Shown here: in pieces, positions 1 to 64,000 of the stretch | Position numbering within the stretch: the stretch's first letter is position 1 | Layout of the letters: every line of letters begins with the position of its first letter | NCBI GenBank assembly: GCA_965221925.1 | Contig: OZ244924.1 | Location: 1,929,352 to 1,993,351 of the forward strand | DNA from: Dehalococcoidia bacterium | Lineage (GTDB): Bacteria > Chloroflexota > Dehalococcoidia > Lucifugimonadales > UBA2985 | DNA: 64,000 bases | Reading direction: 5' to 3' | Notes under the pieces: generated by a model | Seen by the model: the letters and a program-made list of their open reading frames with translations, nothing else | The model's database searches: none | What the model was told of the DNA's origin: nothing | Position numbers and translations under genes: made by a program

Positions 1-31
1 TTCACCCAACAGTTATCATCTTGAAACTACT

Positions 32-970
32 ATGGAAATCAAGTCCAAAAGCATCCTGGATTACATTGGGAACACTCCGCTTGTGGAGATACCACGGATG
101 AGCCCCAAGCCCGGAGTCCGTATCTTCGCCAAGCTGGAAGGGCATAATCCCACGGGAAGCATCAAAGACAGGGTGGCCCAATACCTGGTGCGGCAGGCGG
201 AGGAACGCGGTGACCTGAAGCCGGGCCAGACCTTGATAGAGGCCAGCACCGGGAACACGGCCCTTGCCCTGGCCCTGGCAGCCAAGCAAAAAGGGTACAA
301 GGTGAAGGCGGTGATGCTCCGCAGGGCAACCCCCGGAATGGCGGAGCTGCTGGCAACCTACGGCGTGGAGGTGATATGGTGCGCGCCACAGGCCGGGATG
401 AAGGGCGCCATAGAGATGGCCGAGCGGCTGAGCCGGGAGAGCGGTTGGTTCAACACCCGCCAGTTTGAGAGCGCGGCCAACCTGCAGGCACACTACGAGA
501 CCACTGGGCCGGAGATCCTGGAAGCCATCCCGCAGGTGGACGTCTTCGTCGCCGGCATAGGCACTGGCGGGACCCTCATGGGCGCCGGCAAGAGGCTCAA
601 GGAGCGCAACCCGCAGACCAGGGTAATAGGCGTGGAGCCCAGGATTGGCGACCAGATCCAGGGTCTGCGAAGCCTTCAGGAAGGCTACATACCACCCCTG
701 CTGGACCTGGACATGCTGGACGGAAGGTTTCTTGTGGACACCGCGGAAGCCTTTGAATCCGCAAGGTCCCTGCTGGAGAACGAGGGTATACTCGCAGGCG
801 TTTCCTCCGGGGCGGTCCTCAGCTGCGCCCGGCGGATAGCCGAGCGAATGGACAGCGGCAATATCGTCGTCATCTTCGCTGACGGCGGATGGAAGTACAT
901 GACGGCAGGCCCCTGGCGGGAAGAGATGGAGGCCAGGATGCTGAACCCGGACGATACCGCCTGGTGGTAG
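32..970 (+). CDS. PLP-dependent cysteine synthase family protein (CysM/CysK-like)
   Basis: 312-aa ORF. GNTPLVE N-terminus, PLP-lysine motif NPTGSIKDR and GIGTGGT glycine loop. A second paralogue lies at 54310-55203. Confidence 0.8.
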   Translation: MEIKSKSILDYIGNTPLVEIPRMSPKPGVRIFAKLEGHNPTGSIKDRVAQYLVRQAEERGDLKPGQTLIEASTGNTALALALAAKQKGYKVKAVMLRRATPGMAELLATYGVEVIWCAPQAGMKGAIEMAERLSRESGWFNTRQFESAANLQAHYETTGPEILEAIPQVDVFVAGIGTGGTLMGAGKRLKERNPQTRVIGVEPRIGDQIQGLRSLQEGYIPPLLDLDMLDGRFLVDTAEAFESARSLLENEGILAGVSSGAVLSCARRIAERMDSGNIVVIFADGGWKYMTAGPWREEMEARMLNPDDTAWW

Positions 971-977
971 CCTGGGG

Positions 978-2570
978 CTAGAGCGGGGCCGGCATTCCGC
1001 GTTTTATCAGGAAGTACTCCATGCTATCGGCCAGGGCCATCAAACTGGCCTCGATGATGTTGCCTGAGGAGCCAACCGTCTGCCATTGGGTCTGTCCATC
1101 GGTGGACTCTATGAGCACCCTCACCACGGCCCGCGTGTCTTGGCCCTGGTCCACCACGCGCACCTTGTAGTCCAGCAGTCGGACCGCGTCCAACCAGGGA
1201 TAGAATTCCAACAGGGCCTTGCGCAGGGCGTTGTCCAGGGCGTTCACCGGGCCGTTGCCCTCCGCGGCGGTGTGCATCACCCGGGACTCCACCTTCACCT
1301 TGACCACCGCCTCCGCCAGCATATCCTCGTGGACGTCCTCGACGCCGCGGCGTCGGTCCTCCACCAGCGCCATGATCTCCAGCAGCTCAAAGGGAGGCTT
1401 GTAACCTTCAATGGTCCTTCTCACCATCAGCTCGAAGGATGCCGCCGCGCCTTCGTACTGGAAGCCCTTGCTTTCCTGCGCCTTGAGCTTCTCCAGGAGA
1501 GACGTCACCTGCTCCCGGCTCACCTTGTCCGCCAACCCCATCTCATTGAGTCTAAGCAGGATATTCCCCCGCCCGGATAGCTCGGATATCACCACGCGCT
1601 TGGCGTTCCCCACCGTCTCCGGGGCAATGTGCTGGTAGCTCTCCTCAATCTTTGCCACCGCGGCCGCATGGAGTCCCCCCTTGTGGCTGAAGGAGCTGGC
1701 GCCTACGTATGGCTGCTGGCGATTGGGCGGAATGTTCACGGTCTCGCTGACGTAGTTGGACAGATCCGTGAGACTGGCCAGTTGCTCGTCTGTCACGCAC
1801 TGAACGCCCATCTTCGCCTTCAGGTTGGCTATGATGGATAGGAGGTTGGCATTGCCACACCGCTCGCCGTACCCGTTGATCGTCCCCTGCACCTGGGTAA
1901 CGCCCGACATCACCGCGGCCAGGGAGTTTGCCACCGCCATGTCGGCGTCGTTGTGGCAGTGGATACCCAGCGGGGTCTTCACCTCTCGAATCACCCTATG
2001 GATTATGTCGGTCATCTCTATGGTCAGGACGCCGCCGTTGGTGTCGCACAGAACCAGGCAGTCTGCTCCGGCCTCAGCAGCCGCCTTGACGCTCTGAATG
2101 GCGTACTCTGGGTTGGACTTGAATCCATCAAAGAAGTGCTCGGCGTCGTAGAATACAGTGCGCCCACGCTTCTTGAGGAAGGATACGGAGTCCGCAATCA
2201 TAGCCAGGTTCTCCTCCAGGGTGGTCTCCAACACCCTGTGGACGTGGAGGTCTGAACTCTTCCCCACCAGCGTTACGGCCGGGGTTTCCGCGGCCAGAAG
2301 CGCCTGGATGTTGCCATCGTCCTCCACCCGTATGCCGGCGTGGCGAGTGCTCCCGAACGCGGAGATGCGGGCGTTGGAGAGGGAAATGTCTTTGACTCTT
2401 CGGAAGTACTCCACGTCCTTCGGATTGGATCCCGGCCACCCACCCTCAACGTAGTGGATACCCAACTCATCCAGCTTACGAGTAATCTTGATCTTGTCCT
2501 CCGCAGAGAGGGAGATGCCCTCCTGTTGCGCCCCGTCTCTAAGCGTAGTGTCGTATAGCTGTATCTCCAT
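978..2570 (-). CDS. cimA: (R)-citramalate synthase
   Basis: 530-aa ORF starting MEIQLYDTTLRDGAQQEG (DRE-TIM/HMGL-like) with a C-terminal LeuA-dimer-like region. Length fits CimA type. Preceded by a T-box with an Ile (AUC) specifier. Confidence 0.85.
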   Translation of the reverse strand: MEIQLYDTTLRDGAQQEGISLSAEDKIKITRKLDELGIHYVEGGWPGSNPKDVEYFRRVKDISLSNARISAFGSTRHAGIRVEDDGNIQALLAAETPAVTLVGKSSDLHVHRVLETTLEENLAMIADSVSFLKKRGRTVFYDAEHFFDGFKSNPEYAIQSVKAAAEAGADCLVLCDTNGGVLTIEMTDIIHRVIREVKTPLGIHCHNDADMAVANSLAAVMSGVTQVQGTINGYGERCGNANLLSIIANLKAKMGVQCVTDEQLASLTDLSNYVSETVNIPPNRQQPYVGASSFSHKGGLHAAAVAKIEESYQHIAPETVGNAKRVVISELSGRGNILLRLNEMGLADKVSREQVTSLLEKLKAQESKGFQYEGAAASFELMVRRTIEGYKPPFELLEIMALVEDRRRGVEDVHEDMLAEAVVKVKVESRVMHTAAEGNGPVNALDNALRKALLEFYPWLDAVRLLDYKVRVVDQGQDTRAVVRVLIESTDGQTQWQTVGSSGNIIEASLMALADSMEYFLIKRGMPAPL

Positions 2571-2574
2571 TGCT

Positions 2575-2860
2575 CCCCCCTACAAATAAAAAGCCCCGCC
2601 CCACAAGGGACGGGACATAAACTCCCGCGGTACCACCCTTTTTCCCCGATAACCGGGGCGCTCTGTTTTCAGGACACCGTCATGTCCCCGTACTGGTAAC
2701 GGCTACGACCCCGGCCCGGTCTACTGGCCCCGCTCGCGGAGCTTTCGGCGAGCAGCTCAGGAGTGATTTTCCGAAGCGCCCTTCGCGTCTGCTCGCACCA
2801 TTCCAGACTCGCTGGGCGAGGGTATGCTTCGTACTCGTCTCCGTCTTCGCTTTTACAAGC
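2575..2860 (-). promoter_or_regulatory. T-box riboswitch leader, Ile (AUC) specifier
   Basis: Minus strand has stem I with GGAGAC-GAGUA-CGAAGC pairing to GCUUCG-GAAAAUCA-CUCC. AUC (2765-2767) is followed by A next to the lower helix. The conserved T-box sequence AAAAAGGGUGGUACCGCGGGA lies at 2623-2643, followed by the terminator hairpin. Confidence 0.75.
2586..2616 (-). terminator. intrinsic terminator arm of the cimA T-box leader
   Basis: Minus-strand hairpin GUCCCGUCCC-UUGU-GGGGCGGGGC (two G-U pairs) followed by UUUUUAUUU, just upstream of the cimA ATG. Confidence 0.7.
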
Positions 2861-2865
2861 AGGAC

Positions 2866-2893
2866 GGTATCACACAACGCGGGGGCAGGTCAA
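2866..2893 (-). promoter_or_regulatory. candidate sigma-70 promoter of the T-box/cimA transcript
   Basis: Minus strand TTGACC (2888-2893), 16 nt, then TGtGATACC (extended -10, hexamer 2866-2871), a few nt upstream of stem I. Confidence 0.4.
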
Positions 2894-2965
2894 GACGACT
2901 GTGAAGCAGAGGACGGCCGGGATCAGGTCTCAGGGGCCGGACTGCCAGGCGGGGTCAGCCTGAAC

Positions 2966-3853
2966 CTACTTGTCCTCCAGCTTTCGACCGATCTCGCGGA
3001 GGAAGTTCTCCACTCCGGGAGCCAATGGCGGGGTTTCCTCAGCCGGCTCAGGGTCCTGCTGGTCGTCGTAGTACTCTTCCAGCTTGGACACCAGGGCTTT
3101 GACCTGTGAGTTGTACTCCATCTGGCTGCCCACCTCCTGGTACTGCTCTGCGCCCCTGTCTGCCTCTACAAGGTGGGGGGGGAAATCGTAGAGAGCGCAC
3201 AGGACTTCCATAAGCCTGGCCGTCCCGGCATAGTCCTCATCCAGGCTCAGGTAGTGGGGCAGATGCACCATGAAGTTGATCATCTCCGTGCCAAGGCTCT
3301 GGAGCTCCTCCGTCAACGAGTTCATTATGCTGGTGGGGCCCTGGTAGCCCCCCGTTGCCTGGCGGGGCGTGATGAGACCCGCCAGGCTCGGCATCTTCTC
3401 CATCTCAGGCGAACCAGTGATCCGGAGACGCCTGGTGTGTGGCACCGCGTTGTACATTCCGCTAATGCGGCAGTAGCTCTTTACGTCCAGCGCCCTGAAC
3501 AGGTCGACGACGGACTTGACGTACCTCTCAGCAAAGGCGTGAGGCTCCATGAGATGGATAAAGAGGAAATCCGGGCCATCGTCCTGAGTCGTGTAGTATA
3601 TGTTTGTGTTGGGGACCACTATCACCCTCTCGCCCTCCACAAACTTGGAGGTAGGGCGGTAGCGGGTGAAATCGAAGAAGGTCCCGGGACGACGCAGCTT
3701 ACCCAACTCCCTAGCCCCAAAGTGGCTCTCCAGCCTCTCCAAGGCCAAAGTCCCAACACTTCCCGCGTCTACCCAGGGGTGAAGTAGGGCAATTGCATGG
3801 AGATCCTTGAGCTCCGGGACAGGCTCGTTGATGTCAAACGCACCAATTCTCAT
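2966..3853 (-). CDS. PAC2 (proteasome assembly chaperone-like) family protein
   Basis: Conserved part starts at MRIGAFDINEP (ATG at 3853). Contains the HPWVDAGSVG motif typical of the PAC2 family and an acidic C-terminal tail. The longer ORF to 4042 runs through a palindromic repeat and is rejected. Confidence 0.55.
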   Translation of the reverse strand: MRIGAFDINEPVPELKDLHAIALLHPWVDAGSVGTLALERLESHFGARELGKLRRPGTFFDFTRYRPTSKFVEGERVIVVPNTNIYYTTQDDGPDFLFIHLMEPHAFAERYVKSVVDLFRALDVKSYCRISGMYNAVPHTRRLRITGSPEMEKMPSLAGLITPRQATGGYQGPTSIMNSLTEELQSLGTEMINFMVHLPHYLSLDEDYAGTARLMEVLCALYDFPPHLVEADRGAEQYQEVGSQMEYNSQVKALVSKLEEYYDDQQDPEPAEETPPLAPGVENFLREIGRKLEDK

Positions 3854-4042
3854 ATATACATTTTCCCACAATACCGGGGATTTAGCAAATGGGCGGATAT
3901 TACGGTAGTGTCTACAGGCGCCGGCAGTTGTCAACGCTGGCTGGAGCGCCATGTCGTTCCTGCAAAAGGAGACCATTGCATAACCGTCTGCCCGGGCCAC
4001 AGAATCCCTTCCCACGTAACCGGGGGAGGGTTGTTCCCACAT

Positions 4043-4070
4043 GTAGGGGCGGTTCGCGAACCGCCCCTAC
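4043..4070. repeat. 28-bp perfect palindrome (REP-like)
   Basis: GTAGGGGCGGTTCGCGAACCGCCCCTAC is its own reverse complement. It is intergenic between the PAC2 and YHS genes. Confidence 0.8.
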
Positions 4071-4184
4071 GCGGAAGGGCGGCCGCCTGTCATGCCGCCA
4101 TTTCACCCATCTACAGCAGACATCCCTTTTGAGCGTACAAACATCTGTCTCTCACCTGGAAGCGGCACACACTCCCGGAGCTTC

Positions 4185-4391
4185 TCACATCTCTACGCTC
4201 TTCTCCCCGGAGAGGTAGGCTTCCGGCTCCTTGGAGAAGGCCACACGGCAGCCTGGGCCGCAGAAATAGTAGGTCTGCCCCTCGTGCTCGTGGGTCCCGC
4301 CGTTTGGGTTCTTGACGTTGACCTCCATGTGGCACACCGGGTCTATGGCCGGTTCACCCTTGCCGACGCTCAGGAACGGTATCCGCAGCAT
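4185..4391 (-). CDS. YHS/TRASH-domain metal-binding protein
   Basis: 68 aa with DPVCHMEV...YYFCGPGCRVAF. GAGGAGG ribosome-binding site (RBS). Sits directly downstream of copA. Confidence 0.7.
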   Translation of the reverse strand: MLRIPFLSVGKGEPAIDPVCHMEVNVKNPNGGTHEHEGQTYYFCGPGCRVAFSKEPEAYLSGEKSVEM

Positions 4392-4422
4392 GTGAAGCCT
4401 CCTCTGTTGTTATCGAATATGC

Positions 4423-6954
4423 CTAGCTGAGCTTGGCCTTGCGCAGTCGCAGCGAGTTGGTGACCACGGAGACGGAGCTAAGCGCCATCGCGCCCGCGGC
4501 CATGACCGGATTGAGGAATCCGTAGTCTCCCAGGATGTACCGCAGAGGGCCGTCCGGAACGCCGGTGTTGAGGACTTCAAAGAACAGCACAAAGAAAAGG
4601 CCTGCGGCGACGGGTATCAGGACAGTGTTGTAGCCAAATGCCCAGAACAGGTTCTGCCATATAGTCCTGGTGGTGGCTTTGGACAGGGCGATGGCTTGTG
4701 GCACACCTCGCAGGTCGCCGCGCATGAGAGTGACATCGGCAGACGCGATGGCTACGTCGGTACCGGTGCCCAGGGCAATCCCGACATCTGCCCTGGTCAG
4801 GGCCGGGGCGTCGTTGATGCCGTCGCCCACCATAGCCACGGTCTTGCCCTCCTCCTGAAGCGAGCGTATCTTGTCGGCCTTCTGGTCCGGTAGCACCTCG
4901 GCAATAACCCGGTCAATGCCCACCTGCCCGGCTATGGCTCCGGCGGTGCGCCGGTCGTCGCCGGTGAGCATAATGACCTCCAGCCCCAGCTTGTGCATCG
5001 CCTCCACCGCCTCGCGGGACTCCGGCCTCAGCGTGTCTGCCACGGCGATGACCCCGGCCGCTTTGCCATCCATTGCTGCGAATATGGGCGTCTTGCCCTG
5101 CTCCGAAAGCTCACGACCCATGTCTTCCAGGCCGTCCAGGGGGACGCCCAGCTCCTTCATCAGGGCAGGGTTTCCCAGTACGACCGTGGAGCCGTTGACC
5201 TGGGCCTGGACGCCATGGCCCGGAAGGGCCTGGAACAGGGCGGCGTCTTCCAATGTTAACTCTCTTTCCGCGGCCGCCTCCACCAGCGCCTTGCCCAGAG
5301 GGTGCTCGGAGCCGCGCTCGGCGGACGCCGCCAGCCGGAGCAACTCCTTCTCCGGCAGATGAAGCGATACAACGTCCGTCACCACTGGCTTTCCCAGGGT
5401 TAGGGTGCCGGTCTTGTCCAATACCACAGTCTGAAGCCTGTATGCCCGCTCAAGCGCCTCCGCATTGCGTATCAGGATGCCGCGCTCTGCGCCCTTGCCC
5501 ATGCCCACGACTATGGCGGTTGGCGTTGCCAGGCCAAGGGCGCAGGGACATGCGATAACCAGCACAGCAACGAGGTTTAGAATGGCAATGGGGACCACCG
5601 GCGAGACCGGGGCCCAGATTATCCATCCCACAAAGGTGACCAGGGCTATACCCAGGACCGCAGGCACGAAGCGGGCGGCTACCCTGTCCACCAGGCGCTG
5701 TATTGGCGCCTGCGACCCCTGGGCTTCCTGTACCAGCTGGATGATGTTGGCTAAGGCGGTGTCCTTGCCAATTCTGGTAGCCCTGAACCGGAAGCTGCCT
5801 ACCTTGTTGATGGTTGCGCCGTAAACGGTGGAGCCGGCGCTCTTCTCCACCGGCAGGCTCTCTCCGGTGAGCATCGACTCATCGACTGCCGATTCGCCAT
5901 CGGTCACCTCGCCGTCAACGGCTATCCTCTCGCCGGGACGCACTACCAGGATGTCGCCAAGAGCGACCTCATCAATGGGCACGTCGGTTTCCACGCCGTC
6001 CCTCACTACGGTGGCGGTCTTTGGCTGGAGGACCATGAGTTTGCGGATGGCCTCGGACGTCTGCCCCTTGGCGCGGGCCTCAAGCAGCCGCCCCAGCAGC
6101 ACAAGGCAGATGACGATGGTGGATGCGTCGAAGTAGGTACCGGCGCTGTGGCTGAGCGCGCTGTTGGCGTGGACCAGATGCGCGTCGGCGAAGTATCCTT
6201 CGAAGAAGGTAAGGAAGGCACTGTAGCCGTACGCCACGCTGGTCCCAATGGCGATGAGGGTGTTCATGTTGGAGGTGCGGCGCTTCAGGGCGCCCCAGGC
6301 GCTCCGGTAAAAGGTCGCTCCAATCCAGAACTGCACCGGCGTCGCCAGCGTCCAGAGTATGAGGTTGAGTTGGAATGAAGTCAGGCCCAGGGTCTCAAGG
6401 GGGATGTACATGGTGACCATCATCACAGCGCCGACCACGCCGGCAATGATGACCTTGCGAGCCAGCGCCCTGACCTCACGGGTGCGGGCCAGGCGCTCCT
6501 CGCCCTCTTCGGCTCCCTCGTCGTCGACGCCCTCGACCGTGTAGCCCGCATCGTCCACCATCGCCTTCATGTCGGGCAGGGAGGCCTGCCCGGGGATGTA
6601 CTCGACCGTTGCCTGCTCCGTAGCCAGGTTGACGCTGGCCGATATGACGCCGTCCACCTCCCTGAGGGCGTTGCCAACGTGGGAGACGCAGGCGGCGCAG
6701 GTCATTCCGCCGATGTTCAGGGTGACGCGAGACACGCCGGCCTTGTACCCGGCGTCGTCCACAGCTTCCAGCAGCTCCGGGATGGTGGCCCGCTCCGGGT
6801 CGAACTCCACGGTGGCCTGCTCCATTGCCAGATTGACCTCTGCGGAGGTTACGCCGTCCACCTCTCGAAGGGCGTTGCCCACGTGGGAGACGCAGGCGGC
6901 GCAGGTCATTCCCGCTACGGGCAGGGTGATGCTTTTGAGGTCTTTGATGGTCAT
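4423..6954 (-). CDS. copA: copper-translocating P1B-type ATPase
   Basis: 843 aa with two N-terminal HMA domains (GMTCAACV twice), TGES, a CPC transmembrane motif ([11 protein letters not shown]), DKTGT and GDGINDAP. Confidence 0.92.
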
Positions 6955-7109
6955 GGCAGAGATTCCTTTAGTAAGCCTCAGGCGCGGTGCTGAGTCTGGT
7001 ATACCAGGCTGCGCCTTCTCTACCAGTTTACACCATTAGGCAATGTCAGGGGGCTCTAAAGATATGTGAGCAGGGCAGAATCTCCCGGCTCTCGGTCCCG
7101 GCCAACTCG

Positions 7110-8318
7110 CTATCCTGCTACCAGGGACCTGCGTCTTGGCGATGCGTTATTCGGCGTGAAGTCGATCACCTCTACCTGGGCCACCGCCGCGTCCACCAGG
7201 GCGAGGATGTCCAACGCGGCCTCCAGCCGTTCAACCTCCTCGACAGTCGTGCGTGTGGCCGGGTGGCGGGGCGTGAACAGGGTGCAGCAATCTTCGTCCG
7301 GCAGGATGGAGATGGGGTAGGTGTCGATGTGACGCGCTTCGTTGATGATCTCCAGTTTGTCCATGCCAATGAGCGGGCTGAGGACAGGGAGAGTTGCCGC
7401 GCTGCGCACGGTGGACAGGTTATCCAGCGTCTGCGACCCCACTTGCCCAAGGCTCTCTCCCGTAACCAGGGCCTTGGCGCCGTGCTGCCGGGCAATCCGC
7501 TCCGCAATCCGGACCATGAAGCGTCGGTATATGACCACCCTGTAAGCGGGCGGAACGGACAGGATGATGTTCCTCTGCACGTCTGCAAAAGGCGCCATGA
7601 CCAGGGTGGAGCGATACTGATACCGGTTCAATAGCTCCACCAGCTCCAGGGCCTTTTCCCTGGAAGACCCGTCCACCAGGGGGAAGCTGTGGAAGTGGAC
7701 GAATGTCACCAGGCATCCCCGCTTCATCATGCGCCACGCCGCCACCGGGGAGTCGATGCCCCCGGACATGAGCGCGGCCACCTTGCCGCTGATGCCCACC
7801 GGGAGACCGCCGGGCCCCTGTTCCTCATGGAAGTAGACCAGGGCCTCTCTGGGCAGTATCTCCACAAAGATGTTGACATCCGGGTCTTTCAGGCTGACCT
7901 CCGCGCCGGTAAGCTGCTGTACCATCGTCCCCACGTCACGGTTGAGATCCAGCGAGGTCAGCGGAAAGGACTTGTCGCCGCGCTTGGACGTAATGCGAAA
8001 GGTCCGGAAGCTGAGACCGGCCGCTTCCTCTGCTATGAACTCCCTGATTGCGTCCAGTGACCTGGGTAGCTTGTAGCAGCGATAGAACTTGACCACGCCG
8101 AATACCCTGCTCAACCTGCCGCTTATCTCCTCCCAAGACGCTTCCGGCGCAAGGGTGACCTCCACTCCCATGTGCCGCTTGGCCACGCGTGTCACTGCCG
8201 CGCCCCTGAGCGCAGTCCTGATATTGCGCGCCAGTTGGTTGAAGAATGCGGGGCGGTTCTTGCCCTTGAGAGCTATCTCGTGGACACGGACGATTACTGA
8301 GTTGAGAGGGTAACTCAT
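7110..8318 (-). CDS. thiI: tRNA 4-thiouridine(8) synthase ThiI
   Basis: 402 aa. N-terminal ferredoxin-like/THUMP region (VRVHEIALKGKNR) and PP-loop SGGIDSPVA. Confidence 0.88.
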   Translation of the reverse strand: MSYPLNSVIVRVHEIALKGKNRPAFFNQLARNIRTALRGAAVTRVAKRHMGVEVTLAPEASWEEISGRLSRVFGVVKFYRCYKLPRSLDAIREFIAEEAAGLSFRTFRITSKRGDKSFPLTSLDLNRDVGTMVQQLTGAEVSLKDPDVNIFVEILPREALVYFHEEQGPGGLPVGISGKVAALMSGGIDSPVAAWRMMKRGCLVTFVHFHSFPLVDGSSREKALELVELLNRYQYRSTLVMAPFADVQRNIILSVPPAYRVVIYRRFMVRIAERIARQHGAKALVTGESLGQVGSQTLDNLSTVRSAATLPVLSPLIGMDKLEIINEARHIDTYPISILPDEDCCTLFTPRHPATRTTVEEVERLEAALDILALVDAAVAQVEVIDFTPNNASPRRRSLVAG

Positions 8319-8428
8319 GGGTATTTGGAGGCCAATCTGGGACTATCGCGCCGTTGCCGACCGCAAGCCTGGAGGCGTCCCTGTGCCGAAACCCCTTCTC
8401 CGGGGACGGATTCGGGGCGGTCCGGGAT

Positions 8429-9331
8429 CTATGCCCCGGCCGCCACGGGGATGTCTATCCGGTAGTCCCTCAGCATGGACTGGAGCTGCTCCGCCGTCTT
8501 CTCGTCCGGCTCCGTCAGGGGCAGCCGTGGACTGCCCACGGGGAAGCCTACGTGGTTCAGGCTGTATTTCACAGGGATGGGGTTGGACAGCACGAACAGG
8601 CCCTTGAATATGGGCAGCAACCGCAGGTGCTCCGCAGCGGCCTGCGCTGTGTCGCCGGCCGATACCAGGTCCATCATCGCCTTGATCTGGCTTCCCACCA
8701 GGTGAGACGCCACGCTGACCACGCCGTAGCCGCCCAGAGACATGATCCCGAAGGTATCGTTGTCGTTGCCGCTCCACACACGGAAGTCTTTGGAAGCGCC
8801 GGAGATGATGCGGGCTATCTGGTCGAAGTCGCCGCTGGCCTCCTTGACCCCGATGATGTTGTCCACCTGGGCGAGCTTCAACGTGGTCTCCCAGGAGAGG
8901 CTGGTGATTGTGCGGCTGGGCACGTTGTACAGGATGCAGGGCAGCCGCGTGCTCTCGGCAATGGCCCTGAAGTGGCGGTACAGGCCCTCCTGTGGAGGCT
9001 TGTTGTAGTATGGGACAACCAGCAGGGCCGCGTCCGCGCCCTCCCGCTCGGCCTCCTGTGTCAGCTCTATGCTCTCCGCGGTGCTGTAGTTACCCGTGCC
9101 TGCGACTACGGCCCCGCGGTCGCCAAGCTCGTTCTTGATCTCCCGGAAGAGCCGGAGCTTCTCCTCTTTGGTCAGGGTGGGCGACTCGCCGGTTGTGCCG
9201 GAGATCACCAGGCCGTCGCTTCCGGACTCCAGAAGGGAAGATGCCAGGCGCTTTGCCTGGGCGTAGTCCACCTGTCCCCGCCCGTCGAAGGGCGTAACCA
9301 TCGCTGTTATGAGCCTGCCCACGGAAACCAT
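8429..9331 (-). CDS. dapA: 4-hydroxy-tetrahydrodipicolinate synthase
   Basis: Starts at MVSVGRLITAMVTPF (ATG 9331) with RBS GGAGG upstream. GTTGES motif present. The longer ORF to 9736 overlaps asd and is rejected. Confidence 0.9.
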   Translation of the reverse strand: MVSVGRLITAMVTPFDGRGQVDYAQAKRLASSLLESGSDGLVISGTTGESPTLTKEEKLRLFREIKNELGDRGAVVAGTGNYSTAESIELTQEAEREGADAALLVVPYYNKPPQEGLYRHFRAIAESTRLPCILYNVPSRTITSLSWETTLKLAQVDNIIGVKEASGDFDQIARIISGASKDFRVWSGNDNDTFGIMSLGGYGVVSVASHLVGSQIKAMMDLVSAGDTAQAAAEHLRLLPIFKGLFVLSNPIPVKYSLNHVGFPVGSPRLPLTEPDEKTAEQLQSMLRDYRIDIPVAAGA

Positions 9332-9336
9332 AGCGC

Positions 9337-10368
9337 CTACCTCCTGTTGGATGGGGTTAACGTCCTCTCCCTGACCACCTCCTCCGCTATCTGTACAGCG
9401 TTCAGTGCCGCCCCTTTCCGCAGGTTGTCGGACACCACCCACATGACAAGGCCCCTTGGGTGGGAGATGTCCCGCCTTATGCGTCCCACAAATACATCGT
9501 CTGTGCCGGCGGCCCATATGGGCAGTGGATACAGATGCTCCCCTGGGTTGTCCTGGACCGTGACCCCCGGCGCGCAGGACAGGATGTCCCTGGCCTCCTG
9601 GGGAGACATGGGCCGGCTGAACTCCGCGTTCACCGACTCGCTGTGGCTCGTGTAGACAGGCACCCGGACGCAGGTGGCGCACACGGGCATATCCGGCGCG
9701 TGCATTATCTTGCGGGTCTCCTGGACCATCTTCCACTCCTCGGTTGTGTAGTCGTCAAGGAAGCTGTCCACAAAGGGCAGGACGTTCAACGCTATCTGAT
9801 GCGGGAATGCCTGCGATGAAATGTCGTCCTCTCTGCCCTCCGCGATAAGGGCGACCTGCTGCCACAGCTCCTCAACCGCGGCGGCCCCGGCGCCGGACAC
9901 CGCCTGGTACGTGGAGACGATGATGCGCTCTATGGGGTTCACCCTGTGCAGGGGATTGAGAGCCACCACCATCTGGATGGTGGAGCAGTTGGGGTTGGCA
10001 ATGATGCCCTTGTGGGACGCAGCGTCCTCAGGGTTGACCTCCGGCACAACCAGGGGCGTCTCCGGATCCATGCGGAAGGCAGAGCTGTTGTCGATGGCGA
10101 CCGCGCCGGCGCGTGCGGCTATGGGCGCGAACCGCTTGCTTACGTCGCCGCCGGCGGAGAACAGGGCGATGTCGATATTCTCGAAGGAGTCGTCGCCGGT
10201 CTCCTCCACAACCAACTCCTCGCCCATGAACGAGAGGCTCTTTCCCGCGGAACGGTCCGAGGCGTAGAGGCGAAGGGAGGACATAGGGAACTTCCTCTCC
10301 TCAAGGATTCTGAGGAACTCCCCGCCCACAAGGCCTGTTGCGCCCACTATTGCAACGCGATAGCTCAT
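9337..10368 (-). CDS. asd: aspartate-semialdehyde dehydrogenase
   Basis: 343 aa. VAIVGATGLVG NAD(P) loop and the NPNCSTI active-site Cys motif. Confidence 0.92.
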   Translation of the reverse strand: MSYRVAIVGATGLVGGEFLRILEERKFPMSSLRLYASDRSAGKSLSFMGEELVVEETGDDSFENIDIALFSAGGDVSKRFAPIAARAGAVAIDNSSAFRMDPETPLVVPEVNPEDAASHKGIIANPNCSTIQMVVALNPLHRVNPIERIIVSTYQAVSGAGAAAVEELWQQVALIAEGREDDISSQAFPHQIALNVLPFVDSFLDDYTTEEWKMVQETRKIMHAPDMPVCATCVRVPVYTSHSESVNAEFSRPMSPQEARDILSCAPGVTVQDNPGEHLYPLPIWAAGTDDVFVGRIRRDISHPRGLVMWVVSDNLRKGAALNAVQIAEEVVRERTLTPSNRR

Positions 10369-10417
10369 TGGATTCTCCCGAGGTATTTTAACAACGCTTC
10401 GGTTTGTACATCAAGGG

Positions 10418-11215
10418 CTAGAGGCACAGCAACTTGTCCAAGCCAACCACCAGGCCCTTCCAGTTCGATACTTCCCTGACTGCCAGCGCTACGCCCGGCA
10501 TGTAGCACTCCCGGTTGATGGTGTCGTGCTTCAGGCTCATGGTTTGGCCTGCGGCGCCCAGGATCACCTCGTGGTGGGCCATCCTTCCAGGCATACGCAC
10601 GCTGTGGATGGACACGCCGCCCATGTCTCCGCCGCGGGTTTCGGCTATCGGCTCACGCTCCGGCGTTGGCCTGAGAAACGGCGCGTCCCTGTCCTCCGAC
10701 AGGCTCCTTGCCAGGGCCATAGCCGTGCCGGAGGGGGAGTCTATCTTGGCCTCGTGGTGCATCTCGACAACGTCGGCGTAGTCGAAGTACTTGCCCAGGC
10801 CGCGGGCCAAGTGTATCAGCAGCGCCGCTCCCAAGGCGAAGTTTGGGGCCACGAAGGCCCCTATCCCGCGCTCGTTTGCCAGCGCGTCAAGCTCCTCCAG
10901 GTTGGCCTCGGAGAGGCCCGTGGCGCCCACCACCAGGTTGACTCCGTGAGCGGCCGCCACCCGGCAGCCTTCCATTGCGCCCGTGGCGTTTGTGAAGTCC
11001 ACCATAACCTGCGGCCGGCGCCTTGCGATCATGTCCTTCAGGTCAGAGGAGATGGGCATATCACCGGAGCCGTCCGGCAGCGCCATGCTGCTCTCGGTGA
11101 CTCCTCGGTTCACACCGCCGACCGGCTCCAGGTCCGGCTCCCGGCAGAGGGCGGCGAGCGTCTCGCGCCCCATTCTGCCCAGGACTCCATGAACAAGGAC
11201 TGTTATAGGCGCCAT
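10418..11215 (-). CDS. dapB: 4-hydroxy-tetrahydrodipicolinate reductase
   Basis: 265 aa with EMHHEAKIDSPSGTA, the DapB signature. Confidence 0.9.
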   Translation of the reverse strand: MAPITVLVHGVLGRMGRETLAALCREPDLEPVGGVNRGVTESSMALPDGSGDMPISSDLKDMIARRRPQVMVDFTNATGAMEGCRVAAAHGVNLVVGATGLSEANLEELDALANERGIGAFVAPNFALGAALLIHLARGLGKYFDYADVVEMHHEAKIDSPSGTAMALARSLSEDRDAPFLRPTPEREPIAETRGGDMGGVSIHSVRMPGRMAHHEVILGAAGQTMSLKHDTINRECYMPGVALAVREVSNWKGLVVGLDKLLCL

Positions 11216-11250
11216 CTTCTCACCCTGATTCCGGCGGGCTGTGTGGGTAT

Positions 11251-13497
11251 CTAGCGGGACTGCCTGAAGGGCGGCCTGCGGCCTCCCTGCGAGTTTTGGG
11301 ACGGGCCAGAAGGGCGCGGCCCTCTGGGCCTGCCAAAGCGGTCGTCCTCTCTCCCTCCACTGTCCTGGGGCGGCCGGGACTCTGCGGCGCGGGGCGTTGA
11401 GTCGCCATCCGTGCCGGGCCCCTGCAGCAGGGCGCGCCTTGAGAGGTTGATACGCCCCATAGAGTCTATCTCCCTGACCATGACGGTTATCTCATCTCCC
11501 ACGTGCACCACGTCTTCCACGGACTCAACCCGCTCGTTTGAGAGCTCGCTGATGTGGACAAGCCCGTCTTTGCCGGGCAGTATCTCCACAAAAGCGCCGA
11601 AGTTCATCAGGCGGACCACCTTGCCGGTGTAGATTCCGCCTACCTCCGCCTCTTTGGTGAGCATCTCTATGCGCTGCACCGCCTTCTGTGCCGCCTCCCC
11701 GCTCACCGAGCCTATGGTTACCGTGCCGTCGTTGTCCACGTTTATCGTGGCCTTGGTCTCCTCTATGATGGAGCGTATGGTCTTTCCACCCGGGCCGATG
11801 ACCGCTCCGATCTTTTCCACAGGTATGCTTATGCGAAGCATTCTGGGAGCGTAGGGGCTGAGGTCCTCCCGTGGCTTGGCAAGGGTGGACTTTATCCGCT
11901 CCAGAACAAACATACGCGCCTCGCGGGCCTGGCTCAACGCCTCCTCCATGATCCCGTAGGTTATGCCCTTTACCTTGATGTCCATCTGAAGGGCGGTTAT
12001 CCCCTGGGCAGTCCCCGCCACCTTGAAGTCCATGTCGCCAAGGGCGTCTTCCACGCCCTGGATGTCCGTCAGGATGACGTACCGGTCGTCCTCCGTCATC
12101 ACCAATCCCATTGCCACTCCTGCCACGGGCGCTTTCAGTGGTATGCCGGCGTCCATGAGGGCCAGTGTGCTGCCGCACACGCTGGCCATGGAGGTGCTGC
12201 CATTGGAGCTAAGGGACTCCGACACCAGGCGTATGGTGTAGGGAAACTCGTCTTCGCTTGGTACGACGGGAAGGAGGGCGCGCTCCGCCAGGGCTCCGTG
12301 TCCAACCTCCCTGCGGCCGGGGCCGCCTACTCTCCTTACCTCGCCGACGGAGTAGGGGGGGAAGTTGTAGTGGTGGAGGTATCGCTTGCTATCCTCCGGG
12401 TTTATGGTATCCAGCTTCTGATTCTCGGCCATAGACCCCAGGGTTGCAATGGTAAGCACCTGGGTCTGCCCGCGGGTGAAGAGGCCGGAGCCGTGTGTCC
12501 GGGGCAGGACGGACGTCTCGCAGCTGATGGGACGTATCTCTTTGGGTCCTCGGCCGTCCGGGCGCAGACCCCCCAGGACTATTCCGGAGCGTACCTCCTT
12601 CTTGAGGAGGGCCTCAAAGGCTGCGCCAACGCTCTGTCGGGAGTAGTCCTCGCTCAGCTGGGCCGCAACCTCCCCGACCAGATTGTCCAGGGAGCCGTCT
12701 CTTTCGCCCTTCTCCTTGCCTGTGAAGATAGTGGTGTGAAGCCGGTCTCCAACGGCGGACGCCACCTTCTCCATCAGCTCATCGTCGGCGTAGCCGTCCA
12801 GCTTAGGGGACATCTTGGGCTTCCCGGCCAAAGCCATCAGCTCCTGCTGAAGCCCAATGACCACCTGGTTGACCTCCTGGCCGCGCTTGACTGCCTGAAT
12901 GATCACCTCTTCAGACACCTCGCTGGCTCCCGCCTCCACCATTGCTATGGCGTCCCGGGTGCCGGCAACCACCAGGTCCAGCTTGCTTTCCTCCAGCTGC
13001 GCGAAGGTTGGGTTAACGACGATCTCCCCGTCTATGTAGCCCAGCCTGGTGGCGCTAACGGGTCCGTCAAAAGGTATGTCGGACAGGCACAGGGCAGAAG
13101 ATGCCCCTATTATGCCCAGGACATCCGGGTCGTTCGCCTGATCTGCTGAAAGAACGGTTACGATGACCTGGATCTCGTTGTGAAACCCCTTTGGGAAGAG
13201 GGGTCTCAGGGGTCGGTCCGTCATGCGGGCGGCCAAGGTTGCGGTCTCTGTGGGGCGGCCCTCTCTTCGGAAGAAGCTGCCTGGGATCTTGCCCACGGCG
13301 TACAGGCGCTCTTCGTAGTCTATGGTCAGAGGCAGGAAGTCAACTCCCTCTCTGGGGTTTGGCGCAGCGCAGGCAGTGACCAGTAGAATGGAGTCTCCGT
13401 AGCGGACGGTTACCGAGCCGCCGGCCTGGTTTGCCAGCTTGCCGGTCTCAATGGTCAACTGACGACCGGCGATCTCATCGCTTGTAGTGTGAATCAA
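11251..13497 (-). CDS. pnp: polyribonucleotide nucleotidyltransferase (PNPase)
   Basis: Two RNase PH domains, KH and S1. Likely TTG start at 13497 (GGAGGA 9 nt upstream), giving (M)IHTTSDEIAGRQLTIETGKLA. Carries a Gly/Arg/Pro-rich C-terminal tail of roughly 55-60 aa. Confidence 0.9.
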   Translation of the reverse strand: MIHTTSDEIAGRQLTIETGKLANQAGGSVTVRYGDSILLVTACAAPNPREGVDFLPLTIDYEERLYAVGKIPGSFFRREGRPTETATLAARMTDRPLRPLFPKGFHNEIQVIVTVLSADQANDPDVLGIIGASSALCLSDIPFDGPVSATRLGYIDGEIVVNPTFAQLEESKLDLVVAGTRDAIAMVEAGASEVSEEVIIQAVKRGQEVNQVVIGLQQELMALAGKPKMSPKLDGYADDELMEKVASAVGDRLHTTIFTGKEKGERDGSLDNLVGEVAAQLSEDYSRQSVGAAFEALLKKEVRSGIVLGGLRPDGRGPKEIRPISCETSVLPRTHGSGLFTRGQTQVLTIATLGSMAENQKLDTINPEDSKRYLHHYNFPPYSVGEVRRVGGPGRREVGHGALAERALLPVVPSEDEFPYTIRLVSESLSSNGSTSMASVCGSTLALMDAGIPLKAPVAGVAMGLVMTEDDRYVILTDIQGVEDALGDMDFKVAGTAQGITALQMDIKVKGITYGIMEEALSQAREARMFVLERIKSTLAKPREDLSPYAPRMLRISIPVEKIGAVIGPGGKTIRSIIEETKATINVDNDGTVTIGSVSGEAAQKAVQRIEMLTKEAEVGGIYTGKVVRLMNFGAFVEILPGKDGLVHISELSNERVESVEDVVHVGDEITVMVREIDSMGRINLSRRALLQGPGTDGDSTPRAAESRPPQDSGGREDDRFGRPRGPRPSGPSQNSQGGRRPPFRQSR

Positions 13498-13567
13498 AGT
13501 GAAATTATCCTCCTCGCAGTTAGTCAACGCTTGGGGAGAATAAAGAAGGAGCGCCCAGAACCAGGCG

Positions 13568-13834
13568 CTATCTGCGAATGCCAAGGCTGGCTGTCAGTTC
13601 CATGTAACGGCTGCTATCTTCCTTTCTTAGATAGCGCAAGAGCCGTCGTCGCTGACCAACCAGCTTCAGTAGTCCACGGAGACAATGGTAGTCTTTGCGG
13701 TGTACCCTTAGATGATCGCTCAGGTGATTGATCCGCTGCGTCAGGATGGCTATCTGCACTCCTGTGGAGCCGGTATCACCTTCTTTCGTCTGGTACACCC
13801 TGATGAGGGCCTGCTTACTCTCTGTCCCCAGCAT
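13568..13834 (-). CDS. rpsO: 30S ribosomal protein S15
   Basis: 88 aa. [51 protein letters not shown]. Confidence 0.95.
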
Positions 13835-14023
13835 CTATGCTATGCCTTTCTCTATTCTCTATTGTTCGCGCCCGATTATAGCACAGGTCACGCGGGTCGT
13901 AAACCACCGGCCTCCATGCCAAACAGGATAAGCTGGGGGTTTGCCGAATCCCAAGGTTTCCGGTCCCCGACAAGCAGGGATCAGGCTGTGTTCTCTTCCG
14001 GGGATACCAAGGCTCGCAGGGCG

Positions 14024-14311
14024 CTACCTGGCGGCCCTTTCGGTAGCGAAGCATTCGTTGCAGTACACCGGCCTGCCCAGGCGAGGCTGGAATGGCACTT
14101 CCGCCTCTTTGCCGCATGAGGCGCAGGTTATGGGATGCATTGCGCGGGGGCTTGCTCCACCCTCGTTTCGGGCGCCACGGCGCGCTGATCGACAGTCGGG
14201 GCAACGGCTGGGCTCGTTGAGGAGTCCCCGTTTCTGATAAAAATCCTGCTCACCCTCGGTGAATACGAACTCTGTTCCACACTCTCGACATACCAGACTC
14301 TTATCACTCAA
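14024..14311 (-). CDS. zinc-ribbon (double CxxC pair) protein
   Basis: 95 aa with CRECG...CPDCR and CASCG...CNEC pairs. Resembles the CxxC-x17-CxxC small zinc-ribbon family. Confidence 0.6.
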   Translation of the reverse strand: MSDKSLVCRECGTEFVFTEGEQDFYQKRGLLNEPSRCPDCRSARRGARNEGGASPRAMHPITCASCGKEAEVPFQPRLGRPVYCNECFATERAAR

Positions 14312-14533
14312 CGTTTCTCAGTCCTCCTAAGGTCTTTTCTGGGTCGCTATGCTGACCAGTGGTGATCGGCGCCCAGAACCCCGGCAGGACCTTCCGAGCG
14401 GTGCATTGACATTCTAGAGGTGCCAGAATGCTGTCTCGGCGGATTCTACCATTGAATACCCCCTGGGTCAATAGAGGACGGCCGAGGGTCCAGGGTCTTT
14501 CGATTATGGCAAGAAGAGTGATAGAGTTGGCGT

Positions 14534-14977
14534 ATGAATATGGAGGGACTGGGAAAGAGCCTACTTGGAGTACTGGAGGGGGTGCCTGATCCCCGGTCCA
14601 GGCATGGTCGTCGCCATGCGCTGAGTGCAATCTTGGCGTTATCGGTGTGTGCAATAGCAAGTGGCGCCCGTAGTCTATATGCCATAGCCCAATGGGGAAG
14701 GATGCAAGACCCGGCTACACTGAAGGAGTTGGGGTTCACCAGAGAGCGGACCCCTGCGATATCCACGTTGCATAAGGTGTTCAGCAGTATAGACATGGAT
14801 GCGTTCGAGAGTGTGCTTGGGGAATGGGTTGAATCTCAGTTGGGAACAAGAGAGGAGGCAATAGCAATAGATGGCAAGGCGCTTAGGGGGATACACGGGG
14901 AGGAGGCGCCTGGAGTCCGTCTTGTGGCTGCCTATAGCCATCGCATGGGCTTGGTGGTGAGTCAAAAAGGGGGGTGA
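14534..14977 (+). CDS. ISAs1-family transposase, N-terminal part (orfA)
   Basis: 147 aa. VPDPRSRHGRRHALSAILALSVCAIASGARSLYAIAQWG matches the H-repeat/DDE_Tnp_1-associated N-domain. Ends at A5G6-TGA. Confidence 0.85.
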   Translation: MNMEGLGKSLLGVLEGVPDPRSRHGRRHALSAILALSVCAIASGARSLYAIAQWGRMQDPATLKELGFTRERTPAISTLHKVFSSIDMDAFESVLGEWVESQLGTREEAIAIDGKALRGIHGEEAPGVRLVAAYSHRMGLVVSQKGG

Positions 14978-15657
14978 CGGCTGAGAAGAATCAGTCGGAG
15001 TTGGCTATGGCAAGCTCGCTGTTGGAGAGAATGATCGTAACAGACAGGGTAGTGACCGGGGATGCGCTGTACTGCCAGAGACAGCTGTGTGAACAGGTGG
15101 TTGGTGGAGGTGGCGACTATCTGTTGATAGTCAAGAGCAACCAGAAGAGGCTGTACGAGGACATAGAGTTGTGCTTCGACCGGCCTGTGGTTGGTGAGAC
15201 GTATGGATATGCCGAGACCGAGGACAGTCATGGAGAGCGTCGAGAGTATCGCAGGTTGTGGGCTACAGACACACTGAAGACCTATCTGGAGTGGCCCGGA
15301 CACGGGCAGGTGATGAAGGTTGAGAGTTGGCGCAGCATCAAAGGCAAGACCACTCGGCAGGTGCGATACGCTATCACCAGCCTTGGGACTCACACACCGG
15401 CTGATAGACTGCTCCAACTGGTACGCGGCCATTGGCGCATTGAGAATGGCCTGCACTATGTGAGGGACGTGACCATGGGGGAGGATGGCTCCCAAGTTCG
15501 CACCGGCTCAGCGCCACAGATGATGGCAGCCCTGAGAAACGTGGCGCTGAATATCCTCCGACTGAGCGGAGCTACCAACATCGCAGCAGCCATAAGGAAC
15601 GTCGCTTGGCAGCCCAACGGCGCTCTCAGATTGCTAGGCCTACTACCATCACAATAA
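14974..15657 (+). CDS. ISAs1-family transposase, DDE part (orfB, -1 frame)
   Basis: 227 aa. GGDYLLIVKSNQKRL ... HWRIENGLHYVRDVTMGEDGS is typical of ISAs1 DDE transposases. Lies in the -1 frame relative to orfA. Confidence 0.85.
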   Translation: MTAEKNQSELAMASSLLERMIVTDRVVTGDALYCQRQLCEQVVGGGGDYLLIVKSNQKRLYEDIELCFDRPVVGETYGYAETEDSHGERREYRRLWATDTLKTYLEWPGHGQVMKVESWRSIKGKTTRQVRYAITSLGTHTPADRLLQLVRGHWRIENGLHYVRDVTMGEDGSQVRTGSAPQMMAALRNVALNILRLSGATNIAAAIRNVAWQPNGALRLLGLLPSQ

Positions 15658-15737
15658 TCGAAAGACCCTGGCCGAGGGTCTGGGTTTTTTCCTTTTGCCG
15701 CAACATGCGCCGGGCACGCCGGCGGGAGTTAGCTCCG

Positions 15738-15938
15738 TCAACAGCCCGGCTGGCCGTAGTTGCCGCAGCAGCCACTGACGAACCGCGCCTTGCGCCAGTT
15801 GTTGACGGCAATGCGGGCCAGCGACTTGCGCCAGGACAGTCTGGAACCCATGACGTTTCTGAAGAACCTGGCGATTCTTATCGTGAGGGGGTAGGGAGCG
15901 TCGCTGCCATTGTGGCCGTCTCGATCAGGCAGAGGCAT
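15738..15938 (-). CDS. hypothetical small protein with Cys-rich C-terminus
   Basis: 66-aa ORF with GC-rich third positions in its distal half. ATG overlaps the upstream ORF stop (ATCTGATG). Ends ...FVSGCCGNYGQPGC. No family recognised. Confidence 0.3.
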   Translation of the reverse strand: MPLPDRDGHNGSDAPYPLTIRIARFFRNVMGSRLSWRKSLARIAVNNWRKARFVSGCCGNYGQPGC

Positions 15939-16192
15939 CAGATTTGCTCCCCTACCAGCGTTGCGCCGGGTCTAATGCGGGCGTTCTCCATAATCGAGTC
16001 GTCTCTCCTTAAAACAGCCTGCCCGGACTCTCCCGAGGCCCCTCTGGCGGTCACTGCCAAAGCAGAGCCTCCGTTTAGGTATTCAAGTCCCATCTTACCA
16101 TGACGTTGTACAAGCGCGCCAAGACCAAGACCGAGCCCCATCGCCTGCTGACGCTGAGGCTTGTGAGCGCGCGACGCGCCGCTCCGGCCCAT
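15938..16192 (-). CDS. hypothetical protein
   Basis: 84-aa ORF whose ATG abuts the IS481-like element end. No family recognised. Confidence 0.25.
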   Translation of the reverse strand: MGRSGASRAHKPQRQQAMGLGLGLGALVQRHGKMGLEYLNGGSALAVTARGASGESGQAVLRRDDSIMENARIRPGATLVGEQI

Positions 16193-16241
16193 GTTTCCTT
16201 AATCTCTCACCACATATGGTACAGAGGCTCTAGAATGAGCC

Positions 16242-17151
16242 ATGAGCAGATTACCAGTACGGACCATCATCGAAACATGGAAGGTGTGCGATCAGAACGT
16301 CTCGGAAACGGCCCGGCGTTTGCACATAGACCGCCGGACCGTCAAACGCTGGGTGGATCGAGGGCGGCAGCCCTGGGGATACGTGCGTTGGCAGGGCGTG
16401 CGGCGCAAGTCTACCGCACCCAAACACCCCAAGCGTGCGCTGTGGGGGGAGGCTGCCGCCCAAGTGCGAAGGTGGAGGGAAGCGACCGGCTTCTGTCGGG
16501 AGAAGCTAGCGGTCTTGGCCCAGGCTCAAGGGCTGGAGGTCTCGGCATCGACCATTCATCGGTATTTGCAACGCGTGGGCTTGGTTCGCCCCAGTACGAA
16601 GCGACGGCGACCTCGCTTTCAGAACGGCCAAGTCATGCGGCCTCGTAACTGCCCGGGCTTAGGCTACCTTCAGATGGACGTGAAGTACGTCACTCCTGAG
16701 TTGTCCGGGTTGCCGTACACTTGCTACCTGTATGCGGCGATGGACATCTCCTCTCGCTACAAGGTTGGGCTAATCCTCCCCAAGCTGGCTGAGGGGGGAA
16801 CACTCTTGGCCCTGTACTATGGCCACACAGCAGTTCCCCTTCCCGTTGCACTACGTCCAGACGGACAATGGACTGGAGTTTCAGAGACGCTTTCGCGCCA
16901 AGTGCGCCGAACTCGGCCTTGAACACTTCTACATCCACAAGAGTTCTCCCAATGAGAACGCGGTAATCGAGCGGAGTTTCCGCACGGACGAAGAGGAATG
17001 CTTCTTCCGGTTAGAGGAAGCGCCCCAAGACCACCAGGAGATGAACACTCGGTATCAGCGCTTCCTTGACGACTACAACACTACCCGACCACACATGGGC
17101 ATCAATATGCTTACTCCAAAGGAGGCTATCACCCTGTACCAAAAGTCATGA
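16242..17151 (+). pseudogene. IS481-family (rve/DDE integrase) transposase, frameshifted
   Basis: Two ORFs, 16242-16922 (helix-turn-helix (HTH) region plus the start of the rve core) and 16819-17151 (YVQTDNGLEF...NENAVIERSF), in frames 0 and +1. The break lies within 16774-16825, which contains a G6 run at 16793-16798. Confidence 0.7.
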
Positions 17152-17225
17152 GAGATTACAGGGTCTTTTCATTATCTAAACCTTAGTATAGATTTTGTAA
17201 AAACAGCAAGGAGCGGACAAAGCCC

Positions 17226-17792
17226 ATGAAGTTGAGACAAGCGTTGGATAAAGTGCCGGACCCTAGAGGAAGACAGGGACGGCGGCATCCCATAGGGGCG
17301 ATACTAACGTTGGCGGTCTGTGCGATGATGTGTGGAGCGCGCAGCCTGTATGCAATCAGTCAGTGGGGGCGTGATCATAGTCCTGGCATGTCGAGGTCTC
17401 TGGGGTTCAACCGGGAACAGACTCCGAGTGTGGCTACGCTACACAGGGTGTTCAGCAGATTGGACAGACAAGCCTTTGAGCGGGTCTTGGGAGAGTGGAT
17501 GACTGGGAAGGGACTGAATGACGCCGAGGCGTTGGCGGTGGACGGCAAGAGTCTTCGAGGGATTCATGGAGAACAGATTCCCGGTGTCCATCTTGTATCG
17601 GCCTTCAGTCACCACACCGGAGTCGTGGTGGGGCAAGTGTCAGTGGAAGACGGCGGCGGCGAACTGGGCGCTCTCAGACGTTTGCTTGAAGAGGTGGAGG
17701 TGAATGGTCGAGTGATAACCGGGGATGCCCAGTTCACTCAGCGCCGCGACTGTGAGGAGATAGTGTCAAAGGGGGGGACTACTTTTTCGTAG
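17226..17792 (+). CDS. ISAs1-like transposase, N-terminal part (orfA)
   Basis: 188 aa. VPDPRGRQGRRHPIGAILTLAVCAMMCGARSLYAISQWG. Frame ends shortly after the G7 run at 17771-17777. Confidence 0.85.
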   Translation: MKLRQALDKVPDPRGRQGRRHPIGAILTLAVCAMMCGARSLYAISQWGRDHSPGMSRSLGFNREQTPSVATLHRVFSRLDRQAFERVLGEWMTGKGLNDAEALAVDGKSLRGIHGEQIPGVHLVSAFSHHTGVVVGQVSVEDGGGELGALRRLLEEVEVNGRVITGDAQFTQRRDCEEIVSKGGTTFS

Positions 17793-17839
17793 TCAAGGAC
17801 AACCAAAAGAGCCTGAGGGAGGACATTGAGACGATTTGG

Positions 17840-18313
17840 ATGGACGCTCATCCGCCATCGTACGAGCGCCTAACCAAACGAGCAGGCAGGGTGGAGACCA
17901 GAGCTATCTGGGCATCAGATGTTCTGGCAGGGTATACAGACTGGCCTCACATGGCCCAGGTGTGTCGCATCGAACGGACGGTTGTCAGCAAGTCTGTATC
18001 GAGTAGGGATGTGTCATATGCGGTGACCAGTCTCAGACCGGACGACGCCGACCCTCGCCGGCTGCTAAAGCTGTCGCAGGGACATTGGGGTATTGAGAAC
18101 AGACTGCATTGGGTGAGGGATGTGACCTTTGACGAGGACCGGTCTCAGGTGCGCACCGGAGCCGCCCCCCAGGTCCTTTCTGCCATACGAAACACAGCAA
18201 TTGGCATGTTGAGAATCGCCGGCGTCAGTAACATTGCTGCTGCTCTGAGACTAAACGCGGCGCAACCTCACATCCCACTCAGCCTAGTTGGGGCATCACC
18301 CATCACTCAATAA
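17840..18313 (+). CDS. ISAs1-like transposase, C-terminal part (orfB, -1 frame)
   Basis: First ATG is at 17840 but the frame is open from 17756. A -1 shift on the G7 run reads ...SKGG-DYFFVVKDNQKSLREDIETIWMDAH.... Contains HWGIENRLHWVRDVTFDEDRS. Confidence 0.85.
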   Translation: MDAHPPSYERLTKRAGRVETRAIWASDVLAGYTDWPHMAQVCRIERTVVSKSVSSRDVSYAVTSLRPDDADPRRLLKLSQGHWGIENRLHWVRDVTFDEDRSQVRTGAAPQVLSAIRNTAIGMLRIAGVSNIAAALRLNAAQPHIPLSLVGASPITQ

Positions 18314-18421
18314 TGAAAAGACCCTGTGAGAGATTAAGTGTTTCTTGAGATGGAGCGGGCGATGTGATACACTATCGTTAGGTTTATCCTAAGAGACTAG
18401 AGAAGAGTGAGGCAGACACCT

Positions 18422-20701
18422 ATGGCTACCACCAAAGAGCGTTCCAGTGAGTACAGAGTCGTTGGCACCAGGCCAATCAGGCACGACGGCGTGGATAAGG
18501 TAACCGGTCGAGCCAAGTACGGGGCCGACGTTCATCCGGCGGGTCTCCTGCACGGAAAGACTCTACGCAGCCCCCACGCTCACGCGCGCATCAAGTCCAT
18601 TGACGTGAGCAAGGCGCTCAAGCATCCGGGGGTTAAGGCGGTGGTGACCAGCAAGGACCTCCCGGAGACTCCGGACGAGCCTGTATCCCTGGGAGAGGGG
18701 CCTATGGTCAACCTGCGGCTGCTATCGGCGAACATCCTGGCCCAGGACAAGGCTCTCTACAAAGGCCACGCCATAGCCGCCGTGGCGGCGGAGTCGCAGC
18801 ACATCGCGGAGGAGGCCCTTGACCTCATTGACGTTGAGTACGAGGTTCTCCCCCCCGTCCTGACGGCTCCCGAAGCCATGAAGGAGGGCGCTCCCATTCT
18901 GAACGAGAGCATGACCACCATGTCTCTTGGCAAGGACACCGGCGAGGTCAGCAACGTAGCAACGCATACCAGGTTCGCCGCGGGAGACGTGGAGAAGGGG
19001 TTTGCGGAAGCCGACCTGATCATAGAGAGGGAGTTCACCACTCCCACGGTGCACCAGGGGTACATTGAGCCCCAGTCCGTCACGGCGCTGTGGAGCCCCG
19101 ATGGCGAGATCACCATATGGACCAGCACTCAGGGCCACTTTGGCATCAGGCAGAACGCTGCCGCTGTGCTGGGGGTGCCCGTGTCCCAAGTCCGCGTAAT
19201 ACCCATGGAGATCGGAGGCGGGTTTGGGGGGAAGACCACCTTCTACTTCGAGCCCCCGGCGGCCGTGCTGTCCAGAATGACGGGCCAGCCGGTGAAGATG
19301 ACCATGACCCGCACAGAGGTCCTGGAGGCCACAGGCCCCGGGTCCGGCACCTACTCCCGGGTGAAGATGGGCGTCAAGAACGATGGCTCCATAGTCGCCG
19401 CCCAAGGCTACCTGGCCTTTGAGGCGGGAGCGTTCCCGGGCTCTGCGGTGAACGCGGGCGCCATGTGCATGCTCAACATATACAACATTGAGCACATACT
19501 CATAGACGCTTACGACGTGGTGGTGAACAAGCCCAAGGTCGCCGCCTATCGCGCCCCCGGGTCTCCCCAGGCCACCTTCGCCGTTGAGTGCGTGGTGGAT
19601 GAGATCTGCGAGCAGTTGGGCATGGACCCAATGGAGTTCCACCTGAAGAACGCCTCCAAGGAGGGGGACCGCCAGGCCACCGGTGTCCCGTTTCCCAAGA
19701 TAGGGAACGTGGAGACCCTCATGGCCGCAAAGGAGAGCGACCACTACAACACCCCACTGGAGGGGAAGTATCGCGGCAGGGGCATTGCCAGCGGTTTCTG
19801 GTTCAACGGCGGAATGCAGTCAAGCTGCAACATCGCCGTCAACCCGGACGGCACGGTCAACCTTGTAGAGGGTTCGGTGGACATCGGCGGGACCAGGGCG
19901 GCCATTGCCATGCAGGCCGCCGAGGTGCTTGGACTCCGGGCGGAGGACGTGCACCCCGTTGTGGCCGACACCAACTCCGTGGGGTATACCGCCGTGACAG
20001 GCGGAAGCCGCGTGGCCTTTGCGACAGGCTGGGCCGCCTACGAGGCCGCTCAGGACGTAGTGAAGCAGATGAAGGAGCGGGTGGCAAGGCTGTGGGAGAC
20101 ATCGGAGGACGAGGTGGAGTTTGATGAAGCGGTCTTCACCCGCAGGGGTAACCCGGAGCAGCAAGTAACGTTCAAGGAGCTGTCCGGACGCCTGATGGAG
20201 ACGGGCGGCCCGTTGGCGGGCAAGAGCGCCGTTTCCCCTCGTGGCGTAGGCGCCGCCTTCGGCCACCACATCGTGGACGTTGAGGTGGACCCGGAGACGG
20301 GCAAGGTTGACGTGCTCCGCTACACGGCGCTCCAGGACGTGGGCAAGGCCATTCATCCCAGCTACGTGGAGGGGCAGATACAGGGTGGCGCTGTCCAGGG
20401 TATTGGCTGGGCCATCAATGAGGAGTACTTCTACAACGACCAGGGCCTCATGGCAAACGCCTCCTTGCTGGACTATCGTATGCCAACGTCCCTTGACCTG
20501 CCCATGATCGACACCATTCTGGTGGAGGTCCCCAATCCGGGCCACCCCTTCGGCGTGCGCGGCGTGGGCGAGGTGCCGATAGTGCCCCCGCTCGCAGCCA
20601 TTGCCAACGCGGTCTCGCGCGCCATAGGCGTGAGGATGTACGACCTGCCCATGAACCCCGGCCACATCCTGAAAGCGTTGTGGGAGAAGAACGGGGAGTA
20701 G
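18422..20701 (+). CDS. xanthine dehydrogenase/aldehyde oxidase family molybdopterin-binding subunit
   Basis: About 760 aa. RHDGVDKVTGRAKYGAD N-terminus (a/b hammerhead) and two MoCo-binding domains. An alternative GTG start lies at 18407. No FeS or FAD subunit genes are adjacent. Confidence 0.8.
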   Translation: MATTKERSSEYRVVGTRPIRHDGVDKVTGRAKYGADVHPAGLLHGKTLRSPHAHARIKSIDVSKALKHPGVKAVVTSKDLPETPDEPVSLGEGPMVNLRLLSANILAQDKALYKGHAIAAVAAESQHIAEEALDLIDVEYEVLPPVLTAPEAMKEGAPILNESMTTMSLGKDTGEVSNVATHTRFAAGDVEKGFAEADLIIEREFTTPTVHQGYIEPQSVTALWSPDGEITIWTSTQGHFGIRQNAAAVLGVPVSQVRVIPMEIGGGFGGKTTFYFEPPAAVLSRMTGQPVKMTMTRTEVLEATGPGSGTYSRVKMGVKNDGSIVAAQGYLAFEAGAFPGSAVNAGAMCMLNIYNIEHILIDAYDVVVNKPKVAAYRAPGSPQATFAVECVVDEICEQLGMDPMEFHLKNASKEGDRQATGVPFPKIGNVETLMAAKESDHYNTPLEGKYRGRGIASGFWFNGGMQSSCNIAVNPDGTVNLVEGSVDIGGTRAAIAMQAAEVLGLRAEDVHPVVADTNSVGYTAVTGGSRVAFATGWAAYEAAQDVVKQMKERVARLWETSEDEVEFDEAVFTRRGNPEQQVTFKELSGRLMETGGPLAGKSAVSPRGVGAAFGHHIVDVEVDPETGKVDVLRYTALQDVGKAIHPSYVEGQIQGGAVQGIGWAINEEYFYNDQGLMANASLLDYRMPTSLDLPMIDTILVEVPNPGHPFGVRGVGEVPIVPPLAAIANAVSRAIGVRMYDLPMNPGHILKALWEKNGE

Positions 20702-20775
20702 ACAACAGCGAAAGCGCCCGCGCCGCGCTATGTCCGTAGCGCGCGGGTGAGCTTGCCTGGTTTGCGCGCTAGAAA

Positions 20776-20806
20776 GACCCAGGCCCTGCGGGGCCTGGGT
20801 CTTTTA
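20776..20806 (+). terminator. intrinsic terminator
   Basis: GACCCAGGCCC-TGCG-GGGCCTGGGTC followed by TTTTAC, 75 nt after the stop at 20701. Confidence 0.75.
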
Positions 20807-20927
20807 CTCTTCACATACAACGCCGTCTCCGTCACCGTCGCGAGCGCTGGGTACCCTGGACTGCGGGAAGCCGTGGCCATCTCCATTGCTGCCCCGCATG
20901 CGCTGCTCACCGGCTGCCTCCGCCTCG

Positions 20928-21074
20928 TCACATGAACCGTAGATTGTTTCGGAGTCGGAGGTTGGCATCTGTGATCGACAATGGCTCTGGCGTCGCTGCG
21001 GGAGAGTTAAAGCAGGCCGTCACCAGCAGAGTCATAGCAACTGCCATCGGCAAGATGCGTATGAGGTATTTCAT
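20928..21074 (-). CDS. possible small lipoprotein
   Basis: 48 aa from [21 protein letters not shown] (signal-like with a VTAC lipobox). Weak RBS and no homology recognised. Confidence 0.25.
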
Positions 21075-21140
21075 TACGCTTCTATTCTCAAGCGCTCGGA
21101 CGCGCCAAGAGACCCGTAAATCCAAGAGAGCCCTGGCGAA

Positions 21141-21776
21141 CTACTCTTTCCGAGGGGAGACGGTTATCTTCCTCTGCTCGCCCATCCCTGTGCTCTCCGT
21201 GGCAACCCTTGGGTTATCCGCCAGCGTAAGGTGTATAATGCGCCGCTCGTTGGCGGCCATTGGCTCCAGGGTGACGGACTGGCCCGTGGATAACACCCTC
21301 TCTGCGACCCGTGTGGCAAGCGTCCTGAGTGAGGCGTAGCGCCGCTCCCGGTATCCCTCTACGTCCAGTATCACGTGCCCCTCTGCCCTCCGGCCCACCA
21401 GCAGGTTGGTGATGAATTGGAGGGCTCTGAGGGTCTCGCCCCGGCGGCCGATGAGGAGCCCGGAGTCCTCGCCCTCTATCTCCAACTCCACCGTGTTCTC
21501 GCTGTCGGGTTCCGCAGGCTTGGGAGAGGTGAGAGCGGAGACCTTCATGTTCCGCAGCAGGTTGTCCACCACCAGCTTGGACAGGGTCGGGAGGCTGGAC
21601 GGCGGGGCTGTGAGAACCACCCGCACCCGCGCAGGCTCGGCCCCAAAGCCCAGGATTCCTCCCTTACCTTGGCTGATTACGTCTACTTCTACCTGACCTC
21701 GCTCTGCGCCTAGCTGCTCCAGAGCGATGTCGATTGCCTCCTCTACGGTTCTTCCCGTCACTTCCAGAGTCTCCAT
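21141..21776 (-). CDS. jag: RNA-binding protein Jag/KhpB
   Basis: 211 aa. Jag_N (METLEVTGRTVEEAIDIALEQLG), KH and R3H regions. AAGGAGA RBS. Confidence 0.88.
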   Translation of the reverse strand: METLEVTGRTVEEAIDIALEQLGAERGQVEVDVISQGKGGILGFGAEPARVRVVLTAPPSSLPTLSKLVVDNLLRNMKVSALTSPKPAEPDSENTVELEIEGEDSGLLIGRRGETLRALQFITNLLVGRRAEGHVILDVEGYRERRYASLRTLATRVAERVLSTGQSVTLEPMAANERRIIHLTLADNPRVATESTGMGEQRKITVSPRKE

Positions 21777-22575
21777 CTTGGTCCATCTCCTTGTCCGGCT
21801 GGACTGGGGCCATCTGAGGGGACGGCGCCGCAGCCTTGGAAGGGAGCAGGTTTCCCCAGCCGGTAATAAAATACTGAATCCCCATTTGAATCAGGTTGGA
21901 CGCTACCCAGTACAGGGCTAGGCCGCTGGGCAGCTGGAAAGAGAAGAAGGTCAGCATCAGCGGCATCATCCACAGCATCATGGTGTTGGTCTGGGCCTGC
22001 CTGGGGTCCGCCGATGGGACTGTGGACATCTTCTGAACGGCCCACATGGACAGGCCCACCAGGGCAGGGAGCAGGAAGTCGTTCTGCTGTCCGGGCCCCA
22101 TTGCCAGGTCCAGCCAGAGGAACTTGCTGTTCAGAGGCACCGCTTCGTTGACCATAGGCAGCCAGGAGTAGAGCTTCTGGGAGAGTCCTATGAGCCTCTC
22201 CGGCTGGGTTGGCAGGGTCTGGATGATGGCCTGGTACAGCCCTATCCAGATGGGCATCTGGATGAACATGGGGCCAAGGCAACCCAGGGGGTTGACGCCG
22301 CGCTCCTTATACAGGCGCATAGTCTCCTGGGACAGCCTCTGCCTGTCATCCTTGTACTTCTGCTGCAGGTCTTTGACAATAGGCTGTAGTTGGGACATCC
22401 CGCGGGTCATTCTGATCTGCTTGAGGGTCAGTGGCAGTGTGATCAAGCGGATTATGACGGTGAACAGCAGGATGCTAAGGCCAAAGTTGTCGAACAGGAT
22501 GGCGTAGAGGAACACCAGGCTGTTGGCCATTGGCCCAAGGATCAACTGGTCCCATATGAGGCCGATAAACTCCAA
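21664..22575 (-). CDS. yidC: membrane protein insertase YidC (short, Oxa1-type)
   Basis: 303 aa with multi-TM 60-kDa-IMP core motifs (PLTLKQ...MQ.LQP, NPLGGCLP-like GCLGPMFIQMPIW). Long basic C-terminal tail. The 3' end overlaps jag by 113 nt. Confidence 0.88.
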   Translation of the reverse strand: MEFIGLIWDQLILGPMANSLVFLYAILFDNFGLSILLFTVIIRLITLPLTLKQIRMTRGMSQLQPIVKDLQQKYKDDRQRLSQETMRLYKERGVNPLGCLGPMFIQMPIWIGLYQAIIQTLPTQPERLIGLSQKLYSWLPMVNEAVPLNSKFLWLDLAMGPGQQNDFLLPALVGLSMWAVQKMSTVPSADPRQAQTNTMMLWMMPLMLTFFSFQLPSGLALYWVASNLIQMGIQYFITGWGNLLPSKAAAPSPQMAPVQPDKEMDQDGDSGSDGKNRRGGNRHRSGAARRRARSGRSRRNQPR

Positions 22576-22684
22576 GATTCCCTACCTCACCACCCCGCTG
22601 CGGGGCCTGTGACCGGGTGATTGTTCAAGACCCGCCGCGGCTGTAGTCATGGATGCGTTGCGCCCCCCGGCCGGGTTGCGGATG

Positions 22685-23815
22685 TCATTCGCATTGCGGC
22701 CTTTCTTCCTTGGTGTCGTAGCACCATAGCTCTCGCCAGAATCCGCCCTCCAGGTCTGTGGCCCGGATGGAGTGGTCCATGGCGCTGATGTAGATAACCG
22801 AATCGGAGGAGGTGAGCGGAGCCCGGATGGGGTCCCTGGCGGAGAAGGAGCGTATTTCCTGGCCGTCCTCTGTGCGCAGCAGGAAGAGGTCGCCCTCATC
22901 GTTGGCGACCGCTACGCCGTCCGGGATCAGCGCGGGACCCGATACTATGGGGCCGTTGGTCTGGAAGGGGGCCGGCCATACGGGTATCCCGGTGTGGGCG
23001 TTCAGGGCGTATAAGTTGCCGTCCAGGGAGCCAACGTAAATGGCGTCTCCGTCCGAGGCCGCCCTGGTCCAGAACCAGTTCTGCGCCCTGAAGGGCGCGG
23101 CCCAAGCCTCCACTCCCGTGGCCGCATCCAGGGCGTAGAAGTTCCGGTCAAAGGAGCCTATGTAGACGCGTCCACCCACGATGAGCGGCGTTGAGGCCAC
23201 GGCGCCGTTGGTTGGGAAACGCCACAACTCCCGCCCCTCGCTGAGGCTGACGGCGTAGACGTTCCGGTCCAGCGAGCCGAAGTATACGGCGGCGTCGTGC
23301 ACCACAGGGGTTGACCATATCTTGTTGCCGGCCTGGAACCGCCACTTCTCAGTCCCCCGGGCTGCGTCCAGGGCGTAGAGGTTTCCATCAGAGGAACCCA
23401 CAATTACCGTGTCCCCGGCCACCGTGGGCGATCCTACAATGTGGTCTCCGGTGGGGAACTCCCAAACCTTGGCCCGCGTGACGGGGTCGATGGCGTGCAG
23501 TATTCCGATCTCCTCTCCGTAGGAGCCCACGTATATCAGTCTTTCCGTCACGGCTGGGCTGCCATAGATCCCGACCAGGGATTCGTCACTGCTGCCAGGA
23601 TAGCTCCACAGAAGAGCGCCGTTGTTCCTGTCCAGGGCCAGGAGCTCGGCCTGCCGAGAGCCTATGTAGATGGCGTCGCCGGCCACAACCGCCCCTGACC
23701 ATCCGGATGTGGCGGTGAATCTGGCCGCCTCGCATCCGGCCAATGCCAGGAGCGCCAGAGGCGCGAGAAGAAGGAGGAGGCGGAGACTCGCCCTCGGTGA
23801 CCCTGGATTAGCCAA
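22685..23815 (-). CDS. PQQ-like beta-propeller repeat lipoprotein
   Basis: Repeated ...YVGS.DG.LYALDA..G...W motifs. Likely TTG start at 23815 (GGAGGA 8 nt upstream), giving signal RASLRLLLLLAPLALLALAGC with a lipobox. Confidence 0.75.
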   Translation of the reverse strand: MANPGSPRASLRLLLLLAPLALLALAGCEAARFTATSGWSGAVVAGDAIYIGSRQAELLALDRNNGALLWSYPGSSDESLVGIYGSPAVTERLIYVGSYGEEIGILHAIDPVTRAKVWEFPTGDHIVGSPTVAGDTVIVGSSDGNLYALDAARGTEKWRFQAGNKIWSTPVVHDAAVYFGSLDRNVYAVSLSEGRELWRFPTNGAVASTPLIVGGRVYIGSFDRNFYALDAATGVEAWAAPFRAQNWFWTRAASDGDAIYVGSLDGNLYALNAHTGIPVWPAPFQTNGPIVSGPALIPDGVAVANDEGDLFLLRTEDGQEIRSFSARDPIRAPLTSSDSVIYISAMDHSIRATDLEGGFWRELWCYDTKEERPQCE

Positions 23816-23903
23816 GATTTGATTCCTCCACGCTTCCGTAAAATATGAGGGCGCACGGAGCGCCCTGGACTGCCGGATAGAGAGACGCTTGCATGGGAAG
23901 GCT

Positions 23904-24113
23904 TCAGGGAACCGGGTCGTAGCCCCTGCTGCCAATGGGTGTGCATCGGGACAACCTGCCCAGACTCAACCACAGCCCTCGAAAGAGGCCGTGCCGGGAG
24001 ATGGCCTGGCGTGAATACTCGGAGCAGGTCGGCTCATACCGGCAGCAGACTGGCAGGAAGGGCGATACCGCCCTTTGGTACAGTCCTATGGCTGCCAGCG
24101 CTCCCCTCTTCAT
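23904..24113 (-). CDS. yidD: membrane protein insertion efficiency factor YidD
   Basis: 69 aa from MKRGALAAIGLYQRAVSPFLPVCCRYEPTCSEY. ATGA overlap with the rnpA stop. Confidence 0.88.
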   Translation of the reverse strand: MKRGALAAIGLYQRAVSPFLPVCCRYEPTCSEYSRQAISRHGLFRGLWLSLGRLSRCTPIGSRGYDPVP

Positions 24114-24472
24114 GCCCTCACCTTCTCTATCTCGGAGACGGCAGCCAGCAGGTCGGCTCTGCGGAGCAGCCCTCTCACGGAAGCATTCAACTGATGGTAG
24201 TCGGCGGACCCTGCCCTGGCGCGGGCGATGAATACCATATCCCACCCGGTCTTGACCGGTGTGTGGCGGGTCGCCTCCCTCAGCCTTCGCTTTATGGTGT
24301 TCCTGTTCACTGCGTTGCCTGTCCGCTTCCCCACGCTGAACCCAAATCTATTGCCGCCGTCCGTGCCGTTGGGCAACGCTTTCAGCACCAGGAAGCTGTT
24401 GGCCCAGGACCGCCCAAGGCGATAGACAAGGGAGAAATCCCGAGACTTCCTGAGGCGAAGCTCCTTCTGCAT
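24110..24472 (-). CDS. rnpA: ribonuclease P protein component
   Basis: 120 aa. LRKSRDFSLVYR...GFSVGKRTGNAVNRNTIKRRLRE. Confidence 0.9.
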   Translation of the reverse strand: MQKELRLRKSRDFSLVYRLGRSWANSFLVLKALPNGTDGGNRFGFSVGKRTGNAVNRNTIKRRLREATRHTPVKTGWDMVFIARARAGSADYHQLNASVRGLLRRADLLAAVSEIEKVRA

Positions 24473-24516
24473 TGAGCCTTGTGGTAAGCCGCAAGGACGG
24501 GATTAGCCGCATGCAG

Positions 24517-24654
24517 CTATACCGTGAGTCTCTCCCGACCCTTGAAGCGTCGCCGCTTCAGGACGTTCTGTCCGCCGCGGGTCTGCATTCGGGAGAAGAA
24601 GCCGTGAACTCTTTTCCTTCGTCTGACTTTTGGTTGATAAGTACGCTTTGGCAT
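24517..24654 (-). CDS. rpmH: 50S ribosomal protein L34
   Basis: 45 aa. [45 protein letters not shown]. Confidence 0.95.
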
Positions 24655-24669
24655 GGTTATCTGCGGTGG

Positions 24670-24699
24670 ATTATAATTCCTGTTGGCTGCGGGTGTCAA
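24670..24699 (-). promoter_or_regulatory. candidate near-consensus promoter of rpmH-rnpA
   Basis: Minus strand TTGACA (24694-24699), 18 nt, then TATAAT (24670-24675). Only 15 nt separate the -10 from the rpmH ATG. Confidence 0.5.
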
Positions 24700-24779
24700 T
24701 TGAGGTGGGCCCGGCTTTGCTCCTTTGACCGTGGTTGGCGGCCGTATTACAATGGTTCAAACCCCGCGCCTTAGGGCGA

Positions 24780-24850
24780 TGCCCGGTAGTGTAGCGGTAG
24801 CACGTCAGCCTTTGGAGCTGAAGTCCCTGGTTCGAATCCAGGCCGGGCAG
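24780..24850 (+). tRNA. tRNA-Gln (anticodon UUG)
   Basis: Manual cloverleaf with acceptor TGCCCGG/CCGGGCA (U1-A72), D arm GTGT-AGCGGTA-GCAC, anticodon arm TCAGC-CTTTGGA-GCTGA and T arm CCTGG-TTCGAAT-CCAGG. CCA is not encoded. Confidence 0.9.
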
Positions 24851-24949
24851 CACGTTTGGCGCAGGTCAGCCGCCCCTGAACTCCACGCAATGGCGCCTCC
24901 GACGCGCGCCCCGGCGCCACAGTCCGAGGTCGCCGAAGCCTCTCCCGCT

Positions 24950-25993
24950 CTAAAGGGGAAGGTGGACGGATTTCCGAGACTGGGCGCTCCGGGCCACCGC
25001 CTCCGTAAACTCCATGTAGGCCACCCCGTCCTCAAACGTGGTGCGCCTTACCGGTTCCAAGCCGCGGATGGCGTTGACGAACTCCTCTTCAACCCGCCAT
25101 GTCTCCTCCTTTTCGGGAGGGACCGCAATCTCCTTCAGGGAGTCATCGCCCCGGCGTCCGCCGTACAGCGTCATGGAGCCGGTTTTCAGGTGGAGGGTAC
25201 CCTCCGTACCGAAGAGCCAGACGTCTCCGGAGGCGCCAAGGCCGGTGACGGAGCTGAAGGCCAGGCGCCCCTGCGCGCCGCCGGCGAACCGGCACAGCGC
25301 ATCCACGTGGTCTGGAATGGTGACCGGTCTGAGCAGCCCCTGGGCATCCATCCGTTGGTTGACGGTTACACTGGTCATGGCAAAGACCTCGGTGGCGGGG
25401 CCTATCCAGCGCATCAGGGCCTCGTACCACACGCCAAGGAACAGCGCGTTGTATCCGCTCACGGCGCGGTCGTGGCGCCATTGCAGCGGTCCTCCAAACT
25501 CTGGGAAGCCCCCCTGCGTAGCGCGCATCTCCACGGATGTAAGGGATCCCAGATAGCCCGACCCTATCAGGTCCTGAATTGTGCGGTCCACCTTGAGCGT
25601 GAAGGGTGATGGCACCACCTGGGCAACCAGGCGCGGGTTTCTGCGAGAGGCTTGAAGCATGGCCTTTGCCTCGGAGGCGTCCATGGCCATGCGCGCCTCC
25701 GTAAGAATGTGCTTGCCCGCATCCAGGGCGGACAGCGTGACGGGGCAGTGCATGTAGGGCCAGGTCCCAACGCAGACCGCGTCCACGTCCGGGGACTGGA
25801 CCAGCTCCCGCCAGTCCTCGAATACGCGGCCGATCCCAAATTCGTCCGCGGCGCGACGGCCGGACTCCAAGCTGCGGTTGGCTACGCCTACCACCTGGAC
25901 ACCCTCCAGGGCCTGGAAGCCGGGGATGTGCCGCGCGCGGCTATTAGCCCCGGCGCCCACAACGCCGATCCGTATGCTGTCACTGTAGCTCAT
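24950..25993 (-). CDS. Gfo/Idh/MocA family oxidoreductase
   Basis: 347 aa. IRIGVVGAGANSRARHIPGF Rossmann N-terminus typical of the family. Confidence 0.8.
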   Translation of the reverse strand: MSYSDSIRIGVVGAGANSRARHIPGFQALEGVQVVGVANRSLESGRRAADEFGIGRVFEDWRELVQSPDVDAVCVGTWPYMHCPVTLSALDAGKHILTEARMAMDASEAKAMLQASRRNPRLVAQVVPSPFTLKVDRTIQDLIGSGYLGSLTSVEMRATQGGFPEFGGPLQWRHDRAVSGYNALFLGVWYEALMRWIGPATEVFAMTSVTVNQRMDAQGLLRPVTIPDHVDALCRFAGGAQGRLAFSSVTGLGASGDVWLFGTEGTLHLKTGSMTLYGGRRGDDSLKEIAVPPEKEETWRVEEEFVNAIRGLEPVRRTTFEDGVAYMEFTEAVARSAQSRKSVHLPL

Positions 25994-26142
25994 GGCATCT
26001 CCTCACCGGCGCCCGTCGCGGACTGGACGGCCCTACCCTCTCTCTATTTTGAGCAGGCGCCTCCGGGGTTAATCTCCGACAATAGCAGAAGTGGGTACAG
26101 CGCAGGTGTACCCACTTCTCTAAACCTCCGGGACTGCCTGCT

Positions 26143-26805
26143 CTAGCTGCTTGGGTCTTTGACCTTTCTGAGATAGGGCGTGACTGTCTCCCAGCCGTCC
26201 GGGAAGAGCTCCTTTGCCGCCTCGTTGTTCACGGACGGCAGAATGATCACGTCCTGGCCCTTCTCCCAGTTAGCAGGGGTGCCCACCTTGTGGTTGGCCG
26301 TTACCTGGCAGGAATCGAGCACGCGAAGCAGCTCATCGAAGTTCCGGCCAGAGCTCATTGGGTAGGTCAAGCTCATCTTGACCTTCTTATCGGGGCCTAC
26401 CAGGAACACGGAGCGGACCGTCTGGTTGTCCGCCGCCGTCCTTCCCTCGGAGGAGTCCCCGCCGTCCGCGGGCAGCATGTCGTAGAGCTTGGCGACGTTC
26501 AGATCCTCGTCGGCTATGATGGGGAAGTTGAGTTCGGTGCCGGCAAGCGCCTCGATGTCCGCAGCCCACCTCATGTGGTCATCCACCTTGTCCACGCTCA
26601 GGCCGATGACCTTGCAGGAACGCTTTTGGAACTCGCCGTTGATCTTTGCGACATAGCTGAGTTCGGTCGCGCAGACGGGTGTGAAGTCCTTTGGATGGGA
26701 GAATAGCATGGCCCATCCATCACCCATCCAATCGTGGAAACTGATCCTGCCGTCGCTGGTTTCCGCGGTGAAGTCGGGCGCCGTGTCGTTGATTCGTAGT
26801 GACAT
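26143..26805 (-). CDS. peroxiredoxin (1-Cys/Prx6 type)
   Basis: 220 aa from MSLRINDTAPDFTAET. Peroxidatic motif HPKDFTPVCATEL. The longer ORF to 27102 has no support. Confidence 0.88.
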   Translation of the reverse strand: MSLRINDTAPDFTAETSDGRISFHDWMGDGWAMLFSHPKDFTPVCATELSYVAKINGEFQKRSCKVIGLSVDKVDDHMRWAADIEALAGTELNFPIIADEDLNVAKLYDMLPADGGDSSEGRTAADNQTVRSVFLVGPDKKVKMSLTYPMSSGRNFDELLRVLDSCQVTANHKVGTPANWEKGQDVIILPSVNNEAAKELFPDGWETVTPYLRKVKDPSS

Positions 26806-27036
26806 GTCCTGGTTACTCCTTTGCCCTAAAAATTGCTCCCGTGATGGAGTTGGATATACATCAAGTTTACACCATTCTCCTCCTCCCTGCCAATGGCGCG
26901 GCCCTGGAATTCCCGTGCGACCTGTGACGGTTTTGGTCTCGACTTGAGCCTGAACCTGGAGTAAAATCCATGTGCGGTTGTATGAGACCGCACTGACGTT
27001 TGCAGAGTTTAGGGAAATTGCAGAAGGGGGTGAACC

Positions 27037-28359
27037 GTGCCAACCGAGAATGCGCCGGCGTCTATGTACAGAAGCGCTGAGGGTTTGGGTGTCTGGGAGC
27101 ATAAAGGGAAGGTGGTGGCCGTTGGCATTGGGGTGTCTCCCACCGCGCGGCGCTGGGACGAGACCACCGATACCAGCGTGGGAGCCTGGAGCATCCTCGC
27201 GCTGCGGAGGGCAATGGAGGATGCCGGTGTCTCACCGGACCAGGTGGACGGGCTGGTGATGGCCCCGGATACGTCCACAGGGTCTCCCTGGCCGACAGGC
27301 AAGCCCATTCCGGAGGACTTCCTCAATACCTATCAGTCCACCGACAACCCATTGGACGGCGTAGCGAGGCTGAGCTCGGAGTGGATTCTCAAGAACACGC
27401 CGGAGTTGACCAACGTCAACTTCACCATGTACGGCTCCGGTTGTATGTCCAACGCCTTAGTGGTGGGCGCGCAGGCCGTGGGCGAGGGCCTCACCGACGT
27501 TTGCCTGGTACTGAAGGGCTGGCACAACTTTGGCGGCCGGTACTACGTGGGACAGGGCGCTGCCGCCGGAGACACCATCGGCGGGGCCGGCAAGTGGAGC
27601 GGCCTCTGGGGGACCGTGGCCTGCTACAACACGGCGATGATATTCGAGGCGTACTGCCGCAAGTACGGCAAGAGCCACGACATGATGGCGCCCTTTGTGG
27701 TGAACTCAAAGCGGAACGGCCTGCTGTATCCGGAGGGGTTCTGGGCGCAGCACAGGCCGGAGCCTCTGACCGTAGAGGACTATCTGTCCGCCCGGTGGAT
27801 AGCCAAGCCTGCCAACCTCTTTGACAACGACCTGCCCATCTGCGTTTCAGGCGCCATTCTCCTGACCACCGAGGAACGGGCCAGGGACATGAAGCAGAAG
27901 CCCGTCTACGTCCTCAACCATACACGGACGCTGCCGGCGACGCGGAGCGTGGTTCCCACGCTTGAGGAGTGGCAGGACGCAGGCGATAGCACAGGCCGGA
28001 AGCTGTACGAAGGCGCGGGGATAGGCCCAAGCGACCTGTCCTTTGAGAACATGTACGACGGCTTTACCCTGTTCCACCAGTTCCACCTGGAGGGGCTGCG
28101 GTTTGCGGGCGTGCAACGCGGGGAAGCTCTGGACTTCTACCAGACGGACATAAGCATAGAGGGGCCCAACCCGGTCTCGCCGAGCGGCGGGAACGCAGGG
28201 AGCGGTCGCACGCGCTTCTGGCTGCACATGGACAGCATACTACAGTTGCAGGGAAGGGCGGGCGAGCGGCAGATTAGCAAGCCGGCTGAGGCGGGCGTCT
28301 CCGGCGCTTTCTTCCCGGACTTCAACTACTCCGTGGTCTGGGGGGCCAGCCCGGACTAA
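27037..28359 (+). CDS. thiolase-like protein (SCP-x/lipid-transfer type)
   Basis: 440 aa with thiolase-fold N- and C-domain similarity (GSGCMSNAL..., C-terminal SPSGGNAGSGR). GTG start after GAAGGGGG. Confidence 0.55.
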   Translation: MPTENAPASMYRSAEGLGVWEHKGKVVAVGIGVSPTARRWDETTDTSVGAWSILALRRAMEDAGVSPDQVDGLVMAPDTSTGSPWPTGKPIPEDFLNTYQSTDNPLDGVARLSSEWILKNTPELTNVNFTMYGSGCMSNALVVGAQAVGEGLTDVCLVLKGWHNFGGRYYVGQGAAAGDTIGGAGKWSGLWGTVACYNTAMIFEAYCRKYGKSHDMMAPFVVNSKRNGLLYPEGFWAQHRPEPLTVEDYLSARWIAKPANLFDNDLPICVSGAILLTTEERARDMKQKPVYVLNHTRTLPATRSVVPTLEEWQDAGDSTGRKLYEGAGIGPSDLSFENMYDGFTLFHQFHLEGLRFAGVQRGEALDFYQTDISIEGPNPVSPSGGNAGSGRTRFWLHMDSILQLQGRAGERQISKPAEAGVSGAFFPDFNYSVVWGASPD

Positions 28360-28543
28360 GCCTTGTTAAAGTCGTCCAAACTAGGGACGAGGGGCGGTTA
28401 TTCGTCGGTCTGCATGACGCGCGCCGGGGGCAACTCCCGGCGCGTAGTCGTCCGGCTGAGGCGGCGCGTATTGGCGCGGCTGGAGGCCCACAGACAGGAT
28501 GAAGGCGGGCGCCGTGTCTTGTCTCAGGGTTCCGCGGAGCTTG

Positions 28544-28771
28544 CTAGCCGATGTAGCAGCCCCTACGCCCCCCGAATCTCCGCTCCACCCGTCCATCGGG
28601 GTATACGATGATGGGCACCGCATCGCCCAGCCCTCTGGCCTCGTCCAGCGCCCTCTGGCTCAGGTCGGCCCGGCGCTCCTCGTAGCTGACTCCCTCCGCG
28701 TCCCACTGCTCAATGAGCCTTGCGCACGCCGGGCAGCCCCTTATGGTATAGACAATGGGAAGTGAGGCCAT
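28544..28771 (-). CDS. glutaredoxin-like protein
   Basis: 75 aa. IVYTIRGCPACARL (CPxC in thioredoxin-fold context). Confidence 0.6.
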   Translation of the reverse strand: MASLPIVYTIRGCPACARLIEQWDAEGVSYEERRADLSQRALDEARGLGDAVPIIVYPDGRVERRFGGRRGCYIG

Positions 28772-28877
28772 ATTCTCTCAACTCCAATGGGCTATGTGGA
28801 TGATACATGCTCGCGTATCTCCTGCCAATAGGTGATCGAAGGGCATTCTCAGCGCGTGCTGGTAATGGCGCGCGATA

Positions 28878-29740
28878 CTGCTCGTATGGTTCGACAAGCT
28901 CACCACGAACGGACGTGGGGACACCACGAACGGACGTGGGGACACCACGAACGGACGTGGGGACACTACGAACGGACGTGGGGACACCACGAACGGACAT
29001 GGGGACACCACGAACGGACGTGGGGACACCACGAACGGACGTGGGGACACCACGAACGGACGTGGGGACACCACGAACGGGAGGGGAAACGCGGGTTTGC
29101 CCCCGTATCAAGTACAGGGCAGGCTCAGAGCCTGCCCTACCCCTCCGTTCGTCCTGAGCCTGTCGAAGGAGCACGAACGAAACGTGGCAGGCCCCTGCCT
29201 TCCCGCTCATATGGTTCGACAAGCTCACCACGAACGGGCGGGGGGACACTACGAACGGGCGGGGGGACACTACGAACGGGCGGGGGGATACCACGAACGG
29301 GCGGGGGGACACCACGAACGGACGTGGGGACACCACGAACGGACGTGGGGACACCACGAACGGACGTGGGGACACTACGAACGGGCGGGGGGACACCACG
29401 AACGGATGTGGGGACACCACGAACGGGCGGGGAACCGCGGGCTTGCCCCCGTATCAAGTACAGGGCAGGCTCTGAGCGGGCCCTACCCTTCCGTTCGTCC
29501 TGAGCCTGTCGAAGGAGCACGAACGAAACGTGGGCGGGCCCCTGCCTGCCCGCTCATATGGTTCGACAAGCTCACCACGAACTGACGTGGGGACACCACG
29601 AACTGACGTGGGGACACCACGAACGGACGTGGGGACACCACGAACGGGCGTGAGGACACCACGAACGGGCGTGAGGACACCACGAACGGGCGTGAGGACA
29701 CCACGAACGGACGTGAGGACACCACGAACGGGCGGGGGGC
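28878..29740 (+). repeat. tandem array R1: three blocks of 21-bp units (8+9+7) separated by about 125-bp linkers
   Basis: Each block starts with the core CCGCTCATATGGTTCGACAAGCTCACCACGAAC, followed by GGACGTGGGGACACCACGAAC-type units. Linkers contain GCCCCCGTATCAAGTACAGGGCAGGC and CGTCCTGAGCCTGTCGAAGGAGCACGAACG. Confidence 0.95.
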
Positions 29741-29926
29741 GGTACTCCAATCAACGCCGCCATTGCCAATACGTATCAGGAATAGCCGGCATAGGCGCAG
29801 GTTGAAGCATTCCGTCCAGGGCGCGATAATCTCCGAAGGCCGGAGGGAAACCGGCCCGCCGAGACCTCTCACAAACGACGCGAGGCGCCGGTGACCGGGC
29901 GAGTTCTTGCAGGAAGGAGCGATTAT

Positions 29927-30166
29927 ATGAAGAGCGCCAGGCGGCCTCGTTACGAGATGCCGGAGTTCGTGTGGAGTTCCCTTGTGGAGCAGGGGCTGGA
30001 CGCGGCTTACCGCAGCCGCCCGCCCTACCAGCAGAACGACTACATCGGCTGGATCACGGGGGCCAAGCGAGAGGATACGCGCCGGAAGAGGCTTGCCCAG
30101 ATGCTGGACGAGCTGCGCAACGGAGACAAGTACATGAAGATGGCCTATCGAGCCAGGAGGGAGTAG
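29927..30166 (+). CDS. YdeI/OmpD-associated family protein
   Basis: 79 aa from MKSARRPRYEMPEFV...YQQNDYIGWITGAKREDTRRKRLAQMLDEL. GGAAGGAG RBS. Confidence 0.65.
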   Translation: MKSARRPRYEMPEFVWSSLVEQGLDAAYRSRPPYQQNDYIGWITGAKREDTRRKRLAQMLDELRNGDKYMKMAYRARRE

Positions 30167-30251
30167 CGCGCGGCCAGGCCAGACAGGAAGGCTCGCGGGA
30201 TGTTAGTATTGAGACGGAAATAAAGCCGTGAGGTAGAGATAGGAGGCGAGT

Positions 30252-30812
30252 ATGCGAATAGGTCTCATTTCGGACACACATATACCCGGGGGGGCAACTG
30301 AGGTCCCTGCCAATGTCGTCAAGGCGTTTGAGGGGGTGGACCTGATTCTCCATGCGGGGAACGTCTACACACTCCCCATTCTGGACTGGCTGGAGCGCAT
30401 TGCCCCTGTGAAGGTGGCGGGGAGCCTGGACCGCGACAAGCACGTTCACGGCGACCCCAGGGTTGCCGAGAAGCAGGTCCTGGAGGTGGATGGCCATACC
30501 ATCGGCATGATACACGACCTGATGGTGCCGGGGTTTGGAGGCTGGATATACCCCGGCTCACTGACCACTAGCTTTGAGTACGACAGTTCGCGCCCACTGA
30601 TTCCGGAGGAGATGTTTGAGACGGCGGTGGACATTGTGATCTTCGGGCACACCTGCGTGGCAATGGTGGAGGAGTACGGCGGGACCCTCCTCATAAATCC
30701 GGGAAGCCCCACCCTGCGCAACCAGCTGATGAAGATTGGCACTGTGGCGGTCCTGGAGTTGGCCCCGGAGAGTCGCGAGGTGAATGTAATAGACCTGGCG
30801 ACCGACTTCTAG
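30252..30812 (+). CDS. metallophosphoesterase (YfcE/MJ0936 family)
   Basis: 186 aa. MRIGLISDTHIP ... LILHAGN ... GHTC. Confidence 0.8.
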   Translation: MRIGLISDTHIPGGATEVPANVVKAFEGVDLILHAGNVYTLPILDWLERIAPVKVAGSLDRDKHVHGDPRVAEKQVLEVDGHTIGMIHDLMVPGFGGWIYPGSLTTSFEYDSSRPLIPEEMFETAVDIVIFGHTCVAMVEEYGGTLLINPGSPTLRNQLMKIGTVAVLELAPESREVNVIDLATDF

Positions 30813-30961
30813 CAGCTTCATGGCCCCGGCCGACGGAGAGGCCGACCGCGCGGCCCTCACCGCGCAGGCATCTCTGGGTGAGGGATCTGAACACACCCAG
30901 TCCGCGCCGTTACGAGGCGCGAGCAGGGGTGGTCTGGTGCGCTATCACGGGGCGCCTGGAT

Positions 30962-31197
30962 TCCTGCTTCCGGAGACCATTGCGCAACCGCCCACCGCGC
31001 CATTTGATGTCATTCCGAGCGCAGCGAGGAATCTAAGACGTTGCGCCGTAGTCATGAGAAGATTCCAGCCACAAGGGTCCTCGTGGGGGATGAGAGCCTT
31101 TAGATTCCTCACTCCGCTGCGCTCCGTTCGGAATGACAGTTGGCGCGTCTTTTCACAGGATGGCGCCCAGAGTTATGCAAAGGTCTCCTTTCGCAGG
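30962..31197. repeat. 236-bp MITE-like hairpin element, copy 1
   Basis: Near-identical (about 5 substitutions) to 53177-53412. Outer arms GGAGACCATTGCGCAA / TTATGCAAAGGTCTCC. Inner long inverted repeat built on GTCATTCCGAGCGCAGCGAGGAATCTAA. Confidence 0.85.
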
Positions 31198-31281
31198 AAT
31201 GGCATGGCGTTCCAACCAACGTTGGCATTACCAACACATGTTGAGAATGCCTCTCTTGGGTTTTATCTCAGGCGCCGGGCG

Positions 31282-32859
31282 CTAGAGCTGTACCACGTGG
31301 GTGCGGACGATGTTTGTCAGGGCGTTTATCTCCGCTAGCACCTGCTCCGGCAGGGGGTCGTCTAGTCCCAGAATCATGGTGGCGTGTCCCCTTGGCTCCA
31401 GGCGGCCCACCTCCATGAATCCGATGTTGATGTCGTGTTTGCCCGTTATGGTCCCGACGGCGCCGATCATGCCCGGCCGGTCCTGGTGGTCGGCGAACAG
31501 CATATAGCCACCGGACGGCACGATGTCGATCCAGTAGTCGTTGATCCGCACTATGTGGGTCTGACCCCGTATGTGCGCGGCGGATACGGACGTCCTGCCC
31601 GGGGATGTTTCCATCTCGACCGTGACGAGGCTGCCGTACTGCTCTACGGCGGGCCCTTTCTGCTCGGTAACCCTCAGTCCTCTCTGGGTGGCATGGAGGT
31701 TTACGTTGATCAGGTTTACCCGTTCCTCGCTGATGGGGCCCAGAAGTCCTACCAGGCAGGCGGCCTTGAGGATGTTGGTGTCGTAGTCTGCTATCTCCCC
31801 TTCATAGCGGAGGTTTATGGAGCGCAGCTGTCCCTGGGCAAGCTGGGTTGCCAGCTTGCCCGCGTAGGATGCGGCGTCCATGTACGGGGCCAGTACGGCC
31901 TGGGTCTCCGGCAGGACAAAGGGAGCGTTGACGGTGTAAAGGGCCGTCCGTCCCTGGAGGACGGCTATGACCTGCTCAGCGACCTCCCGCGCGACCTCCG
32001 CCTGGGCCTCCTGGGTGGAGGCTCCCAGGTGTGGGGTGACTATTATCCGGGGGTTGGTGAGGAGGGGGCTGCCGGACGGCGGCTCCTTTATGAAGACGTC
32101 AAGCGCCGCCCCTGCCACCCTGCCCTCATCTACGGCCTTGAACAGAGCGTCCTCATCTATAAGCTCGCCACGGGCTATGTTCAGGATGCGCACTGTGGGC
32201 TTCATAAGCGATATCGCTTTCTCGCCTATGATGCCGCGGGTGGACTCGGTTAAGGGCGTGTGGAGGCAGATGAAATCGGCCTCCTGAAATATGCGCTCCA
32301 GGGAGGCCAGCTCTATGCCCAGGAGGCTGGCGTGTTCCTGGGAGACAAAGGGGTCGTAGCCCAGGACGCGCATGTGAAGGCCCATAGCCCTGTGAGCTAC
32401 CTGCGACCCAACCTTGCCAAGGCCTATGACCCCCAGCGTCCTGTTGCGCACCTCAATGCCGGTGAAGGCGCTGCGGGTCCACTCCCCGCTGCGAAGTGAC
32501 TCGTTGGCCTGTGGTATGTTGCGGGCCAGGGCCAGCATCATGGCAATGGTGTGCTCCGCAGCGGCGACGGTGTTCCCGGTGGGGGCGTTGACCACGGCTA
32601 TTCCCGCGCGCGTGGCGGCGTCCACGTCTATGTTGTCCACGCCAACCCCCGCGCGGCCGATGACGTGCAGCCGCTTGCCGCTCTCAATCACCTCCGCCGT
32701 CACCCTGGTCTCGCTGCGAACCACCAAGGCGTCGTACTCGCCTATGATGGAGAGCAGGTCCTTGGGGTCCAGGCGCAGCTTGACGTCCACCTCCCCCTGG
32801 GTGCGGAGAAGCTCCAACCCCTCGGAAGCCACGGGGTCGGAGACCAGTATCCTGGCCAT
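31282..32859 (-). CDS. serA: D-3-phosphoglycerate dehydrogenase
   Basis: 525 aa with a 2-hydroxyacid dehydrogenase core (GLGKVGSQVA), ASB and a C-terminal ACT domain. Confidence 0.9.
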   Translation of the reverse strand: MARILVSDPVASEGLELLRTQGEVDVKLRLDPKDLLSIIGEYDALVVRSETRVTAEVIESGKRLHVIGRAGVGVDNIDVDAATRAGIAVVNAPTGNTVAAAEHTIAMMLALARNIPQANESLRSGEWTRSAFTGIEVRNRTLGVIGLGKVGSQVAHRAMGLHMRVLGYDPFVSQEHASLLGIELASLERIFQEADFICLHTPLTESTRGIIGEKAISLMKPTVRILNIARGELIDEDALFKAVDEGRVAGAALDVFIKEPPSGSPLLTNPRIIVTPHLGASTQEAQAEVAREVAEQVIAVLQGRTALYTVNAPFVLPETQAVLAPYMDAASYAGKLATQLAQGQLRSINLRYEGEIADYDTNILKAACLVGLLGPISEERVNLINVNLHATQRGLRVTEQKGPAVEQYGSLVTVEMETSPGRTSVSAAHIRGQTHIVRINDYWIDIVPSGGYMLFADHQDRPGMIGAVGTITGKHDINIGFMEVGRLEPRGHATMILGLDDPLPEQVLAEINALTNIVRTHVVQL

Positions 32860-33968
32860 CAGCCACCACCCGCCCGCGAGCCGACGGGCTGGAAGCCCAC
32901 CTTGGGCAGCACGGAGCCCAGGGCGTCCAGTACCAGTGATATGTCCTCGTCTGTGACGTATCCCAGATGGCCTATGCGGAATATCTTGCCGTCCAGCCTG
33001 CCCTGTCCGCCGGCAAGCACCACGTCATGGTCTGCTTGCATCCGCTGGAGCAACTCCCTGGGGTCTACACCCTCCGGCATGTCCACGGCGGTGACGGTGT
33101 TGGAGGCGCAACTTTCGTCTGCCAATAGGGAGAGGCCAAGCCCTTTGACTCCGTCCCTGGTCTTCTGAGCTATGCGGGCGTGGCGCTCAAAGACGTTTTC
33201 CATGCCCTCCTCCAGCATCCTCTCCAGCGCTGCGTCAAGGCCGTAGAAAACGGAGACCGCGGGAGTCCAGGGGGTCTGTCCCCTCTCCAGGTAGCTCTTG
33301 GCCCTGCCGAAGTCCCAGTAGAAGCGGGGCATACTGGCCTCCTTGAACGCGTCCCAGGCCCTCCGGCTAACGCTGACGAAGGCCAGTCCGGGCGGCACCA
33401 TGTATCCCTTCTGCGAGCCGCTCATAACCACGTCGCAGCCCCACTCGTCGGTGTGGAAAGGCAGGGAGGAGAGGCTGCTTATGGCATCCACTATGAGCAG
33501 CTTGTCCGCCTCCTTGACCACGGCGCTGATGGCGGCCATGTCGTTGGTCACGCCGGTGGAGGTCTCGTTGTGGGTGACCATTACGGCCTTGATATGTGGG
33601 TTTTCCTTGATAGCGTCTCTGACGGACTCCGGGTCTGCGGCGGTCCCCCAGATGGACGTGTGACGAATGACGGAGGCGCCAAAGGCCTCGGCTATCTGGG
33701 CGAGGCGGTCGCCGAAGACGCCCACAGACACCGATAGCACGGCATCGCCGGGAGAGAGGACGTTCACCACCGCCGCCTCCATTGCTCCAGTGCCGGACCC
33801 GGTGAGGATGAGCACGTCGCTGTCTGTCTTGAAAACCTGCTTGAGTCCATCGGTGCATCGACGGAGCATGTCCTGGAACTCCGGACCGCGATGGTTGATC
33901 ATATCGCGGTTCATGGCTTCCAGGACGTAGTCTGGGCATGGCGTAGGGCCAGGTATGCGTAGGTTCAC
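32859..33968 (-). CDS. class-V aminotransferase (serine-pyruvate/phosphoserine aminotransferase type)
   Basis: 369 aa with the class-V PLP fold (SGSQKG PLP-lysine region). Its stop shares 1 nt (32859) with the serA start. Confidence 0.75.
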   Translation of the reverse strand: MNLRIPGPTPCPDYVLEAMNRDMINHRGPEFQDMLRRCTDGLKQVFKTDSDVLILTGSGTGAMEAAVVNVLSPGDAVLSVSVGVFGDRLAQIAEAFGASVIRHTSIWGTAADPESVRDAIKENPHIKAVMVTHNETSTGVTNDMAAISAVVKEADKLLIVDAISSLSSLPFHTDEWGCDVVMSGSQKGYMVPPGLAFVSVSRRAWDAFKEASMPRFYWDFGRAKSYLERGQTPWTPAVSVFYGLDAALERMLEEGMENVFERHARIAQKTRDGVKGLGLSLLADESCASNTVTAVDMPEGVDPRELLQRMQADHDVVLAGGQGRLDGKIFRIGHLGYVTDEDISLVLDALGSVLPKVGFQPVGSRAGGG

Positions 33969-34177
33969 TTCAACCTCCAGTGTATCTCGCTGCGCTCACC
34001 GCCCTTGGGACGGAGCTGCCAACGTATTGTGAATTTTACCACTTTATTCCGTTTGCAAAAAGGGGCGGGCGGGCGGATTTAGGGGATTTTGGGAGCGCCA
34101 ACCACCACCGCCGGTTATGTAAAGGGGCGCTTTGCGGGCACGACGGTGGGTGTGAAGCCCACTCTTGCCAAACCAAG

Positions 34178-34540
34178 TTCCCGTTCATAACCTGCCCCGT
34201 ACTTGATACGGGGGTAACCCGCGGTCCCCCGTCCGTTCGTGGTGTCCTCATGTCCGTTCGTGGTGTCCTCATGTCCGTTCGTGGTGTCCCCACGTCCGTT
34301 CGTGGTGTCCCCACGTCCGTTCGTGGTGTCCCCACGTCCGTTCGTGGTGTCCTCATGTCCGTTCGTGGTGTCCTCATGTCCGTTCGTGGTGTCCCCCGTC
34401 CGTTCGTGGTGTCCTCATGTCCGTTCGTGGTGTCCTCATGTCCGTTCGTGGTGTCCTCATGTCCGTTCGTGGTGTCCCCCCGCCCGTTCGTGGTGTCCCC
34501 CCGCCCGTTCGTGGTGAGCTTGTCGAACCAAATGAGCGGG
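34178..34540 (-). repeat. tandem array R2: 13 units of 21 bp (one of 20 bp), inverted relative to R1
   Basis: Plus strand reads linker fragment (rc of the R1 linker), then 13 x GTTCGTGGTGTCC(TCATGTCC/CCACGTCC), then GTTCGTGGTGAGCTTGTCGAACCAAATGAGCGGG (rc of the core). Confidence 0.95.
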
Positions 34541-34630
34541 AAAAGCCGCGCGCTCATTACAGCGCCGGCTCAGCGATTGAACTCCTCACGCCCCATCGTG
34601 ATATACTATCCCTGAAAGGGCAGCGCACCC

Positions 34631-34930
34631 ATGAACCGCGTCCGGATAGACATAGCGACAGAGGGCAGCTTTCGGGCCACCGAGGTCATTGCCGACCTGC
34701 GAAACGTCGCCGAATCCCTTTTCAACCCCCTGAAGCTGGTGGGATTCTGGGATGAGCAGGCCAACGGGATGCACCTGTGCCCACAGGAGCAGCTGGGGCG
34801 GGAGTGCCTCCACAAGTTGCCGCCGGATGACCCGCGGCGCGTGGACTACGTCGCCACAGCCGACCAGGACATGCGGGCCATCCTTGAAGTGAGCTTTCCC
34901 CACGCGGACGTCTACCTGTACTTGAGGTAA
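34631..34930 (+). CDS. hypothetical protein
   Basis: 99-aa ORF directly upstream of the TlpA-like gene. No family recognised. Confidence 0.35.
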   Translation: MNRVRIDIATEGSFRATEVIADLRNVAESLFNPLKLVGFWDEQANGMHLCPQEQLGRECLHKLPPDDPRRVDYVATADQDMRAILEVSFPHADVYLYLR

Positions 34931-34937
34931 ACCCAAG

Positions 34938-35546
34938 GTGAACGGAGACAACTCGGACGCTTTTGCAGCAGAGGGGCGCACGGGAGGCCGCCGCGCCCGC
35001 CCCTTCCTCCACTCCGGCAGCCTCGGAGCGTTAGTCGTGATATTCCTGGCCCTCTCAGCCGTTCAGGCGACGTGCTCCGGCGATGCCGCCTCTCTGAAGG
35101 CGGCCCCCGATTTCCCCTTCACCCTCTACCAGGGCGAGAGCGAGCTGGGCGGCCCCGACCTGGCCCTGGCCGACCTCCGGGGCAGACCCGTAGTCCTCAA
35201 CTTTTGGGCCGGACTCTGCCCTCCCTGCCGCGCCGAGATGCCCGACTTCCAGCAGTTCCACGACGAGTTCAATGACAGGGTCACCCTCATCGGCATCGAC
35301 ATCGGACCGCAGATGAACCTGGGCAGCCAAGCCGACGCCATGAGCCTCCTGAACGACCTGGGAATCACCTACCCCGCCGGCTTCACCAACGACGACAACG
35401 TGGTCCGCAGCTATGAGGCGCTGGGGATACCCACCACCGTGTTCATCAACTCCAATGGGGAGATATTCAGGCGATGGGGCGGTATTCTGAACCGGGAGGT
35501 CCTGGAGGACATAGCCAACGAGATGCTGGCGCAGGAGGCCGGCTAG
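34938..35546 (+). CDS. TlpA/ResA-family thiol:disulfide oxidoreductase
   Basis: 202 aa with an N-terminal membrane anchor/signal. FWAGLCPPCRAEMP thioredoxin-fold motif. Confidence 0.8.
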   Translation: MNGDNSDAFAAEGRTGGRRARPFLHSGSLGALVVIFLALSAVQATCSGDAASLKAAPDFPFTLYQGESELGGPDLALADLRGRPVVLNFWAGLCPPCRAEMPDFQQFHDEFNDRVTLIGIDIGPQMNLGSQADAMSLLNDLGITYPAGFTNDDNVVRSYEALGIPTTVFINSNGEIFRRWGGILNREVLEDIANEMLAQEAG

Positions 35547-35583
35547 CCGGAGGAAGGCCGCGCCGGAGGCAGGGGGTAGAAGC

Positions 35584-36483
35584 ATGTTTACATCCAAGTC
35601 CATTCTGGGGGCAAACCTGGAGCGAAGGGTACTACTCCCCGTCCTGGTGGTCGGCCTGTCCTTGTCAACCGCCTTCATAGGAGCCGCGCTGCTGGGCGGC
35701 GACGGCGGCATAGACGGCGTCAACAGGTTTGTCGAAATCCTCTCCGGGGATTCCGGCTCCGTCCTGGGAGACCTGGGGCGGCTGGCTCCACTGGGCTTCG
35801 CCTTCGCCGCGGGGATGGTCTCCGCCGTCAACCCTTGCGGCTTCGTCATGCTGCCCGCATACCTGGGCCTCTACCTGCGAATCAACGAACAGGACGGCGA
35901 AGACGCGCGCCCAATCAAGCACGTAGCCAGGGCGTTTCAAGTAGGAGCGTTGGTCACCACCGGCTTCATAGCGCTGTTCGGCGCGGCCGGCCTCATAATG
36001 AATCTGGGAGCGCGGGCCGTGGTGGTGGACATCCTGCCTTGGCTGGGGCTGACCATTGGCATTGCCCTTGCCGTCGCCGGCTCCTGGATGGTCGGCGGCG
36101 GCAAGCTGTACACAGGATTTGCCGCGCAGGCTGCGTCTCGCATAGGGGATCCCGGACAGGTCAACTCGCGAGGCTACTTCCTCTTTGGGCTCAGCTACGG
36201 CATAGCGTCCCTGAGCTGCACACTTCCCATCTTCCTGTCCGTCATAGGGACCAGCTTCGCCGTATCCAGCATTGCAACCTCGTTGGGTCAGTTCCTCCTT
36301 TACGCCCTTGGCATGGGGACGGTCATACTCGGCTTGACCCTGGGAATGGCCTTCTTCAAGGGAGCAATGGCGCGCGCTTTGCGAAAGGCCCTCCCCTACG
36401 TTGAGCCCATTGGCTCATGGCTCATGGTTGTGGCGGGATCTTACATAGTCTTCTACTGGCTGACCATTGGCGGGCTGCTGTAG
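35584..36483 (+). CDS. ccdA: cytochrome c biogenesis protein CcdA (DsbD-family thiol transporter)
   Basis: 299 aa, multi-TM, with the two conserved Cys in SAVNPCGF and SLSCTLP. Confidence 0.75.
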   Translation: MFTSKSILGANLERRVLLPVLVVGLSLSTAFIGAALLGGDGGIDGVNRFVEILSGDSGSVLGDLGRLAPLGFAFAAGMVSAVNPCGFVMLPAYLGLYLRINEQDGEDARPIKHVARAFQVGALVTTGFIALFGAAGLIMNLGARAVVVDILPWLGLTIGIALAVAGSWMVGGGKLYTGFAAQAASRIGDPGQVNSRGYFLFGLSYGIASLSCTLPIFLSVIGTSFAVSSIATSLGQFLLYALGMGTVILGLTLGMAFFKGAMARALRKALPYVEPIGSWLMVVAGSYIVFYWLTIGGLL

Positions 36484-36576
36484 CGCGGCTCACGCCGGCA
36501 GCCTTGGACCGTACTGCGCAACGCCGGGCGGGGTTAGGGCCTGGCAACAAGACCCGTCAGAGCGCAGAATAGCGTC

Positions 36577-36605
36577 TTGCAGAATCCCGCCAAGGCCGTT
36601 ATATA
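36577..36605 (+). promoter_or_regulatory. candidate promoter of the rpiB-tal-pgi-gnd operon
   Basis: TTGCAG (36577-36582), 17 nt, then TATATA (36600-36605). Confidence 0.45.
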
Positions 36606-36659
36606 GTAGTACAATGGACGGCGGACAACACCGTGAAATCATGCAAAGGAGCTACAGAA

Positions 36660-37148
36660 ATGAGCATGACCGTGGCCCTGGGAGCCGATCACGCCGGCTA
36701 CCTCCTGAAATCCGCTCTGCTGCCCTGGTTGGAGGAGCAGGGATACAACGTGGTGGACGTGGGAGCCTTCTCTCTGGACCCGTTTGACGACTACCCGGAC
36801 TTCTCTCAGGCAGTCGCGCTGTCCGTGGCCTCCGGCCAGGCTCAGCGGGGCATAATCGTCTGCGGCAGCGGCGTTGGAGGCTCCATCGCCGCCAACAAGG
36901 TGCCCGGCGCGCGTGCCAGCATCTGCCATGACATCTACACAGCCGGCCAGGGAGTGGCGCACGACGACATGAACGTCCTCTGCCTGGGAGCCCGCGTCAT
37001 CGGCGAAGTATTGGCCAGAGACCTGGTTGCCGCTTTTCTCAGCGCACAGTTCATTGAAGAGGAGAAGTACCGCCGCCGCCTGGAGAAGGTCATGGCCCTG
37101 GAACGCAGCGCTCTCCCGGCGAACCAAAGCTCGGCAGAAGGGGGATAG
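36660..37148 (+). CDS. rpiB: ribose-5-phosphate isomerase B
   Basis: ATG at 36660 after AAGGAG. MSMTVALGADHAGYLLK ... IIVCGSGVGGSIAANK. Confidence 0.88.
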   Translation: MSMTVALGADHAGYLLKSALLPWLEEQGYNVVDVGAFSLDPFDDYPDFSQAVALSVASGQAQRGIIVCGSGVGGSIAANKVPGARASICHDIYTAGQGVAHDDMNVLCLGARVIGEVLARDLVAAFLSAQFIEEEKYRRRLEKVMALERSALPANQSSAEGG

Positions 37149-37150
37149 CT

Positions 37151-38305
37151 ATGGGTGCACTTGAAGAAGTACAGCGTTTGGGACAGTCCATCTGGTATGA
37201 CAACATAAGCCGGGACCTGCTTGCGTCCGGCGAGATAGAGCGCCTCATTGAGACGGGGATCACGGGCCTCACCTCCAATCCCACCATCTTCGAGAAGGCC
37301 ATAGCCGGCAGCTCGGCCTATGACGACGCGCTGACCTCTCTGGCCCTGGAGGGACTGGACACCAAGGACTGCTACGAAAGACTGGCTATGGAGGACATCC
37401 GCGCAGCCGCAGATCTGCTGCGCCCGGCCTACGACCGCGCCGGCGGCGGAGACGGCTACGCCTGCCTGGAGGTTAGCCCGTCCCTTGCCCACAACACCGA
37501 GGCCACCATCGCCGAAGCGGAGCGCCTGTTTGCCTCCCTGGGCCGCCCAAACACAATGATCAAGGCGCCTGCCACGCCCGAAGGGGTCCCGGCCGTCCGC
37601 AGCCTCATAGGCCGGGGCATCAACGTGAACGTCACCCTCATCTTCTCGCTGGAGGCCCATCGACAAGTGATGGAGGCGTACATATCCGGCCTGGAAGACC
37701 TGTCCCGCGCGGGCGGAGACGTGAGCGGGGTAGCCTCCGTGGCCTCCTTCTTTGTCAGCCGGGTGGATACGGCCGTGGACGGCCTGCTGGCGGAGCGCAC
37801 GCGGCAGGGCGCGGCCGGAGTGGACGCCCTTGCGGGCAAGGCCGCCATAGCCAACGCCAAGATGGCGTATCAGTCCTTCAAGACCGCCTTCGGCGGGGAC
37901 CGATTCGCCGCGTTGAGGGATAGAGGGGCGCGCGTGCAGAGGCCGCTGTGGGCCAGCACCGGGACCAAGAACCCCGCCTATAGCGACGTGCTGTACATCG
38001 ACAACCTCATCGGCAGGGATACCGTCAACACCATGCCGCCGGCCACCCTCGCGGCCTTCATGGAGCACGGCCGGGTATCGCTGACCCTGGAGGAAGGCGT
38101 GACGGACTGCGAGCAGGCCTTGAAGGCGCTGGACTCGGCGGGCGTCAGCATGGAGGAGATAACCGATAAGCTGCTGGCCGATGGGGTCAAGGCTTTCGCC
38201 GACTCCTTTGACCAGCTTCTCGCCAACGTGGAGGAGAAGAAGACCCTCCTCCTTGCCCGGAGCAGCGAGCTCCCGGTTTCGGCGCCTGGGGCTATCCGGC
38301 CATGA
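37151..38305 (+). CDS. tal: transaldolase
   Basis: 384 aa. GQSIWYDNISRDLL ... GLTSNPTIFEKAI ... IKAPAT. Confidence 0.88.
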   Translation: MGALEEVQRLGQSIWYDNISRDLLASGEIERLIETGITGLTSNPTIFEKAIAGSSAYDDALTSLALEGLDTKDCYERLAMEDIRAAADLLRPAYDRAGGGDGYACLEVSPSLAHNTEATIAEAERLFASLGRPNTMIKAPATPEGVPAVRSLIGRGINVNVTLIFSLEAHRQVMEAYISGLEDLSRAGGDVSGVASVASFFVSRVDTAVDGLLAERTRQGAAGVDALAGKAAIANAKMAYQSFKTAFGGDRFAALRDRGARVQRPLWASTGTKNPAYSDVLYIDNLIGRDTVNTMPPATLAAFMEHGRVSLTLEEGVTDCEQALKALDSAGVSMEEITDKLLADGVKAFADSFDQLLANVEEKKTLLLARSSELPVSAPGAIRP

Positions 38306-39897
38306 CGGAGGCGGCCCTGGCGGGCTTGCGGCGTCGTGACCTGGTGGGGCGCATCTGGAAGAGGGACCACACCGTCTGGAAACCGGACCCAACGGAGATC
38401 GCCGACCGCCTGGGGTGGCTTGACGTCGCCGACACCATGCAAGAGCAGGTCAGTTCCCTGCAGGCCTTTGCCCAGGAGATACGCGACGACGGTATCAGGC
38501 ACGTAGTCCTGCTGGGCATGGGGGGAAGCAGCCTTGGGCCGGAGGTGATACGCCAGACTTTTGGGAGCGCGCCCGGCTTCCCTGAGCTCATTGTCCTGGA
38601 CTCCACCGTGCCGGACGCAGCGCTGGCCGTGACGGAGGAAATCGACCCGGCCAGCGCCCTCTTCTCGGTCTCCTCCAAGTCGGGCACAACCACCGAGCCC
38701 CTTGCCCTCTACAGCCACTTCCGCGGCCTCGTAGAAGGGGCCGTAGGCCGGGACGGGGCAGGCCGGCGCTTCTTCGCTATCACGGACCCGGGGACTCCCC
38801 TGGAGGACATGGCCCGCGAACACGGCTTCCGCCGCGTATTCCGGAACCCAGCCGACATCGGAGGGCGCTACTCCGTCCTCTCATACTTCGGACTGGCTCC
38901 CGCGGCCCTGGCCGGACTGGACGTTGCAAGGCTGCTGGAGCGCGCCGACCACATGAGAGAGCAATGCGTCCCCTCCGTCCCTGACCGGGAGAACCCCGGC
39001 GCGTTGCTCGGCGCTACAATCGGGGGCCTGGCCCTGGAGGGCCGGGACAAGCTCACCCTGGTCACCTCGCCGTCCATCGCCGGTTTCGGGCTATGGGCTG
39101 AGCAGCTCATCGCAGAGAGCACGGGCAAAGAGGGACGGGGTATCATCCCCGTTGCCGGCGAGCCTCTGATGGACCCCGCTTGCTACGGCAACGACCGTCT
39201 GTTCGTCTATCTGCGACTGGAGGGCGACGACAACGCCCCCACGGACGCCGCCATCGCGGCCGTCGAGGCTTCCGGGCAGCCCGTGGAGCGGCTGAAGCTG
39301 CAAGACCCCTACGACCTGGGCGCCGAGTTCTTCCGCTGGGAGTTTGCCACCGCCGTTGCGGGGGCCGTCCTGGGCATCCACCCTTTCGACCAGCCCAACG
39401 TCCAGCAGGCCAAGGACCAGACCATAGCCGGGTTGCAGGAGCACAGTGAATCGGGCCGGCTTCCCAACGTGGAGGCCCCCGGCTCCATCGCCGGCCTCCT
39501 GTCTACGGCCAAGCCGGGCGACTACCTGGCGATTATGGCCTACATACGCCAGACGCCGGAGACGGACAGGGCGCTGGCAGACCTTCGCCGCGGGATAGCG
39601 GAGCGCCACGGCATTGCCACAACCCTGGGATACGGGCCAAGGTTCCTCCACTCCACGGGGCAGGTACACAAGGGCGGCCCAGACAGCGGCCTCTTCCTGC
39701 AACTGACCGCGGACTACAGGGCAGACATCCAGGTCCCGGGCGAGTCCTACACCTTCGGCGTGCTGGCCCAGGCCCAGGCTCTGGGCGACCTGAAGGCGCT
39801 GCTGGCATTGGGAAGGCGCGTCGCCAGGATACGTCTGACCTCAGGAGACGAGTCGGGCATCGAGCAGATGGCCGGGCGGGCGACGTCACAACCTTGA
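38302..39897 (+). CDS. pgi: glucose-6-phosphate isomerase
   Basis: 531 aa. ATGA overlap with tal. LLGMGGSSLGPEV ... SKSGTTTEP SIS-domain motifs. Confidence 0.85.
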   Translation: MTEAALAGLRRRDLVGRIWKRDHTVWKPDPTEIADRLGWLDVADTMQEQVSSLQAFAQEIRDDGIRHVVLLGMGGSSLGPEVIRQTFGSAPGFPELIVLDSTVPDAALAVTEEIDPASALFSVSSKSGTTTEPLALYSHFRGLVEGAVGRDGAGRRFFAITDPGTPLEDMAREHGFRRVFRNPADIGGRYSVLSYFGLAPAALAGLDVARLLERADHMREQCVPSVPDRENPGALLGATIGGLALEGRDKLTLVTSPSIAGFGLWAEQLIAESTGKEGRGIIPVAGEPLMDPACYGNDRLFVYLRLEGDDNAPTDAAIAAVEASGQPVERLKLQDPYDLGAEFFRWEFATAVAGAVLGIHPFDQPNVQQAKDQTIAGLQEHSESGRLPNVEAPGSIAGLLSTAKPGDYLAIMAYIRQTPETDRALADLRRGIAERHGIATTLGYGPRFLHSTGQVHKGGPDSGLFLQLTADYRADIQVPGESYTFGVLAQAQALGDLKALLALGRRVARIRLTSGDESGIEQMAGRATSQP

Positions 39898-40034
39898 ATA
39901 GCAGGTAGTCCTACCGGGCCTTCGGGTCGCCGCGCGGTCACGCCGTGCGCGTTCTCCACAGGGGCCCGGAGCAGGCCAAACAACCGCGCAACCCCAGCGG
40001 CCGGGGCTTCAATAAAAGAGAGAAGGAGCGAGCT

Positions 40035-40943
40035 ATGGAACTGGGCATGATAGGTCTCGGACGCATGGGCGGCAACATGACGCAGCGCCTCCTGCGCGCG
40101 GGCCACCGCGTGGTTGTCTACGACCCACAGGTGGAGGCGGTGCAATCCCTCGCCAGGGACGGGGCCGCTGGCGCGGACTCCCTGCACGACCTTATAGAGC
40201 GACTCACCCCGCCTCGAGCGGTGTGGGTAATGGTCCCCGCGGGGGAAGCAACGGCGAGCGCTATCGACACCCTCGCGGGCTCCCTCTCACCCGGCGATAC
40301 GGTGATTGACGGCGGCAACTCCAACTACAAGGACAGCATCCGCCGGGCGGAAACCCTGGCCGGAAAGGGGCTGGCCTTCCTGGATGCCGGGACCAGCGGA
40401 GGCATATGGGGCCTGGCCGAAGGCTATAGCATGATGATTGGCGGAGACGAGGCCGCCTTCCGGAGGCTGGAACCCATCTTCCAGTCCCTTGCCCCCGGGC
40501 CGGATAGAGGCTACGGCCACGTTGGCCCTGCCGGGGCGGGCCACTTCGTCAAGATGGTGCACAACGGCATTGAGTACGGCCTCATGCAGGCGTACGCCGA
40601 GGGCTTTGAGCTGATGAACGCCAAGCAGGAGCTCAACCTGGACCTGGCCCGGATTTCCCAGATCTGGCGCCATGGCAGCGTGGTCCGTTCCTGGCTGCTG
40701 GATCTGACCGCAGCCGCCCTGGAGGAAGACCCCGGCCTGGACGCCCTTCAAGCATACGTGGAGGACTCCGGCGAGGGTCGATGGACCGTCCAGGAGTCCA
40801 TTGACCTCAACGTCCCAACCCCTGTCATAAGCCTGTCCCTTCAGGCGCGATTCCGCTCCCGCCAGGACCAGCCATTTGGCGCAAAGCTGCTGGCAGCCAT
40901 GCGCAACCAGTTCGGCGGCCACGCCGTGAGGAAGGCGGAGTAG
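40035..40943 (+). CDS. gnd: 6-phosphogluconate dehydrogenase, decarboxylating (short form)
   Basis: 302 aa from MELGMIGLGRMGGNM ... GHFVKMVHNGIEYGLMQAYAEG. Confidence 0.85.
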   Translation: MELGMIGLGRMGGNMTQRLLRAGHRVVVYDPQVEAVQSLARDGAAGADSLHDLIERLTPPRAVWVMVPAGEATASAIDTLAGSLSPGDTVIDGGNSNYKDSIRRAETLAGKGLAFLDAGTSGGIWGLAEGYSMMIGGDEAAFRRLEPIFQSLAPGPDRGYGHVGPAGAGHFVKMVHNGIEYGLMQAYAEGFELMNAKQELNLDLARISQIWRHGSVVRSWLLDLTAAALEEDPGLDALQAYVEDSGEGRWTVQESIDLNVPTPVISLSLQARFRSRQDQPFGAKLLAAMRNQFGGHAVRKAE

Positions 40944-40962
40944 CTTACCAAGGAGGCCCACT

Positions 40963-41268
40963 TTGTGCCGCAGCATCAAGACCCTCAGAAGTGACTCAGC
41001 GATGGCGCCGGAGGAAGACGTTCGAGCGGCTTCGTTGCAATTCGTGCGGAAGGTCTCAGGCTACCGTACCCCCTCCGGAATCAACGCCGCGCCCTTTGAC
41101 GCCGCCGTCGAGGAGGTAGCCTTGGCGGTGCACAGATTGCTGGCGTCCCTGAACGAGACGCGCGAAGGACGCCCCAGGCCAAACGGTTCCACCGCCCGCC
41201 AACCCACCTCCGGAGTCGCCCGGCTAGCGTCCCCTACCAAGGCGAGTAATGACAGCCGCCAACTTTGA
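40963..41268 (+). CDS. DUF2277 domain-containing protein
   Basis: TTG start 6 nt after AAGGAGG. (M)CRSIKTLR...EDVRAASLQFVRKVSGY matches my recollection of the DUF2277 N-terminus. Confidence 0.6.
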   Translation: MCRSIKTLRSDSAMAPEEDVRAASLQFVRKVSGYRTPSGINAAPFDAAVEEVALAVHRLLASLNETREGRPRPNGSTARQPTSGVARLASPTKASNDSRQL

Positions 41269-41391
41269 GGTTACAATAGGTGTGTGGCTTGAGACGCCCA
41301 CCACCCTGGGCGGCGGGCAAGCCCCGCGCTGTCAATCCGGTCTCAAGCGCCAAGGAAACCCCCTCAATCACCCTGAATTAAGGAGCTTATC

Positions 41392-42240
41392 ATGGGCAAG
41401 CTGGATGGAAGAGCCGTTATCGTGACCGGCGCCAGCCGGGGCATAGGCGAATCGATCGCCAAGATGTTCGCCGCGGAGGGCGGGAAGGTCGTCTGCGCAG
41501 CCCGGACGCTGCGAGAGGGCGACCATCAGCTGGCCGGCTCGCTGGAGACAACTGTGGAGGCCATCCGTGACGCCGGTGGAGAGGCCACGGCGGTCGCGGC
41601 CAACATCTCCGAGCCAGACCAGTGCGAAGCCCTGGTAGAGGCAGCCCACCAGGCATACGGCCCTGTAGACGTCCTGGTGAACAACGCCGCTCTCCTGTTC
41701 GCTATTCCCACAAAGGACTACCCACTCAACCGGTGGTTGCGTACGTGGGCGGTGAACGTCCACGGGCCGTTCATTCTGAGCCAGCTAGTACTCAAAGACA
41801 TGATACCGCGCGGGAGTGGAAACATAGTGAACATCTCCTCCGGGGCGGCCACGGGGCCGGGCCGGGGCCCCTATCCCGGAGCCACCGGTGGCAGCTCCAC
41901 CTACGGCGCTCAGAAGGCGGCCCTGGAGCGTTTCACCCAGGGCCTTGCCCAGGAGGTCTACCAGTACGGCGTATCCGTTGCCGCGTTCTCCCCGTCCCAG
42001 TTCGTGCCAACCGTGGGATCCATGTTCGCCCAGCAGAGGACCCAGGTAGACCCGGAAACCACCGAGTCCCCCGAGACTATGGCGAAAGCCGCCCTTCTGC
42101 TGGCGACCGAGCCTCTGGACAAGATTGCCGGACGGGTGACCTACAGCCAGCAAATCCTCAAGGAGTTCGGCTGGATCACCGATGCCAAGGGCACGGGCGT
42201 GGACCCGGAGCGCATGGGGAGCGGGTACAGCAGGATCTAG
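41392..42240 (+). CDS. SDR-family oxidoreductase
   Basis: 282 aa. VIVTGASRGIGESIA, NNAA, and Y-x3-K (YGAQKAAL). Confidence 0.85.
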   Translation: MGKLDGRAVIVTGASRGIGESIAKMFAAEGGKVVCAARTLREGDHQLAGSLETTVEAIRDAGGEATAVAANISEPDQCEALVEAAHQAYGPVDVLVNNAALLFAIPTKDYPLNRWLRTWAVNVHGPFILSQLVLKDMIPRGSGNIVNISSGAATGPGRGPYPGATGGSSTYGAQKAALERFTQGLAQEVYQYGVSVAAFSPSQFVPTVGSMFAQQRTQVDPETTESPETMAKAALLLATEPLDKIAGRVTYSQQILKEFGWITDAKGTGVDPERMGSGYSRI

Positions 42241-42308
42241 GACGGACAGCGCAGCCCAGGGCAATGGATACATCAGCCGGAGCATCCATCTCGCCGGAGG
42301 AGCGCAGT

Positions 42309-43472
42309 ATGGCGCGGAGAGCGCTTATGGCCCATTTCCTGGGCATTGGACTGCTGGCTTTGGTCGGCTGCGCCGGCGCCGGTGAGACGGATGTCCCCAC
42401 CTCAGCCACAGCGCCTACTGCCGCGCCCGTCCCAACCTCTACCCCGGTGGTGGCGGCGTCCACCCCTTCCCCAACCGTCGTCGCCCCTACGGAGACGGCG
42501 TCGTCCACCGGCATAGGCCCGGAGGACATCATAGCCATCCTCCCCATAGACGCCATTCCGGCTATCCTGGACCCGCAGTTTCTCTCCGCCGCATCCGCTG
42601 AAGACCAGATGGACAGCGCCGAGCAGGTCATCGGCGTATCCATCAACGGAGACAACCGCGCCTACCCTATCAACATGCTCAGCAGCCACGAGATAGTGAA
42701 CGACATGGTCGGCGGCGAGGCTATTGCCGTCACGTGGTGACCCCTCTGCTACTCGGGCATAGTCTATGTCCGCCGGTTCGATGACATGACCCTCACCTTT
42801 GGGGTGTCCGGCAAGCTGGTTATGAACGCCCTTGTCATGTACGACCACCAGACACGCACTCTCTGGAGCCACTTCACGGGAGACGCCATCACCGGGCCCC
42901 TGGCGGAGACCAGGCTAGAGATAATTCCTGCCCTCCATACCACCTGGAGCCGATGGAAGGAGCTTCACCCAAACACCCTGGTATTGGACAAGAACGGCCG
43001 GTACAAGGTGGACAGCTACGACTTCTACTACGGAAGCGGAGCCCCAGGTGTAATTGGAGAGGCCCGCACAGACGACCGCCTGCACACTAAGGAGTTCGTT
43101 GTGGGCCTCCGTATCAACGGCCAGGCAAAGGCGTATGCCTTCAGCGACCTCAACGCTCAGCCTGTGATCAACGACTCCCTCGCAGGACAGGCGCTTGTGG
43201 TCACCTTCGACCCGCAATCTGCCACCGGCGGCGTCTTCAGCCGCGAAGCGGCCGGGCGCATCCTCACCTTCCACCCCACAGCCCCAACAGCCTCCGGCGG
43301 CCCCCTCATGGTGGACAACGAGACAGGCAGCCTCTGGCTAATGCTCACAGGAGAGGCCGTAGAGGGCGAGTTGGAGGGCGCGAGCCTCACGCCGATACCG
43401 TCCAACTACTCCTTCTGGTTCGCATGGAAGGACTGGCATCCATCCACCCAACTCTTCGACGCGTCCTCTTAA
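42309..43472 (+). CDS. DUF3179 lipoprotein with in-frame UGA (candidate selenoprotein, U-P-L-C motif)
   Basis: ATG 42309 lies 6 nt after GGAGGAG. Signal MARRALMAHFLGIGLLALVGC. The same frame runs continuously through TGA 42738-42740 into ORF 42786-43472. The joined sequence ...NMLSSHEIVNDMVGGEAIAVTW-U-PLCYSGIVY...LTFGVSGKLVMNALVMYDHQTRTLWSH is one DUF3179 domain. Confidence 0.7.
42754..42772 (+). promoter_or_regulatory. candidate SECIS (selenocysteine insertion sequence) hairpin of the DUF3179 gene
   Basis: CGGGCAUA-GUC-UAUGUCCG (8 bp including one G-U), starting 16 nt after the U of UGA. Confidence 0.4.
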
Positions 43473-43880
43473 GTGCGCGCAAGCGCTGTCATGCCACGCC
43501 AACACGCCTCACCATCGTCATGCCCGCTTTCGCGGGCATCCGGAGGGGGATGGGGGCGGATGGAGCCCGCTCGTGGTGAGCCTGTCCATACATATTACTC
43601 AATCGACACCCAAACCTGCGGTACTCGTGGGTTGTCGATTTTGATTCAACCAGGTAGCTCAAGGGGGTTTAGAAAAAGGTCTGCCACCTCAATCCTCTAT
43701 GAGGGATTCGAGCCTTCTTGGGTGGGGCCTAGGCGTACCGAATTGCGAACGTTTCAATACTCAATCTCAATATGAACACGGCCGTGGCTTCGCAGCTGTA
43801 GGTATGGATAGGGGGAAAGGCCATCCATTGCAACTCCACTAGAGCCCTATTTTCGCTGGCGGCCTACAAAAGGTCTGACG

Positions 43881-44207
43881 CTAATTTGGAGGGCCCGGCG
43901 GAGGCAATCGCCTGCGTATCTCGCGAATAATACTCGCTATGAATGCTCCAATGAGCGCCGTGCCCAGTACCACTACTGCGGGAAGCAGCCAAGGGTATCG
44001 CTCCGTGAATGGCTCCGGTTTTGTCGCAGGCTCGGTGGCCGGCGCTGTTGGCAGCGTAGTCGCGGCGAAGGCTGGACCGAGGGCATGATTGCCCGCGTTT
44101 GCTATCGGCTCTGCGGCTACAAACAGCGCGGGAAGCATTATCAGTGTCCCGCCTAATACAGCGACCACAATGCGCGAGAATAGCGCCACGCTTCTATACC
44201 TTTTCAC
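43881..44207 (-). CDS. hypothetical small membrane protein
   Basis: 108 aa with N- and C-terminal hydrophobic helices and a Pro/Thr/Ala linker. Its start overlaps the DUF2339 stop by 14 nt. Confidence 0.4.
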   Translation of the reverse strand: MKRYRSVALFSRIVVAVLGGTLIMLPALFVAAEPIANAGNHALGPAFAATTLPTAPATEPATKPEPFTERYPWLLPAVVVLGTALIGAFIASIIREIRRRLPPPGPPN

Positions 44208-46671
44208 GAAAGAGGAACCCCCTCAGGGCCTGGCTGTAGCGCTGGTATGCCAGCCCTGTGCCCAGAAGCAGAACTCCAAGGGTCACAAAAGCGGCGACCC
44301 GGTATCCCTGCTCCAGCAGGAAAACATCGAACCCAAAGAGCTTGATCACAGGAAGCACCAGTAGAGCCATCCCTGCTAGCCTGACTCTGCTGGACCGTTG
44401 AAAGATACCCACGCCAATTGCGGCAATGCCGTAAACTGCCCATAGCACTGTCAACGTGAGGTGCTTGGCGCTGACCTGGGCCATGCCAGACGTTATCTCC
44501 AGACTGTCAAAATAGCGTATCCCTTCAAGGCTCATCCCCCAAAGAGCGGCTACATTGATGGCAATCAGCAGTATCCGGAATGCGGTAATTTCCAGTCCGG
44601 GCAAGAGCGCTCTTTCCCTGCGGGACCAGTAGTAGATTGCTACCATAGGCGTCAACACTAACACAAAGGTCAGGAAGTGCGAGTTGAGGACAGAGACAGA
44701 CGTGAGGTGGTCCAGGCGAACTACAAACGTGTCGAACGCCAGGAGCTTTAGCATTGCTGCTCCCGCCAGGCCAATGCCGCCCCAACGCGCCAAAGGCAAG
44801 CGCCACTTCAGCCCAACGGCCAGGAGAAGAGATGCGTATATCGACCAAATGACAGACAGCGTTAGGAGTGTTCCGTTAGTTGCGCTCTGCTGGTCCCCGA
44901 ATTCATCGAAGCGGCTATCGAAGTAGGCCATCGCTTCAAGGCTGAGCAACCCCAGAGTCAGCCCGCCGGCAATAGCGGCCAGCATCGGGGGCATGGACTC
45001 CTCCCATTCCTCGCCAAGGTCGCGATTGCGCCAGTACAGGTATCCCGCTGCGTAGAATGCAACGATTACAACCACAAATATGAGGAATCGCTCGTTCATA
45101 ACCGGCATGAAGCCATTCAGGTCGACGGTGGCGCCGAACAGCAGCAGGCGCCCCGCTGCCAGCGCCAAGGCTCCAAGACCGAATATCCGCATCGACTTTT
45201 TGTAGAGGAGGAAGCCTGCCCAGACCATCACTGCGCCCTGTACCGCCCAGGCTGTGGTCAGCCACACGCCACTGAGCTGTAGCGGCACAGCGACCGTCAG
45301 GAAAACAAGCGCCATTGGCAGGGCGATCAGGGCTATCTCCGTCGGCGCGCCAGATCTCTTCAGGGCTGCGTATGCAATTAGCCCGTAGAGCAGGGACAAC
45401 GACAGCGAAATCAACCCGAACCAGACCTGGTAATCCTCCCATAGTATGGCTACCGTGAGGGCGAAGAACGCTGTACCGTTTATCGCCACTAGACTCATGT
45501 CAGGCGGCCCCGGAACCCGTCTCCACAGGATGTGAAACAACGTGGTTGCTCCGACGAAGATTAGAAACATTGCGGTGAGACCCGCCTGCATCAGGGTCGG
45601 CTCGTAGCCCGGAAACTGATCCACGCCGGCGGCAAAGAGGCCATAGGAGCCTATCCATCCCATCAGAATGAACAAGCGCCAGTTCCTGAAGGTTGCGACC
45701 CAGAGAATCCCAAGGTCTACAATCAGGATGTACGGGAGTACCAGCCTGATGTCCGGGAGCTCCGGGCTAAGCAGAACCGGGGCAATAAACGCGCCGATGA
45801 TGCCAAGAATCCCAATGACGACCGAATCGTAACGGATAGCCAGTAGTCCCGCCAACCCTACCACTACTGCGAGAAACACAAGCGCCGCGTCTGGCCGGAT
45901 GAGCTGATACAGGGCAAAGGCAGAGTAAAGGGACAGATAAAGAATGGCGGCCCCGCCTGCCGTTACGGCCTGGGCCCAGAAAGGAACGCGTCGCTGAGCG
46001 TACTCACCAACGCCCAGCAGCGCCAATCCCACGGCGATGCCAAGGACTATACGGCCCGTGTCTCCTATCCAGTTGTTGTCGAATGACAGCTTCAGGAAAA
46101 ATCCGAGGCCCAACACCAGGGCTACTGATCCGATAATTGCAAACCAGTTCCTCCCCAGGATGTGCTCCCAGTCAATGGAAGACCCGAAGCTAATGGCCCC
46201 AGTGGAATTCGGCACGCCCGCCGCAGCGCCGGAGGACAGGCCGCCCAGCGCTTCTCCGGCGTTCGCAGCCCTGCTCATGGACGCTGAGCTTGGACTCGGC
46301 GGTCCATGGGGCCGCCGGTAGGCCGGCCCTTCGGAAACGGGCGACCGGTCCCGCGGGATGTCTGCCGGTTGAGCTTCCGGCTGGGAAGCCGGAGGTTGAG
46401 GCCGCGTTGGCGCTTGAACGTCCTGACCTTGCGGCTGAGGCTGGGTTGGTATAGCGCGGCCGCCCTCAAGCAGGGACATGCGGACCTGAAGCCGGTCAAG
46501 TTCTCTCGAGACTCCATTAAGGCGCCCTCGCACCGACTCAAGCTCTCTCGCAAGGGACTGCCTCTCTCTATCCGCGGCGTCTGTTATCCGCAGATTGGCG
46601 CCGCATTCTGTGCAGAAGAAGTGGTTAGATGGGTTTGCTCTGTTGCAGCGTGGGCAGGTAACTTCGCTCAT
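44194..46671 (-). CDS. DUF2339 polytopic membrane protein with N-terminal zinc ribbon
   Basis: 825 aa. N-terminal CPRCN...CTECG, a coiled-coil/low-complexity segment, then roughly 20 hydrophobic helices typical of DUF2339. Confidence 0.65.
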   Translation of the reverse strand: MSEVTCPRCNRANPSNHFFCTECGANLRITDAADRERQSLARELESVRGRLNGVSRELDRLQVRMSLLEGGRAIPTQPQPQGQDVQAPTRPQPPASQPEAQPADIPRDRSPVSEGPAYRRPHGPPSPSSASMSRAANAGEALGGLSSGAAAGVPNSTGAISFGSSIDWEHILGRNWFAIIGSVALVLGLGFFLKLSFDNNWIGDTGRIVLGIAVGLALLGVGEYAQRRVPFWAQAVTAGGAAILYLSLYSAFALYQLIRPDAALVFLAVVVGLAGLLAIRYDSVVIGILGIIGAFIAPVLLSPELPDIRLVLPYILIVDLGILWVATFRNWRLFILMGWIGSYGLFAAGVDQFPGYEPTLMQAGLTAMFLIFVGATTLFHILWRRVPGPPDMSLVAINGTAFFALTVAILWEDYQVWFGLISLSLSLLYGLIAYAALKRSGAPTEIALIALPMALVFLTVAVPLQLSGVWLTTAWAVQGAVMVWAGFLLYKKSMRIFGLGALALAAGRLLLFGATVDLNGFMPVMNERFLIFVVVIVAFYAAGYLYWRNRDLGEEWEESMPPMLAAIAGGLTLGLLSLEAMAYFDSRFDEFGDQQSATNGTLLTLSVIWSIYASLLLAVGLKWRLPLARWGGIGLAGAAMLKLLAFDTFVVRLDHLTSVSVLNSHFLTFVLVLTPMVAIYYWSRRERALLPGLEITAFRILLIAINVAALWGMSLEGIRYFDSLEITSGMAQVSAKHLTLTVLWAVYGIAAIGVGIFQRSSRVRLAGMALLVLPVIKLFGFDVFLLEQGYRVAAFVTLGVLLLGTGLAYQRYSQALRGFLFREKV

Positions 46672-46859
46672 CGGCTGAAACCTCCTTGTTTAGGAGCCTC
46701 GAACTGGACCACCGTTTGCAATATGCCACCCGGCAAGCGGCGCAGAAAGGTTCGTTGATACCGCATACCATGGTATATGTGTACCCAAAACCGGGGTACA
46801 AATGTACCTTGACGCTACTATGGAGCAATGTAGAATTCGAAACAAGTCTCAGTAAAAGC

Positions 46860-48092
46860 GTGAGGCCTGATTTGTCGAATGCATCAGTCGATACAGCGGC
46901 GGCCTCCGGTCGGACATTGAGTCCGGCTGACCCGGATGACCTGCGATACAGCCTGCGGATATCGGTCTGGGTACGCTGGTTCGTGGTGATTGCGTGGCTG
47001 GCGCAATTCAACTATAGAGGCGACTTCACCGACCCAACCTTCATCCCTAACACGTTGCTGGCTGGCGCGTTGCTTGTTTTGAACGGCTATGTTCACCACC
47101 GCATCCGGTCAGCCCGGAGAGTGACGTGGCGCTGGGCGCTGGCCCTCAGCGCGATGGACGCGATTACAATCACGTCGGGTCTAGCAATATCAGGTGGCTT
47201 TCAGAACTCCTTTTTTGTCCTGTACTACCCGGCGCTGGCGAACTTTGCTGTGGTGTTTACATCTTTCAGGCTCAGCTTTGCCTGGACCACCATCATCGCC
47301 GTTGTATACACGGCGCTTAGCCTGTCTCTGTACTCGGGACTCGACTTTGAGGCCAAAGAAGAGAAGGTCTTGTTTTCGAGGATCGTGACCATGTTCGCGG
47401 TTGTCGCTGTGGTCAACCTCATCTCCAGACTGGAGCGCATTAGGCGGAGAGAGGCCGTGGAGCGAGAAAGGGAGCTCCAACGGGAACGAATTGAGCTCTC
47501 ACAGACAATCCACGACACTATTGCCCAGTCCGCTTACTTGATTGGTCTGGGAATCGAGACTGCTGTAGAGCTTGCTGAAGATTCGAACCTGGAACTGGTC
47601 GCCAAGCTTAAGGCAACACACTCCTTGTCGAAATCGACCATGTGGGAGCTGAGACATCCCATCGACGCCGGCCCGATATTCGAAGGCAGGGAGCTTGGCC
47701 GCGTATTGCGGTCACATGCATCCACATTCACCACCATCACATCGATTCCCACGGAGGTTGTCCAGACGGGAGCGGAGCCGCAGCTCTCAATGGTCACCCG
47801 GAGGCTGCTCTTTTCCGTGGCGCACAATGCGATGACCAATGCGTTTCGGCATTCGAATGCTTCCAGGGTAACTATGGCGCTACACTTTGGAGGCGAGACA
47901 CTCCGTATGACCATAGCCGACGACGGGATAGGACTCCCGGACGACTACGAAGACCGCGGCCACGGATTCAGGAACATGAGAATCGACGTGGAGCGAATGG
48001 GCGGAGCGCTTGAAGCCACTCTCGGAGAGTCCGGGCTTGGCACAGCCGTAACCTGCACTATTCCATATAGAGCGCCTGAAGGAGGCCGATAA
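46860..48092 (+). CDS. sensor histidine kinase (HisKA_3, NarX/DesK type)
   Basis: Membrane N-terminal half, H-box LSQTIHDTIAQSAY and an HATPase_c region (HNAMTNAFRHS ... DDGIGLP ... GHGFRNM). Start uncertain: GTG 46860 follows TTGACG-16-TAGAAT at 46809-46836, but the ORF is open from 46686. Confidence 0.8.
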   Translation: MRPDLSNASVDTAAASGRTLSPADPDDLRYSLRISVWVRWFVVIAWLAQFNYRGDFTDPTFIPNTLLAGALLVLNGYVHHRIRSARRVTWRWALALSAMDAITITSGLAISGGFQNSFFVLYYPALANFAVVFTSFRLSFAWTTIIAVVYTALSLSLYSGLDFEAKEEKVLFSRIVTMFAVVAVVNLISRLERIRRREAVERERELQRERIELSQTIHDTIAQSAYLIGLGIETAVELAEDSNLELVAKLKATHSLSKSTMWELRHPIDAGPIFEGRELGRVLRSHASTFTTITSIPTEVVQTGAEPQLSMVTRRLLFSVAHNAMTNAFRHSNASRVTMALHFGGETLRMTIADDGIGLPDDYEDRGHGFRNMRIDVERMGGALEATLGESGLGTAVTCTIPYRAPEGGR

Positions 48093-48618
48093 CTTGACAC
48101 CATCCAAACAATCCAGGGTAATGCTCGTAGACGATCATGAGATAATGCGGGACGGACTTCGAGAAGTCCTCGAGCGCTCCGGCAACTTCGAAGTGGTGGG
48201 CCAAGCCGGCGATGGCGTTGCAGCCGTCAACATCGCTCTGAAGTTAAAACCGGACGTAATTGTCATGGATGTGATGATGCCCTTGAAGAATGGTATCGAC
48301 GCGTGTAGAGAGATAACGGAAATGCTCCCGGACACGAAGACGCTGATTCTGACGGCTTCCGCGGAGGAGGATGCCGTGATGGAAGCGGTGGCCGCGGGCG
48401 CAACCGGCTTCCTTCAGAAATACTCCGGCAAGGAGAAACTCCTCGCTACGGTCCGGGAGGTTGCTGACGGCGAGTACCGAATACCGAGCAACGTCTTGCG
48501 AAGCGTGTTCGCGGGAATCCGGGGAACGGCTGAACAGAAGACGACCGACGGTCCCAAGTCGCTCACACAACGGGACAGGGTCTTTCGATTATGGCAAGAA
48601 GAGTGATAGAGTTGGCGT

Positions 48619-49062
48619 ATGAATACGGAGGGACTGGGAAAGAGCCTACTTGGAGTACTGGAGGGGGTGCCTGATCCCCGGTCCAGGCATGGTCGTCGCC
48701 ATGCGCTGAGTGCAATCTTGGCGTTATCGGTGTGTGCAATAGCAAGTGGCGCCCGTAGTCTATATGCCATAGCCCAATGGGGAAGGATGCAAGACCCGGC
48801 TACACTGAAGGAGTTGGGGTTCACCAGAGAGCGGACCCCTGCGATATCCACGTTGCATAAGGTGTTCAGCAGTATAGACGTGGATGTGTTCGAGAGTGTG
48901 CTTGGGGAATGGGTTGAATCTCAGTTGGGAACAAGAGAGGAGGCAATAGCAATAGATGGCAAGGCGCTTAGGGGGATACACGGGGAGGAGGCGCCTGGAG
49001 TCCGTCTTGTGGCTGCCTATAGCCATCGCATGGGCTTGGTGGTGAGTCAAAAAGGGGGGTGA
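48619..49062 (+). CDS. ISAs1-family transposase orfA (copy B)
   Basis: 147 aa, 2 aa different from copy A. Ends at the same A5G6-TGA (49049-49062). Confidence 0.85.
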   Translation: MNTEGLGKSLLGVLEGVPDPRSRHGRRHALSAILALSVCAIASGARSLYAIAQWGRMQDPATLKELGFTRERTPAISTLHKVFSSIDVDVFESVLGEWVESQLGTREEAIAIDGKALRGIHGEEAPGVRLVAAYSHRMGLVVSQKGG

Positions 49063-49742
49063 CGGCTGAGAAGCATCAGTCGGAGTTGGCTATGGCAAGC
49101 TCGCTGTTGGAGAGAATGATCGTAACAGACAGGGTAGTGACCGGGGATGCGCTGTACTGCCAGAGACAGCTGTGTGAACAGGTGGTTGGTGGAGGTGGCG
49201 ACTATCTGTTGATAGTCAAGAGCAACCAGAAGAGGCTGTACGAGGACATAGAGTTGTGCTTCGACCGGCCTGTGGTTGGTGAGACGTATGGATATGCCGA
49301 GACCGAGGACAGTCATGGAGAGCGTCGAGAGTATCGCAGGTTGTGGGCTACAGACACACTGAAGACCTATCTGGAGTGGCCCGGACACGGGCAGGTGATG
49401 AAGGTTGAGAGTTGGCGCAGCATCAAAGGCAAGACCACTCGGCAGGTGCGATACGCTATCACCAGCCTTGGGACTCACACACCGGCTGATAGACTGCTCC
49501 AACTGGTACGCGGCCATTGGCGCATTGAGAATGGCCTGCACTATGTGAGGGACGTGACCATGGGGGAGGATGGCTCCCAAGTTCGCACCGGCTCAGCGCC
49601 ACAGATGATGGCAGCCCTGAGAAACGTGGCGCTGAATATCCTCCGACTGAGCGGAGCTACCAACATCGCAGCAGCCATAAGGAACGTCGCTTGGCAGCCC
49701 AACGGCGCTCTCAGATTGCTAGGCCTACTACCATCACAATAA
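49059..49742 (+). CDS. ISAs1-family transposase orfB (copy B, -1 frame)
   Basis: 227 aa, 1 aa different from copy A. Confidence 0.85.
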   Translation: MTAEKHQSELAMASSLLERMIVTDRVVTGDALYCQRQLCEQVVGGGGDYLLIVKSNQKRLYEDIELCFDRPVVGETYGYAETEDSHGERREYRRLWATDTLKTYLEWPGHGQVMKVESWRSIKGKTTRQVRYAITSLGTHTPADRLLQLVRGHWRIENGLHYVRDVTMGEDGSQVRTGSAPQMMAALRNVALNILRLSGATNIAAAIRNVAWQPNGALRLLGLLPSQ

Positions 49743-50053
49743 TCGAAAGACCCTGACAACGGGACAGGGAGATCTTGACACTCTTCGCCCAAGGCCTTTC
49801 CTACGCGGAGATAGCAGAGGCGAGGAATAACCAGCCGTTGACTATTAGAAACGCGATATACAGCATTCAGGACAAGCTCGGTATTGATACCAAGCAGGAG
49901 CTTGTGGTGTGGGCGGTCCGTAACGGCCTCTTGGATGACTTCCAGATCGGAAGATGACCTCTGCCGTACGCGAATTTAGTCTTGGATTGCGGCTCAGTCG
50001 GTGCAGTAGCCCGCGTCGCTTAGCGATCGGCAGTGGTATCGAACGCTCGGTTG

Positions 50054-50148
50054 CCGCTCATGCTGAACTTGTCGAACCACATGAGCGGGACGCTGGGGAA
50101 GCCCACCCCCCTTTTGCTCACGCCCTTCGACTCGCTCAGGATGAGCGG
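50054..50148 (-). repeat. solitary copy of the array modules (partial core plus M2 hairpin)
   Basis: CCGCTCATG...CTTGTCGAACCACATGAGCGGG, then ...GCTCACGCCCTTCGACTCGCTCAGGATGAGCGG, matching the core-plus-tail unit of array R3. Followed by two GGAACCCAA.CACCCCTGGGTTCC hairpins. Confidence 0.75.
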
Positions 50149-50422
50149 AACCCAACCACCCCTGGGTTCCTTATAGAGGCCCTGAGGCCAAGCGTCACCA
50201 CGATAGCGGAACCCAAACACCCCTGGGTTCCTCCCTTCGCAGGAGTGCCGGCGCGGCCTGTGGCGCTCCTGACTGGCGTATGTTAGGATATATCTGAGGT
50301 CAAGCGCATAAGGGGCGTGAATCGGCGCAACTCAGGCGCCACTTCCGCCGACTCCGTAGCTGGGCAATAGGCGTATCCCAAGCGTGACGGATGACTACAT
50401 AGGCTCAAACCACCTCCGGCGA

Positions 50423-50497
50423 GCGGGTGTAGCTCAGTGGTAGAGCTCTTGCTTCCCAAGCAAGTTGTCGTGGGTTCGATCCCCATCACCCGCTCCA
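50423..50497 (+). tRNA. tRNA-Gly (anticodon CCC)
   Basis: Manual cloverleaf with acceptor GCGGGTG/CACCCGC, D arm GCTC-AGTGGTA-GAGC, anticodon arm CTTGC-TTCCCAA-GCAAG and T arm GTGGG-TTCGATC-CCCAT. CCA is encoded. Confidence 0.92.
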
Positions 50498-50687
50498 TCC
50501 TCACCGGCGCGAGATTAGTAGCGCAAGCCCTGCTGTTAAGGGCATTCTCCCGCCCTGCCCCACAGATTCCGCGCATCTTGGTACGCTTCGGCTTTGACGC
50601 CAACCATGTATGGCTGTAAAGTATGGGAGGCGGCGCCGCCGGTGGGAACCGGCAGGCGGTGTATCGACCGGAGAACTGACCCACAGC

Positions 50688-51119
50688 ATGGACATCAGAA
50701 GACGGCTGAGATACGGAGAGACGCTCATCTCCGACCACCATCCCTACTACGCCACCTCGCAGAGGGTAATCCTCTACCAGGAGATAGAGGGCCGCGACGA
50801 GATCTGGGAGCTGCCGTATGCGCGCCTGACCAGGGTGGAGGTGGTCAAGCTGCCTCGACACAAGATGATGATTGCCGGGACGTTGTTGGTAGTGGGCGGA
50901 GCCGTCATGTCAACCGTGGGGTTCATCACGTCCTGGCTGGCCATACTGGCGGGAATAGCCGCCATAGCCTACGGAGGCATTGGAAGGGAAGCCTACTATC
51001 AGCTTCACGCCGACGGCATGACCAAAGAAGAGGCTGCCAAGTGGCGGCTGGTCTACTTCGGCAGCGGGAGCTTCGTCCGCACCATACGAACGGTAATGGG
51101 GGACCGCCCGGATCTCTAG
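50688..51119 (+). CDS. hypothetical membrane protein
   Basis: 143 aa from MDIRRRLRYGE. Two central hydrophobic helices (MMIAGTLLVVGGAVMSTVGFITSWLAILAGIAAIAYGG). Topology resembles bacterial PH-domain membrane proteins, but no family is assigned. Confidence 0.4.
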   Translation: MDIRRRLRYGETLISDHHPYYATSQRVILYQEIEGRDEIWELPYARLTRVEVVKLPRHKMMIAGTLLVVGGAVMSTVGFITSWLAILAGIAAIAYGGIGREAYYQLHADGMTKEEAAKWRLVYFGSGSFVRTIRTVMGDRPDL

Positions 51120-51853
51120 CCCGCGGCCCCGCGCCGATACTCCTCCACCAACCTCGCTACATCCTCCGGCCCTCTTCGCCCTGTTGCTGCCAGATCCTCC
51201 AGCATCGCCCTTCGCCTTTCCACCTCTCCGGCATCTCCCCTAAGGAACGTTGGGGTCTCAACCTCTTCGAAACAGTCCTCATCCTCAATCCACCGGAACA
51301 GCTGACGACCGTGGGGCTTGCCGCCCTGCACGTAGTCTATCTCATGCACCTCTGCCAGTCGTCTCCAGAAGTTGTCCAGGTCGTCGCCGAATCTGAGAAT
51401 GTACAGCACGAGGTCGATGCGGGAGGCCGCCTCATCGGTGACCTCATTGCCCTGGCAGATGACGTCCAGCGCCTCCTCCAACCCAGGCGCGTGCAGGGCC
51501 GTGGACAGGGAGTATCCGGCCGTCATGGTATCGAAGACCCGCCGCACCGGGGCGCCCCAGATGTATCTGGGAACGGGGCCCTGGCTGAACTCCGCCACCG
51601 CCAGGCAGCCCCCGGTGGCAGCCTCTTTGAGCTCGTCCATCTCCGCTTCTTCACCGCTCAGGTGATGAACAGGCGTCTCCGGGGGCAGCAGAGACAGTAT
51701 GGCATTGCTCGTCGTGGTTTTGCCGGCGAAGCGCGGGATAGCTACGACCACCATGGAAAGGCCCCTGTCCATGGCTGCCCACATGGTAGCAGCCATCCAT
51801 GACGTCATGGTGCCGTTGCGTATCAGATCTATAATGGTCACGGTCTCAGCCAT
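51116..51853 (-). CDS. short P-loop ATPase related to type II/IV secretion NTPases (CpaF/VirB11-like)
   Basis: 245 aa. Walker A in VVVAIPRFAGKTTTSNAIL, ...GYSLSTALHAPGLEEALDVI resembles the His-box region. Lacks the usual N-terminal domain. Confidence 0.5.
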   Translation of the reverse strand: MAETVTIIDLIRNGTMTSWMAATMWAAMDRGLSMVVVAIPRFAGKTTTSNAILSLLPPETPVHHLSGEEAEMDELKEAATGGCLAVAEFSQGPVPRYIWGAPVRRVFDTMTAGYSLSTALHAPGLEEALDVICQGNEVTDEAASRIDLVLYILRFGDDLDNFWRRLAEVHEIDYVQGGKPHGRQLFRWIEDEDCFEEVETPTFLRGDAGEVERRRAMLEDLAATGRRGPEDVARLVEEYRRGAAG

Positions 51854-51991
51854 TGCCTCACCTCATGCCTTTCGTCGTGGGTCTCCGGTAAACACGCTCA
51901 CAAATCCTGCCGACGTGGGGCTTGCCGGGCGGCGAAGGCCGGTCTGGCGTCAAAGCCGTCGTGGGCAAAGACCGGGAGGCCCGCGAAAGCG

Positions 51992-53038
51992 CTACCACAG
52001 GACCTCTATCTCCGACTCCCGTCGCTCCACTACCTCGCCTACGACGGCGGCCCCGCTTACGCCTCTCCGCGACATGGCCGCCATCAGGTCGTCGACCTTG
52101 CCGGCCGGGACCGACATCAGGAGGCCGCCGGAGGTCTGAGCGTCGCACAGTACCAGCTTCGCTTCGTTGCTGATGTGGGAACCCCACGCCACCACCGGGT
52201 TCACGGAGTGGAGGTTTCGATGCGTCCCGCCGGGCGCAATACCCTGCTGTACCAGACCCCACGTTCCCTCGATGAGCGGCGTCAGGGAGAAGCGTACCCG
52301 CGCCGTCACCCCGGAGGCTTCAACCATCGTCTTCAGATGCCCCAGCAGGCCGAAGCCGGTAACGTCCGTACAAGCGTTTACCCCCACCTCCGTCATAGCT
52401 TCGGAGGGGGCCCTATTCAGAGCGCTCATCACCTCTATGGCCCGCTCAATGGTGGCGGCATCCGCCACGCTTTCCTTGCCGGCGGTGGTGATGATGCCTG
52501 TGCCCAGAGGCTTGGTGAGAACCAGCAGGTCTCCCGCCCTGGCAGAGGCGTTGGTCACATGCTTCCCAGGCTCGACAAGGCCGGTCACCGCCATGCCATA
52601 CTTGGGCTCCTTGTCGTCCAGGGTGTGCCCACCGACTATCAGCGCTCCGGCCTCTTTAGCCTTGTCGGCGGCCCCCTTCATTATCTCTCCAAGTATGTCC
52701 ACCGGCAGGTCTCTGGGGAAGCAGACCAGGTTCAGGGCCAGAAGGGGCTTGCCTCCCATGGCGTACACATCGCTGAACGCGTTTGCCGCGGCGATTGCGC
52801 CGAAGCTCCACGGGTCGTCCACGATGGGTGGGAAGAGGTCTACGGTCTGCACGAGGGCCAAGTCCTCACTCAACCGGTAGACGGCGGCATCGTCTCCGGT
52901 GCTGATCCCAACCAGCAGGTTGGGATCGGAAAAGGTCGGCAGCTGACGCAGGACCTGCGCCAGGTCCTCAGGACTGAATTTAGAGGCTCAACCGGCGCAG
53001 TTGGCCAGGCTGGTCAGACGTATCTGCTCGCCCTGCAT
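51992..53038 (-). CDS. selD: selenide, water dikinase (selenophosphate synthetase), Sec-containing
   Basis: The ORF track shows only 51992-52873. Upstream in the same frame, ATG 53038 (GGAAAGGA RBS) gives MQGEQIRLTSLANCAG-U-ASKFSPEDLAQVLRQLPTFSDPNLLVGISTGDDAAVYRL, joined to SEDLALVQTVD.... TGA at 52988-52990 aligns with the catalytic Cys17/Sec of SelD. Confidence 0.9.
52943..52971 (-). promoter_or_regulatory. candidate SECIS hairpin of selD
   Basis: Minus strand CUGAGGACCUG-GCG-CAGGUCCU(GCGU)CAG, an 8-bp upper stem plus a 3-bp lower stem, starting 19 nt after the U of UGA. Confidence 0.55.
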
Positions 53039-53176
53039 TTGGCAAGTCCTTTCCGGGAGCGTGGTCCCGCGGGTATTCAACATGATAACACACGCGGAGC
53101 GGACGCGCGCCTCCTCCCAACGTCGTCATGCCCGCGAACGCGGGCAATTGGCACGGCATAGTAAGGGGCGGTAGAC

Positions 53177-53412
53177 TCCTGCTTTCGGAGACCATTGCGC
53201 AACCGCCCAACGCGCCATTTGATGTCATTCCGAGCGCAGCGAGGAATCTAAGACGTTGCGCCGTAGTCATGAGAAGATTCCTGCCACAAGGGTCCTCGTG
53301 GGGGATGAGAGCCTTTAGATTCCTCACTCCGCTGTGCTCCGTTCGGAATGACAGTTGGAGCGTCTTTTCACAGGATGGCGCCCAGAGTTATGCAAAGGTC
53401 TCCTTTCGCAGG
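53177..53412. repeat. 236-bp MITE-like hairpin element, copy 2
   Basis: Near-identical to 30962-31197. Flanked by two small hairpins, ATGCCCGC-GAAC-GCGGGCA (53128-53146) and TGCCCGC-GAAC-GCGGGCA (53451-53469). Confidence 0.85.
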
Positions 53413-53493
53413 GGTGGTTACGGCGTCGGCAGTTACCACCGTGTAGCACCTGCCCGCGAACGCGGGCATCCAGAGGAGGATGGGGGGTAAATT

Positions 53494-54261
53494 ACCATTC
53501 GTGGTGAGCCAAGCTCCCTTGTCCGTTCATGGTGAGCCAAGCTCCCTTGTCCGTTCATGGTGAGCCAAGCTCCCCTGCCCGTTCGTGGTAAACCGAGCTC
53601 CCCTGCCCGTTCGTGGTAAACCGAGCTCCCCTGCCCGTTCGTGGTGAGCTTGTCGAACCACATGAGCGGGACACTGGAGAAGCCGACCCAGTTCCGCTCA
53701 CGCCCTTCGACTTCGCTCAGGATGAGCGGAATGTCCCTGCCCATTAGTGGTAAACTTGTCGAACCACATGAGCGGGACACTGGAGAAGCCGACCCAGTTC
53801 CGCTCACGCCCTTCGACTTCGCTCAGGATGAGCGGAATGTCCTTGTCCGTTCATGGTGAGCCGATCTCCCCTGCCCGTTCGTGGTGAGCTTGTCGAACCA
53901 CATGAGCGGGACACTGGAGAAGCCGACCCAGTTCCGCTCACGCCCTTCGACTTCGCTCAGGATGAGCGGAATGTCCTTATCCGTTCATGGTGAGCCGAGC
54001 TCCCCTGCCCGTTCGTGGTGAGCCGAGCTCCCCTGCCCGTTCGTGGTGAGCCGAGCTCCCCTGCCCGTTCGTGGTGAGCTTGTCGAACCACAAGAGCGGG
54101 ACACTGGAGAAGCCGACCCAGTTCCGCTCACGCCCTTCGACTTCGCTCAGGATGAGCGGAATGTCCTTGTCCGTTCGTGGTGAGCCGATCTCCCCTGCCC
54201 GTTCGTGGTGAGCCGAGCTCCCCTGCCCGTTCGTGGTGAGCTTGTCGAACCACATGAGCGG
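53494..54261 (-). repeat. tandem array R3: 28-bp units interleaved with five core modules and four 66-bp M2 tails
   Basis: Plus strand reads blocks of CCGTTC(G/A)TGGTGAGCC(G/A)AGCTCCCCTGC (period 28), then GTTCGTGGTGAGCTTGTCGAACCACATGAGCGGG, then ACACTGGAGAAGCCGACCCAGTTCCGCTCACGCCCTTCGACTTCGCTCAGGATGAGCGGAATGTCC, repeated. Confidence 0.95.
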
Positions 54262-54309
54262 AAAAGGTTAGCCGATTTCGCTGGAACGACAAGAGCGTGG
54301 CATGGGGCG

Positions 54310-55203
54310 CTAGACGTACCGCTCCCCACCATCCGGGAAAACGGTCACCACCACTCGCCCCGGACCCAGGCGCATGGCTATGCGGAGAGACGCCAGAGCG
54401 CTGGCCCCGGAGGAGACCCCCACCAGCAGCCCCTCCTCCCGGGCCAGGCGGGCCGTCATCTGCAATGCCTCATCGTCGGTGACGCCGATGACCTCGTCTA
54501 CAATATCCATGTTGAGAATCGGGGGCACGAAATCGGCCCCCAGTCCTGGTATGGCATGGCTTCCCACGTCTCCACCGCTCAGAACGGGCGAGGAGGACGG
54601 CTCCACGGCCACCACCAGGGTGTCCGGGTACCGCTCCTTGAGCGCCTCGCCCACGCCGGTGATGGTCCCGCCGCTGCCAACGCCGGCCACAAAAGCATCC
54701 ACCCTTGCCCCGGCGTCTCGCAGTATCTCCTGGGCTGTGGTCTCCCTGTGGGCCCTGGGATTGGCGGGGTTGAGGAACTGATTCATAGCCACGTAGGTAG
54801 GGTTTTCTCGGACCAGCGTCTCGGCGGCGCATATGGCGCCGGCCATGCCGTCAAGAGGCGACGTCATGTGAAGCTCAACGCCCATGTGGGTCAGCAGCCG
54901 CTTCCGCTCCATTGGGATCCCCTCAGGCATAGCAATGATGAGGGAGTACCCCTTGGCCGCGGCGACCATAGCCAGGGATATTCCAGTGTTGCCGCTGGTG
55001 GCCTCCACCAGCGTATGGCCCGGAAGCAGCCTTCCGGCCTCCTCGGCGTCACGCACCATCGCCAGGGCAATGCGGTCCTTGACGCTCCCCGTGGGGTTTC
55101 GGCTCTCCAGCTTCCCCAGCACTGTGGCCGACCCCTCGGCCGGAACCCGCTTGAGGGCAACCAGGGGTGTATTGCCTATCTGGTCGAGAATGCTCTGGGA
55201 CAT
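54310..55203 (-). CDS. cysK: cysteine synthase A (O-acetylserine sulfhydrylase)
   Basis: 297 aa from MSQSILDQIGNTPLV. NPTGSVKDR, TSGNTG, GVGSGGTITG. The longer ORF to 55353 is rejected. Confidence 0.88.
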   Translation of the reverse strand: MSQSILDQIGNTPLVALKRVPAEGSATVLGKLESRNPTGSVKDRIALAMVRDAEEAGRLLPGHTLVEATSGNTGISLAMVAAAKGYSLIIAMPEGIPMERKRLLTHMGVELHMTSPLDGMAGAICAAETLVRENPTYVAMNQFLNPANPRAHRETTAQEILRDAGARVDAFVAGVGSGGTITGVGEALKERYPDTLVVAVEPSSSPVLSGGDVGSHAIPGLGADFVPPILNMDIVDEVIGVTDDEALQMTARLAREEGLLVGVSSGASALASLRIAMRLGPGRVVVTVFPDGGERYV

Positions 55204-55390
55204 AAGGGGCGGCGCGCCTCCCTGTATGAATATCCCATTTTGACCCCGTAGGGTACGCGAGTCAAGACGAGCGCAAGGCCCCATGCCTAGACGTGTATCC
55301 GACCCAAAGGGGTCATCCGTGTTGCCTACCAAATGAGGGCATGGTATATTCACCTACGCGCGGGCCTTCCGGACGAGAGGCCGGTACAGG

Positions 55391-56206
55391 ATGGATATGG
55401 ACAGGATAAAGCAGAGTTTCGACGCGCTGGCCGCAAGAGGCGAAATGGGGCTGATACCCTACCTCACCGTAGGCTTTCCTTCCGTGGAGGATACGCTTTC
55501 TCTGGCATCTGCCCTTGTGGACGGCGGCGCAGATGTGGTGGAGCTGGGCGTGCCCTTCAGCGACCCTCTGGCCGATGGCCCCACCATTCAAAGGGCCAGC
55601 TTCCACGCCCTTGCCCAGGGCGTAACCCTGGCTACGTGCTTGCAGGTATGCCGCCGGCTGAGAGGCGCCGGAATCGCCGTTCCCCTGGTGTTTATGAGCT
55701 ACTACAACCCCATCCTCAGCTACGGACTGGGGCGATTCGCATCAGACGCCCAGGACGCCGGACTGGATGGGGTCATAGTGCCCGACCTGCCCTTTGAGGA
55801 AGCCGACCCCTTGCGGACCGAGTGCAGCAGCCACGGCGTCCACATCATCCCGCTGCTGGCCCCCACCAGCGCCGACGCGCGCATTGCCCACTCGTGCGAA
55901 AAAGCCGGCGGGTTCGTGTACTGCGTCAGCCTGACCGGGGTCACCGGGGCGCGGGAGGAGATTCCTCCGGGCGTGCCCGCTCTCACACGGAGAGTCAGGG
56001 AGCGCACGGACCTTCCAATAGCCATCGGGTTCGGTATCTCGCAAAGACGCCACGTGGAGGCTCTGGCTTCCTGCGCCAATGCGGCAATTGTGGGAAGCGC
56101 GCTGATTGACCTTGTGGACAGGACGCCGTCCACCCGGAGAGAAGAGACGGTGAGGGAGTTTGTGGCCGGGCTCAAGGGTATGACCCCCACTCAAGGGAGG
56201 CAGTAA
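55391..56206 (+). CDS. trpA: tryptophan synthase alpha chain
   Basis: 271 aa. VELGVPFSDPLADGPTIQ ... GFGIS. Confidence 0.9.
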   Translation: MDMDRIKQSFDALAARGEMGLIPYLTVGFPSVEDTLSLASALVDGGADVVELGVPFSDPLADGPTIQRASFHALAQGVTLATCLQVCRRLRGAGIAVPLVFMSYYNPILSYGLGRFASDAQDAGLDGVIVPDLPFEEADPLRTECSSHGVHIIPLLAPTSADARIAHSCEKAGGFVYCVSLTGVTGAREEIPPGVPALTRRVRERTDLPIAIGFGISQRRHVEALASCANAAIVGSALIDLVDRTPSTRREETVREFVAGLKGMTPTQGRQ

Positions 56207-56208
56207 TC

Positions 56209-56577
56209 ATGGCGATGGTATGCCGCGGCCTTCGCGGAGCGACTACGGCTGAGGACAACACCAAAGAGGCGGTGCTGGAAGCCACCAGGGACCTGCTGGA
56301 ACGCCTGGTAGAAGCCAACGACCTCTTGACAGAGGACCTGGCCGCCACCTTCTTCACCACCTCCCCGGACCTCAACGCAGAGTTCCCCGCAGCGGCCGCT
56401 CGGCAGATGGGATGGGAGTACGTCCCCCTCATCTGCGGCCACGAGATGAACGTGCCGGGCGGGCTCCCTCTCTGCATCCGCGTCATGGTCCTGGTGAACA
56501 CGGAGAAGCGCCAGGAAGAGATGACACACCTCTACCTGCGAGACGCCAAAAACCTGCGCTCCAGGGACGTAAGCTGA
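56209..56577 (+). CDS. aroH: chorismate mutase, AroH type
   Basis: 122 aa. RGLRGATTAEDNTKEAVLEATRDLLERL ... FTTSPDLNAEFPA. Confidence 0.85.
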   Translation: MAMVCRGLRGATTAEDNTKEAVLEATRDLLERLVEANDLLTEDLAATFFTTSPDLNAEFPAAAARQMGWEYVPLICGHEMNVPGGLPLCIRVMVLVNTEKRQEEMTHLYLRDAKNLRSRDVS

Positions 56578-56587
56578 GCCCAGTTCC

Positions 56588-56764
56588 ATGAGGACCAGAA
56601 GGGATAGGCTGGCCGAATTCGCTATAGGCGTGACCGGAGGGACACTTCTCATCGCGGGTATCCTGAGTTGGGGGTCCGGAGGCAGCGTACCCAGGGTCTT
56701 TGTGCTCACAGGCGCTCTGTTGATTATCGCCGCTCAGCTTATCCGCCGGAGGTCAACGCGCTAG
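56588..56764 (+). CDS. possible small two-helix membrane protein
   Basis: 58-aa ORF below the track cutoff. MRTRRDRLAEFAIGVTGGTLLIAGILSWGSGGSVPRVFVLTGALLIIAAQLIRRRSTR. No homology evidence. Confidence 0.3.
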   Translation: MRTRRDRLAEFAIGVTGGTLLIAGILSWGSGGSVPRVFVLTGALLIIAAQLIRRRSTR

Positions 56765-56890
56765 TCCCGGACGCCACTCCTGCCCCGGCGCTGGACATGC
56801 CACGCTTTGAGTGTTAAAGTTACGCCTTGTTGGACGTGATCCGGACACAACCCATTGCCGGAGAAAAATATAAACAAGCACAGGTGACCC

Positions 56891-57964
56891 ATGCCACAGC
56901 TACACGACATAAATATCCAGAGCATCCAGCCCCTGACTTCGCCCCGGGAGTTCGTTGAGAAGTACCCCGTCACACCCCAAATAGCCCAACTCGTCGCAGA
57001 CGGCCGGGAGCAGATCGCTCGCATCCTGAGAGGCGAAGACGAACGGATGCTTATGATCACGGGGCCCTGCTCCATCCACGACCTTGAGGCCGGCTATGCG
57101 TACGCTCAGCAGCTTAAAGGCCTGGCCGACGAGTTGCAGGAACAGCTCCTCGTAGTCATGCGCGTGTACTTTGAGAAGCCGCGCACCACTGTTGGGTGGA
57201 AGGGGCTGGTATATGACCCGCGCCTCAACGGCGGCTTCGACATCGCCGCCGGACTGCAAATGGCCCGTGAGTTCCTGTTGCAGGTGGGGGAGATGGGCCT
57301 GCTTGCCGCAATAGAGTTCGTAGACCCCATAACGCCCCAGTACCTGGCAGATCTGTACTCCTGGGCTGCCGTGGGCGCCCGCACCGCAGAGAGCCAGACT
57401 CACCGGCAGATGAGCAGCGGCCTCAGTATGCCCGTAGGCTTCAAGAACGGCACCGGCGGCAGCGTCCAGCTTGCCGTAGACGGGGTGGTAGCGGCGCAGG
57501 CCGTACAGGGTTTTCTGGGAGTGGACGCCGATGGCAAGGCATCCATAGTAGTCACCAAGGGCAACCCCAACTGCCACATCGTCCTGCGGGGAGGCAGCCG
57601 CGGCACAAACTTCGACGCAGCCTCCATAGCCGACGCCGTCGAGAGGTTGCAGCGCTCCAAGGTCTCCACCCGGCTGGTGGTGGACTGCTCTCACGCCAAC
57701 TGCGGCAAGGACTACACCAAGCAGCGCGTTGCCTTCCAGGACGTCCTTGACCAGAGGATAGCCGGCAACAGGAACATCGTGGGCATGATGCTGGAAAGCC
57801 ACCTGCTGGAAGGGAACCAACCCCTGGACGAAAGAAATCCCGGCAACCTCAAGTACGGCGTATCCATCACCGACCCCTGCGTTGGATGGGAAGAGACGGT
57901 AGAGCTCCTCACAACGGCCGGCCAAGCATTGGGTTCAGCCAGAAAGTCGGCCGCAAGGGCCTGA
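56891..57964 (+). CDS. 3-deoxy-7-phosphoheptulonate (DAHP) synthase, class I
   Basis: 357 aa. GPCSIHD ... RVYFEKPRTTVGWKGL ... DCSHANC. Confidence 0.9.
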   Translation: MPQLHDINIQSIQPLTSPREFVEKYPVTPQIAQLVADGREQIARILRGEDERMLMITGPCSIHDLEAGYAYAQQLKGLADELQEQLLVVMRVYFEKPRTTVGWKGLVYDPRLNGGFDIAAGLQMAREFLLQVGEMGLLAAIEFVDPITPQYLADLYSWAAVGARTAESQTHRQMSSGLSMPVGFKNGTGGSVQLAVDGVVAAQAVQGFLGVDADGKASIVVTKGNPNCHIVLRGGSRGTNFDAASIADAVERLQRSKVSTRLVVDCSHANCGKDYTKQRVAFQDVLDQRIAGNRNIVGMMLESHLLEGNQPLDERNPGNLKYGVSITDPCVGWEETVELLTTAGQALGSARKSAARA

Positions 57965-58094
57965 TACTCCGCCTCTTTTTCCGGCGCGCAAAGGCTGGGA
58001 AGAGAGGAAAAGCAGTCCCCATACGGGTCAGCCGGGCGACGATCTCAGGGAAGCGGAGCCTGTAGTCAGCAGGATCCAACCGCTATGAACGCGC

Positions 58095-58451
58095 CTAGCC
58101 TACTCCCGATCCGACGGCCTGCTGGGCCTCAGACGGCGCCCCTGCCGCCCTTCGCCTTCTCCACCGCCAGCCCATCATAACAAGCAACTCGCCCACGGCT
58201 GAGTCGGTAACGTCGTCCTTCAGAGGCACATCGGGGTGTATGCGATAGTGGTTCTTGCGGCCCACCTTGGTCTTGGTCACGTAGCCGGCGTTTTCCAGGT
58301 CCTTGATGATCTTGTGGGCGGCCCTCTCCGTGATCCCCGCGGTATCCCCAATCTCCCTGGCCGTTGTCCGTGGACTCTTTGCTATAGCCGCCAGAGTCAG
58401 CCCGTGGTTTGTAATAAACGTCCATTCAGCCACTAGAAAAACTCCCGCCAT
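58095..58451 (-). CDS. winged helix-turn-helix transcriptional regulator
   Basis: 118 aa. TAREIGDTAGITERAAHKIIKDLENAGYVTKTKVGRKNHY. Confidence 0.65.
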   Translation of the reverse strand: MAGVFLVAEWTFITNHGLTLAAIAKSPRTTAREIGDTAGITERAAHKIIKDLENAGYVTKTKVGRKNHYRIHPDVPLKDDVTDSAVGELLVMMGWRWRRRRAAGAPSEAQQAVGSGVG

Positions 58452-58457
58452 AACCTC

Positions 58458-58485
58458 TTGACAGGCCCTGAGATGGATGTATAAT
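58458..58485 (+). promoter_or_regulatory. near-consensus sigma-70 promoter facing a 550-nt region without a convincing ORF
   Basis: TTGACA (58458-58463), 16 nt, then TATAAT (58480-58485). Confidence 0.55.
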
Positions 58486-59040
58486 AATACTGGAAGTGTA
58501 GTTCATGTATAAAGGGTAGTGTATTGTCTCTCCGGTATTACATGTCCAGTATATTTATTGCGGGAAAGGCTATCATGCAAACCGCATCATGGGAAAACCT
58601 TCCGCCATCTCCGCAAGTTTGGCACAAAGGAGAGGTGGTGTCAAGGTTGAAAAGCGGGACGTAGACGCCCGGCCAACCGGGCCGCGGAGAGCAAATCCGG
58701 GCGGCCCACAAGAAGCGGACAGACCTGTTATAACTCAGAAAGGGAGACCTACCGTGCAGTACCGAGAGACCGTTAGAAACATAGTCCATAACAGCCCCCT
58801 TGTGACCCTGCTGGTCACCCTTGACAGGGACCTGAACGCCTATGGACAGCGCCATATGCACAGGACGTCTCCCACCCAGTCCAATGACTGGTACCGGATG
58901 AATGAGACCGCCATAGCCCCCAGCGATTTTTGGTTCCGCGCCGTGGGTTGCCGAAAGCCGCGGTAGCCCCTGGATAAGTAGGGCTCACAAGAGAAGCTCC
59001 TCATTCCTGCCGCCAATAAACCGCCCTGAAAGTAGACGCT

Positions 59041-59943
59041 ATGGACTGGATCCTGCTCTCCCTGGTCAGCGCTTTCTCTTTTTCAGCGTACAGCATTATC
59101 CAGAAGTACGCCTTCCAAAAGGGTCTCAGCAGCGTCTTTGCATTCGGGTTCTGGGGCGGGATGCTCCACCTGGCCCTCGCAGTCGTCATACTGGCACTGG
59201 ACCCGGTTGACGTCGCCTGGACGTCCTTGCCGGTGATAACTGTGTTGGGAGCGGGTCTGCTGAATACGGGGGTCTCACTCCTCATTAGCAGGATGCTCCA
59301 GCGCGGTGAGGTCACCCGGGTAGTCCCGGTTATCGATACCTATCCTGTGTTCGTTGCAGTCATGGCCATAATCTTTCTGGGGGAGGACGTTACCCCCCTC
59401 AAGTGGATGGCCATACTCCTGGTCATCTGCGGAGCCGTCCTGGCCTCCGGACGCCCCACCTTGCCCGGAAGCCTCGCATCCTTTGGCGGGCCATTCTTCC
59501 TTCTTCTGGTCGCCAGTTTTGGAATTGCTGCCTACAGCATCTTGGCCAAATATGCCCTGGGCCACCTGGATTTCTGGCACGTCTATGCCATTTCCAGCAT
59601 CGGCTCTGCTCCCGCATTCGCGTATGCGGTGCATGCTTTCCGCGCCTGGCCCCAGGTGCGCCGGGCAGGCCGGTCGGCCGGGGGGCTGGCGGTCACGTGG
59701 TCCGCGCACGGGGTAATATGCCTCGCCTTCCTCGCCAGCCTCTGGGCCTTTGAGCTTGGCCCCGTCTCCCTCTCCTCCGCCATTATGGCCGCCAGGCCGG
59801 TGATAGTGCTGACCTTCGCCACCCTAACCGGCATCCTGCTGCCCAAGGCGCTCACTGAGCGGCCCGCCAGGGCAGCGCTGTTGGAGAAGGGCATGGCCGC
59901 AGCCCTTGTAACGACGGGCGTAGGGGCTATGTCTCTACTCTAG
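59041..59943 (+). CDS. EamA/DMT-family transporter
   Basis: 300 aa with about 10 hydrophobic helices in two EamA-like halves. Confidence 0.75.
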   Translation: MDWILLSLVSAFSFSAYSIIQKYAFQKGLSSVFAFGFWGGMLHLALAVVILALDPVDVAWTSLPVITVLGAGLLNTGVSLLISRMLQRGEVTRVVPVIDTYPVFVAVMAIIFLGEDVTPLKWMAILLVICGAVLASGRPTLPGSLASFGGPFFLLLVASFGIAAYSILAKYALGHLDFWHVYAISSIGSAPAFAYAVHAFRAWPQVRRAGRSAGGLAVTWSAHGVICLAFLASLWAFELGPVSLSSAIMAARPVIVLTFATLTGILLPKALTERPARAALLEKGMAAALVTTGVGAMSLL

Positions 59944-60060
59944 CGTCCGCCCAGGGCGCCGCCGCTCAGCTTGACGCTCTCATAGGGCTATGCTAGTATC
60001 CCTTTGCTCTTGCAGGCCCACTGCGAGCTTAGGCGCCTGCCGGGGCATGAGTCGCCTCCT

Positions 60061-60993
60061 ATGCGAGTCCACCAAGAACTGCCTGCACAACCGCCCCCGG
60101 GGAATACCCTGCTTACCGTGGGGGTGTTCGATGGGGTGCACGTAGGCCATCGGAGCCTGCTGGACCAGCTCAAGGAAGCCTCCTCACGGGAGGGGATGTT
60201 AAGCGGCGTCCTGACCTTCATCAACCACCCCCGCACGGTTATCAGGCCGGGGGACTGTGTTTCGTACATCACCTCCGTAGAAGACAGGCTAGAGTTGCTC
60301 AAGGGTACGGGCGTAGACCTGGTGATTCCCCTCACCTTTGACGTGGAGCTATCCCGCTTGAGGGCCCATGAGTTCGCGGAGCTGCTCCAGGAACGCCTGA
60401 ACATGGCTGGGCTGGTCATGGGGCGCAACTTCGTCATGGGGTACAAGCGAGAGGGCACGCCGGAGACCCTCGCAGCCATCGGCAGGGAGAGGGGGTTTTC
60501 CACCACCGTGGTAGACCCCGTAACCAGAGACGGAGGGCAGGTCAGCAGCACCGCTATCCGAGACGCCATCTCCACAGGGGACGTGGACAAAGCCTCCCTG
60601 CTGCTGGGCAGACCCTTTGCCCTTCGCGGAAAGGTTGTGCCGGGCAAATCCAGGGGCAAGACTCTGGGCTTTCCCACGGCCAACCTGGACCTGCGCCAGG
60701 ACCTTATAATGCCGGGGGACGGCATCTATGCCACCTTTGCCTACGTAGAGGGAAGGCGATACATGGCAGCCACCAGCATCGGCGTCAGGCCCACCTTTGG
60801 AGAGAAGGAGCGCGTTGTGGAGGTGTACATCCTGGACTACAATGGAGACCTGTACGACTCAGAGATAGCCGTGGAGTTTGTCCGGCGTCTGCGGGACGAG
60901 TTGCGCTTTGAGTCGGCGGAGGCACTGGTGACACAGGTAAACATGGACGTAGAGCAGGCCAGGCATATCCTGGGCCGGTATCCACCGGCCTGA
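60061..60993 (+). CDS. ribF: bifunctional riboflavin kinase/FAD synthetase
   Basis: LLTVGVFDGVHVGHRSLL ... PTANL ... GIYA ... RPTF. ATG 60061 chosen; the ORF is open from 60004. Confidence 0.88.
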   Translation: MRVHQELPAQPPPGNTLLTVGVFDGVHVGHRSLLDQLKEASSREGMLSGVLTFINHPRTVIRPGDCVSYITSVEDRLELLKGTGVDLVIPLTFDVELSRLRAHEFAELLQERLNMAGLVMGRNFVMGYKREGTPETLAAIGRERGFSTTVVDPVTRDGGQVSSTAIRDAISTGDVDKASLLLGRPFALRGKVVPGKSRGKTLGFPTANLDLRQDLIMPGDGIYATFAYVEGRRYMAATSIGVRPTFGEKERVVEVYILDYNGDLYDSEIAVEFVRRLRDELRFESAEALVTQVNMDVEQARHILGRYPPA

Positions 60994-61011
60994 GGCGCGC
61001 CATGAAGCAGG

Positions 61012-62298
61012 TTGAAGCAGTTGACTAACAAAGCATTAGACCCAAGGGTACTTCACGACGTCATCAGGCGCGGCGTGTCGGAGATCATCGTCGAAGAGGA
61101 GTTCGTGCGTCTGCTCCAGGAGGGCAAGCCGTTGCGGCTGAAGATGGGCTTCGACCCCAGCCGCCCGGACATCCACATGGGCCACGCGGTGGGCCTTCGC
61201 AAGCTGCGCCGGCTCCAGGACATGGGGCACCAGGTCATCCTCATCGTCGGCGACTGGACGGCCCAGATAGGCGACCCCAGCGGCCAGTCCGCCACGCGCC
61301 AGATGCTCACCGCGGAAGAGGTCAGGGCCAACGCCGAGACCTACATGCGCCAGTTCTTCAAGGTGGTGGACAAGGAGCGCACACAGACCATGTGGCAGAG
61401 CGAGTGGTTTGGCAACTTCTCCCTCTCCATGGTCTTTGACCTCACCCGTCGCTTTACCGTGGCCCAGTTCCTGGCCCGCGACGACTTCTCCAAGCGATTC
61501 CGCGCGCAGCAGCCCATCGCCATCACAGAGCTCCTCTACCCGCTGCTCCAGGCCTACGACTCCGTGGCGATAGAATCGGACGTGGAGTTTGGGGGTTCGG
61601 ACCAGCGGTTCAACCTGCTGGTGGGCCGAGACCTCCAGGCCATGATGGGGCAGAGGCAGCAGCAGTGCTTCATCATGCCCCTGCTGGTGGGCACCGACGG
61701 CGTCCAGAAGATGAGCAAGAGCCTGGACAACTACATCGCCGTTGACGAGTCCCCCAACGATATGTACGGCAAGGTCATGTCCATCTCGGACTCCCTGCTC
61801 ATGGACTACTTCGAGCTGCTGTCGGACGTGCCGACGGAGGAGTTGGCGGAGATGCGCGCGGCCATTGAAGCCGCATCCGTCAACCCAATGGACCTGAAGA
61901 AGCGTTTGGCCAGGGAGATAGTGGAGCAGTTCCACGACCGCGAGGCTGCGATGCGAGCGGAGGACTACTTTGTCAGCGCCTACCAGCGGGGAGACGCTCC
62001 GGAGGACGCGCAGACCATCTCCCTGCCCAGGTGGGCCTCCAGGCTCCGGCCGGAGCGGATGGAACCCTCCACCGCCGACGACTCCGCCGGCCTGATGCTG
62101 CCCATCATCCCCATAGTGGTTGGGGAGGGCTTGGCCAGCAGCTCTAGCGAGGCGAAAAGGCTTCTGAACCAGGGAGCAATCCAGGTAGACGGCCACAGGC
62201 TCACGGAAGACCTTGCGCCCCTGAGCAATGGAAGCCTCATAAGAGTCGGCAGGCGCCGCTTCGCCAGGATGGTCGACTCAGACGCGCCGCCCCAATAA
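61012..62298 (+). CDS. tyrS: tyrosine--tRNA ligase
   Basis: 428 aa. HMGH (HIGH-class motif), KMSKS, and a C-terminal S4-like domain. TTG start as given by the track. Confidence 0.88.
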   Translation: MKQLTNKALDPRVLHDVIRRGVSEIIVEEEFVRLLQEGKPLRLKMGFDPSRPDIHMGHAVGLRKLRRLQDMGHQVILIVGDWTAQIGDPSGQSATRQMLTAEEVRANAETYMRQFFKVVDKERTQTMWQSEWFGNFSLSMVFDLTRRFTVAQFLARDDFSKRFRAQQPIAITELLYPLLQAYDSVAIESDVEFGGSDQRFNLLVGRDLQAMMGQRQQQCFIMPLLVGTDGVQKMSKSLDNYIAVDESPNDMYGKVMSISDSLLMDYFELLSDVPTEELAEMRAAIEAASVNPMDLKKRLAREIVEQFHDREAAMRAEDYFVSAYQRGDAPEDAQTISLPRWASRLRPERMEPSTADDSAGLMLPIIPIVVGEGLASSSSEAKRLLNQGAIQVDGHRLTEDLAPLSNGSLIRVGRRRFARMVDSDAPPQ

Positions 62299-62416
62299 TG
62301 CGTTCCTCGACGCGCAAGCCCGGGCGCGTCCACGCCGCCTGGCGGTCCTGCCCCAGGCCACAAACCGCGGGAAGCCTCCGCCTCAAGACGGTAAACGACG
62401 GCGAGGGAATCGTCCC

Positions 62417-62671
62417 ATGAGTGAGTTCAGGTTCGCCATAGGACAGAGGGTGAAGGTAAAGGAGGGGAGCTTTCCGCTCAACAACCCGGACGGCTACCAC
62501 CTCATAGGGCAGACTGGCGCCATAGAGCGTTGCTGGGACCCGCGTCACGGCAAGGGCGACGAGCACACCGTACGCTCCGAACACATCCAGTACTTTGAGA
62601 TCAAGCAGTACGACGTACGCGTAGGCGACAGGCTGTACTCCCTCAACGAGGACTGGCTGGAAGAAGAGTAG
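62417..62671 (+). CDS. hypothetical protein
   Basis: 84-aa ORF. No family recognised. Confidence 0.4.
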   Translation: MSEFRFAIGQRVKVKEGSFPLNNPDGYHLIGQTGAIERCWDPRHGKGDEHTVRSEHIQYFEIKQYDVRVGDRLYSLNEDWLEEE

Positions 62672-62693
62672 AGCCGTTTCCCCGGCCACCGCT

Positions 62694-63709
62694 CGCAATT
62701 CATCCGCTCATCCTGAGCTTGTCGAAGGGCGTGAGCGGGCGCAATTCATCCGCTCATCCTGAGCCTGTCGAAGGACATGAGTGGGCGCAATTCATCCGCT
62801 CATCCTGAGCCTGTCGAAGGACATGAGTGGGCGCAATTCATCCGCTCATCCTGAGCCTGTCGAAGGGCGTGAGCGGGCGCAATTCATCCGCTCATCCTGA
62901 GCCTGTCGAAGGACATGAGTGGGCGCAATTCATCCGCTCATCCTGAGCCTGTCGAAGGGCGTGAGCGGGCGCAATTCATCCGCTCATCCTGAGCCTGTCG
63001 AAGGACGTGAGCGGGCGCAATTCATCCGCTCATCCTGAGCCTGTCGAAGGGCGTGAGCGGGCGCAATTCATCCGCTCATCCTGAGCCTGTCGAAGGGCGT
63101 GAGCGGGCGCAATTCATCCGCTCATCCTGAGCCTGTCGAAGGGCGTGAGCGGGCGCAATTCATCCGCTCATCCTGAACCTGTCGAAGGGCGTGAGCGGGC
63201 GCAATTCATCCGCTCATCCTGAGCCTGTCGAAGGGCGTGAGCGGGCGCAATTCATCCGCTCATCCTGAGCCTGTCGAAGGGCGTGAGCGGGCGCAATTCA
63301 TCCGCTCATCCTGAGCCTGTCGAAGGGCGTGAGCGGGCGCAATTCATCCGCTCATCCTGAACCTGTCGAAGGGCGTGAGCGGGCGCAATTCATCCGCTCA
63401 TCCTGAGCCTGTCGAAGGGCGTGAGCGGGCGCAATTCATCCGCTCATCCTGAACCTGTCGAAGGGCGTGAGCGGGCGCAATTCATCCGCTCATCCTGAGC
63501 CTGTCGAAGGGCGTGAGCGGGCGCAATTCATCCGCTCATCCTGAGCCTGTCGAAGGGCGTGAGCGGGCGCAATTCATCCGCTCATCCTGAACCTGTCGAA
63601 GGACATGAACGGAACGGGAAATCATCCGCTCATCCTGAGCCTGTCGAAGGACATGAACGGAACGGGAAATCACCCGCTCGTATGATTCGACAAGCTCACC
63701 ACGAACGGG
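62694..63709 (+). repeat. tandem array R4: 20 units of 46 bp, two variant units and a terminal core module
   Basis: Unit CGCAATTCATCCGCTCATCCTGAGCCTGTCGAAGGGCGTGAGCGGG with exact 46-bp period from 62694 to 63568. Ends with CCCGCTCGTATGATTCGACAAGCTCACCACGAACGGG. Confidence 0.97.
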
Positions 63710-63734
63710 AGGGAGCGCCCCCTCGCCCAACCCC

Positions 63735-63763
63735 TTGACGCTGGCTCGCCGCCCGCGTATCAT
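63735..63763 (+). promoter_or_regulatory. candidate promoter of the downstream radical-SAM gene
   Basis: TTGACG (63735-63740), 17 nt, then TATCAT (63758-63763). Followed by the 20-bp imperfect palindrome TAGACTGACCAGTCGGTCTA (63764-63783). Confidence 0.45.
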
Positions 63764-63830
63764 TAGACTGACCAGTCGGTCTACAGCCGGACGCCAGCGC
63801 CGGCAGCCACAAGAAAGGGACCAAAAAGCT

Positions 63831-64000
63831 ATGACTACTACCACGGTTGTTTCACCGTCCATAAGGTTCAGGGACGCGTCCCTAGAGCCAATCTGGGAGA
63901 AGGTGCAAGCAGGCCGGAGGCTTGACTTTGAGGACGGGCTGAACTGCCTTCGCACGTCGGACCTGGTCTCCCTGGGGCAGATGGCCGATTTCGCCAAGCG
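63831..64000 (+). CDS. radical SAM enzyme of the futalosine/CofH family (MqnE/MqnC-like), 5' fragment
   Basis: ATG after AAGAAAGGGA. N-terminus ...LEPIWEKVQAGRRLDFEDGLNCLRTSDLVSLGQMADFAKR resembles the Mqn/CofH N-terminus. Truncated by the window end. Confidence 0.5.
   Translation, partial: MTTTTVVSPSIRFRDASLEPIWEKVQAGRRLDFEDGLNCLRTSDLVSLGQMADFAK

What the first reader, a model, noticed from the sequence alone, without database searches (positions are those of the whole stretch)
28878..29740. Array R1: hierarchical tandem repeat with 24 units of 21 bp in three blocks, each opened by the same 34-nt core
The structure is [core CCGCTCATATGGTTCGACAAGCTCACCACGAAC][8 units][125-bp linker][core][9 units][125-bp linker][core][7 units]. 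The majority unit GGACGTGGGGACACCACGAAC contains alternating 5-nt inverted repeats, CCACG-AACGGA-CGTGG-GGACA. The array can therefore fold as a string of small hairpins in two registers. On DNA it presents CCACG/CGTGG dyads every 21 bp, which is two helical turns and so the same face. Unit variants (GGGCGGGGGG..., GGGCGTGAGG..., TGACGTGGGG...) cluster in runs, indicating local expansion and homogenisation. The array fills a divergent intergenic region between the glutaredoxin-like gene and the ydeI-like gene. The null explanation is expansion of a REP/MITE-type selfish repeat. The strict period and block architecture are still unusual and unexplained.
Basis: seen in the sequence. Interest (0 to 1): 0.6.

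Follow-up and report, generated by a model that had tools for sequence, protein, structure and literature searches.

The report
Recently amplified selfish hairpin-repeat array
The 21-bp array is real, but it is a recent, lineage-specific pile-up of one piece of a small DNA hairpin that litters this Dehalococcoidia genome; the same hairpin occurs almost letter for letter in many bacterial phyla, where it brackets a tiny nuclease gene, so the array itself is ordinary junk-like DNA while the family behind it looks undescribed.

Summary
The array is confirmed: three blocks of 8, 9 and 7 units of 21 bp, each opened by a 33-nt core and joined by 124/125-bp linkers.

It is not a special phased structure.
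- The core is the loop and 3' arm of a hairpin (module A) present about 320 times in this 2.46-Mb genome. The linkers hold a second hairpin (module B) with the same loop, GAGCYTGTCGAA.
- The 21-bp unit is the 3' arm of A plus a G-rich spacer, reiterated. Sister arrays repeat the same arm with periods of 17 to 32 bp.
- The CCACG/CGTGG dyad survives in only 11 of 24 units.
- The whole 954-bp block is missing from the two closest relatives. At the sister array 5 kb away, the nearest relative has the same hairpin with no 21-bp units.
- Orientation relative to neighbouring genes is random.

The family is the surprise. The 22-mer is identical across many phyla, matches nothing in Rfam, and no RAYT transposase is present. 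In 80 genomes of diverse phyla the loop motif is 50-100 times enriched within 300 bp of a ~90-aa UPF0213 GIY-YIG nuclease gene, as an inverted pair. Whether that nuclease drives spread is an inference, and one loop-rich relative lacks a close copy.

The parts
28834..28877 (+). Left end of the lineage-specific block. It is unique apart from a motif GGTAATGGCGCGCGATAC that resembles a motif in the family's 175/190-bp arrays.
   Evidence: Homology with G008 and G007 stops after 28833. BLAST finds no second full copy in the genome. A similar motif, GGTTATGGCGCGCGACAC, is in the consensus of the array at C1:647973.
28878..28910 (+).
28911..29078 (+). Block 1: 8 units of 21 bp. Each unit is the 3' arm of hairpin A (CACCACGAACGG) plus a 9-nt G-rich spacer.
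29079..29202 (+). Linker 1 (124 nt). It contains a degenerate H hairpin (stem 29116-29138) and hairpin B (29145-29179, loop GAGCCTGTCGAA at 29156).
29203..29235 (+). Hairpin A, copy 2. Together with the preceding B it forms the family's inverted B-A doublet, 59 bp from loop to loop.
   Evidence: Loop pairs with the same 58-59 bp spacing are seen in G013.
29236..29424 (+). Block 2: 9 units of 21 bp (runs of the GGGCGGGGGG type and the GGACGTGGGG type).
29425..29549 (+). Linker 2 (125 nt, 92% identical to linker 1). It contains H and hairpin B (29491-29525).
29550..29582 (+). Hairpin A, copy 3.
29583..29729 (+). Block 3: 7 units of 21 bp (TGACGTGGGG, GGGCGTGAGG and related types).
29730..29787 (+). 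Right-end tail (GGTACTCCAATCAACGCCGCCATTGCCAATACGTATCAGGAATAGCC), related to a dispersed terminal module (GTACTCCAACCAACGTTGGCATTACCAAC).
   Evidence: Copies of this module follow hairpin A at many loci; 29 copies were counted. Homology with G008 resumes at about 29788.
28800..28828 (-). Promoter-like site for the glutaredoxin gene (TTGGCA-17-TATCAT), just outside the left junction.
   Evidence: This is a consensus match only.
29802..29830 (+). Promoter-like site for the ydeI-like gene (TTGAAG-17-GATAAT), just outside the right junction.
   Evidence: This is a consensus match only.
34231..34540 (-). Sister array R2: hairpin A plus 13 units of the same 21-bp type, in inverted orientation. In the nearest relative the same site has hairpin A with a single arm and no units.

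Best explanation
R1 is non-coding, selfish-type repeat DNA: a lineage-specific composite of a dispersed hairpin-repeat family that has been amplified in tandem at two levels.

Shown:
- The 'core' is the loop and 3' arm of hairpin A (CCCGYTC-ATATG-GTTCGACARGCTCACCAC-GARCGGG).
- The 'linkers' carry hairpin B (CCGTTCGTCC-TGAGCCTGTCGAA-GG...), which has the same loop on the opposite strand. Each linker-to-core junction is therefore the family's standard inverted B-A doublet.
- The 21-bp unit is a reiteration of A's 3' arm plus the G-rich bases that follow it.
- Such reiteration happens in place at a pre-existing single hairpin.
- The whole 954-bp block is missing from the closest relatives, where 38 bp of unrelated sequence stands in the gap between two back-to-back promoter-like sites.

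Inferred:
- The units grow and shrink by slipped-strand or unequal-exchange events at the hairpin. The 325/347-bp super-repeat arose the same way.
- The array has no phased binding function.
- At the family level, the hairpins are probably the recognition sites (terminal inverted repeats) of a ~90-aa UPF0213 GIY-YIG nuclease. Its gene is bracketed by them in many phyla, and its cutting at extruded hairpins may start both the copying to new sites and the local amplification. That would be analogous to REP/REPIN sequences and their RAYT enzyme, but with a different enzyme.
For: - Anatomy.
- Copy number: about 318 copies of the 22-mer (up to 3 mismatches) and 503 loop 12-mers against 5 for the reversed control in this genome.
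- Location: 237 islands, 90% of their bases outside crude gene calls in a genome that is 86% coding.
- Sister arrays: at least 60 family tandem arrays, about 24 of them 3'-arm arrays with periods of 17-32 bp.
- R1 block absent from G008 (97-98% identical flanks) and from G007.
- R2 locus: G008 has the same A+H element with one arm and no units, while the window has 13.
- Family indels go both ways in the 64-kb comparison.
- Loop counts within the genus range from 77 to 648.
- Independent single hairpins sit upstream of grx in G003 and G005.
- No orientation bias relative to genes: 29 vs 32 and 62 vs 68.
- Stem covariation: C-G 79, T-A 22, odds ratio 9.3, p = 3e-4. Stem extensions pair more often than shuffled controls (0.505 vs 0.40).
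- Nuclease link, own genome: the gene is embedded in A+unit and B modules and its stop codon lies inside a B hairpin.
- Nuclease link, other genomes: in 80 loci from many phyla the loop density is 2.4-2.8 per kb within 300 bp of the gene against 0.01-0.06 per kb beyond 1 kb, in a stereotyped inverted arrangement with up to 27-bp inverted repeats.
- Co-occurrence across 150 Dehalococcoidia: median 35 vs 5 loops, p = 2e-5.
Against: - Unit counts are not independently verified, because short-read unitigs cannot span the array.
- Gain in this lineage is not formally separated from loss in the ancestor of G007 and G008. The two linkers differ by 8%, so the super-repeat is not brand new.
- No target-site duplication was seen. 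Both de novo events look like replacements of local sequence, which does not fit classical transposition.
- The nuclease link is correlative. Only 2 of 119 loci picked by the 22-mer hold the gene.
- Seventeen sampled genomes with 30 or more loops lack a close homolog.
- In this genus G001 (648 loops), G002, G003 and G007 have only a ~35%-identical paralog.
- A minimal GIY-YIG domain has no known strand-transfer activity.
Confidence: 0.78

Rival explanations
1. The hairpins spread and the arrays amplify purely through host replication slippage and recombination. The UPF0213 nuclease gene is only a favoured landing site or passenger, not the driver.
For: G001 has the most loops (648) but no close nuclease homolog. 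Seventeen loop-rich genomes lack one. In-place reiteration at R2 needs no dedicated enzyme. No target-site duplications were seen.
Against: The gene is flanked by an inverted hairpin pair at fixed distances (about -30 to -45 and +15 to +35) in Bacteroidota, Campylobacterota, Proteobacteria, Babeliales and Chloroflexota, a 50-100-fold local enrichment. It is hard to see this as a chance landing site. The cross-phylum identity of the 12-22-nt loop implies a conserved recognising factor.
Confidence: 0.3
2. R1 is a transcribed, structured RNA element, such as a REP-like mRNA stabiliser, a terminator or insulator between the divergent genes, or a small-RNA array.
For: Three majority units fold well as a single strand (z = -6.2). 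Mismatches in hairpin A are one-sided: 93 C.A against 2 T.G, which read as G.T wobbles on the loop-GAGCYTGTCGAA strand. That fits a fold of one particular single strand. REP sequences in E. coli do act on mRNA stability (general knowledge).
Against: No Rfam match even at E = 10. Genome-wide orientation is random relative to flanking genes. R1 lies upstream of both divergent promoter-like sites rather than inside a transcript. There are no T-tracts after the hairpins; the one terminator-like site found is no more than the shuffles give. The block is absent from close relatives with the same genes. The wobble asymmetry could come from descent from a few master copies.
Confidence: 0.1
3. R1 is a phased array of protein-binding dyads (CCACG/CGTGG every two helical turns) that shapes the DNA or regulates the divergent promoters.
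For: The period is exactly 21 bp across 24 units, and the array sits between two promoter-like sites.
Against: The dyad is intact in only 11 of 24 units. Sister arrays of the same arm have periods of 17-32 bp. The array is absent from relatives that keep both genes and both promoter-like sites. An exact period is expected from any recent tandem duplication.
Confidence: 0.04
4. R1 encodes a heptad-repeat protein; ORFs of 98-236 aa run through it in several frames.
For: 21 bp is 7 codons, and open frames exist on both strands.
Against: The unit has no stop codon in any of its three plus-strand frames, and open frames run through the array on both strands, so openness carries no information. Pfam gives only sub-threshold low-complexity hits. 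Sister arrays have periods not divisible by three (17, 19, 20, 22, 28, 32). The block is absent from close relatives.
Confidence: 0.02
5. The array, or its copy number, is an assembly artefact.
For: Short-read unitigs break at both edges, and many repeat-derived joints are seen.
Against: Unique internal junction stretches (for example 28946-28996, 29389-29474, 29448-29575, 29639-29689) and both flanks occur at 100% identity in runs from two studies. The contig is 2.38 Mb long, and dozens of comparable arrays are assembled elsewhere.
Confidence: 0.04

Closest known systems
REP sequences, BIMEs and REPINs with their RAYT (TnpA-REP) enzyme (Enterobacteria, Pseudomonas; PMC2817692, PMC3116915)
   Same: Short imperfect palindromes in hundreds of extragenic copies, arranged as inverted doublets and mosaic clusters. 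A single-copy nuclease-type gene is bracketed by inverted copies of the repeat (REPtron-like). Copy number changes quickly between relatives.
   Different: There is no Y1 HUH transposase in the genome; the bracketed gene is a ~90-aa UPF0213 GIY-YIG nuclease. The conserved part is the loop, and it is identical across phyla, whereas REP families are lineage-specific. There is no GTAG tag. Amplification into short-period tandem arrays of one arm is extreme.
Bacterial minisatellites / VNTRs such as mycobacterial MIRUs
   Same: Intergenic tandem units of tens of bp whose number differs between close relatives (R2: 0 vs 13 units).
   Different: Here the units are fragments of a dispersed hairpin element and are nested in a higher-order repeat.
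MITEs (for example Correia/NEMIS and Nezha elements)
   Same: Small, non-autonomous, intergenic, with inverted-repeat structure and high copy number.
   Different: No target-site duplication was found, and no DDE transposase parent is known. Both de novo events seen here replace local sequence.
GIY-YIG homing endonucleases (I-TevI type) and Slx1-type structure-specific nucleases (PMC1564403)
   Same: The same catalytic fold. Homing enzymes spread by cutting DNA and letting repair copy the element, and Slx1 cuts branched or hairpin DNA. Both offer a plausible chemistry for hairpin-directed copying.
   Different: The UPF0213 proteins have no DNA-binding extension, no intron or intein context, and no demonstrated substrate.

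Membership tests
REP/REPIN-RAYT system | Short imperfect palindromes in high copy number, mostly extragenic | tested here: met
   About 318 copies of hairpin A and 237 islands, with 90% of their bases outside crude gene calls.
REP/REPIN-RAYT system | An associated RAYT gene (Y1 HUH transposase, Pfam PF01797) flanked by REPs | tested here: not met
   No PF01797 match anywhere in the genome; the control genomes responded.
REP/REPIN-RAYT system | A conserved unpaired GTAG or CGTC tag at one end of the palindrome (PMC3733652) | tested here: inconclusive
   No GTAG borders hairpin A or B in the aligned copies. CGTC does occur inside B's 5' arm (CCGTTCGTCC), but not as an unpaired tag. This was not tested statistically.
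REP/REPIN-RAYT system | The repeat sequence is specific to a species or genus | tested here: not met
   The exact 22-mer is found in more than 119 loci from Chloroflexota, Proteobacteria, Nitrospirota, Acidobacteriota, Campylobacterota, Fibrobacterota and others.
BIME (mosaic REP cluster) | Alternating-orientation palindromes at regular spacing with defined linker motifs | tested here: met
   Inverted B-A doublets with 58-59 bp between loops, in R1 and in G013, and mosaic combinations with the H and C modules.
MITE | Terminal inverted repeats plus a target-site duplication, derived from a known IS | tested here: not met
   No direct duplication at the R1 junctions or at the G008-only insertion; both replace local sequence. 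No parent IS was identified.
Minisatellite / VNTR | Tandem units whose copy number varies between close relatives | tested here: met
   R2: 13 units here, none in G008 or G007 at the same site. R3 and R4 also differ in length.
CRISPR array | Identical repeats separated by unique spacers of similar length | tested here: not met
   The units abut head to tail with no spacers. The genome's true CRISPR array is elsewhere and has a different repeat.
UPF0213 / standalone GIY-YIG nuclease (the associated gene, C1:1829768-1830055) | GIY-YIG catalytic domain, about 90-100 aa, no extra domains | tested here: met
   PF01541 at 62 bits against a cut-off of 22.6. Matches PDB 1ZG2 and 1YWL, both named 'UPF0213 protein'.
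Any Rfam RNA family | A covariance-model match | tested here: not met
   No hit at gathering scores; only chance-level hits at E up to 10.

The most novel reading that the evidence does not exclude
The hairpins with the loop GAGCYTGTCGAA, together with the ~90-aa UPF0213 GIY-YIG gene they bracket, form a previously undescribed pan-bacterial mobile or semi-domesticated system. It would be a counterpart of REPIN/RAYT built on a GIY-YIG nuclease that recognises a folded single strand or cruciform. Arrays such as R1 would be the scars or by-products of repeated cutting and repair at the hairpin's 3' arm. That would give the orphan UPF0213/YhbQ family a substrate and add a new enzyme class to prokaryotic repeat mobilisation.
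Probability: 0.35. Interest if true: 0.85.

Novelty: new variant of a known kind. Interest (0 to 1): 0.55.

Why it matters
The array itself matters little. It is a strain-variable expansion of repeat DNA between two promoters, useful mainly as a typing marker and as a warning for assembly and gene calling, because it produces spurious ORFs of up to 236 aa.

The family matters more. A 12-22-nt motif kept identical across bacterial phyla, absent from Rfam and from the searchable literature, makes up at least 1.6% of this genome. It is tightly and stereotypically linked to a tiny nuclease of unknown function (UPF0213, the YhbQ family). That points to a conserved protein-hairpin recognition that nobody has characterised, and it is directly testable with oligonucleotides and a 90-aa protein. 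The repeats also sit at inversion breakpoints, so they shape genome structure in these uncultured Dehalococcoidia.

Tried and rejected
- Rfam at gathering scores and at E up to 10: nothing relevant.
- RAYT / Y1 transposase search: none.
- Literature searches for the nucleotide strings, for the spurious peptide strings (SLSNHE, FDKLRANG, LSLSKG), and for GIY-YIG together with REP, MITE or TIR: no description found. Subscription journals are not covered.
- Orientation relative to flanking genes: no bias. This rejects the sister note that the core always points at the downstream gene.
- Replication-strand bias: weak (102 vs 70 islands, p = 0.018) on a weak GC skew. I did not rely on it.
- Strand inference from wobble pairs across phyla: ambiguous once the position fixed by the search pattern is set aside. 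The within-genome asymmetry of 93 vs 2 is suggestive but confounded by shared descent.
- Read evidence: only short-read unitigs were available. They support the junction stretches but cannot span the array, and the many 'joints' come from other copies of the family.
- Empty-site search for the nuclease gene in G007 and G008: the locus is rearranged by inversions, so no clean boundary could be read.
- Donor search for R1: no near-identical copy elsewhere; the best is 85-87% over 101 bp.
- Plasmids and phages as vehicles: only two large Comamonas replicons carry the hairpin, and no phage does.

Full report
**1. The observation**

The region reads exactly as described. A 33-nt core at 28878-28910 (CTGCTCGTATGGTTCGACAAGCTCACCACGAAC, two mismatches to the later copies) is followed by:
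- 8 units of 21 bp (28911-29078)
- a 124-nt linker (29079-29202)
- the core (29203-29235)
- 9 units (29236-29424)
- a 125-nt linker (29425-29549)
- the core (29550-29582)
- 7 units (29583-29729)

TRF reports the three blocks with 91-97% matches. The 10-mer CACCACGAAC, allowing one mismatch, occurs 63 times in the window against 3.8 expected. The exact majority unit accounts for 9 of the 24 units. Variants cluster in runs. Both halves of the CCACG/CGTGG dyad are present in only 11 of 24 units. The flanking genes are a glutaredoxin and a YdeI/OmdA-family gene, transcribed divergently.

Short-read unitigs from runs of two different studies contain both flanks and several unique internal junction stretches without a mismatch. 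None spans the array, so the unit numbers rest on the assembly alone.

**2. R1 is not unique**

TRF and pattern searches show the same core elsewhere in the window:
- at 34231-34540 (13 units of the same 21-bp type, opposite strand)
- at 53498-54241 (28-bp units)
- at the end of a 46-bp array at 62694-63706

In the whole 2.46-Mb genome (61.6% GC, five contigs) the 22-mer GTTCGACAAGCTCACCACGAAC occurs 272 times with up to two mismatches and 318 times with up to three.

Reading those copies shows what the core is: the loop and 3' arm of an imperfect hairpin, CCCGYTC-ATATG-GTTCGACARGCTCACCAC-GARCGGG (module A). The linkers of R1 contain a second dispersed hairpin, CCGTTCGTCC-TGAGCCTGTCGAA-GG... 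(module B), whose loop is the reverse complement of A's loop. They also contain a degenerate copy of a third dispersed hairpin (CCCCGTATCAAGTACGGGG...). R1 ends in a fourth dispersed module (GTACTCCAA...CCAATA...).

Each linker-to-core junction in R1 places the B and A loops 59 bp apart in inverted orientation. This is the commonest arrangement of the family in other genomes (58-59 bp). The 'hierarchical block architecture' is therefore a tandem triplication of the family's ordinary B-A doublet together with its unit array.

**3. What the 21-bp unit is**

Each unit is the last 12 nt of hairpin A (CACCACGAACGG) plus 9 nt derived from the G-rich bases that normally follow the hairpin.

The genome holds at least 60 tandem arrays built from family modules. 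About 24 of them reiterate this same 3' arm, with periods of 17, 19, 20, 21, 22, 27, 28 and 32 bp. Others reiterate the B loop (18-19 bp), whole hairpins (46-62 bp) or composites (99-190 bp). The 21-bp period, and so the 'two helical turns, same face' idea, is not a property of the family. An exact period is what any recent tandem duplication gives.

Periods not divisible by three also rule out a conserved coding function. The ORFs through R1 are open only because the unit happens to lack stop codons, and Pfam finds nothing above threshold in them.

**4. Natural experiments with close relatives**

Eight genomes of the same genus carry the orthologous neighbourhood. In the two closest, G008 (a Dehalococcoidia MAG, 97-98% identical in the flanks) and G007, the grx-ydeI spacer is about 239 bp instead of 1155 bp. 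Homology stops after window 28833 and resumes at about 29788. The 954-bp block is replaced by 38 bp of unrelated sequence.

The junctions lie just outside two promoter-like sites: the -35 box for grx at 28828 and the -35 box for ydeI at 29802. The block therefore occupies the only dispensable gap between two back-to-back core promoters.

At the sister locus R2 the comparison is sharper. G008 has the same A and H modules at the same place with a single 3' arm and no 21-bp unit, G007 has an even shorter version, and the window has 13 units inserted at exactly that point. So the units arise in place, from a single hairpin, within a few percent of sequence divergence.

Across the whole 64-kb window there are 12 large indels against G008, and five or six involve the family, in both directions. 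They include a 307-bp B-A composite present only in G008, where it replaces 117 bp of window sequence.

Loop-motif counts also point to fast turnover:
- 503 in this genome (5 for the reversed control)
- 153 in G008 and 128 in G007
- 77-648 in the rest of the genus
- 0 in three sister genera

Two outgroup genomes have independent single A hairpins upstream of grx, at other positions and in other orientations.

Two points count against a simple 'very recent insertion' story. R1's two linkers are only 92% identical, and no near-identical donor exists elsewhere in the genome. Neither de novo event shows a target-site duplication.

**5. Is there a host function?**

Islands of the family cover at least 1.6% of the chromosome. 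Ninety percent of their bases lie outside crude gene calls in a genome that is 86% coding.

Orientation is random relative to neighbouring genes: 29 co-oriented against 32 opposed in tandem contexts, and 62 against 68 for 'points at the downstream gene'. This argues against a leader, terminator or other strand-specific mRNA role. It also contradicts a sister note from this scan, based on four arrays. There is only a weak leading-strand bias (102 vs 70 islands).

Nothing matches Rfam.

The hairpin is real as a structure. Watson-Crick partners covary at the variable stem position (C-G 79, T-A 22; odds ratio 9.3, p = 3e-4). Stem extensions in copies from other phyla pair more often than shuffled controls (0.505 against 0.40, highest shuffle 0.449).

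Mismatches are one-sided: 93 C.A against 2 T.G. On the strand that carries the GAGCYTGTCGAA loop, those 93 become G.T wobbles. This hints that this particular single strand is the one that folds. Shared descent of subfamilies could produce the same pattern.

**6. The family beyond this genome**

The exact 22-mer occurs in more than 119 loci (the scan hit its limit) in Dehalococcoidia, Methylococcales, Burkholderiales, Moraxella, Nitrospirales, Acidobacteriota, Desulfobulbaceae, Fibrobacteres, Sulfuricurvum, Legionella and others. It is usually accompanied by module B and by locus-specific complementary stem extensions.

REP families are normally lineage-specific, so identity across phyla is unusual. 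The genome has no Y1/RAYT transposase.

- In this genome, the best-scoring standalone GIY-YIG gene (UPF0213 family; Pfam 62 bits; PDB relatives 1ZG2 and 1YWL) lies inside the same architecture as R1. Two A-plus-28-bp-unit arrays and a B hairpin 33 nt before the start codon lie upstream. Its last codons and TGA stop lie inside another B hairpin. Five [B][A plus 19/28-bp units] repeats follow.
- In 80 loci from many phyla, chosen only by homology to this protein, the loop 12-mer occurs at 2.4 and 2.8 per kb in the 300 bp before and after the gene. Beyond 1 kb the density is 0.01-0.06 per kb. The forward loop typically sits at -30 to -45 and the reverse loop at +15 to +35.
- The inverted repeats reach 27 bp (CCGTTCGCCCTGAGCCTGTCGAAGGGC ... 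GCCCTTCGACAGGCTCAGGGCGAACGG). AT-rich Bacteroidota and Babeliales keep the same loop.
- Among 150 sampled Dehalococcoidia, the 13 genomes with a close homolog have a median of 35 loops against 5 in the rest (p = 2e-5).
- In Chryseobacterium and Epilithonimonas the gene with its hairpins sits in at least two unrelated neighbourhoods. In Sulfuricurvum its position is conserved.

**7. Limits of the nuclease link**

Most hairpin copies are nowhere near the gene: only 2 of 119 loci picked by the 22-mer hold it. Seventeen loop-rich genomes in the sample lack a close homolog. Within this genus G001, the richest genome (648 loops), as well as G002, G003 and G007, have only a paralog about 35% identical, and in this genome that paralog is not flanked by repeats.

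The nuclease is therefore not needed for copies to persist, and perhaps not for arrays to grow. A bare GIY-YIG domain has no known strand-transfer chemistry.

The standard survey of the superfamily treats these proteins as minimal 'Slx1-like' bacterial members and does not mention repeats (PMC1564403). I found no paper that describes the association. Plasmids and phages almost never carry the hairpin.

**8. Verdict**

R1 is a real but ordinary product of an extraordinary repeat family. It is a lineage-specific, non-coding composite in which the 3' arm of a dispersed hairpin has been reiterated 24 times and the whole B-A-units cassette has been triplicated, in the one dispensable gap between two divergent promoters.

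The most likely mechanism for the reiteration is slippage or unequal exchange at a hairpin that stalls or is cut. This is an inference, supported by the in-place expansion at R2.

The most likely explanation for the family is a REPIN/RAYT-like relationship with the UPF0213 GIY-YIG nuclease. This rests on a strong positional association across phyla and on statistical co-occurrence, and there are clear exceptions to it. The phased-dyad, structured-RNA, coding and artefact readings are each disfavoured by specific tests.

Noticed in passing
window 2603-2856 (-), 24780-24850 (+), 50423-50494 (+): A T-box leader (110 bits) and two tRNA genes are the only Rfam matches at gathering scores in the window.
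   Followed up: no
genome C1:1062712-1069020 (outside the window): A long CRISPR array with the repeat GGTCTATCCCCGCGTGTGCGGGGGAACC and a period of about 61 bp. It is unrelated to the hairpin family.
   Followed up: no
window 27037-28359 and paralogs genome-wide: The 440-aa thiolase-C-like gene next to R1 has 11-13 paralogs per genome in this genus (45-87% identity), an unusually large family for a 2-2.5-Mb genome.
   Followed up: no
window 43588-50230 and 16198-18339: A 6.6-kb and a 2.1-kb segment are present here but absent from the syntenic region of the nearest relative G008. They contain no hairpin-family motifs, so they are probably unrelated insertions or deletions.
   Followed up: no
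window ~57965-58081 vs G008 (L227-L230 joined, 53283-53591): G008 has a 307-bp composite (GC-palindrome module, B-A doublet, arm units, H) where the window has 117 bp of unrelated sequence. This is a family gain in the other lineage, again as a replacement without a target duplication.
   Followed up: partly
genome C1:1828900-1833000 vs G007 (L241) and G008 (L242): The neighbourhood of the GIY-YIG gene is rearranged between close relatives. Inversion breakpoints (for example near C1:1831550 and 1830685) coincide with copies of the hairpin family, which suggests the repeats mediate inversions.
   Followed up: partly
genome-wide, e.g. C1:10132-10600, 87324-87645, 910868-911196: Another dispersed module, ...CCTCCCCTCTGGATGCCCGCGTGCGCGGGCATGACGACG... 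(a GC palindrome, GCCCGCGTGCGCGGGC), often travels with hairpin A. It may be a separate repeat family or a further module of the mosaic.
   Followed up: no
genome C1:420762-422637, 501600-518707, 584423-587073, 2114155-2115030: Long tandem repeats with periods of 288-348 bp (multiples of 3), probably repetitive domains of very large surface proteins.
   Followed up: no
plasmid records NZ_CP054841.1 and NZ_CP106882.1 (Comamonas, ~640 kb): These are the only plasmid-collection records with hairpin A (3 and 8 places). They are large, non-mobilizable replicons, probably chromids rather than vehicles of transfer.
   Followed up: no
window 28710-29420 (-), 28832-29503 (+) and others: The arrays create spurious ORFs of up to 236 aa (for example VSPRPFV and HHERTWG heptads). 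Translations of the hairpins, such as MVRQAHHER, FDKLTTNG and LSLSKE, are likely to pollute protein databases as 'hypothetical proteins'.
   Followed up: partly

Follow-up and report, generated by a model that had tools for sequence, protein, structure and literature searches.

Between a ribF-tyrS-orf84 gene string and a gene start related to menaquinone biosynthesis, the window (the whole 64-kb stretch of DNA analysed here) carries R4, a long and regular array of 46-bp hairpin units. The question raised by this locus is whether such an array is a functional element in its own right, for which the initial annotation looked to iterons, centromeres and concatenated-hairpin RNAs, or the local expansion of a repeat which is scattered elsewhere. 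The evidence reported below favours the second answer: with a probability of roughly 0.65, R4 is a lineage-specific, VNTR-like amplification of a dispersed REP-like hairpin, devoid of a dedicated function, in whose spread a GIY-YIG nuclease may have had a role.

The array was located by Tandem Repeats Finder at 62694-63650, with a period of 46, 20.8 copies, 96% matches and a score of 1749. A register listing gave 20 in-register units, whose starts are spaced by 46 bp from 62694 to 63568, in full agreement with the place and register reported initially. The features of the locus are the following.

62417..62671, plus strand: orf84, a conserved ORF of 84 aa that directly precedes R4.
62694..63613, plus strand: R4 main array, 20 head-to-tail 46-bp units.
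63614..63660, plus strand: 21st unit, out of register after a 48-bp step; its spacer reads ACGGGAAATCAT, and its hairpin occupies 63626-63660.
63672..63709, minus strand: inverted 'core' hairpin, read on the minus strand as CCCGTTCGTGGT-GAGCTTGTCGA-ATCATACGAGCGGGT, on the opposite strand to the units.
63626..63709, minus strand: REPIN-like inverted doublet made of the last unit and the core, folding as a single long hairpin.
63735..63763, plus strand: sigma-70-like promoter candidate, TTGACG-17-TATCAT, outside the array, for the downstream menaquinone genes.
63764..63783, no strand assigned: TAGACTGACCAGTCGGTCTA, an imperfect palindrome adjoining the -10 hexamer on its 3' side, read from the sequence.
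63831..64000, plus strand: beginning of the radical-SAM (CofH/MqnE-like) gene that lies downstream, from gene calls in the related assembly L121 and Pfam families.

Each R4 unit is composed of a 10-nt spacer, CGCAATTCAT, and a 36-nt hairpin, CCGCTCATCCT-GAGCCTGTCGA-AGGGCGTGAGCGG(G). The consensus CGCAATTCATCCGCTCATCCTGAGCCTGTCGAAGGGCGTGAGCGGG is matched exactly by 11 of the 20 units; the variants include three units with GGACATGAGTGGG, three with GAACC, one with GAGCT, one with GGACG and a degenerate last one. Variation had been noticed before and attributed to three polymorphic sites, but the variable nucleotides are five. The earlier reading of the structure was otherwise correct: the units are hairpins set apart by 10-nt spacers, a core closes the series, and the promoter lies beyond it. 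At the array end that reading had recognised the terminal core, but had missed both the 48-bp step and different spacer of the 21st hairpin and the location of the core on the opposite strand. The different step of the last unit shows that several independent duplication events took place. All 20 in-register units share one spacer sequence, unlike a CRISPR, where each spacer is unique.

In the 64-kb window, 28 occurrences of the loop motif GAGCYTGTCGAA were counted, with 0.03 expected, and R4 is therefore far beyond chance. Individual units fold only modestly (z between -0.6 and -2.6), and they are held to be hairpins because their stems covary across taxa, as described below. The minus strand of the terminal region (63614-63720) folds at -49.7 kcal/mol, with z = -5.2 and none of 200 shuffled sequences performing equally well.

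The locus was compared with the corresponding regions of related genomes. In L121, another assembly, derived from a 99.1%-identical strain, the same array is found with 19 units and a different order of the variants, and the out-of-register 21st unit is missing. In L122, a species-level relative in which the product of the upstream 84-aa ORF shares 90% identity, a single unit with the same 10-nt flank is present at the R4 site, accompanied by a second hairpin as well as the inverted core. The R4 spacer thus corresponds to the unique 5' flank of the lone unit of L122, which represents the ancestral state, while the second L122 hairpin is akin to the 21st unit of R4. The inverted core is kept at the same position in both genomes, while in more distant relatives no R4 unit is found at the syntenic site. 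A variable or absent array in close relatives had been named beforehand as one mark of a neutral satellite, and this part of the expectation was borne out (19, 1 and 0 units). The amplified segment would be the 46 bp made up of one hairpin and 10 nt of unique 5' sequence, and growth and shrinkage of the array may proceed by replication slippage, template switching or unequal exchange between units.

R4 units are members of a dispersed hairpin family. A model, R1, derived from 148 hairpins in other genomes, finds every R4 unit with a score between 23 and 35 bits and yields 32 matches in the 64-kb window, distributed over five intergenic regions; a likeness to iterons, centromeres or an RNA, suggested earlier as closer than that to dispersed REPs, is therefore not upheld, the unit being itself a dispersed REP-like element. 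The other family loci in the window are listed here.

28882..29731, no single strand: three inverted core hairpins, each followed by 21-bp half-hairpin arrays (CACCACGAACGGACGTGGGGA), with two plus-strand hairpins between.
34231..34535, plus strand: array of a 21-bp half-hairpin in 13.7 copies, with a full core hairpin at its end.
50057..50145, no single strand: two weak family-like hairpins in inverted orientation (16.9 and 12.5 bits), located upstream of a tRNA gene.
53498..54257, plus strand: compound array with periods of 28, 106, 134 and 190 bp.

The compound array combines core hairpins with half-hairpins and includes an inverted hairpin variant whose loop is GAGCGAAGTCGA; its length is different in L121. 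Further inverted pairs are located at 29156/29215, 29502/29562 and 50057/50118, and the genome probably carries tens of additional copies outside the window. A clean empty site was sought by comparing L122 with the window at the spacer between the DAHP-synthase and MarR genes, which is not alignable at that divergence, and none was obtained. A search of the whole window against Rfam 15 at the gathering score gave one T-box and two tRNAs only, and a permissive search of 62400-64000 only chance miRNA and sRNA matches (E >= 0.76).

The family signature is an invariant 11-nt loop, GAGCYTGTCGA, which is written T-GAGCYTGTCGA-A when the U-A/T-A pair that closes it is included, on a covarying stem of 3-4 bp. 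By scanning 185,579 species genomes for two loops 20-50 nt apart, at least 120 loci were detected in many phyla, including Actinomycetota, Chloroflexota, Proteobacteria, Bacteroidota, Cyanobacteria and others, against an estimated chance expectation of about 0.5. Stem covariation was evaluated on 148 distinct hairpins: 86% of cells are paired, compared with 62% in shuffles, and the covariation score is 0.605, compared with 0.181 in shuffles and at most 0.19 for slid partners. The stem sequence is thus free to vary as long as pairing is kept, and a folded single strand is therefore what is selected.

Family members are mostly intergenic, prefer gene 3' ends, occur in both orientations and readily form short-period arrays. 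Among the 120 loci listed, 465 of 498 loops fall outside predicted genes, and spacers holding loops are convergent in 31 cases and divergent in 13. Arrays of at least three copies were found 55 times in the same set, with periods of 14-71 bp, a frequency inflated by the choice of genome loci for tandem loop pairs; the next largest are 16 copies of 23 bp and 10 copies of 42 bp. Clusters of neighbouring genes at these loci are mostly generic (ABC transporters, response regulators, acetyl-CoA synthetase), apart from a GIY-YIG gene and an HNH-DUF222 gene, the latter found at three loci of Actinomycetota; no obvious recurrent transposase family emerged from these clusters, most of which were judged by eye, without Pfam. 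In viral contigs the loop pair occurs at 42 places, none of which adjoins a GIY-YIG gene, with no sign of phage carriage.

Several alternative readings of the loop (hammerhead-like, kink-turn, attC and dif/Xer, as well as boxA, ANTAR, T-loop and complementarity to rRNA or tRNA) were set aside, as the core nucleotides or the architecture that each would need appear to be lacking. Full-text literature searches with the loop, the encoded peptides, and GIY-YIG, UPF0213 or YhbQ combined with repeats returned no paper describing the element. No Rfam family or paper being matched, the hairpin family is apparently undescribed.

At four of the 120 loci listed, from different phyla, hairpins bracket a small gene (about 90-110 aa) whose product matches the Pfam GIY-YIG family. 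The association was then evaluated on 80 metagenome loci selected on the protein alone, by using as queries the genes found beside hairpins, so that the result is limited to that subfamily. A strict loop lies within 400 bp of the gene in 26 of the 80 loci, and the density of strict loops is 1.25/kb near the gene and 0.059/kb farther away, a difference of about 21-fold. The nearest downstream hairpin has minus orientation in 21 of 22 loci, and in 20 of these it either runs into the end of the protein match or is at most 47 bp away from it. Exact inverted matches of at least 14 nt between the two flanks are present in 39 of 67 GIY-YIG loci, compared with 5 of 67 in the control. When the broader hairpin type T-GAG[C/G]...TCGA-A is considered, 64 of the 80 loci are positive, with densities of 3.1/kb near the gene, 0.13/kb far from it (about 24-fold less) and 0.0035/kb in shuffles. 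The associated proteins belong to the UPF0213 family and match PDB entries 1zg2 and 1ywl. Genes of the UPF0213 type are thus systematically bracketed by hairpins in inverted orientation, and a 2006 phylogenomic paper on the GIY-YIG superfamily does not mention flanking repeats.

R4 itself stands apart from any such gene: no GIY-YIG homologue was found by tblastn in the 64-kb window or in the loci of its relatives (L121-L132), mostly about 10-20 kb long, and the earlier remark that no partner protein is evident nearby holds, since the surroundings of the array contain neither a GIY-YIG nuclease gene nor one of the Rep, Par or ToxN-like kinds.

The invariant-loop and T-GAG[C/G]...TCGA-A hairpins may be the cognate substrates of standalone Slx1-like UPF0213 nucleases, forming a previously undescribed, REPtron-like selfish system spread across many phyla; this proposal is tentative, and appears somewhat less probable than its negation. 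The nuclease would cut the extruded hairpin, break repair would copy hairpins and nuclease gene to new sites, and head-to-tail arrays such as R4 would arise as by-products. Eukaryotic Slx1 is a structure-selective nuclease, which cuts branched and stem-loop DNA. The GIY-YIG catalytic domain is shared by the associated gene with Slx1 and with homing endonucleases such as the T4 Seg proteins, and a spread by selfish break-and-repair may be a further trait in common. Unlike homing endonucleases, the associated proteins, of about 90-110 aa, consist of a near-bare GIY-YIG domain, without DNA-binding modules (PMC1564403). Alternatively, hairpin clusters could be insertion hot spots in which the nuclease gene is merely a passenger, as other genes are also found inside hairpin clusters, namely an HNH-DUF222 gene at one locus (L001) and an AT-rich ORF in L122.

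The functions that might be attributed to R4 were weighed against the same data. The array could act as a concatenated-hairpin RNA, forming the 3' UTR of ribF-tyrS-orf84 and serving as an mRNA stabiliser against 3'-5' exonucleases, or as an insulator or terminator before the mqn promoter. REP elements of E. coli are known to exert actions of this kind. The gene orf84, which has no Pfam match, is the last of its string; in sponge metatranscriptomes, RNA contigs extend from it into R4 unit 1, so the 5' edge of the array is transcribed and a role at the RNA level is conceivable. The units are oriented in the sense direction of the flanking genes, and the fold of three-unit transcripts is somewhat more stable than that of shuffles for the plus strand (z = -2.0), with no such gain for the minus strand. 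However, no terminator-like T-tract is found at R4, the number of units varies among 99%-identical strains, and L122 is without the array, yet it retains the genes and the promoter. The latter, a candidate matching at 10 of 12 positions, lies 3' of the array as originally proposed and is kept in L121 too; the palindrome TAGACTGACCAGTCGGTCTA, also present in both relatives, looks like a putative operator. In L121 the radical-SAM gene is followed by a VitK2_biosynth gene and then by a second CofH-like gene.

Read counts were compared as well. Hairpin words at R4 unit 1 exceed the flanks roughly 60-100-fold in the DNA source runs, and in RNA about 20-120-fold in the highest bin; no clear over-representation beyond the DNA level, hence no clear specific over-expression, is seen in the metatranscriptome contigs, which are strandless and therefore do not decide between RNA and DNA. 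Across genomes, 103 loops are sense and 80 antisense relative to transcription at the 120 loci listed, showing no strand bias by crude gene calls in which ORFs were picked by third-codon-position GC. On these orientation grounds, the selected folded strand is more likely DNA than RNA, and a functional RNA is considered unlikely as an explanation of R4. Type III toxin-antitoxin loci, where a terminator and a ToxN/AbiQ-type gene follow the repeats, are not resembled either, as a CofH-like gene is found downstream.

The hairpins might also be classical REPs or REPINs, moved by a RAYT, i.e. an IS200/IS605-like Y1 HUH transposase, encoded elsewhere, the link to GIY-YIG genes being incidental. HUH enzymes are a known class of proteins recognising single-stranded DNA hairpins, in keeping with this possibility. 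As in REP, BIME, REPIN and REPtron systems, the family consists of high-copy, short, imperfect palindromes, mostly intergenic and near gene 3' ends, found in both orientations, in inverted doublets and in mosaic clusters; the bracketing of a small nuclease gene by inverted repeats recalls REPtrons, and the fast turnover of copies between strains recalls REPs. There are also differences. The conserved GTAG-type 5' tetranucleotide of REPs is missing, the flanks being of the CCGYTC[RA] type; the loop is invariant and the stem variable; REPs are species-specific, while one loop is common to many phyla; long head-to-tail arrays of constant period, half-hairpin arrays included, are formed. The associated gene encodes a GIY-YIG (UPF0213/Slx1-like) nuclease and not an HUH Y1 transposase, and around it hairpins take a fixed position and orientation; this gene recurs among the 120 loci listed, in contrast to transposase families, none of which was obvious in clusters mostly inspected by eye. 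An origin by RAYT activity is accordingly judged improbable.

A protein-binding DNA array, such as an iteron, a parC/parS-like centromere or a titration site, is very unlikely. At least 20 near-identical units follow each other regularly head to tail, as short units do in iterons, in parC and in ToxI repeat RNAs, but the unit is a dispersed element, R4 is missing in relatives, and no ToxN, Rep, Par or other DNA-binding partner gene adjoins it, the downstream genes having their own candidate promoter. R4 lies in a housekeeping region of the chromosome, whose synteny is retained by relatives without the array; the copy number of R4 is unstable; and an asymmetric conserved loop with covarying arms speaks for a single strand that folds, and not for a duplex site. 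An iteron origin would have a rep gene, an AT-rich unwinding element and DnaA boxes beside the repeats; the neighbours of R4 are ribF, tyrS, orf84 and mqn genes, and GC is about 0.62 throughout. The parA/parB or parM/parR genes of a partition centromere are absent here.

An assembly artefact, with the repeat collapsed or inflated, can practically be dismissed: short-read (Logan) contigs do break at the R4 edges, being unable, as expected, to span the array, and the depth ratio in run X1 is about half of the expectation, but two independent assemblies contain 21 and 19 units with differently arranged variants, and k-mer depth, with array-internal unitigs at 12.6 times the flanks in run X2 and a ratio of 14.7 in run X3, agrees with the 13.1 expected from the window sequence.

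The preferred reading, a local amplification of a dispersed hairpin, rests on the unit's place in the family, stem covariation, cross-phylum breadth, hypervariability between strains and the single-copy ancestral state in a relative, all of them observed. Like VNTR or MIRU minisatellites, R4 is made of 40-50 bp tandem units in an operon spacer, varies in copy number between strains and has expanded locally, not by transposition. MIRUs are lineage-restricted, are not known to be conserved-loop hairpins and often contain small overlapping ORFs; unlike them, the R4 unit belongs to a family found across many phyla. An Slx1-like GIY-YIG nuclease may recognise or nick the extruded hairpin, and nicking followed by break repair could account both for hairpin spread, in a REPtron-like or homing-like manner, and for array instability. 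R4 would have no dedicated function, and would be at most an incidental 3'-UTR hairpin stack behind orf84, separating the orf84 operon from the mqn promoter.

R4 itself is thus probably a neutral or selfish expansion, useful as a hypervariable marker and, since long spurious ORFs arise from the array, a trap for assembly and gene calling. The hairpin family is the more interesting result, as 12 nt are conserved from Actinomycetota to Bacteroidota in a hairpin with covarying stem, tied to UPF0213/Slx1-like GIY-YIG nucleases. If the link is causal, these enzymes would be a second class of nucleases maintaining REP-like repeats, after the RAYT HUH transposases; a testable substrate would be available for UPF0213 nucleases, and a widespread source of intergenic arrays would be accounted for. 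If the hairpins are indeed the substrates, a large nuclease family of 'unknown function' would acquire a function, and the intergenic repeats which pollute gene prediction in many phyla would find an origin.

R4 was detected by Tandem Repeats Finder at 62694-63650 as a single indel-free array (period 46 bp, 20.8 copies, matches 96%), and a register listing gave 20 in-register units at 46-bp intervals, the first starting at 62694 and the last at 63568. Both results bear out the array described at 62694-63709 in the initial annotation, and the promoter candidate which it had placed downstream was also recovered. Eleven of the 20 units are identical to the consensus; the variants found are GGACATGAGTGGG and GAACC (three units each), GAGCT and GGACG (one each), and the 3' arm is degenerate in the last in-register unit. 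The following features lie beyond it:

63626-63660, 21st hairpin, after a 48-bp step, with a spacer unlike that of the other R4 units
63672-63709, inverted core hairpin, on the strand opposite to the R4 units
63735-63763, promoter candidate TTGACG-17-TATCAT
63764-63783, imperfect palindrome TAGACTGACCAGTCGGTCTA, immediately 3' of the -10 hexamer of the promoter candidate for the menaquinone (mqn) genes

The last R4 unit and the inverted core together form one long minus-strand hairpin (-49.7 kcal/mol, z = -5.2), and no terminator-like site was found in 62300-64000. The palindrome, which by its sequence looks like a putative repressor operator, is kept in L121 and L122, the relatives carrying the syntenic site with and without the array, respectively.

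R4 is a dispersed hairpin repeated in tandem rather than a separate kind of element, since matches to its loop and to a covariance model occur elsewhere in the window. The loop motif GAGCYTGTCGAA is present 28 times, against 0.03 expected, and a model built only on hairpins of other genomes gave 32 strong matches, 22 in R4 and 10 spread over three other intergenic loci, plus two weak ones in a fifth region. R4 unit and core have the loop in common, with arms that differ yet pair (CCT...AGG vs GGT...ACC). In the source runs, word depth across R4 unit 1 is roughly 60-100 times that of the flanks, and therefore tens of further copies are probably present in the genome. Hairpin arrays were also located at:

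28882-29731, compound array, 21-bp half-hairpin arrays ending in a full core
34231-34535, compound array, 21-bp half-hairpin array ending in a full core
53498-54257, compound array, a mosaic with periods of 28, 106, 134 and 190 bp

The 21-bp arrays (28901-29731 and 34231-34516) consist of the 5' half of the core alone plus a 9-nt filler, and each adjoins a complete core; their break point (GGTG|AGC) falls within the conserved loop, a possible sign that cutting or slippage occurs at a set position. Arrays also generate spurious long ORFs of 153-236 aa (28710-29420, minus strand; 28832-29503, plus strand; 63536-63997, minus strand), with the repeating peptides PFVVSPR..., HHERTWG... and LRQAQDER, likely to be called as hypothetical proteins.

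Logan short-read contigs of the runs holding the window sequence stop at both R4 edges, as would be predicted where near-identical 46-mers are repeated over 1 kb. The depth of an R4-internal 76-nt unitig, relative to the flanks, is 12.6 in run X2 and 14.7 in run X3, against 13.1 expected from the window sequence, and about half of the expected value in run X1. Syntenic sites were fetched from relatives by using orf84, the 84-aa ORF upstream of R4. L121, assembled independently from a strain 99.1% identical, contains at the same site 19 units, against 21 in the window, with the variants in a different order, and the array at 53.5-54.2 kb measures 395 bp between anchors, against 592 bp. In L122, where the orf84 product is 90% identical and the ribF-tyrS-orf84 string, mqn genes and promoter are as in the window, a single R4-type unit is preceded by the same 10-nt flank CGCAAATCAT; therefore the 46-bp unit arose by local duplication of the hairpin together with its unique 10-nt flank, and the 48-bp last step implies more than one duplication event. 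3' of the single unit lie a second hairpin, the ORF listed here and an inverted core:

L122 5430-6059, minus strand, AT-rich 209-aa ORF, between hairpins at the R4-syntenic site

This ORF has no Pfam match and resembles nothing at the same site in the window; its position between hairpins is a hint that such clusters acquire foreign genes. In relatives at 64-76% identity the array is missing from the site, and another gene lies downstream. The history of the site is that of a minisatellite, and of the findings which the initial annotation had set against its proposal, as fitting neutral satellite expansion, absence or variability in close relatives was observed. We read R4, with a probability of about two in three, as a recent, unstable tandem amplification of one dispersed REP-like hairpin copy.

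A scan of 185,579 genomes, one per species, for loop pairs spaced 20-50 nt detected at least 120 loci, against an estimated 0.5 or so expected by chance. The matches listed include Actinomycetota, Chloroflexota, Alpha-, Beta- and Gammaproteobacteria, Bacteroidota, Cyanobacteria, Myxococcota, Planctomycetota, Eremiobacterota, Binatia, Saccharibacteria and Treponema. Among 492 listed loops with readable flanks on both sides, a T directly precedes the loop in 96%, and the three positions outside it pair, by many different sequences, with the three that follow the loop. Over 148 distinct hairpins, pairing is found in 86% of cells, versus 62% in shuffles, and the covariation score is 0.605, versus 0.181 in shuffles and at most 0.19 with slid partners. 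A loop that is asymmetric and does not vary, between arms that vary yet still pair, favours a putative folded single strand over a protein site on the duplex.

Among the matches listed, 465 of 498 loops lie outside genes, as called crudely by picking ORFs on third-codon-position GC; loop-bearing spacers are convergent in 31 cases and divergent in 13 (background 90 vs 82), and co-directional spacers hold 103 sense and 80 antisense loops. That neither strand is preferred speaks against an RNA signal tied to one strand; it agrees with a REP-like element that works as DNA, or solely by virtue of forming a hairpin. Short-period arrays of at least three copies number 55 among the matches listed (periods 14-71 bp), a frequency inflated by the selection for loop pairs; the largest is that of the window, followed by 16 copies of 23 bp and 10 of 42 bp.

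All ORFs of these loci were clustered for recurring neighbours, which among the matches listed belong mostly to generic families. An HNH-DUF222 gene recurs in three Actinomycetota loci (L001, L061 and L097); in Microbacterium mangrovi (L001, 4451-6610) this REP13E12-like gene, at 4785-6416, has same-hairpin arrays on both sides (periods 54 and 71 bp). In four loci from unrelated taxa, hairpins bracket a gene of about 90-110 aa. Its product is a bare GIY-YIG domain (Pfam PF01541) of the UPF0213 family, as the structural-genomics proteins BH0048 and EF2693, and corresponds to the prokaryotic "standalone Slx1-like" group of PMC1564403, where repeats are not mentioned.

In a reverse test, 80 metagenome loci were picked solely for encoding a relative of this protein; the queries came from hairpin neighbourhoods, and the result concerns that subfamily. 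The strict 12-nt loop lies within 400 bp of the gene in 26 of the 80, with a density of 1.25 per kb near it versus 0.059 further out. In 21 of 22 loci the first hairpin downstream of the gene has the '-' orientation, 20 of these overlapping the end of the protein match or lying within 47 bp of it, and hairpins up to 100 bp upstream are mostly '+'. Exact inverted matches of at least 14 nt, almost all hairpin arms, join the two flanks in 39 of 67 loci, while mismatched flanks give 5 of 67. When the hairpin is defined more loosely (3-bp stem, T-GAG[C/G], 0-45 nt, N-TCGA-A, complementary stem), one lies within 400 bp of the gene in 64 of the 80 loci, at densities per kb of 3.1 near, 0.13 far and 0.0035 in shuffles; the subtypes include those found in the window.

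The layout matches that of a REPtron in which the HUH transposase is replaced by a GIY-YIG nuclease. In related hairpins, at L127 5300-5345 and in the GIY-YIG flanks of L137, L162 and L174, a further hairpin stands between GAG[C/G] and TCGAA; that of L174 is itself a GAGCTTGTCGAA hairpin, giving a nested structure, and the junction common to these related hairpins could form tandem sheared G.A pairs. L134, L140 and L174 carry the hairpin-flanked gene at one conserved chromosomal position, between frames which we take, by eye, to be NrdR-like (upstream) and a SPOUT/TrmH-like methyltransferase (downstream). In Erythrobacter, this nuclease is reported to be fused to a TrmH-like methyltransferase (PMC1564403).

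Neither the window nor the flanks fetched from its relatives yielded a GIY-YIG homologue, and no such gene was found beside the 42 places where viral contigs contain the loop pair. That UPF0213 nucleases act on the hairpins, driving their spread and the formation of arrays, is a tentative proposal. Hairpin clusters may be no more than hot spots for insertion, as the HNH-DUF222 gene of L001 and the AT-rich ORF of L122 also lie inside such clusters.

A dedicated RNA is unlikely. Contigs from sponge metatranscriptomes, belonging to a relative 96-99% identical, give low-depth coverage of tyrS and extend from orf84 into R4 unit 1, with none seen on the mqn side; their direction is not given, and the excess of hairpin words over flanks is broadly alike in DNA (roughly 60-100-fold) and in the highest RNA bin (about 20-120-fold), so that they represent read-through into R4 at most. 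The initial annotation had likened R4 to iteron or centromere-like arrays, or to a concatenated-hairpin RNA, more than to dispersed REPs; this was reversed, the R4 unit being a dispersed hairpin, and an iteron array or a centromere is unlikely, as the context defining iterons, par centromeres, ToxI arrays and CRISPR is in each case missing from R4.

Two further features were identified in the window:

2603-2856, minus strand, full-length T-box leader (110 bits, above the gathering score)
14491-15670 and 48576-49755, two copies of an insertion sequence, about 1180 bp each, 99.7% identical

Downstream of the leader is a 530-aa ORF (978-2570, minus strand), presumably an aminoacyl-tRNA synthetase or related gene. 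Each copy of the insertion sequence, found twice in 64 kb, contains ORFs of 147 and 227 aa, the latter product looking like an IS4/ISAs1-type transposase.

The hairpin has no match in Rfam 15, lacks the GTAG foot that is a hallmark of REPs, and no RAYT gene was found among its neighbours at the loci listed; a full-text literature search by sequence, encoded peptide strings and topic returned no description of the family. R4 by itself is of moderate interest. A family with an invariant loop, spread across many bacterial phyla and associated with a nuclease, appears to be undescribed, and both the family and this association are directly testable.
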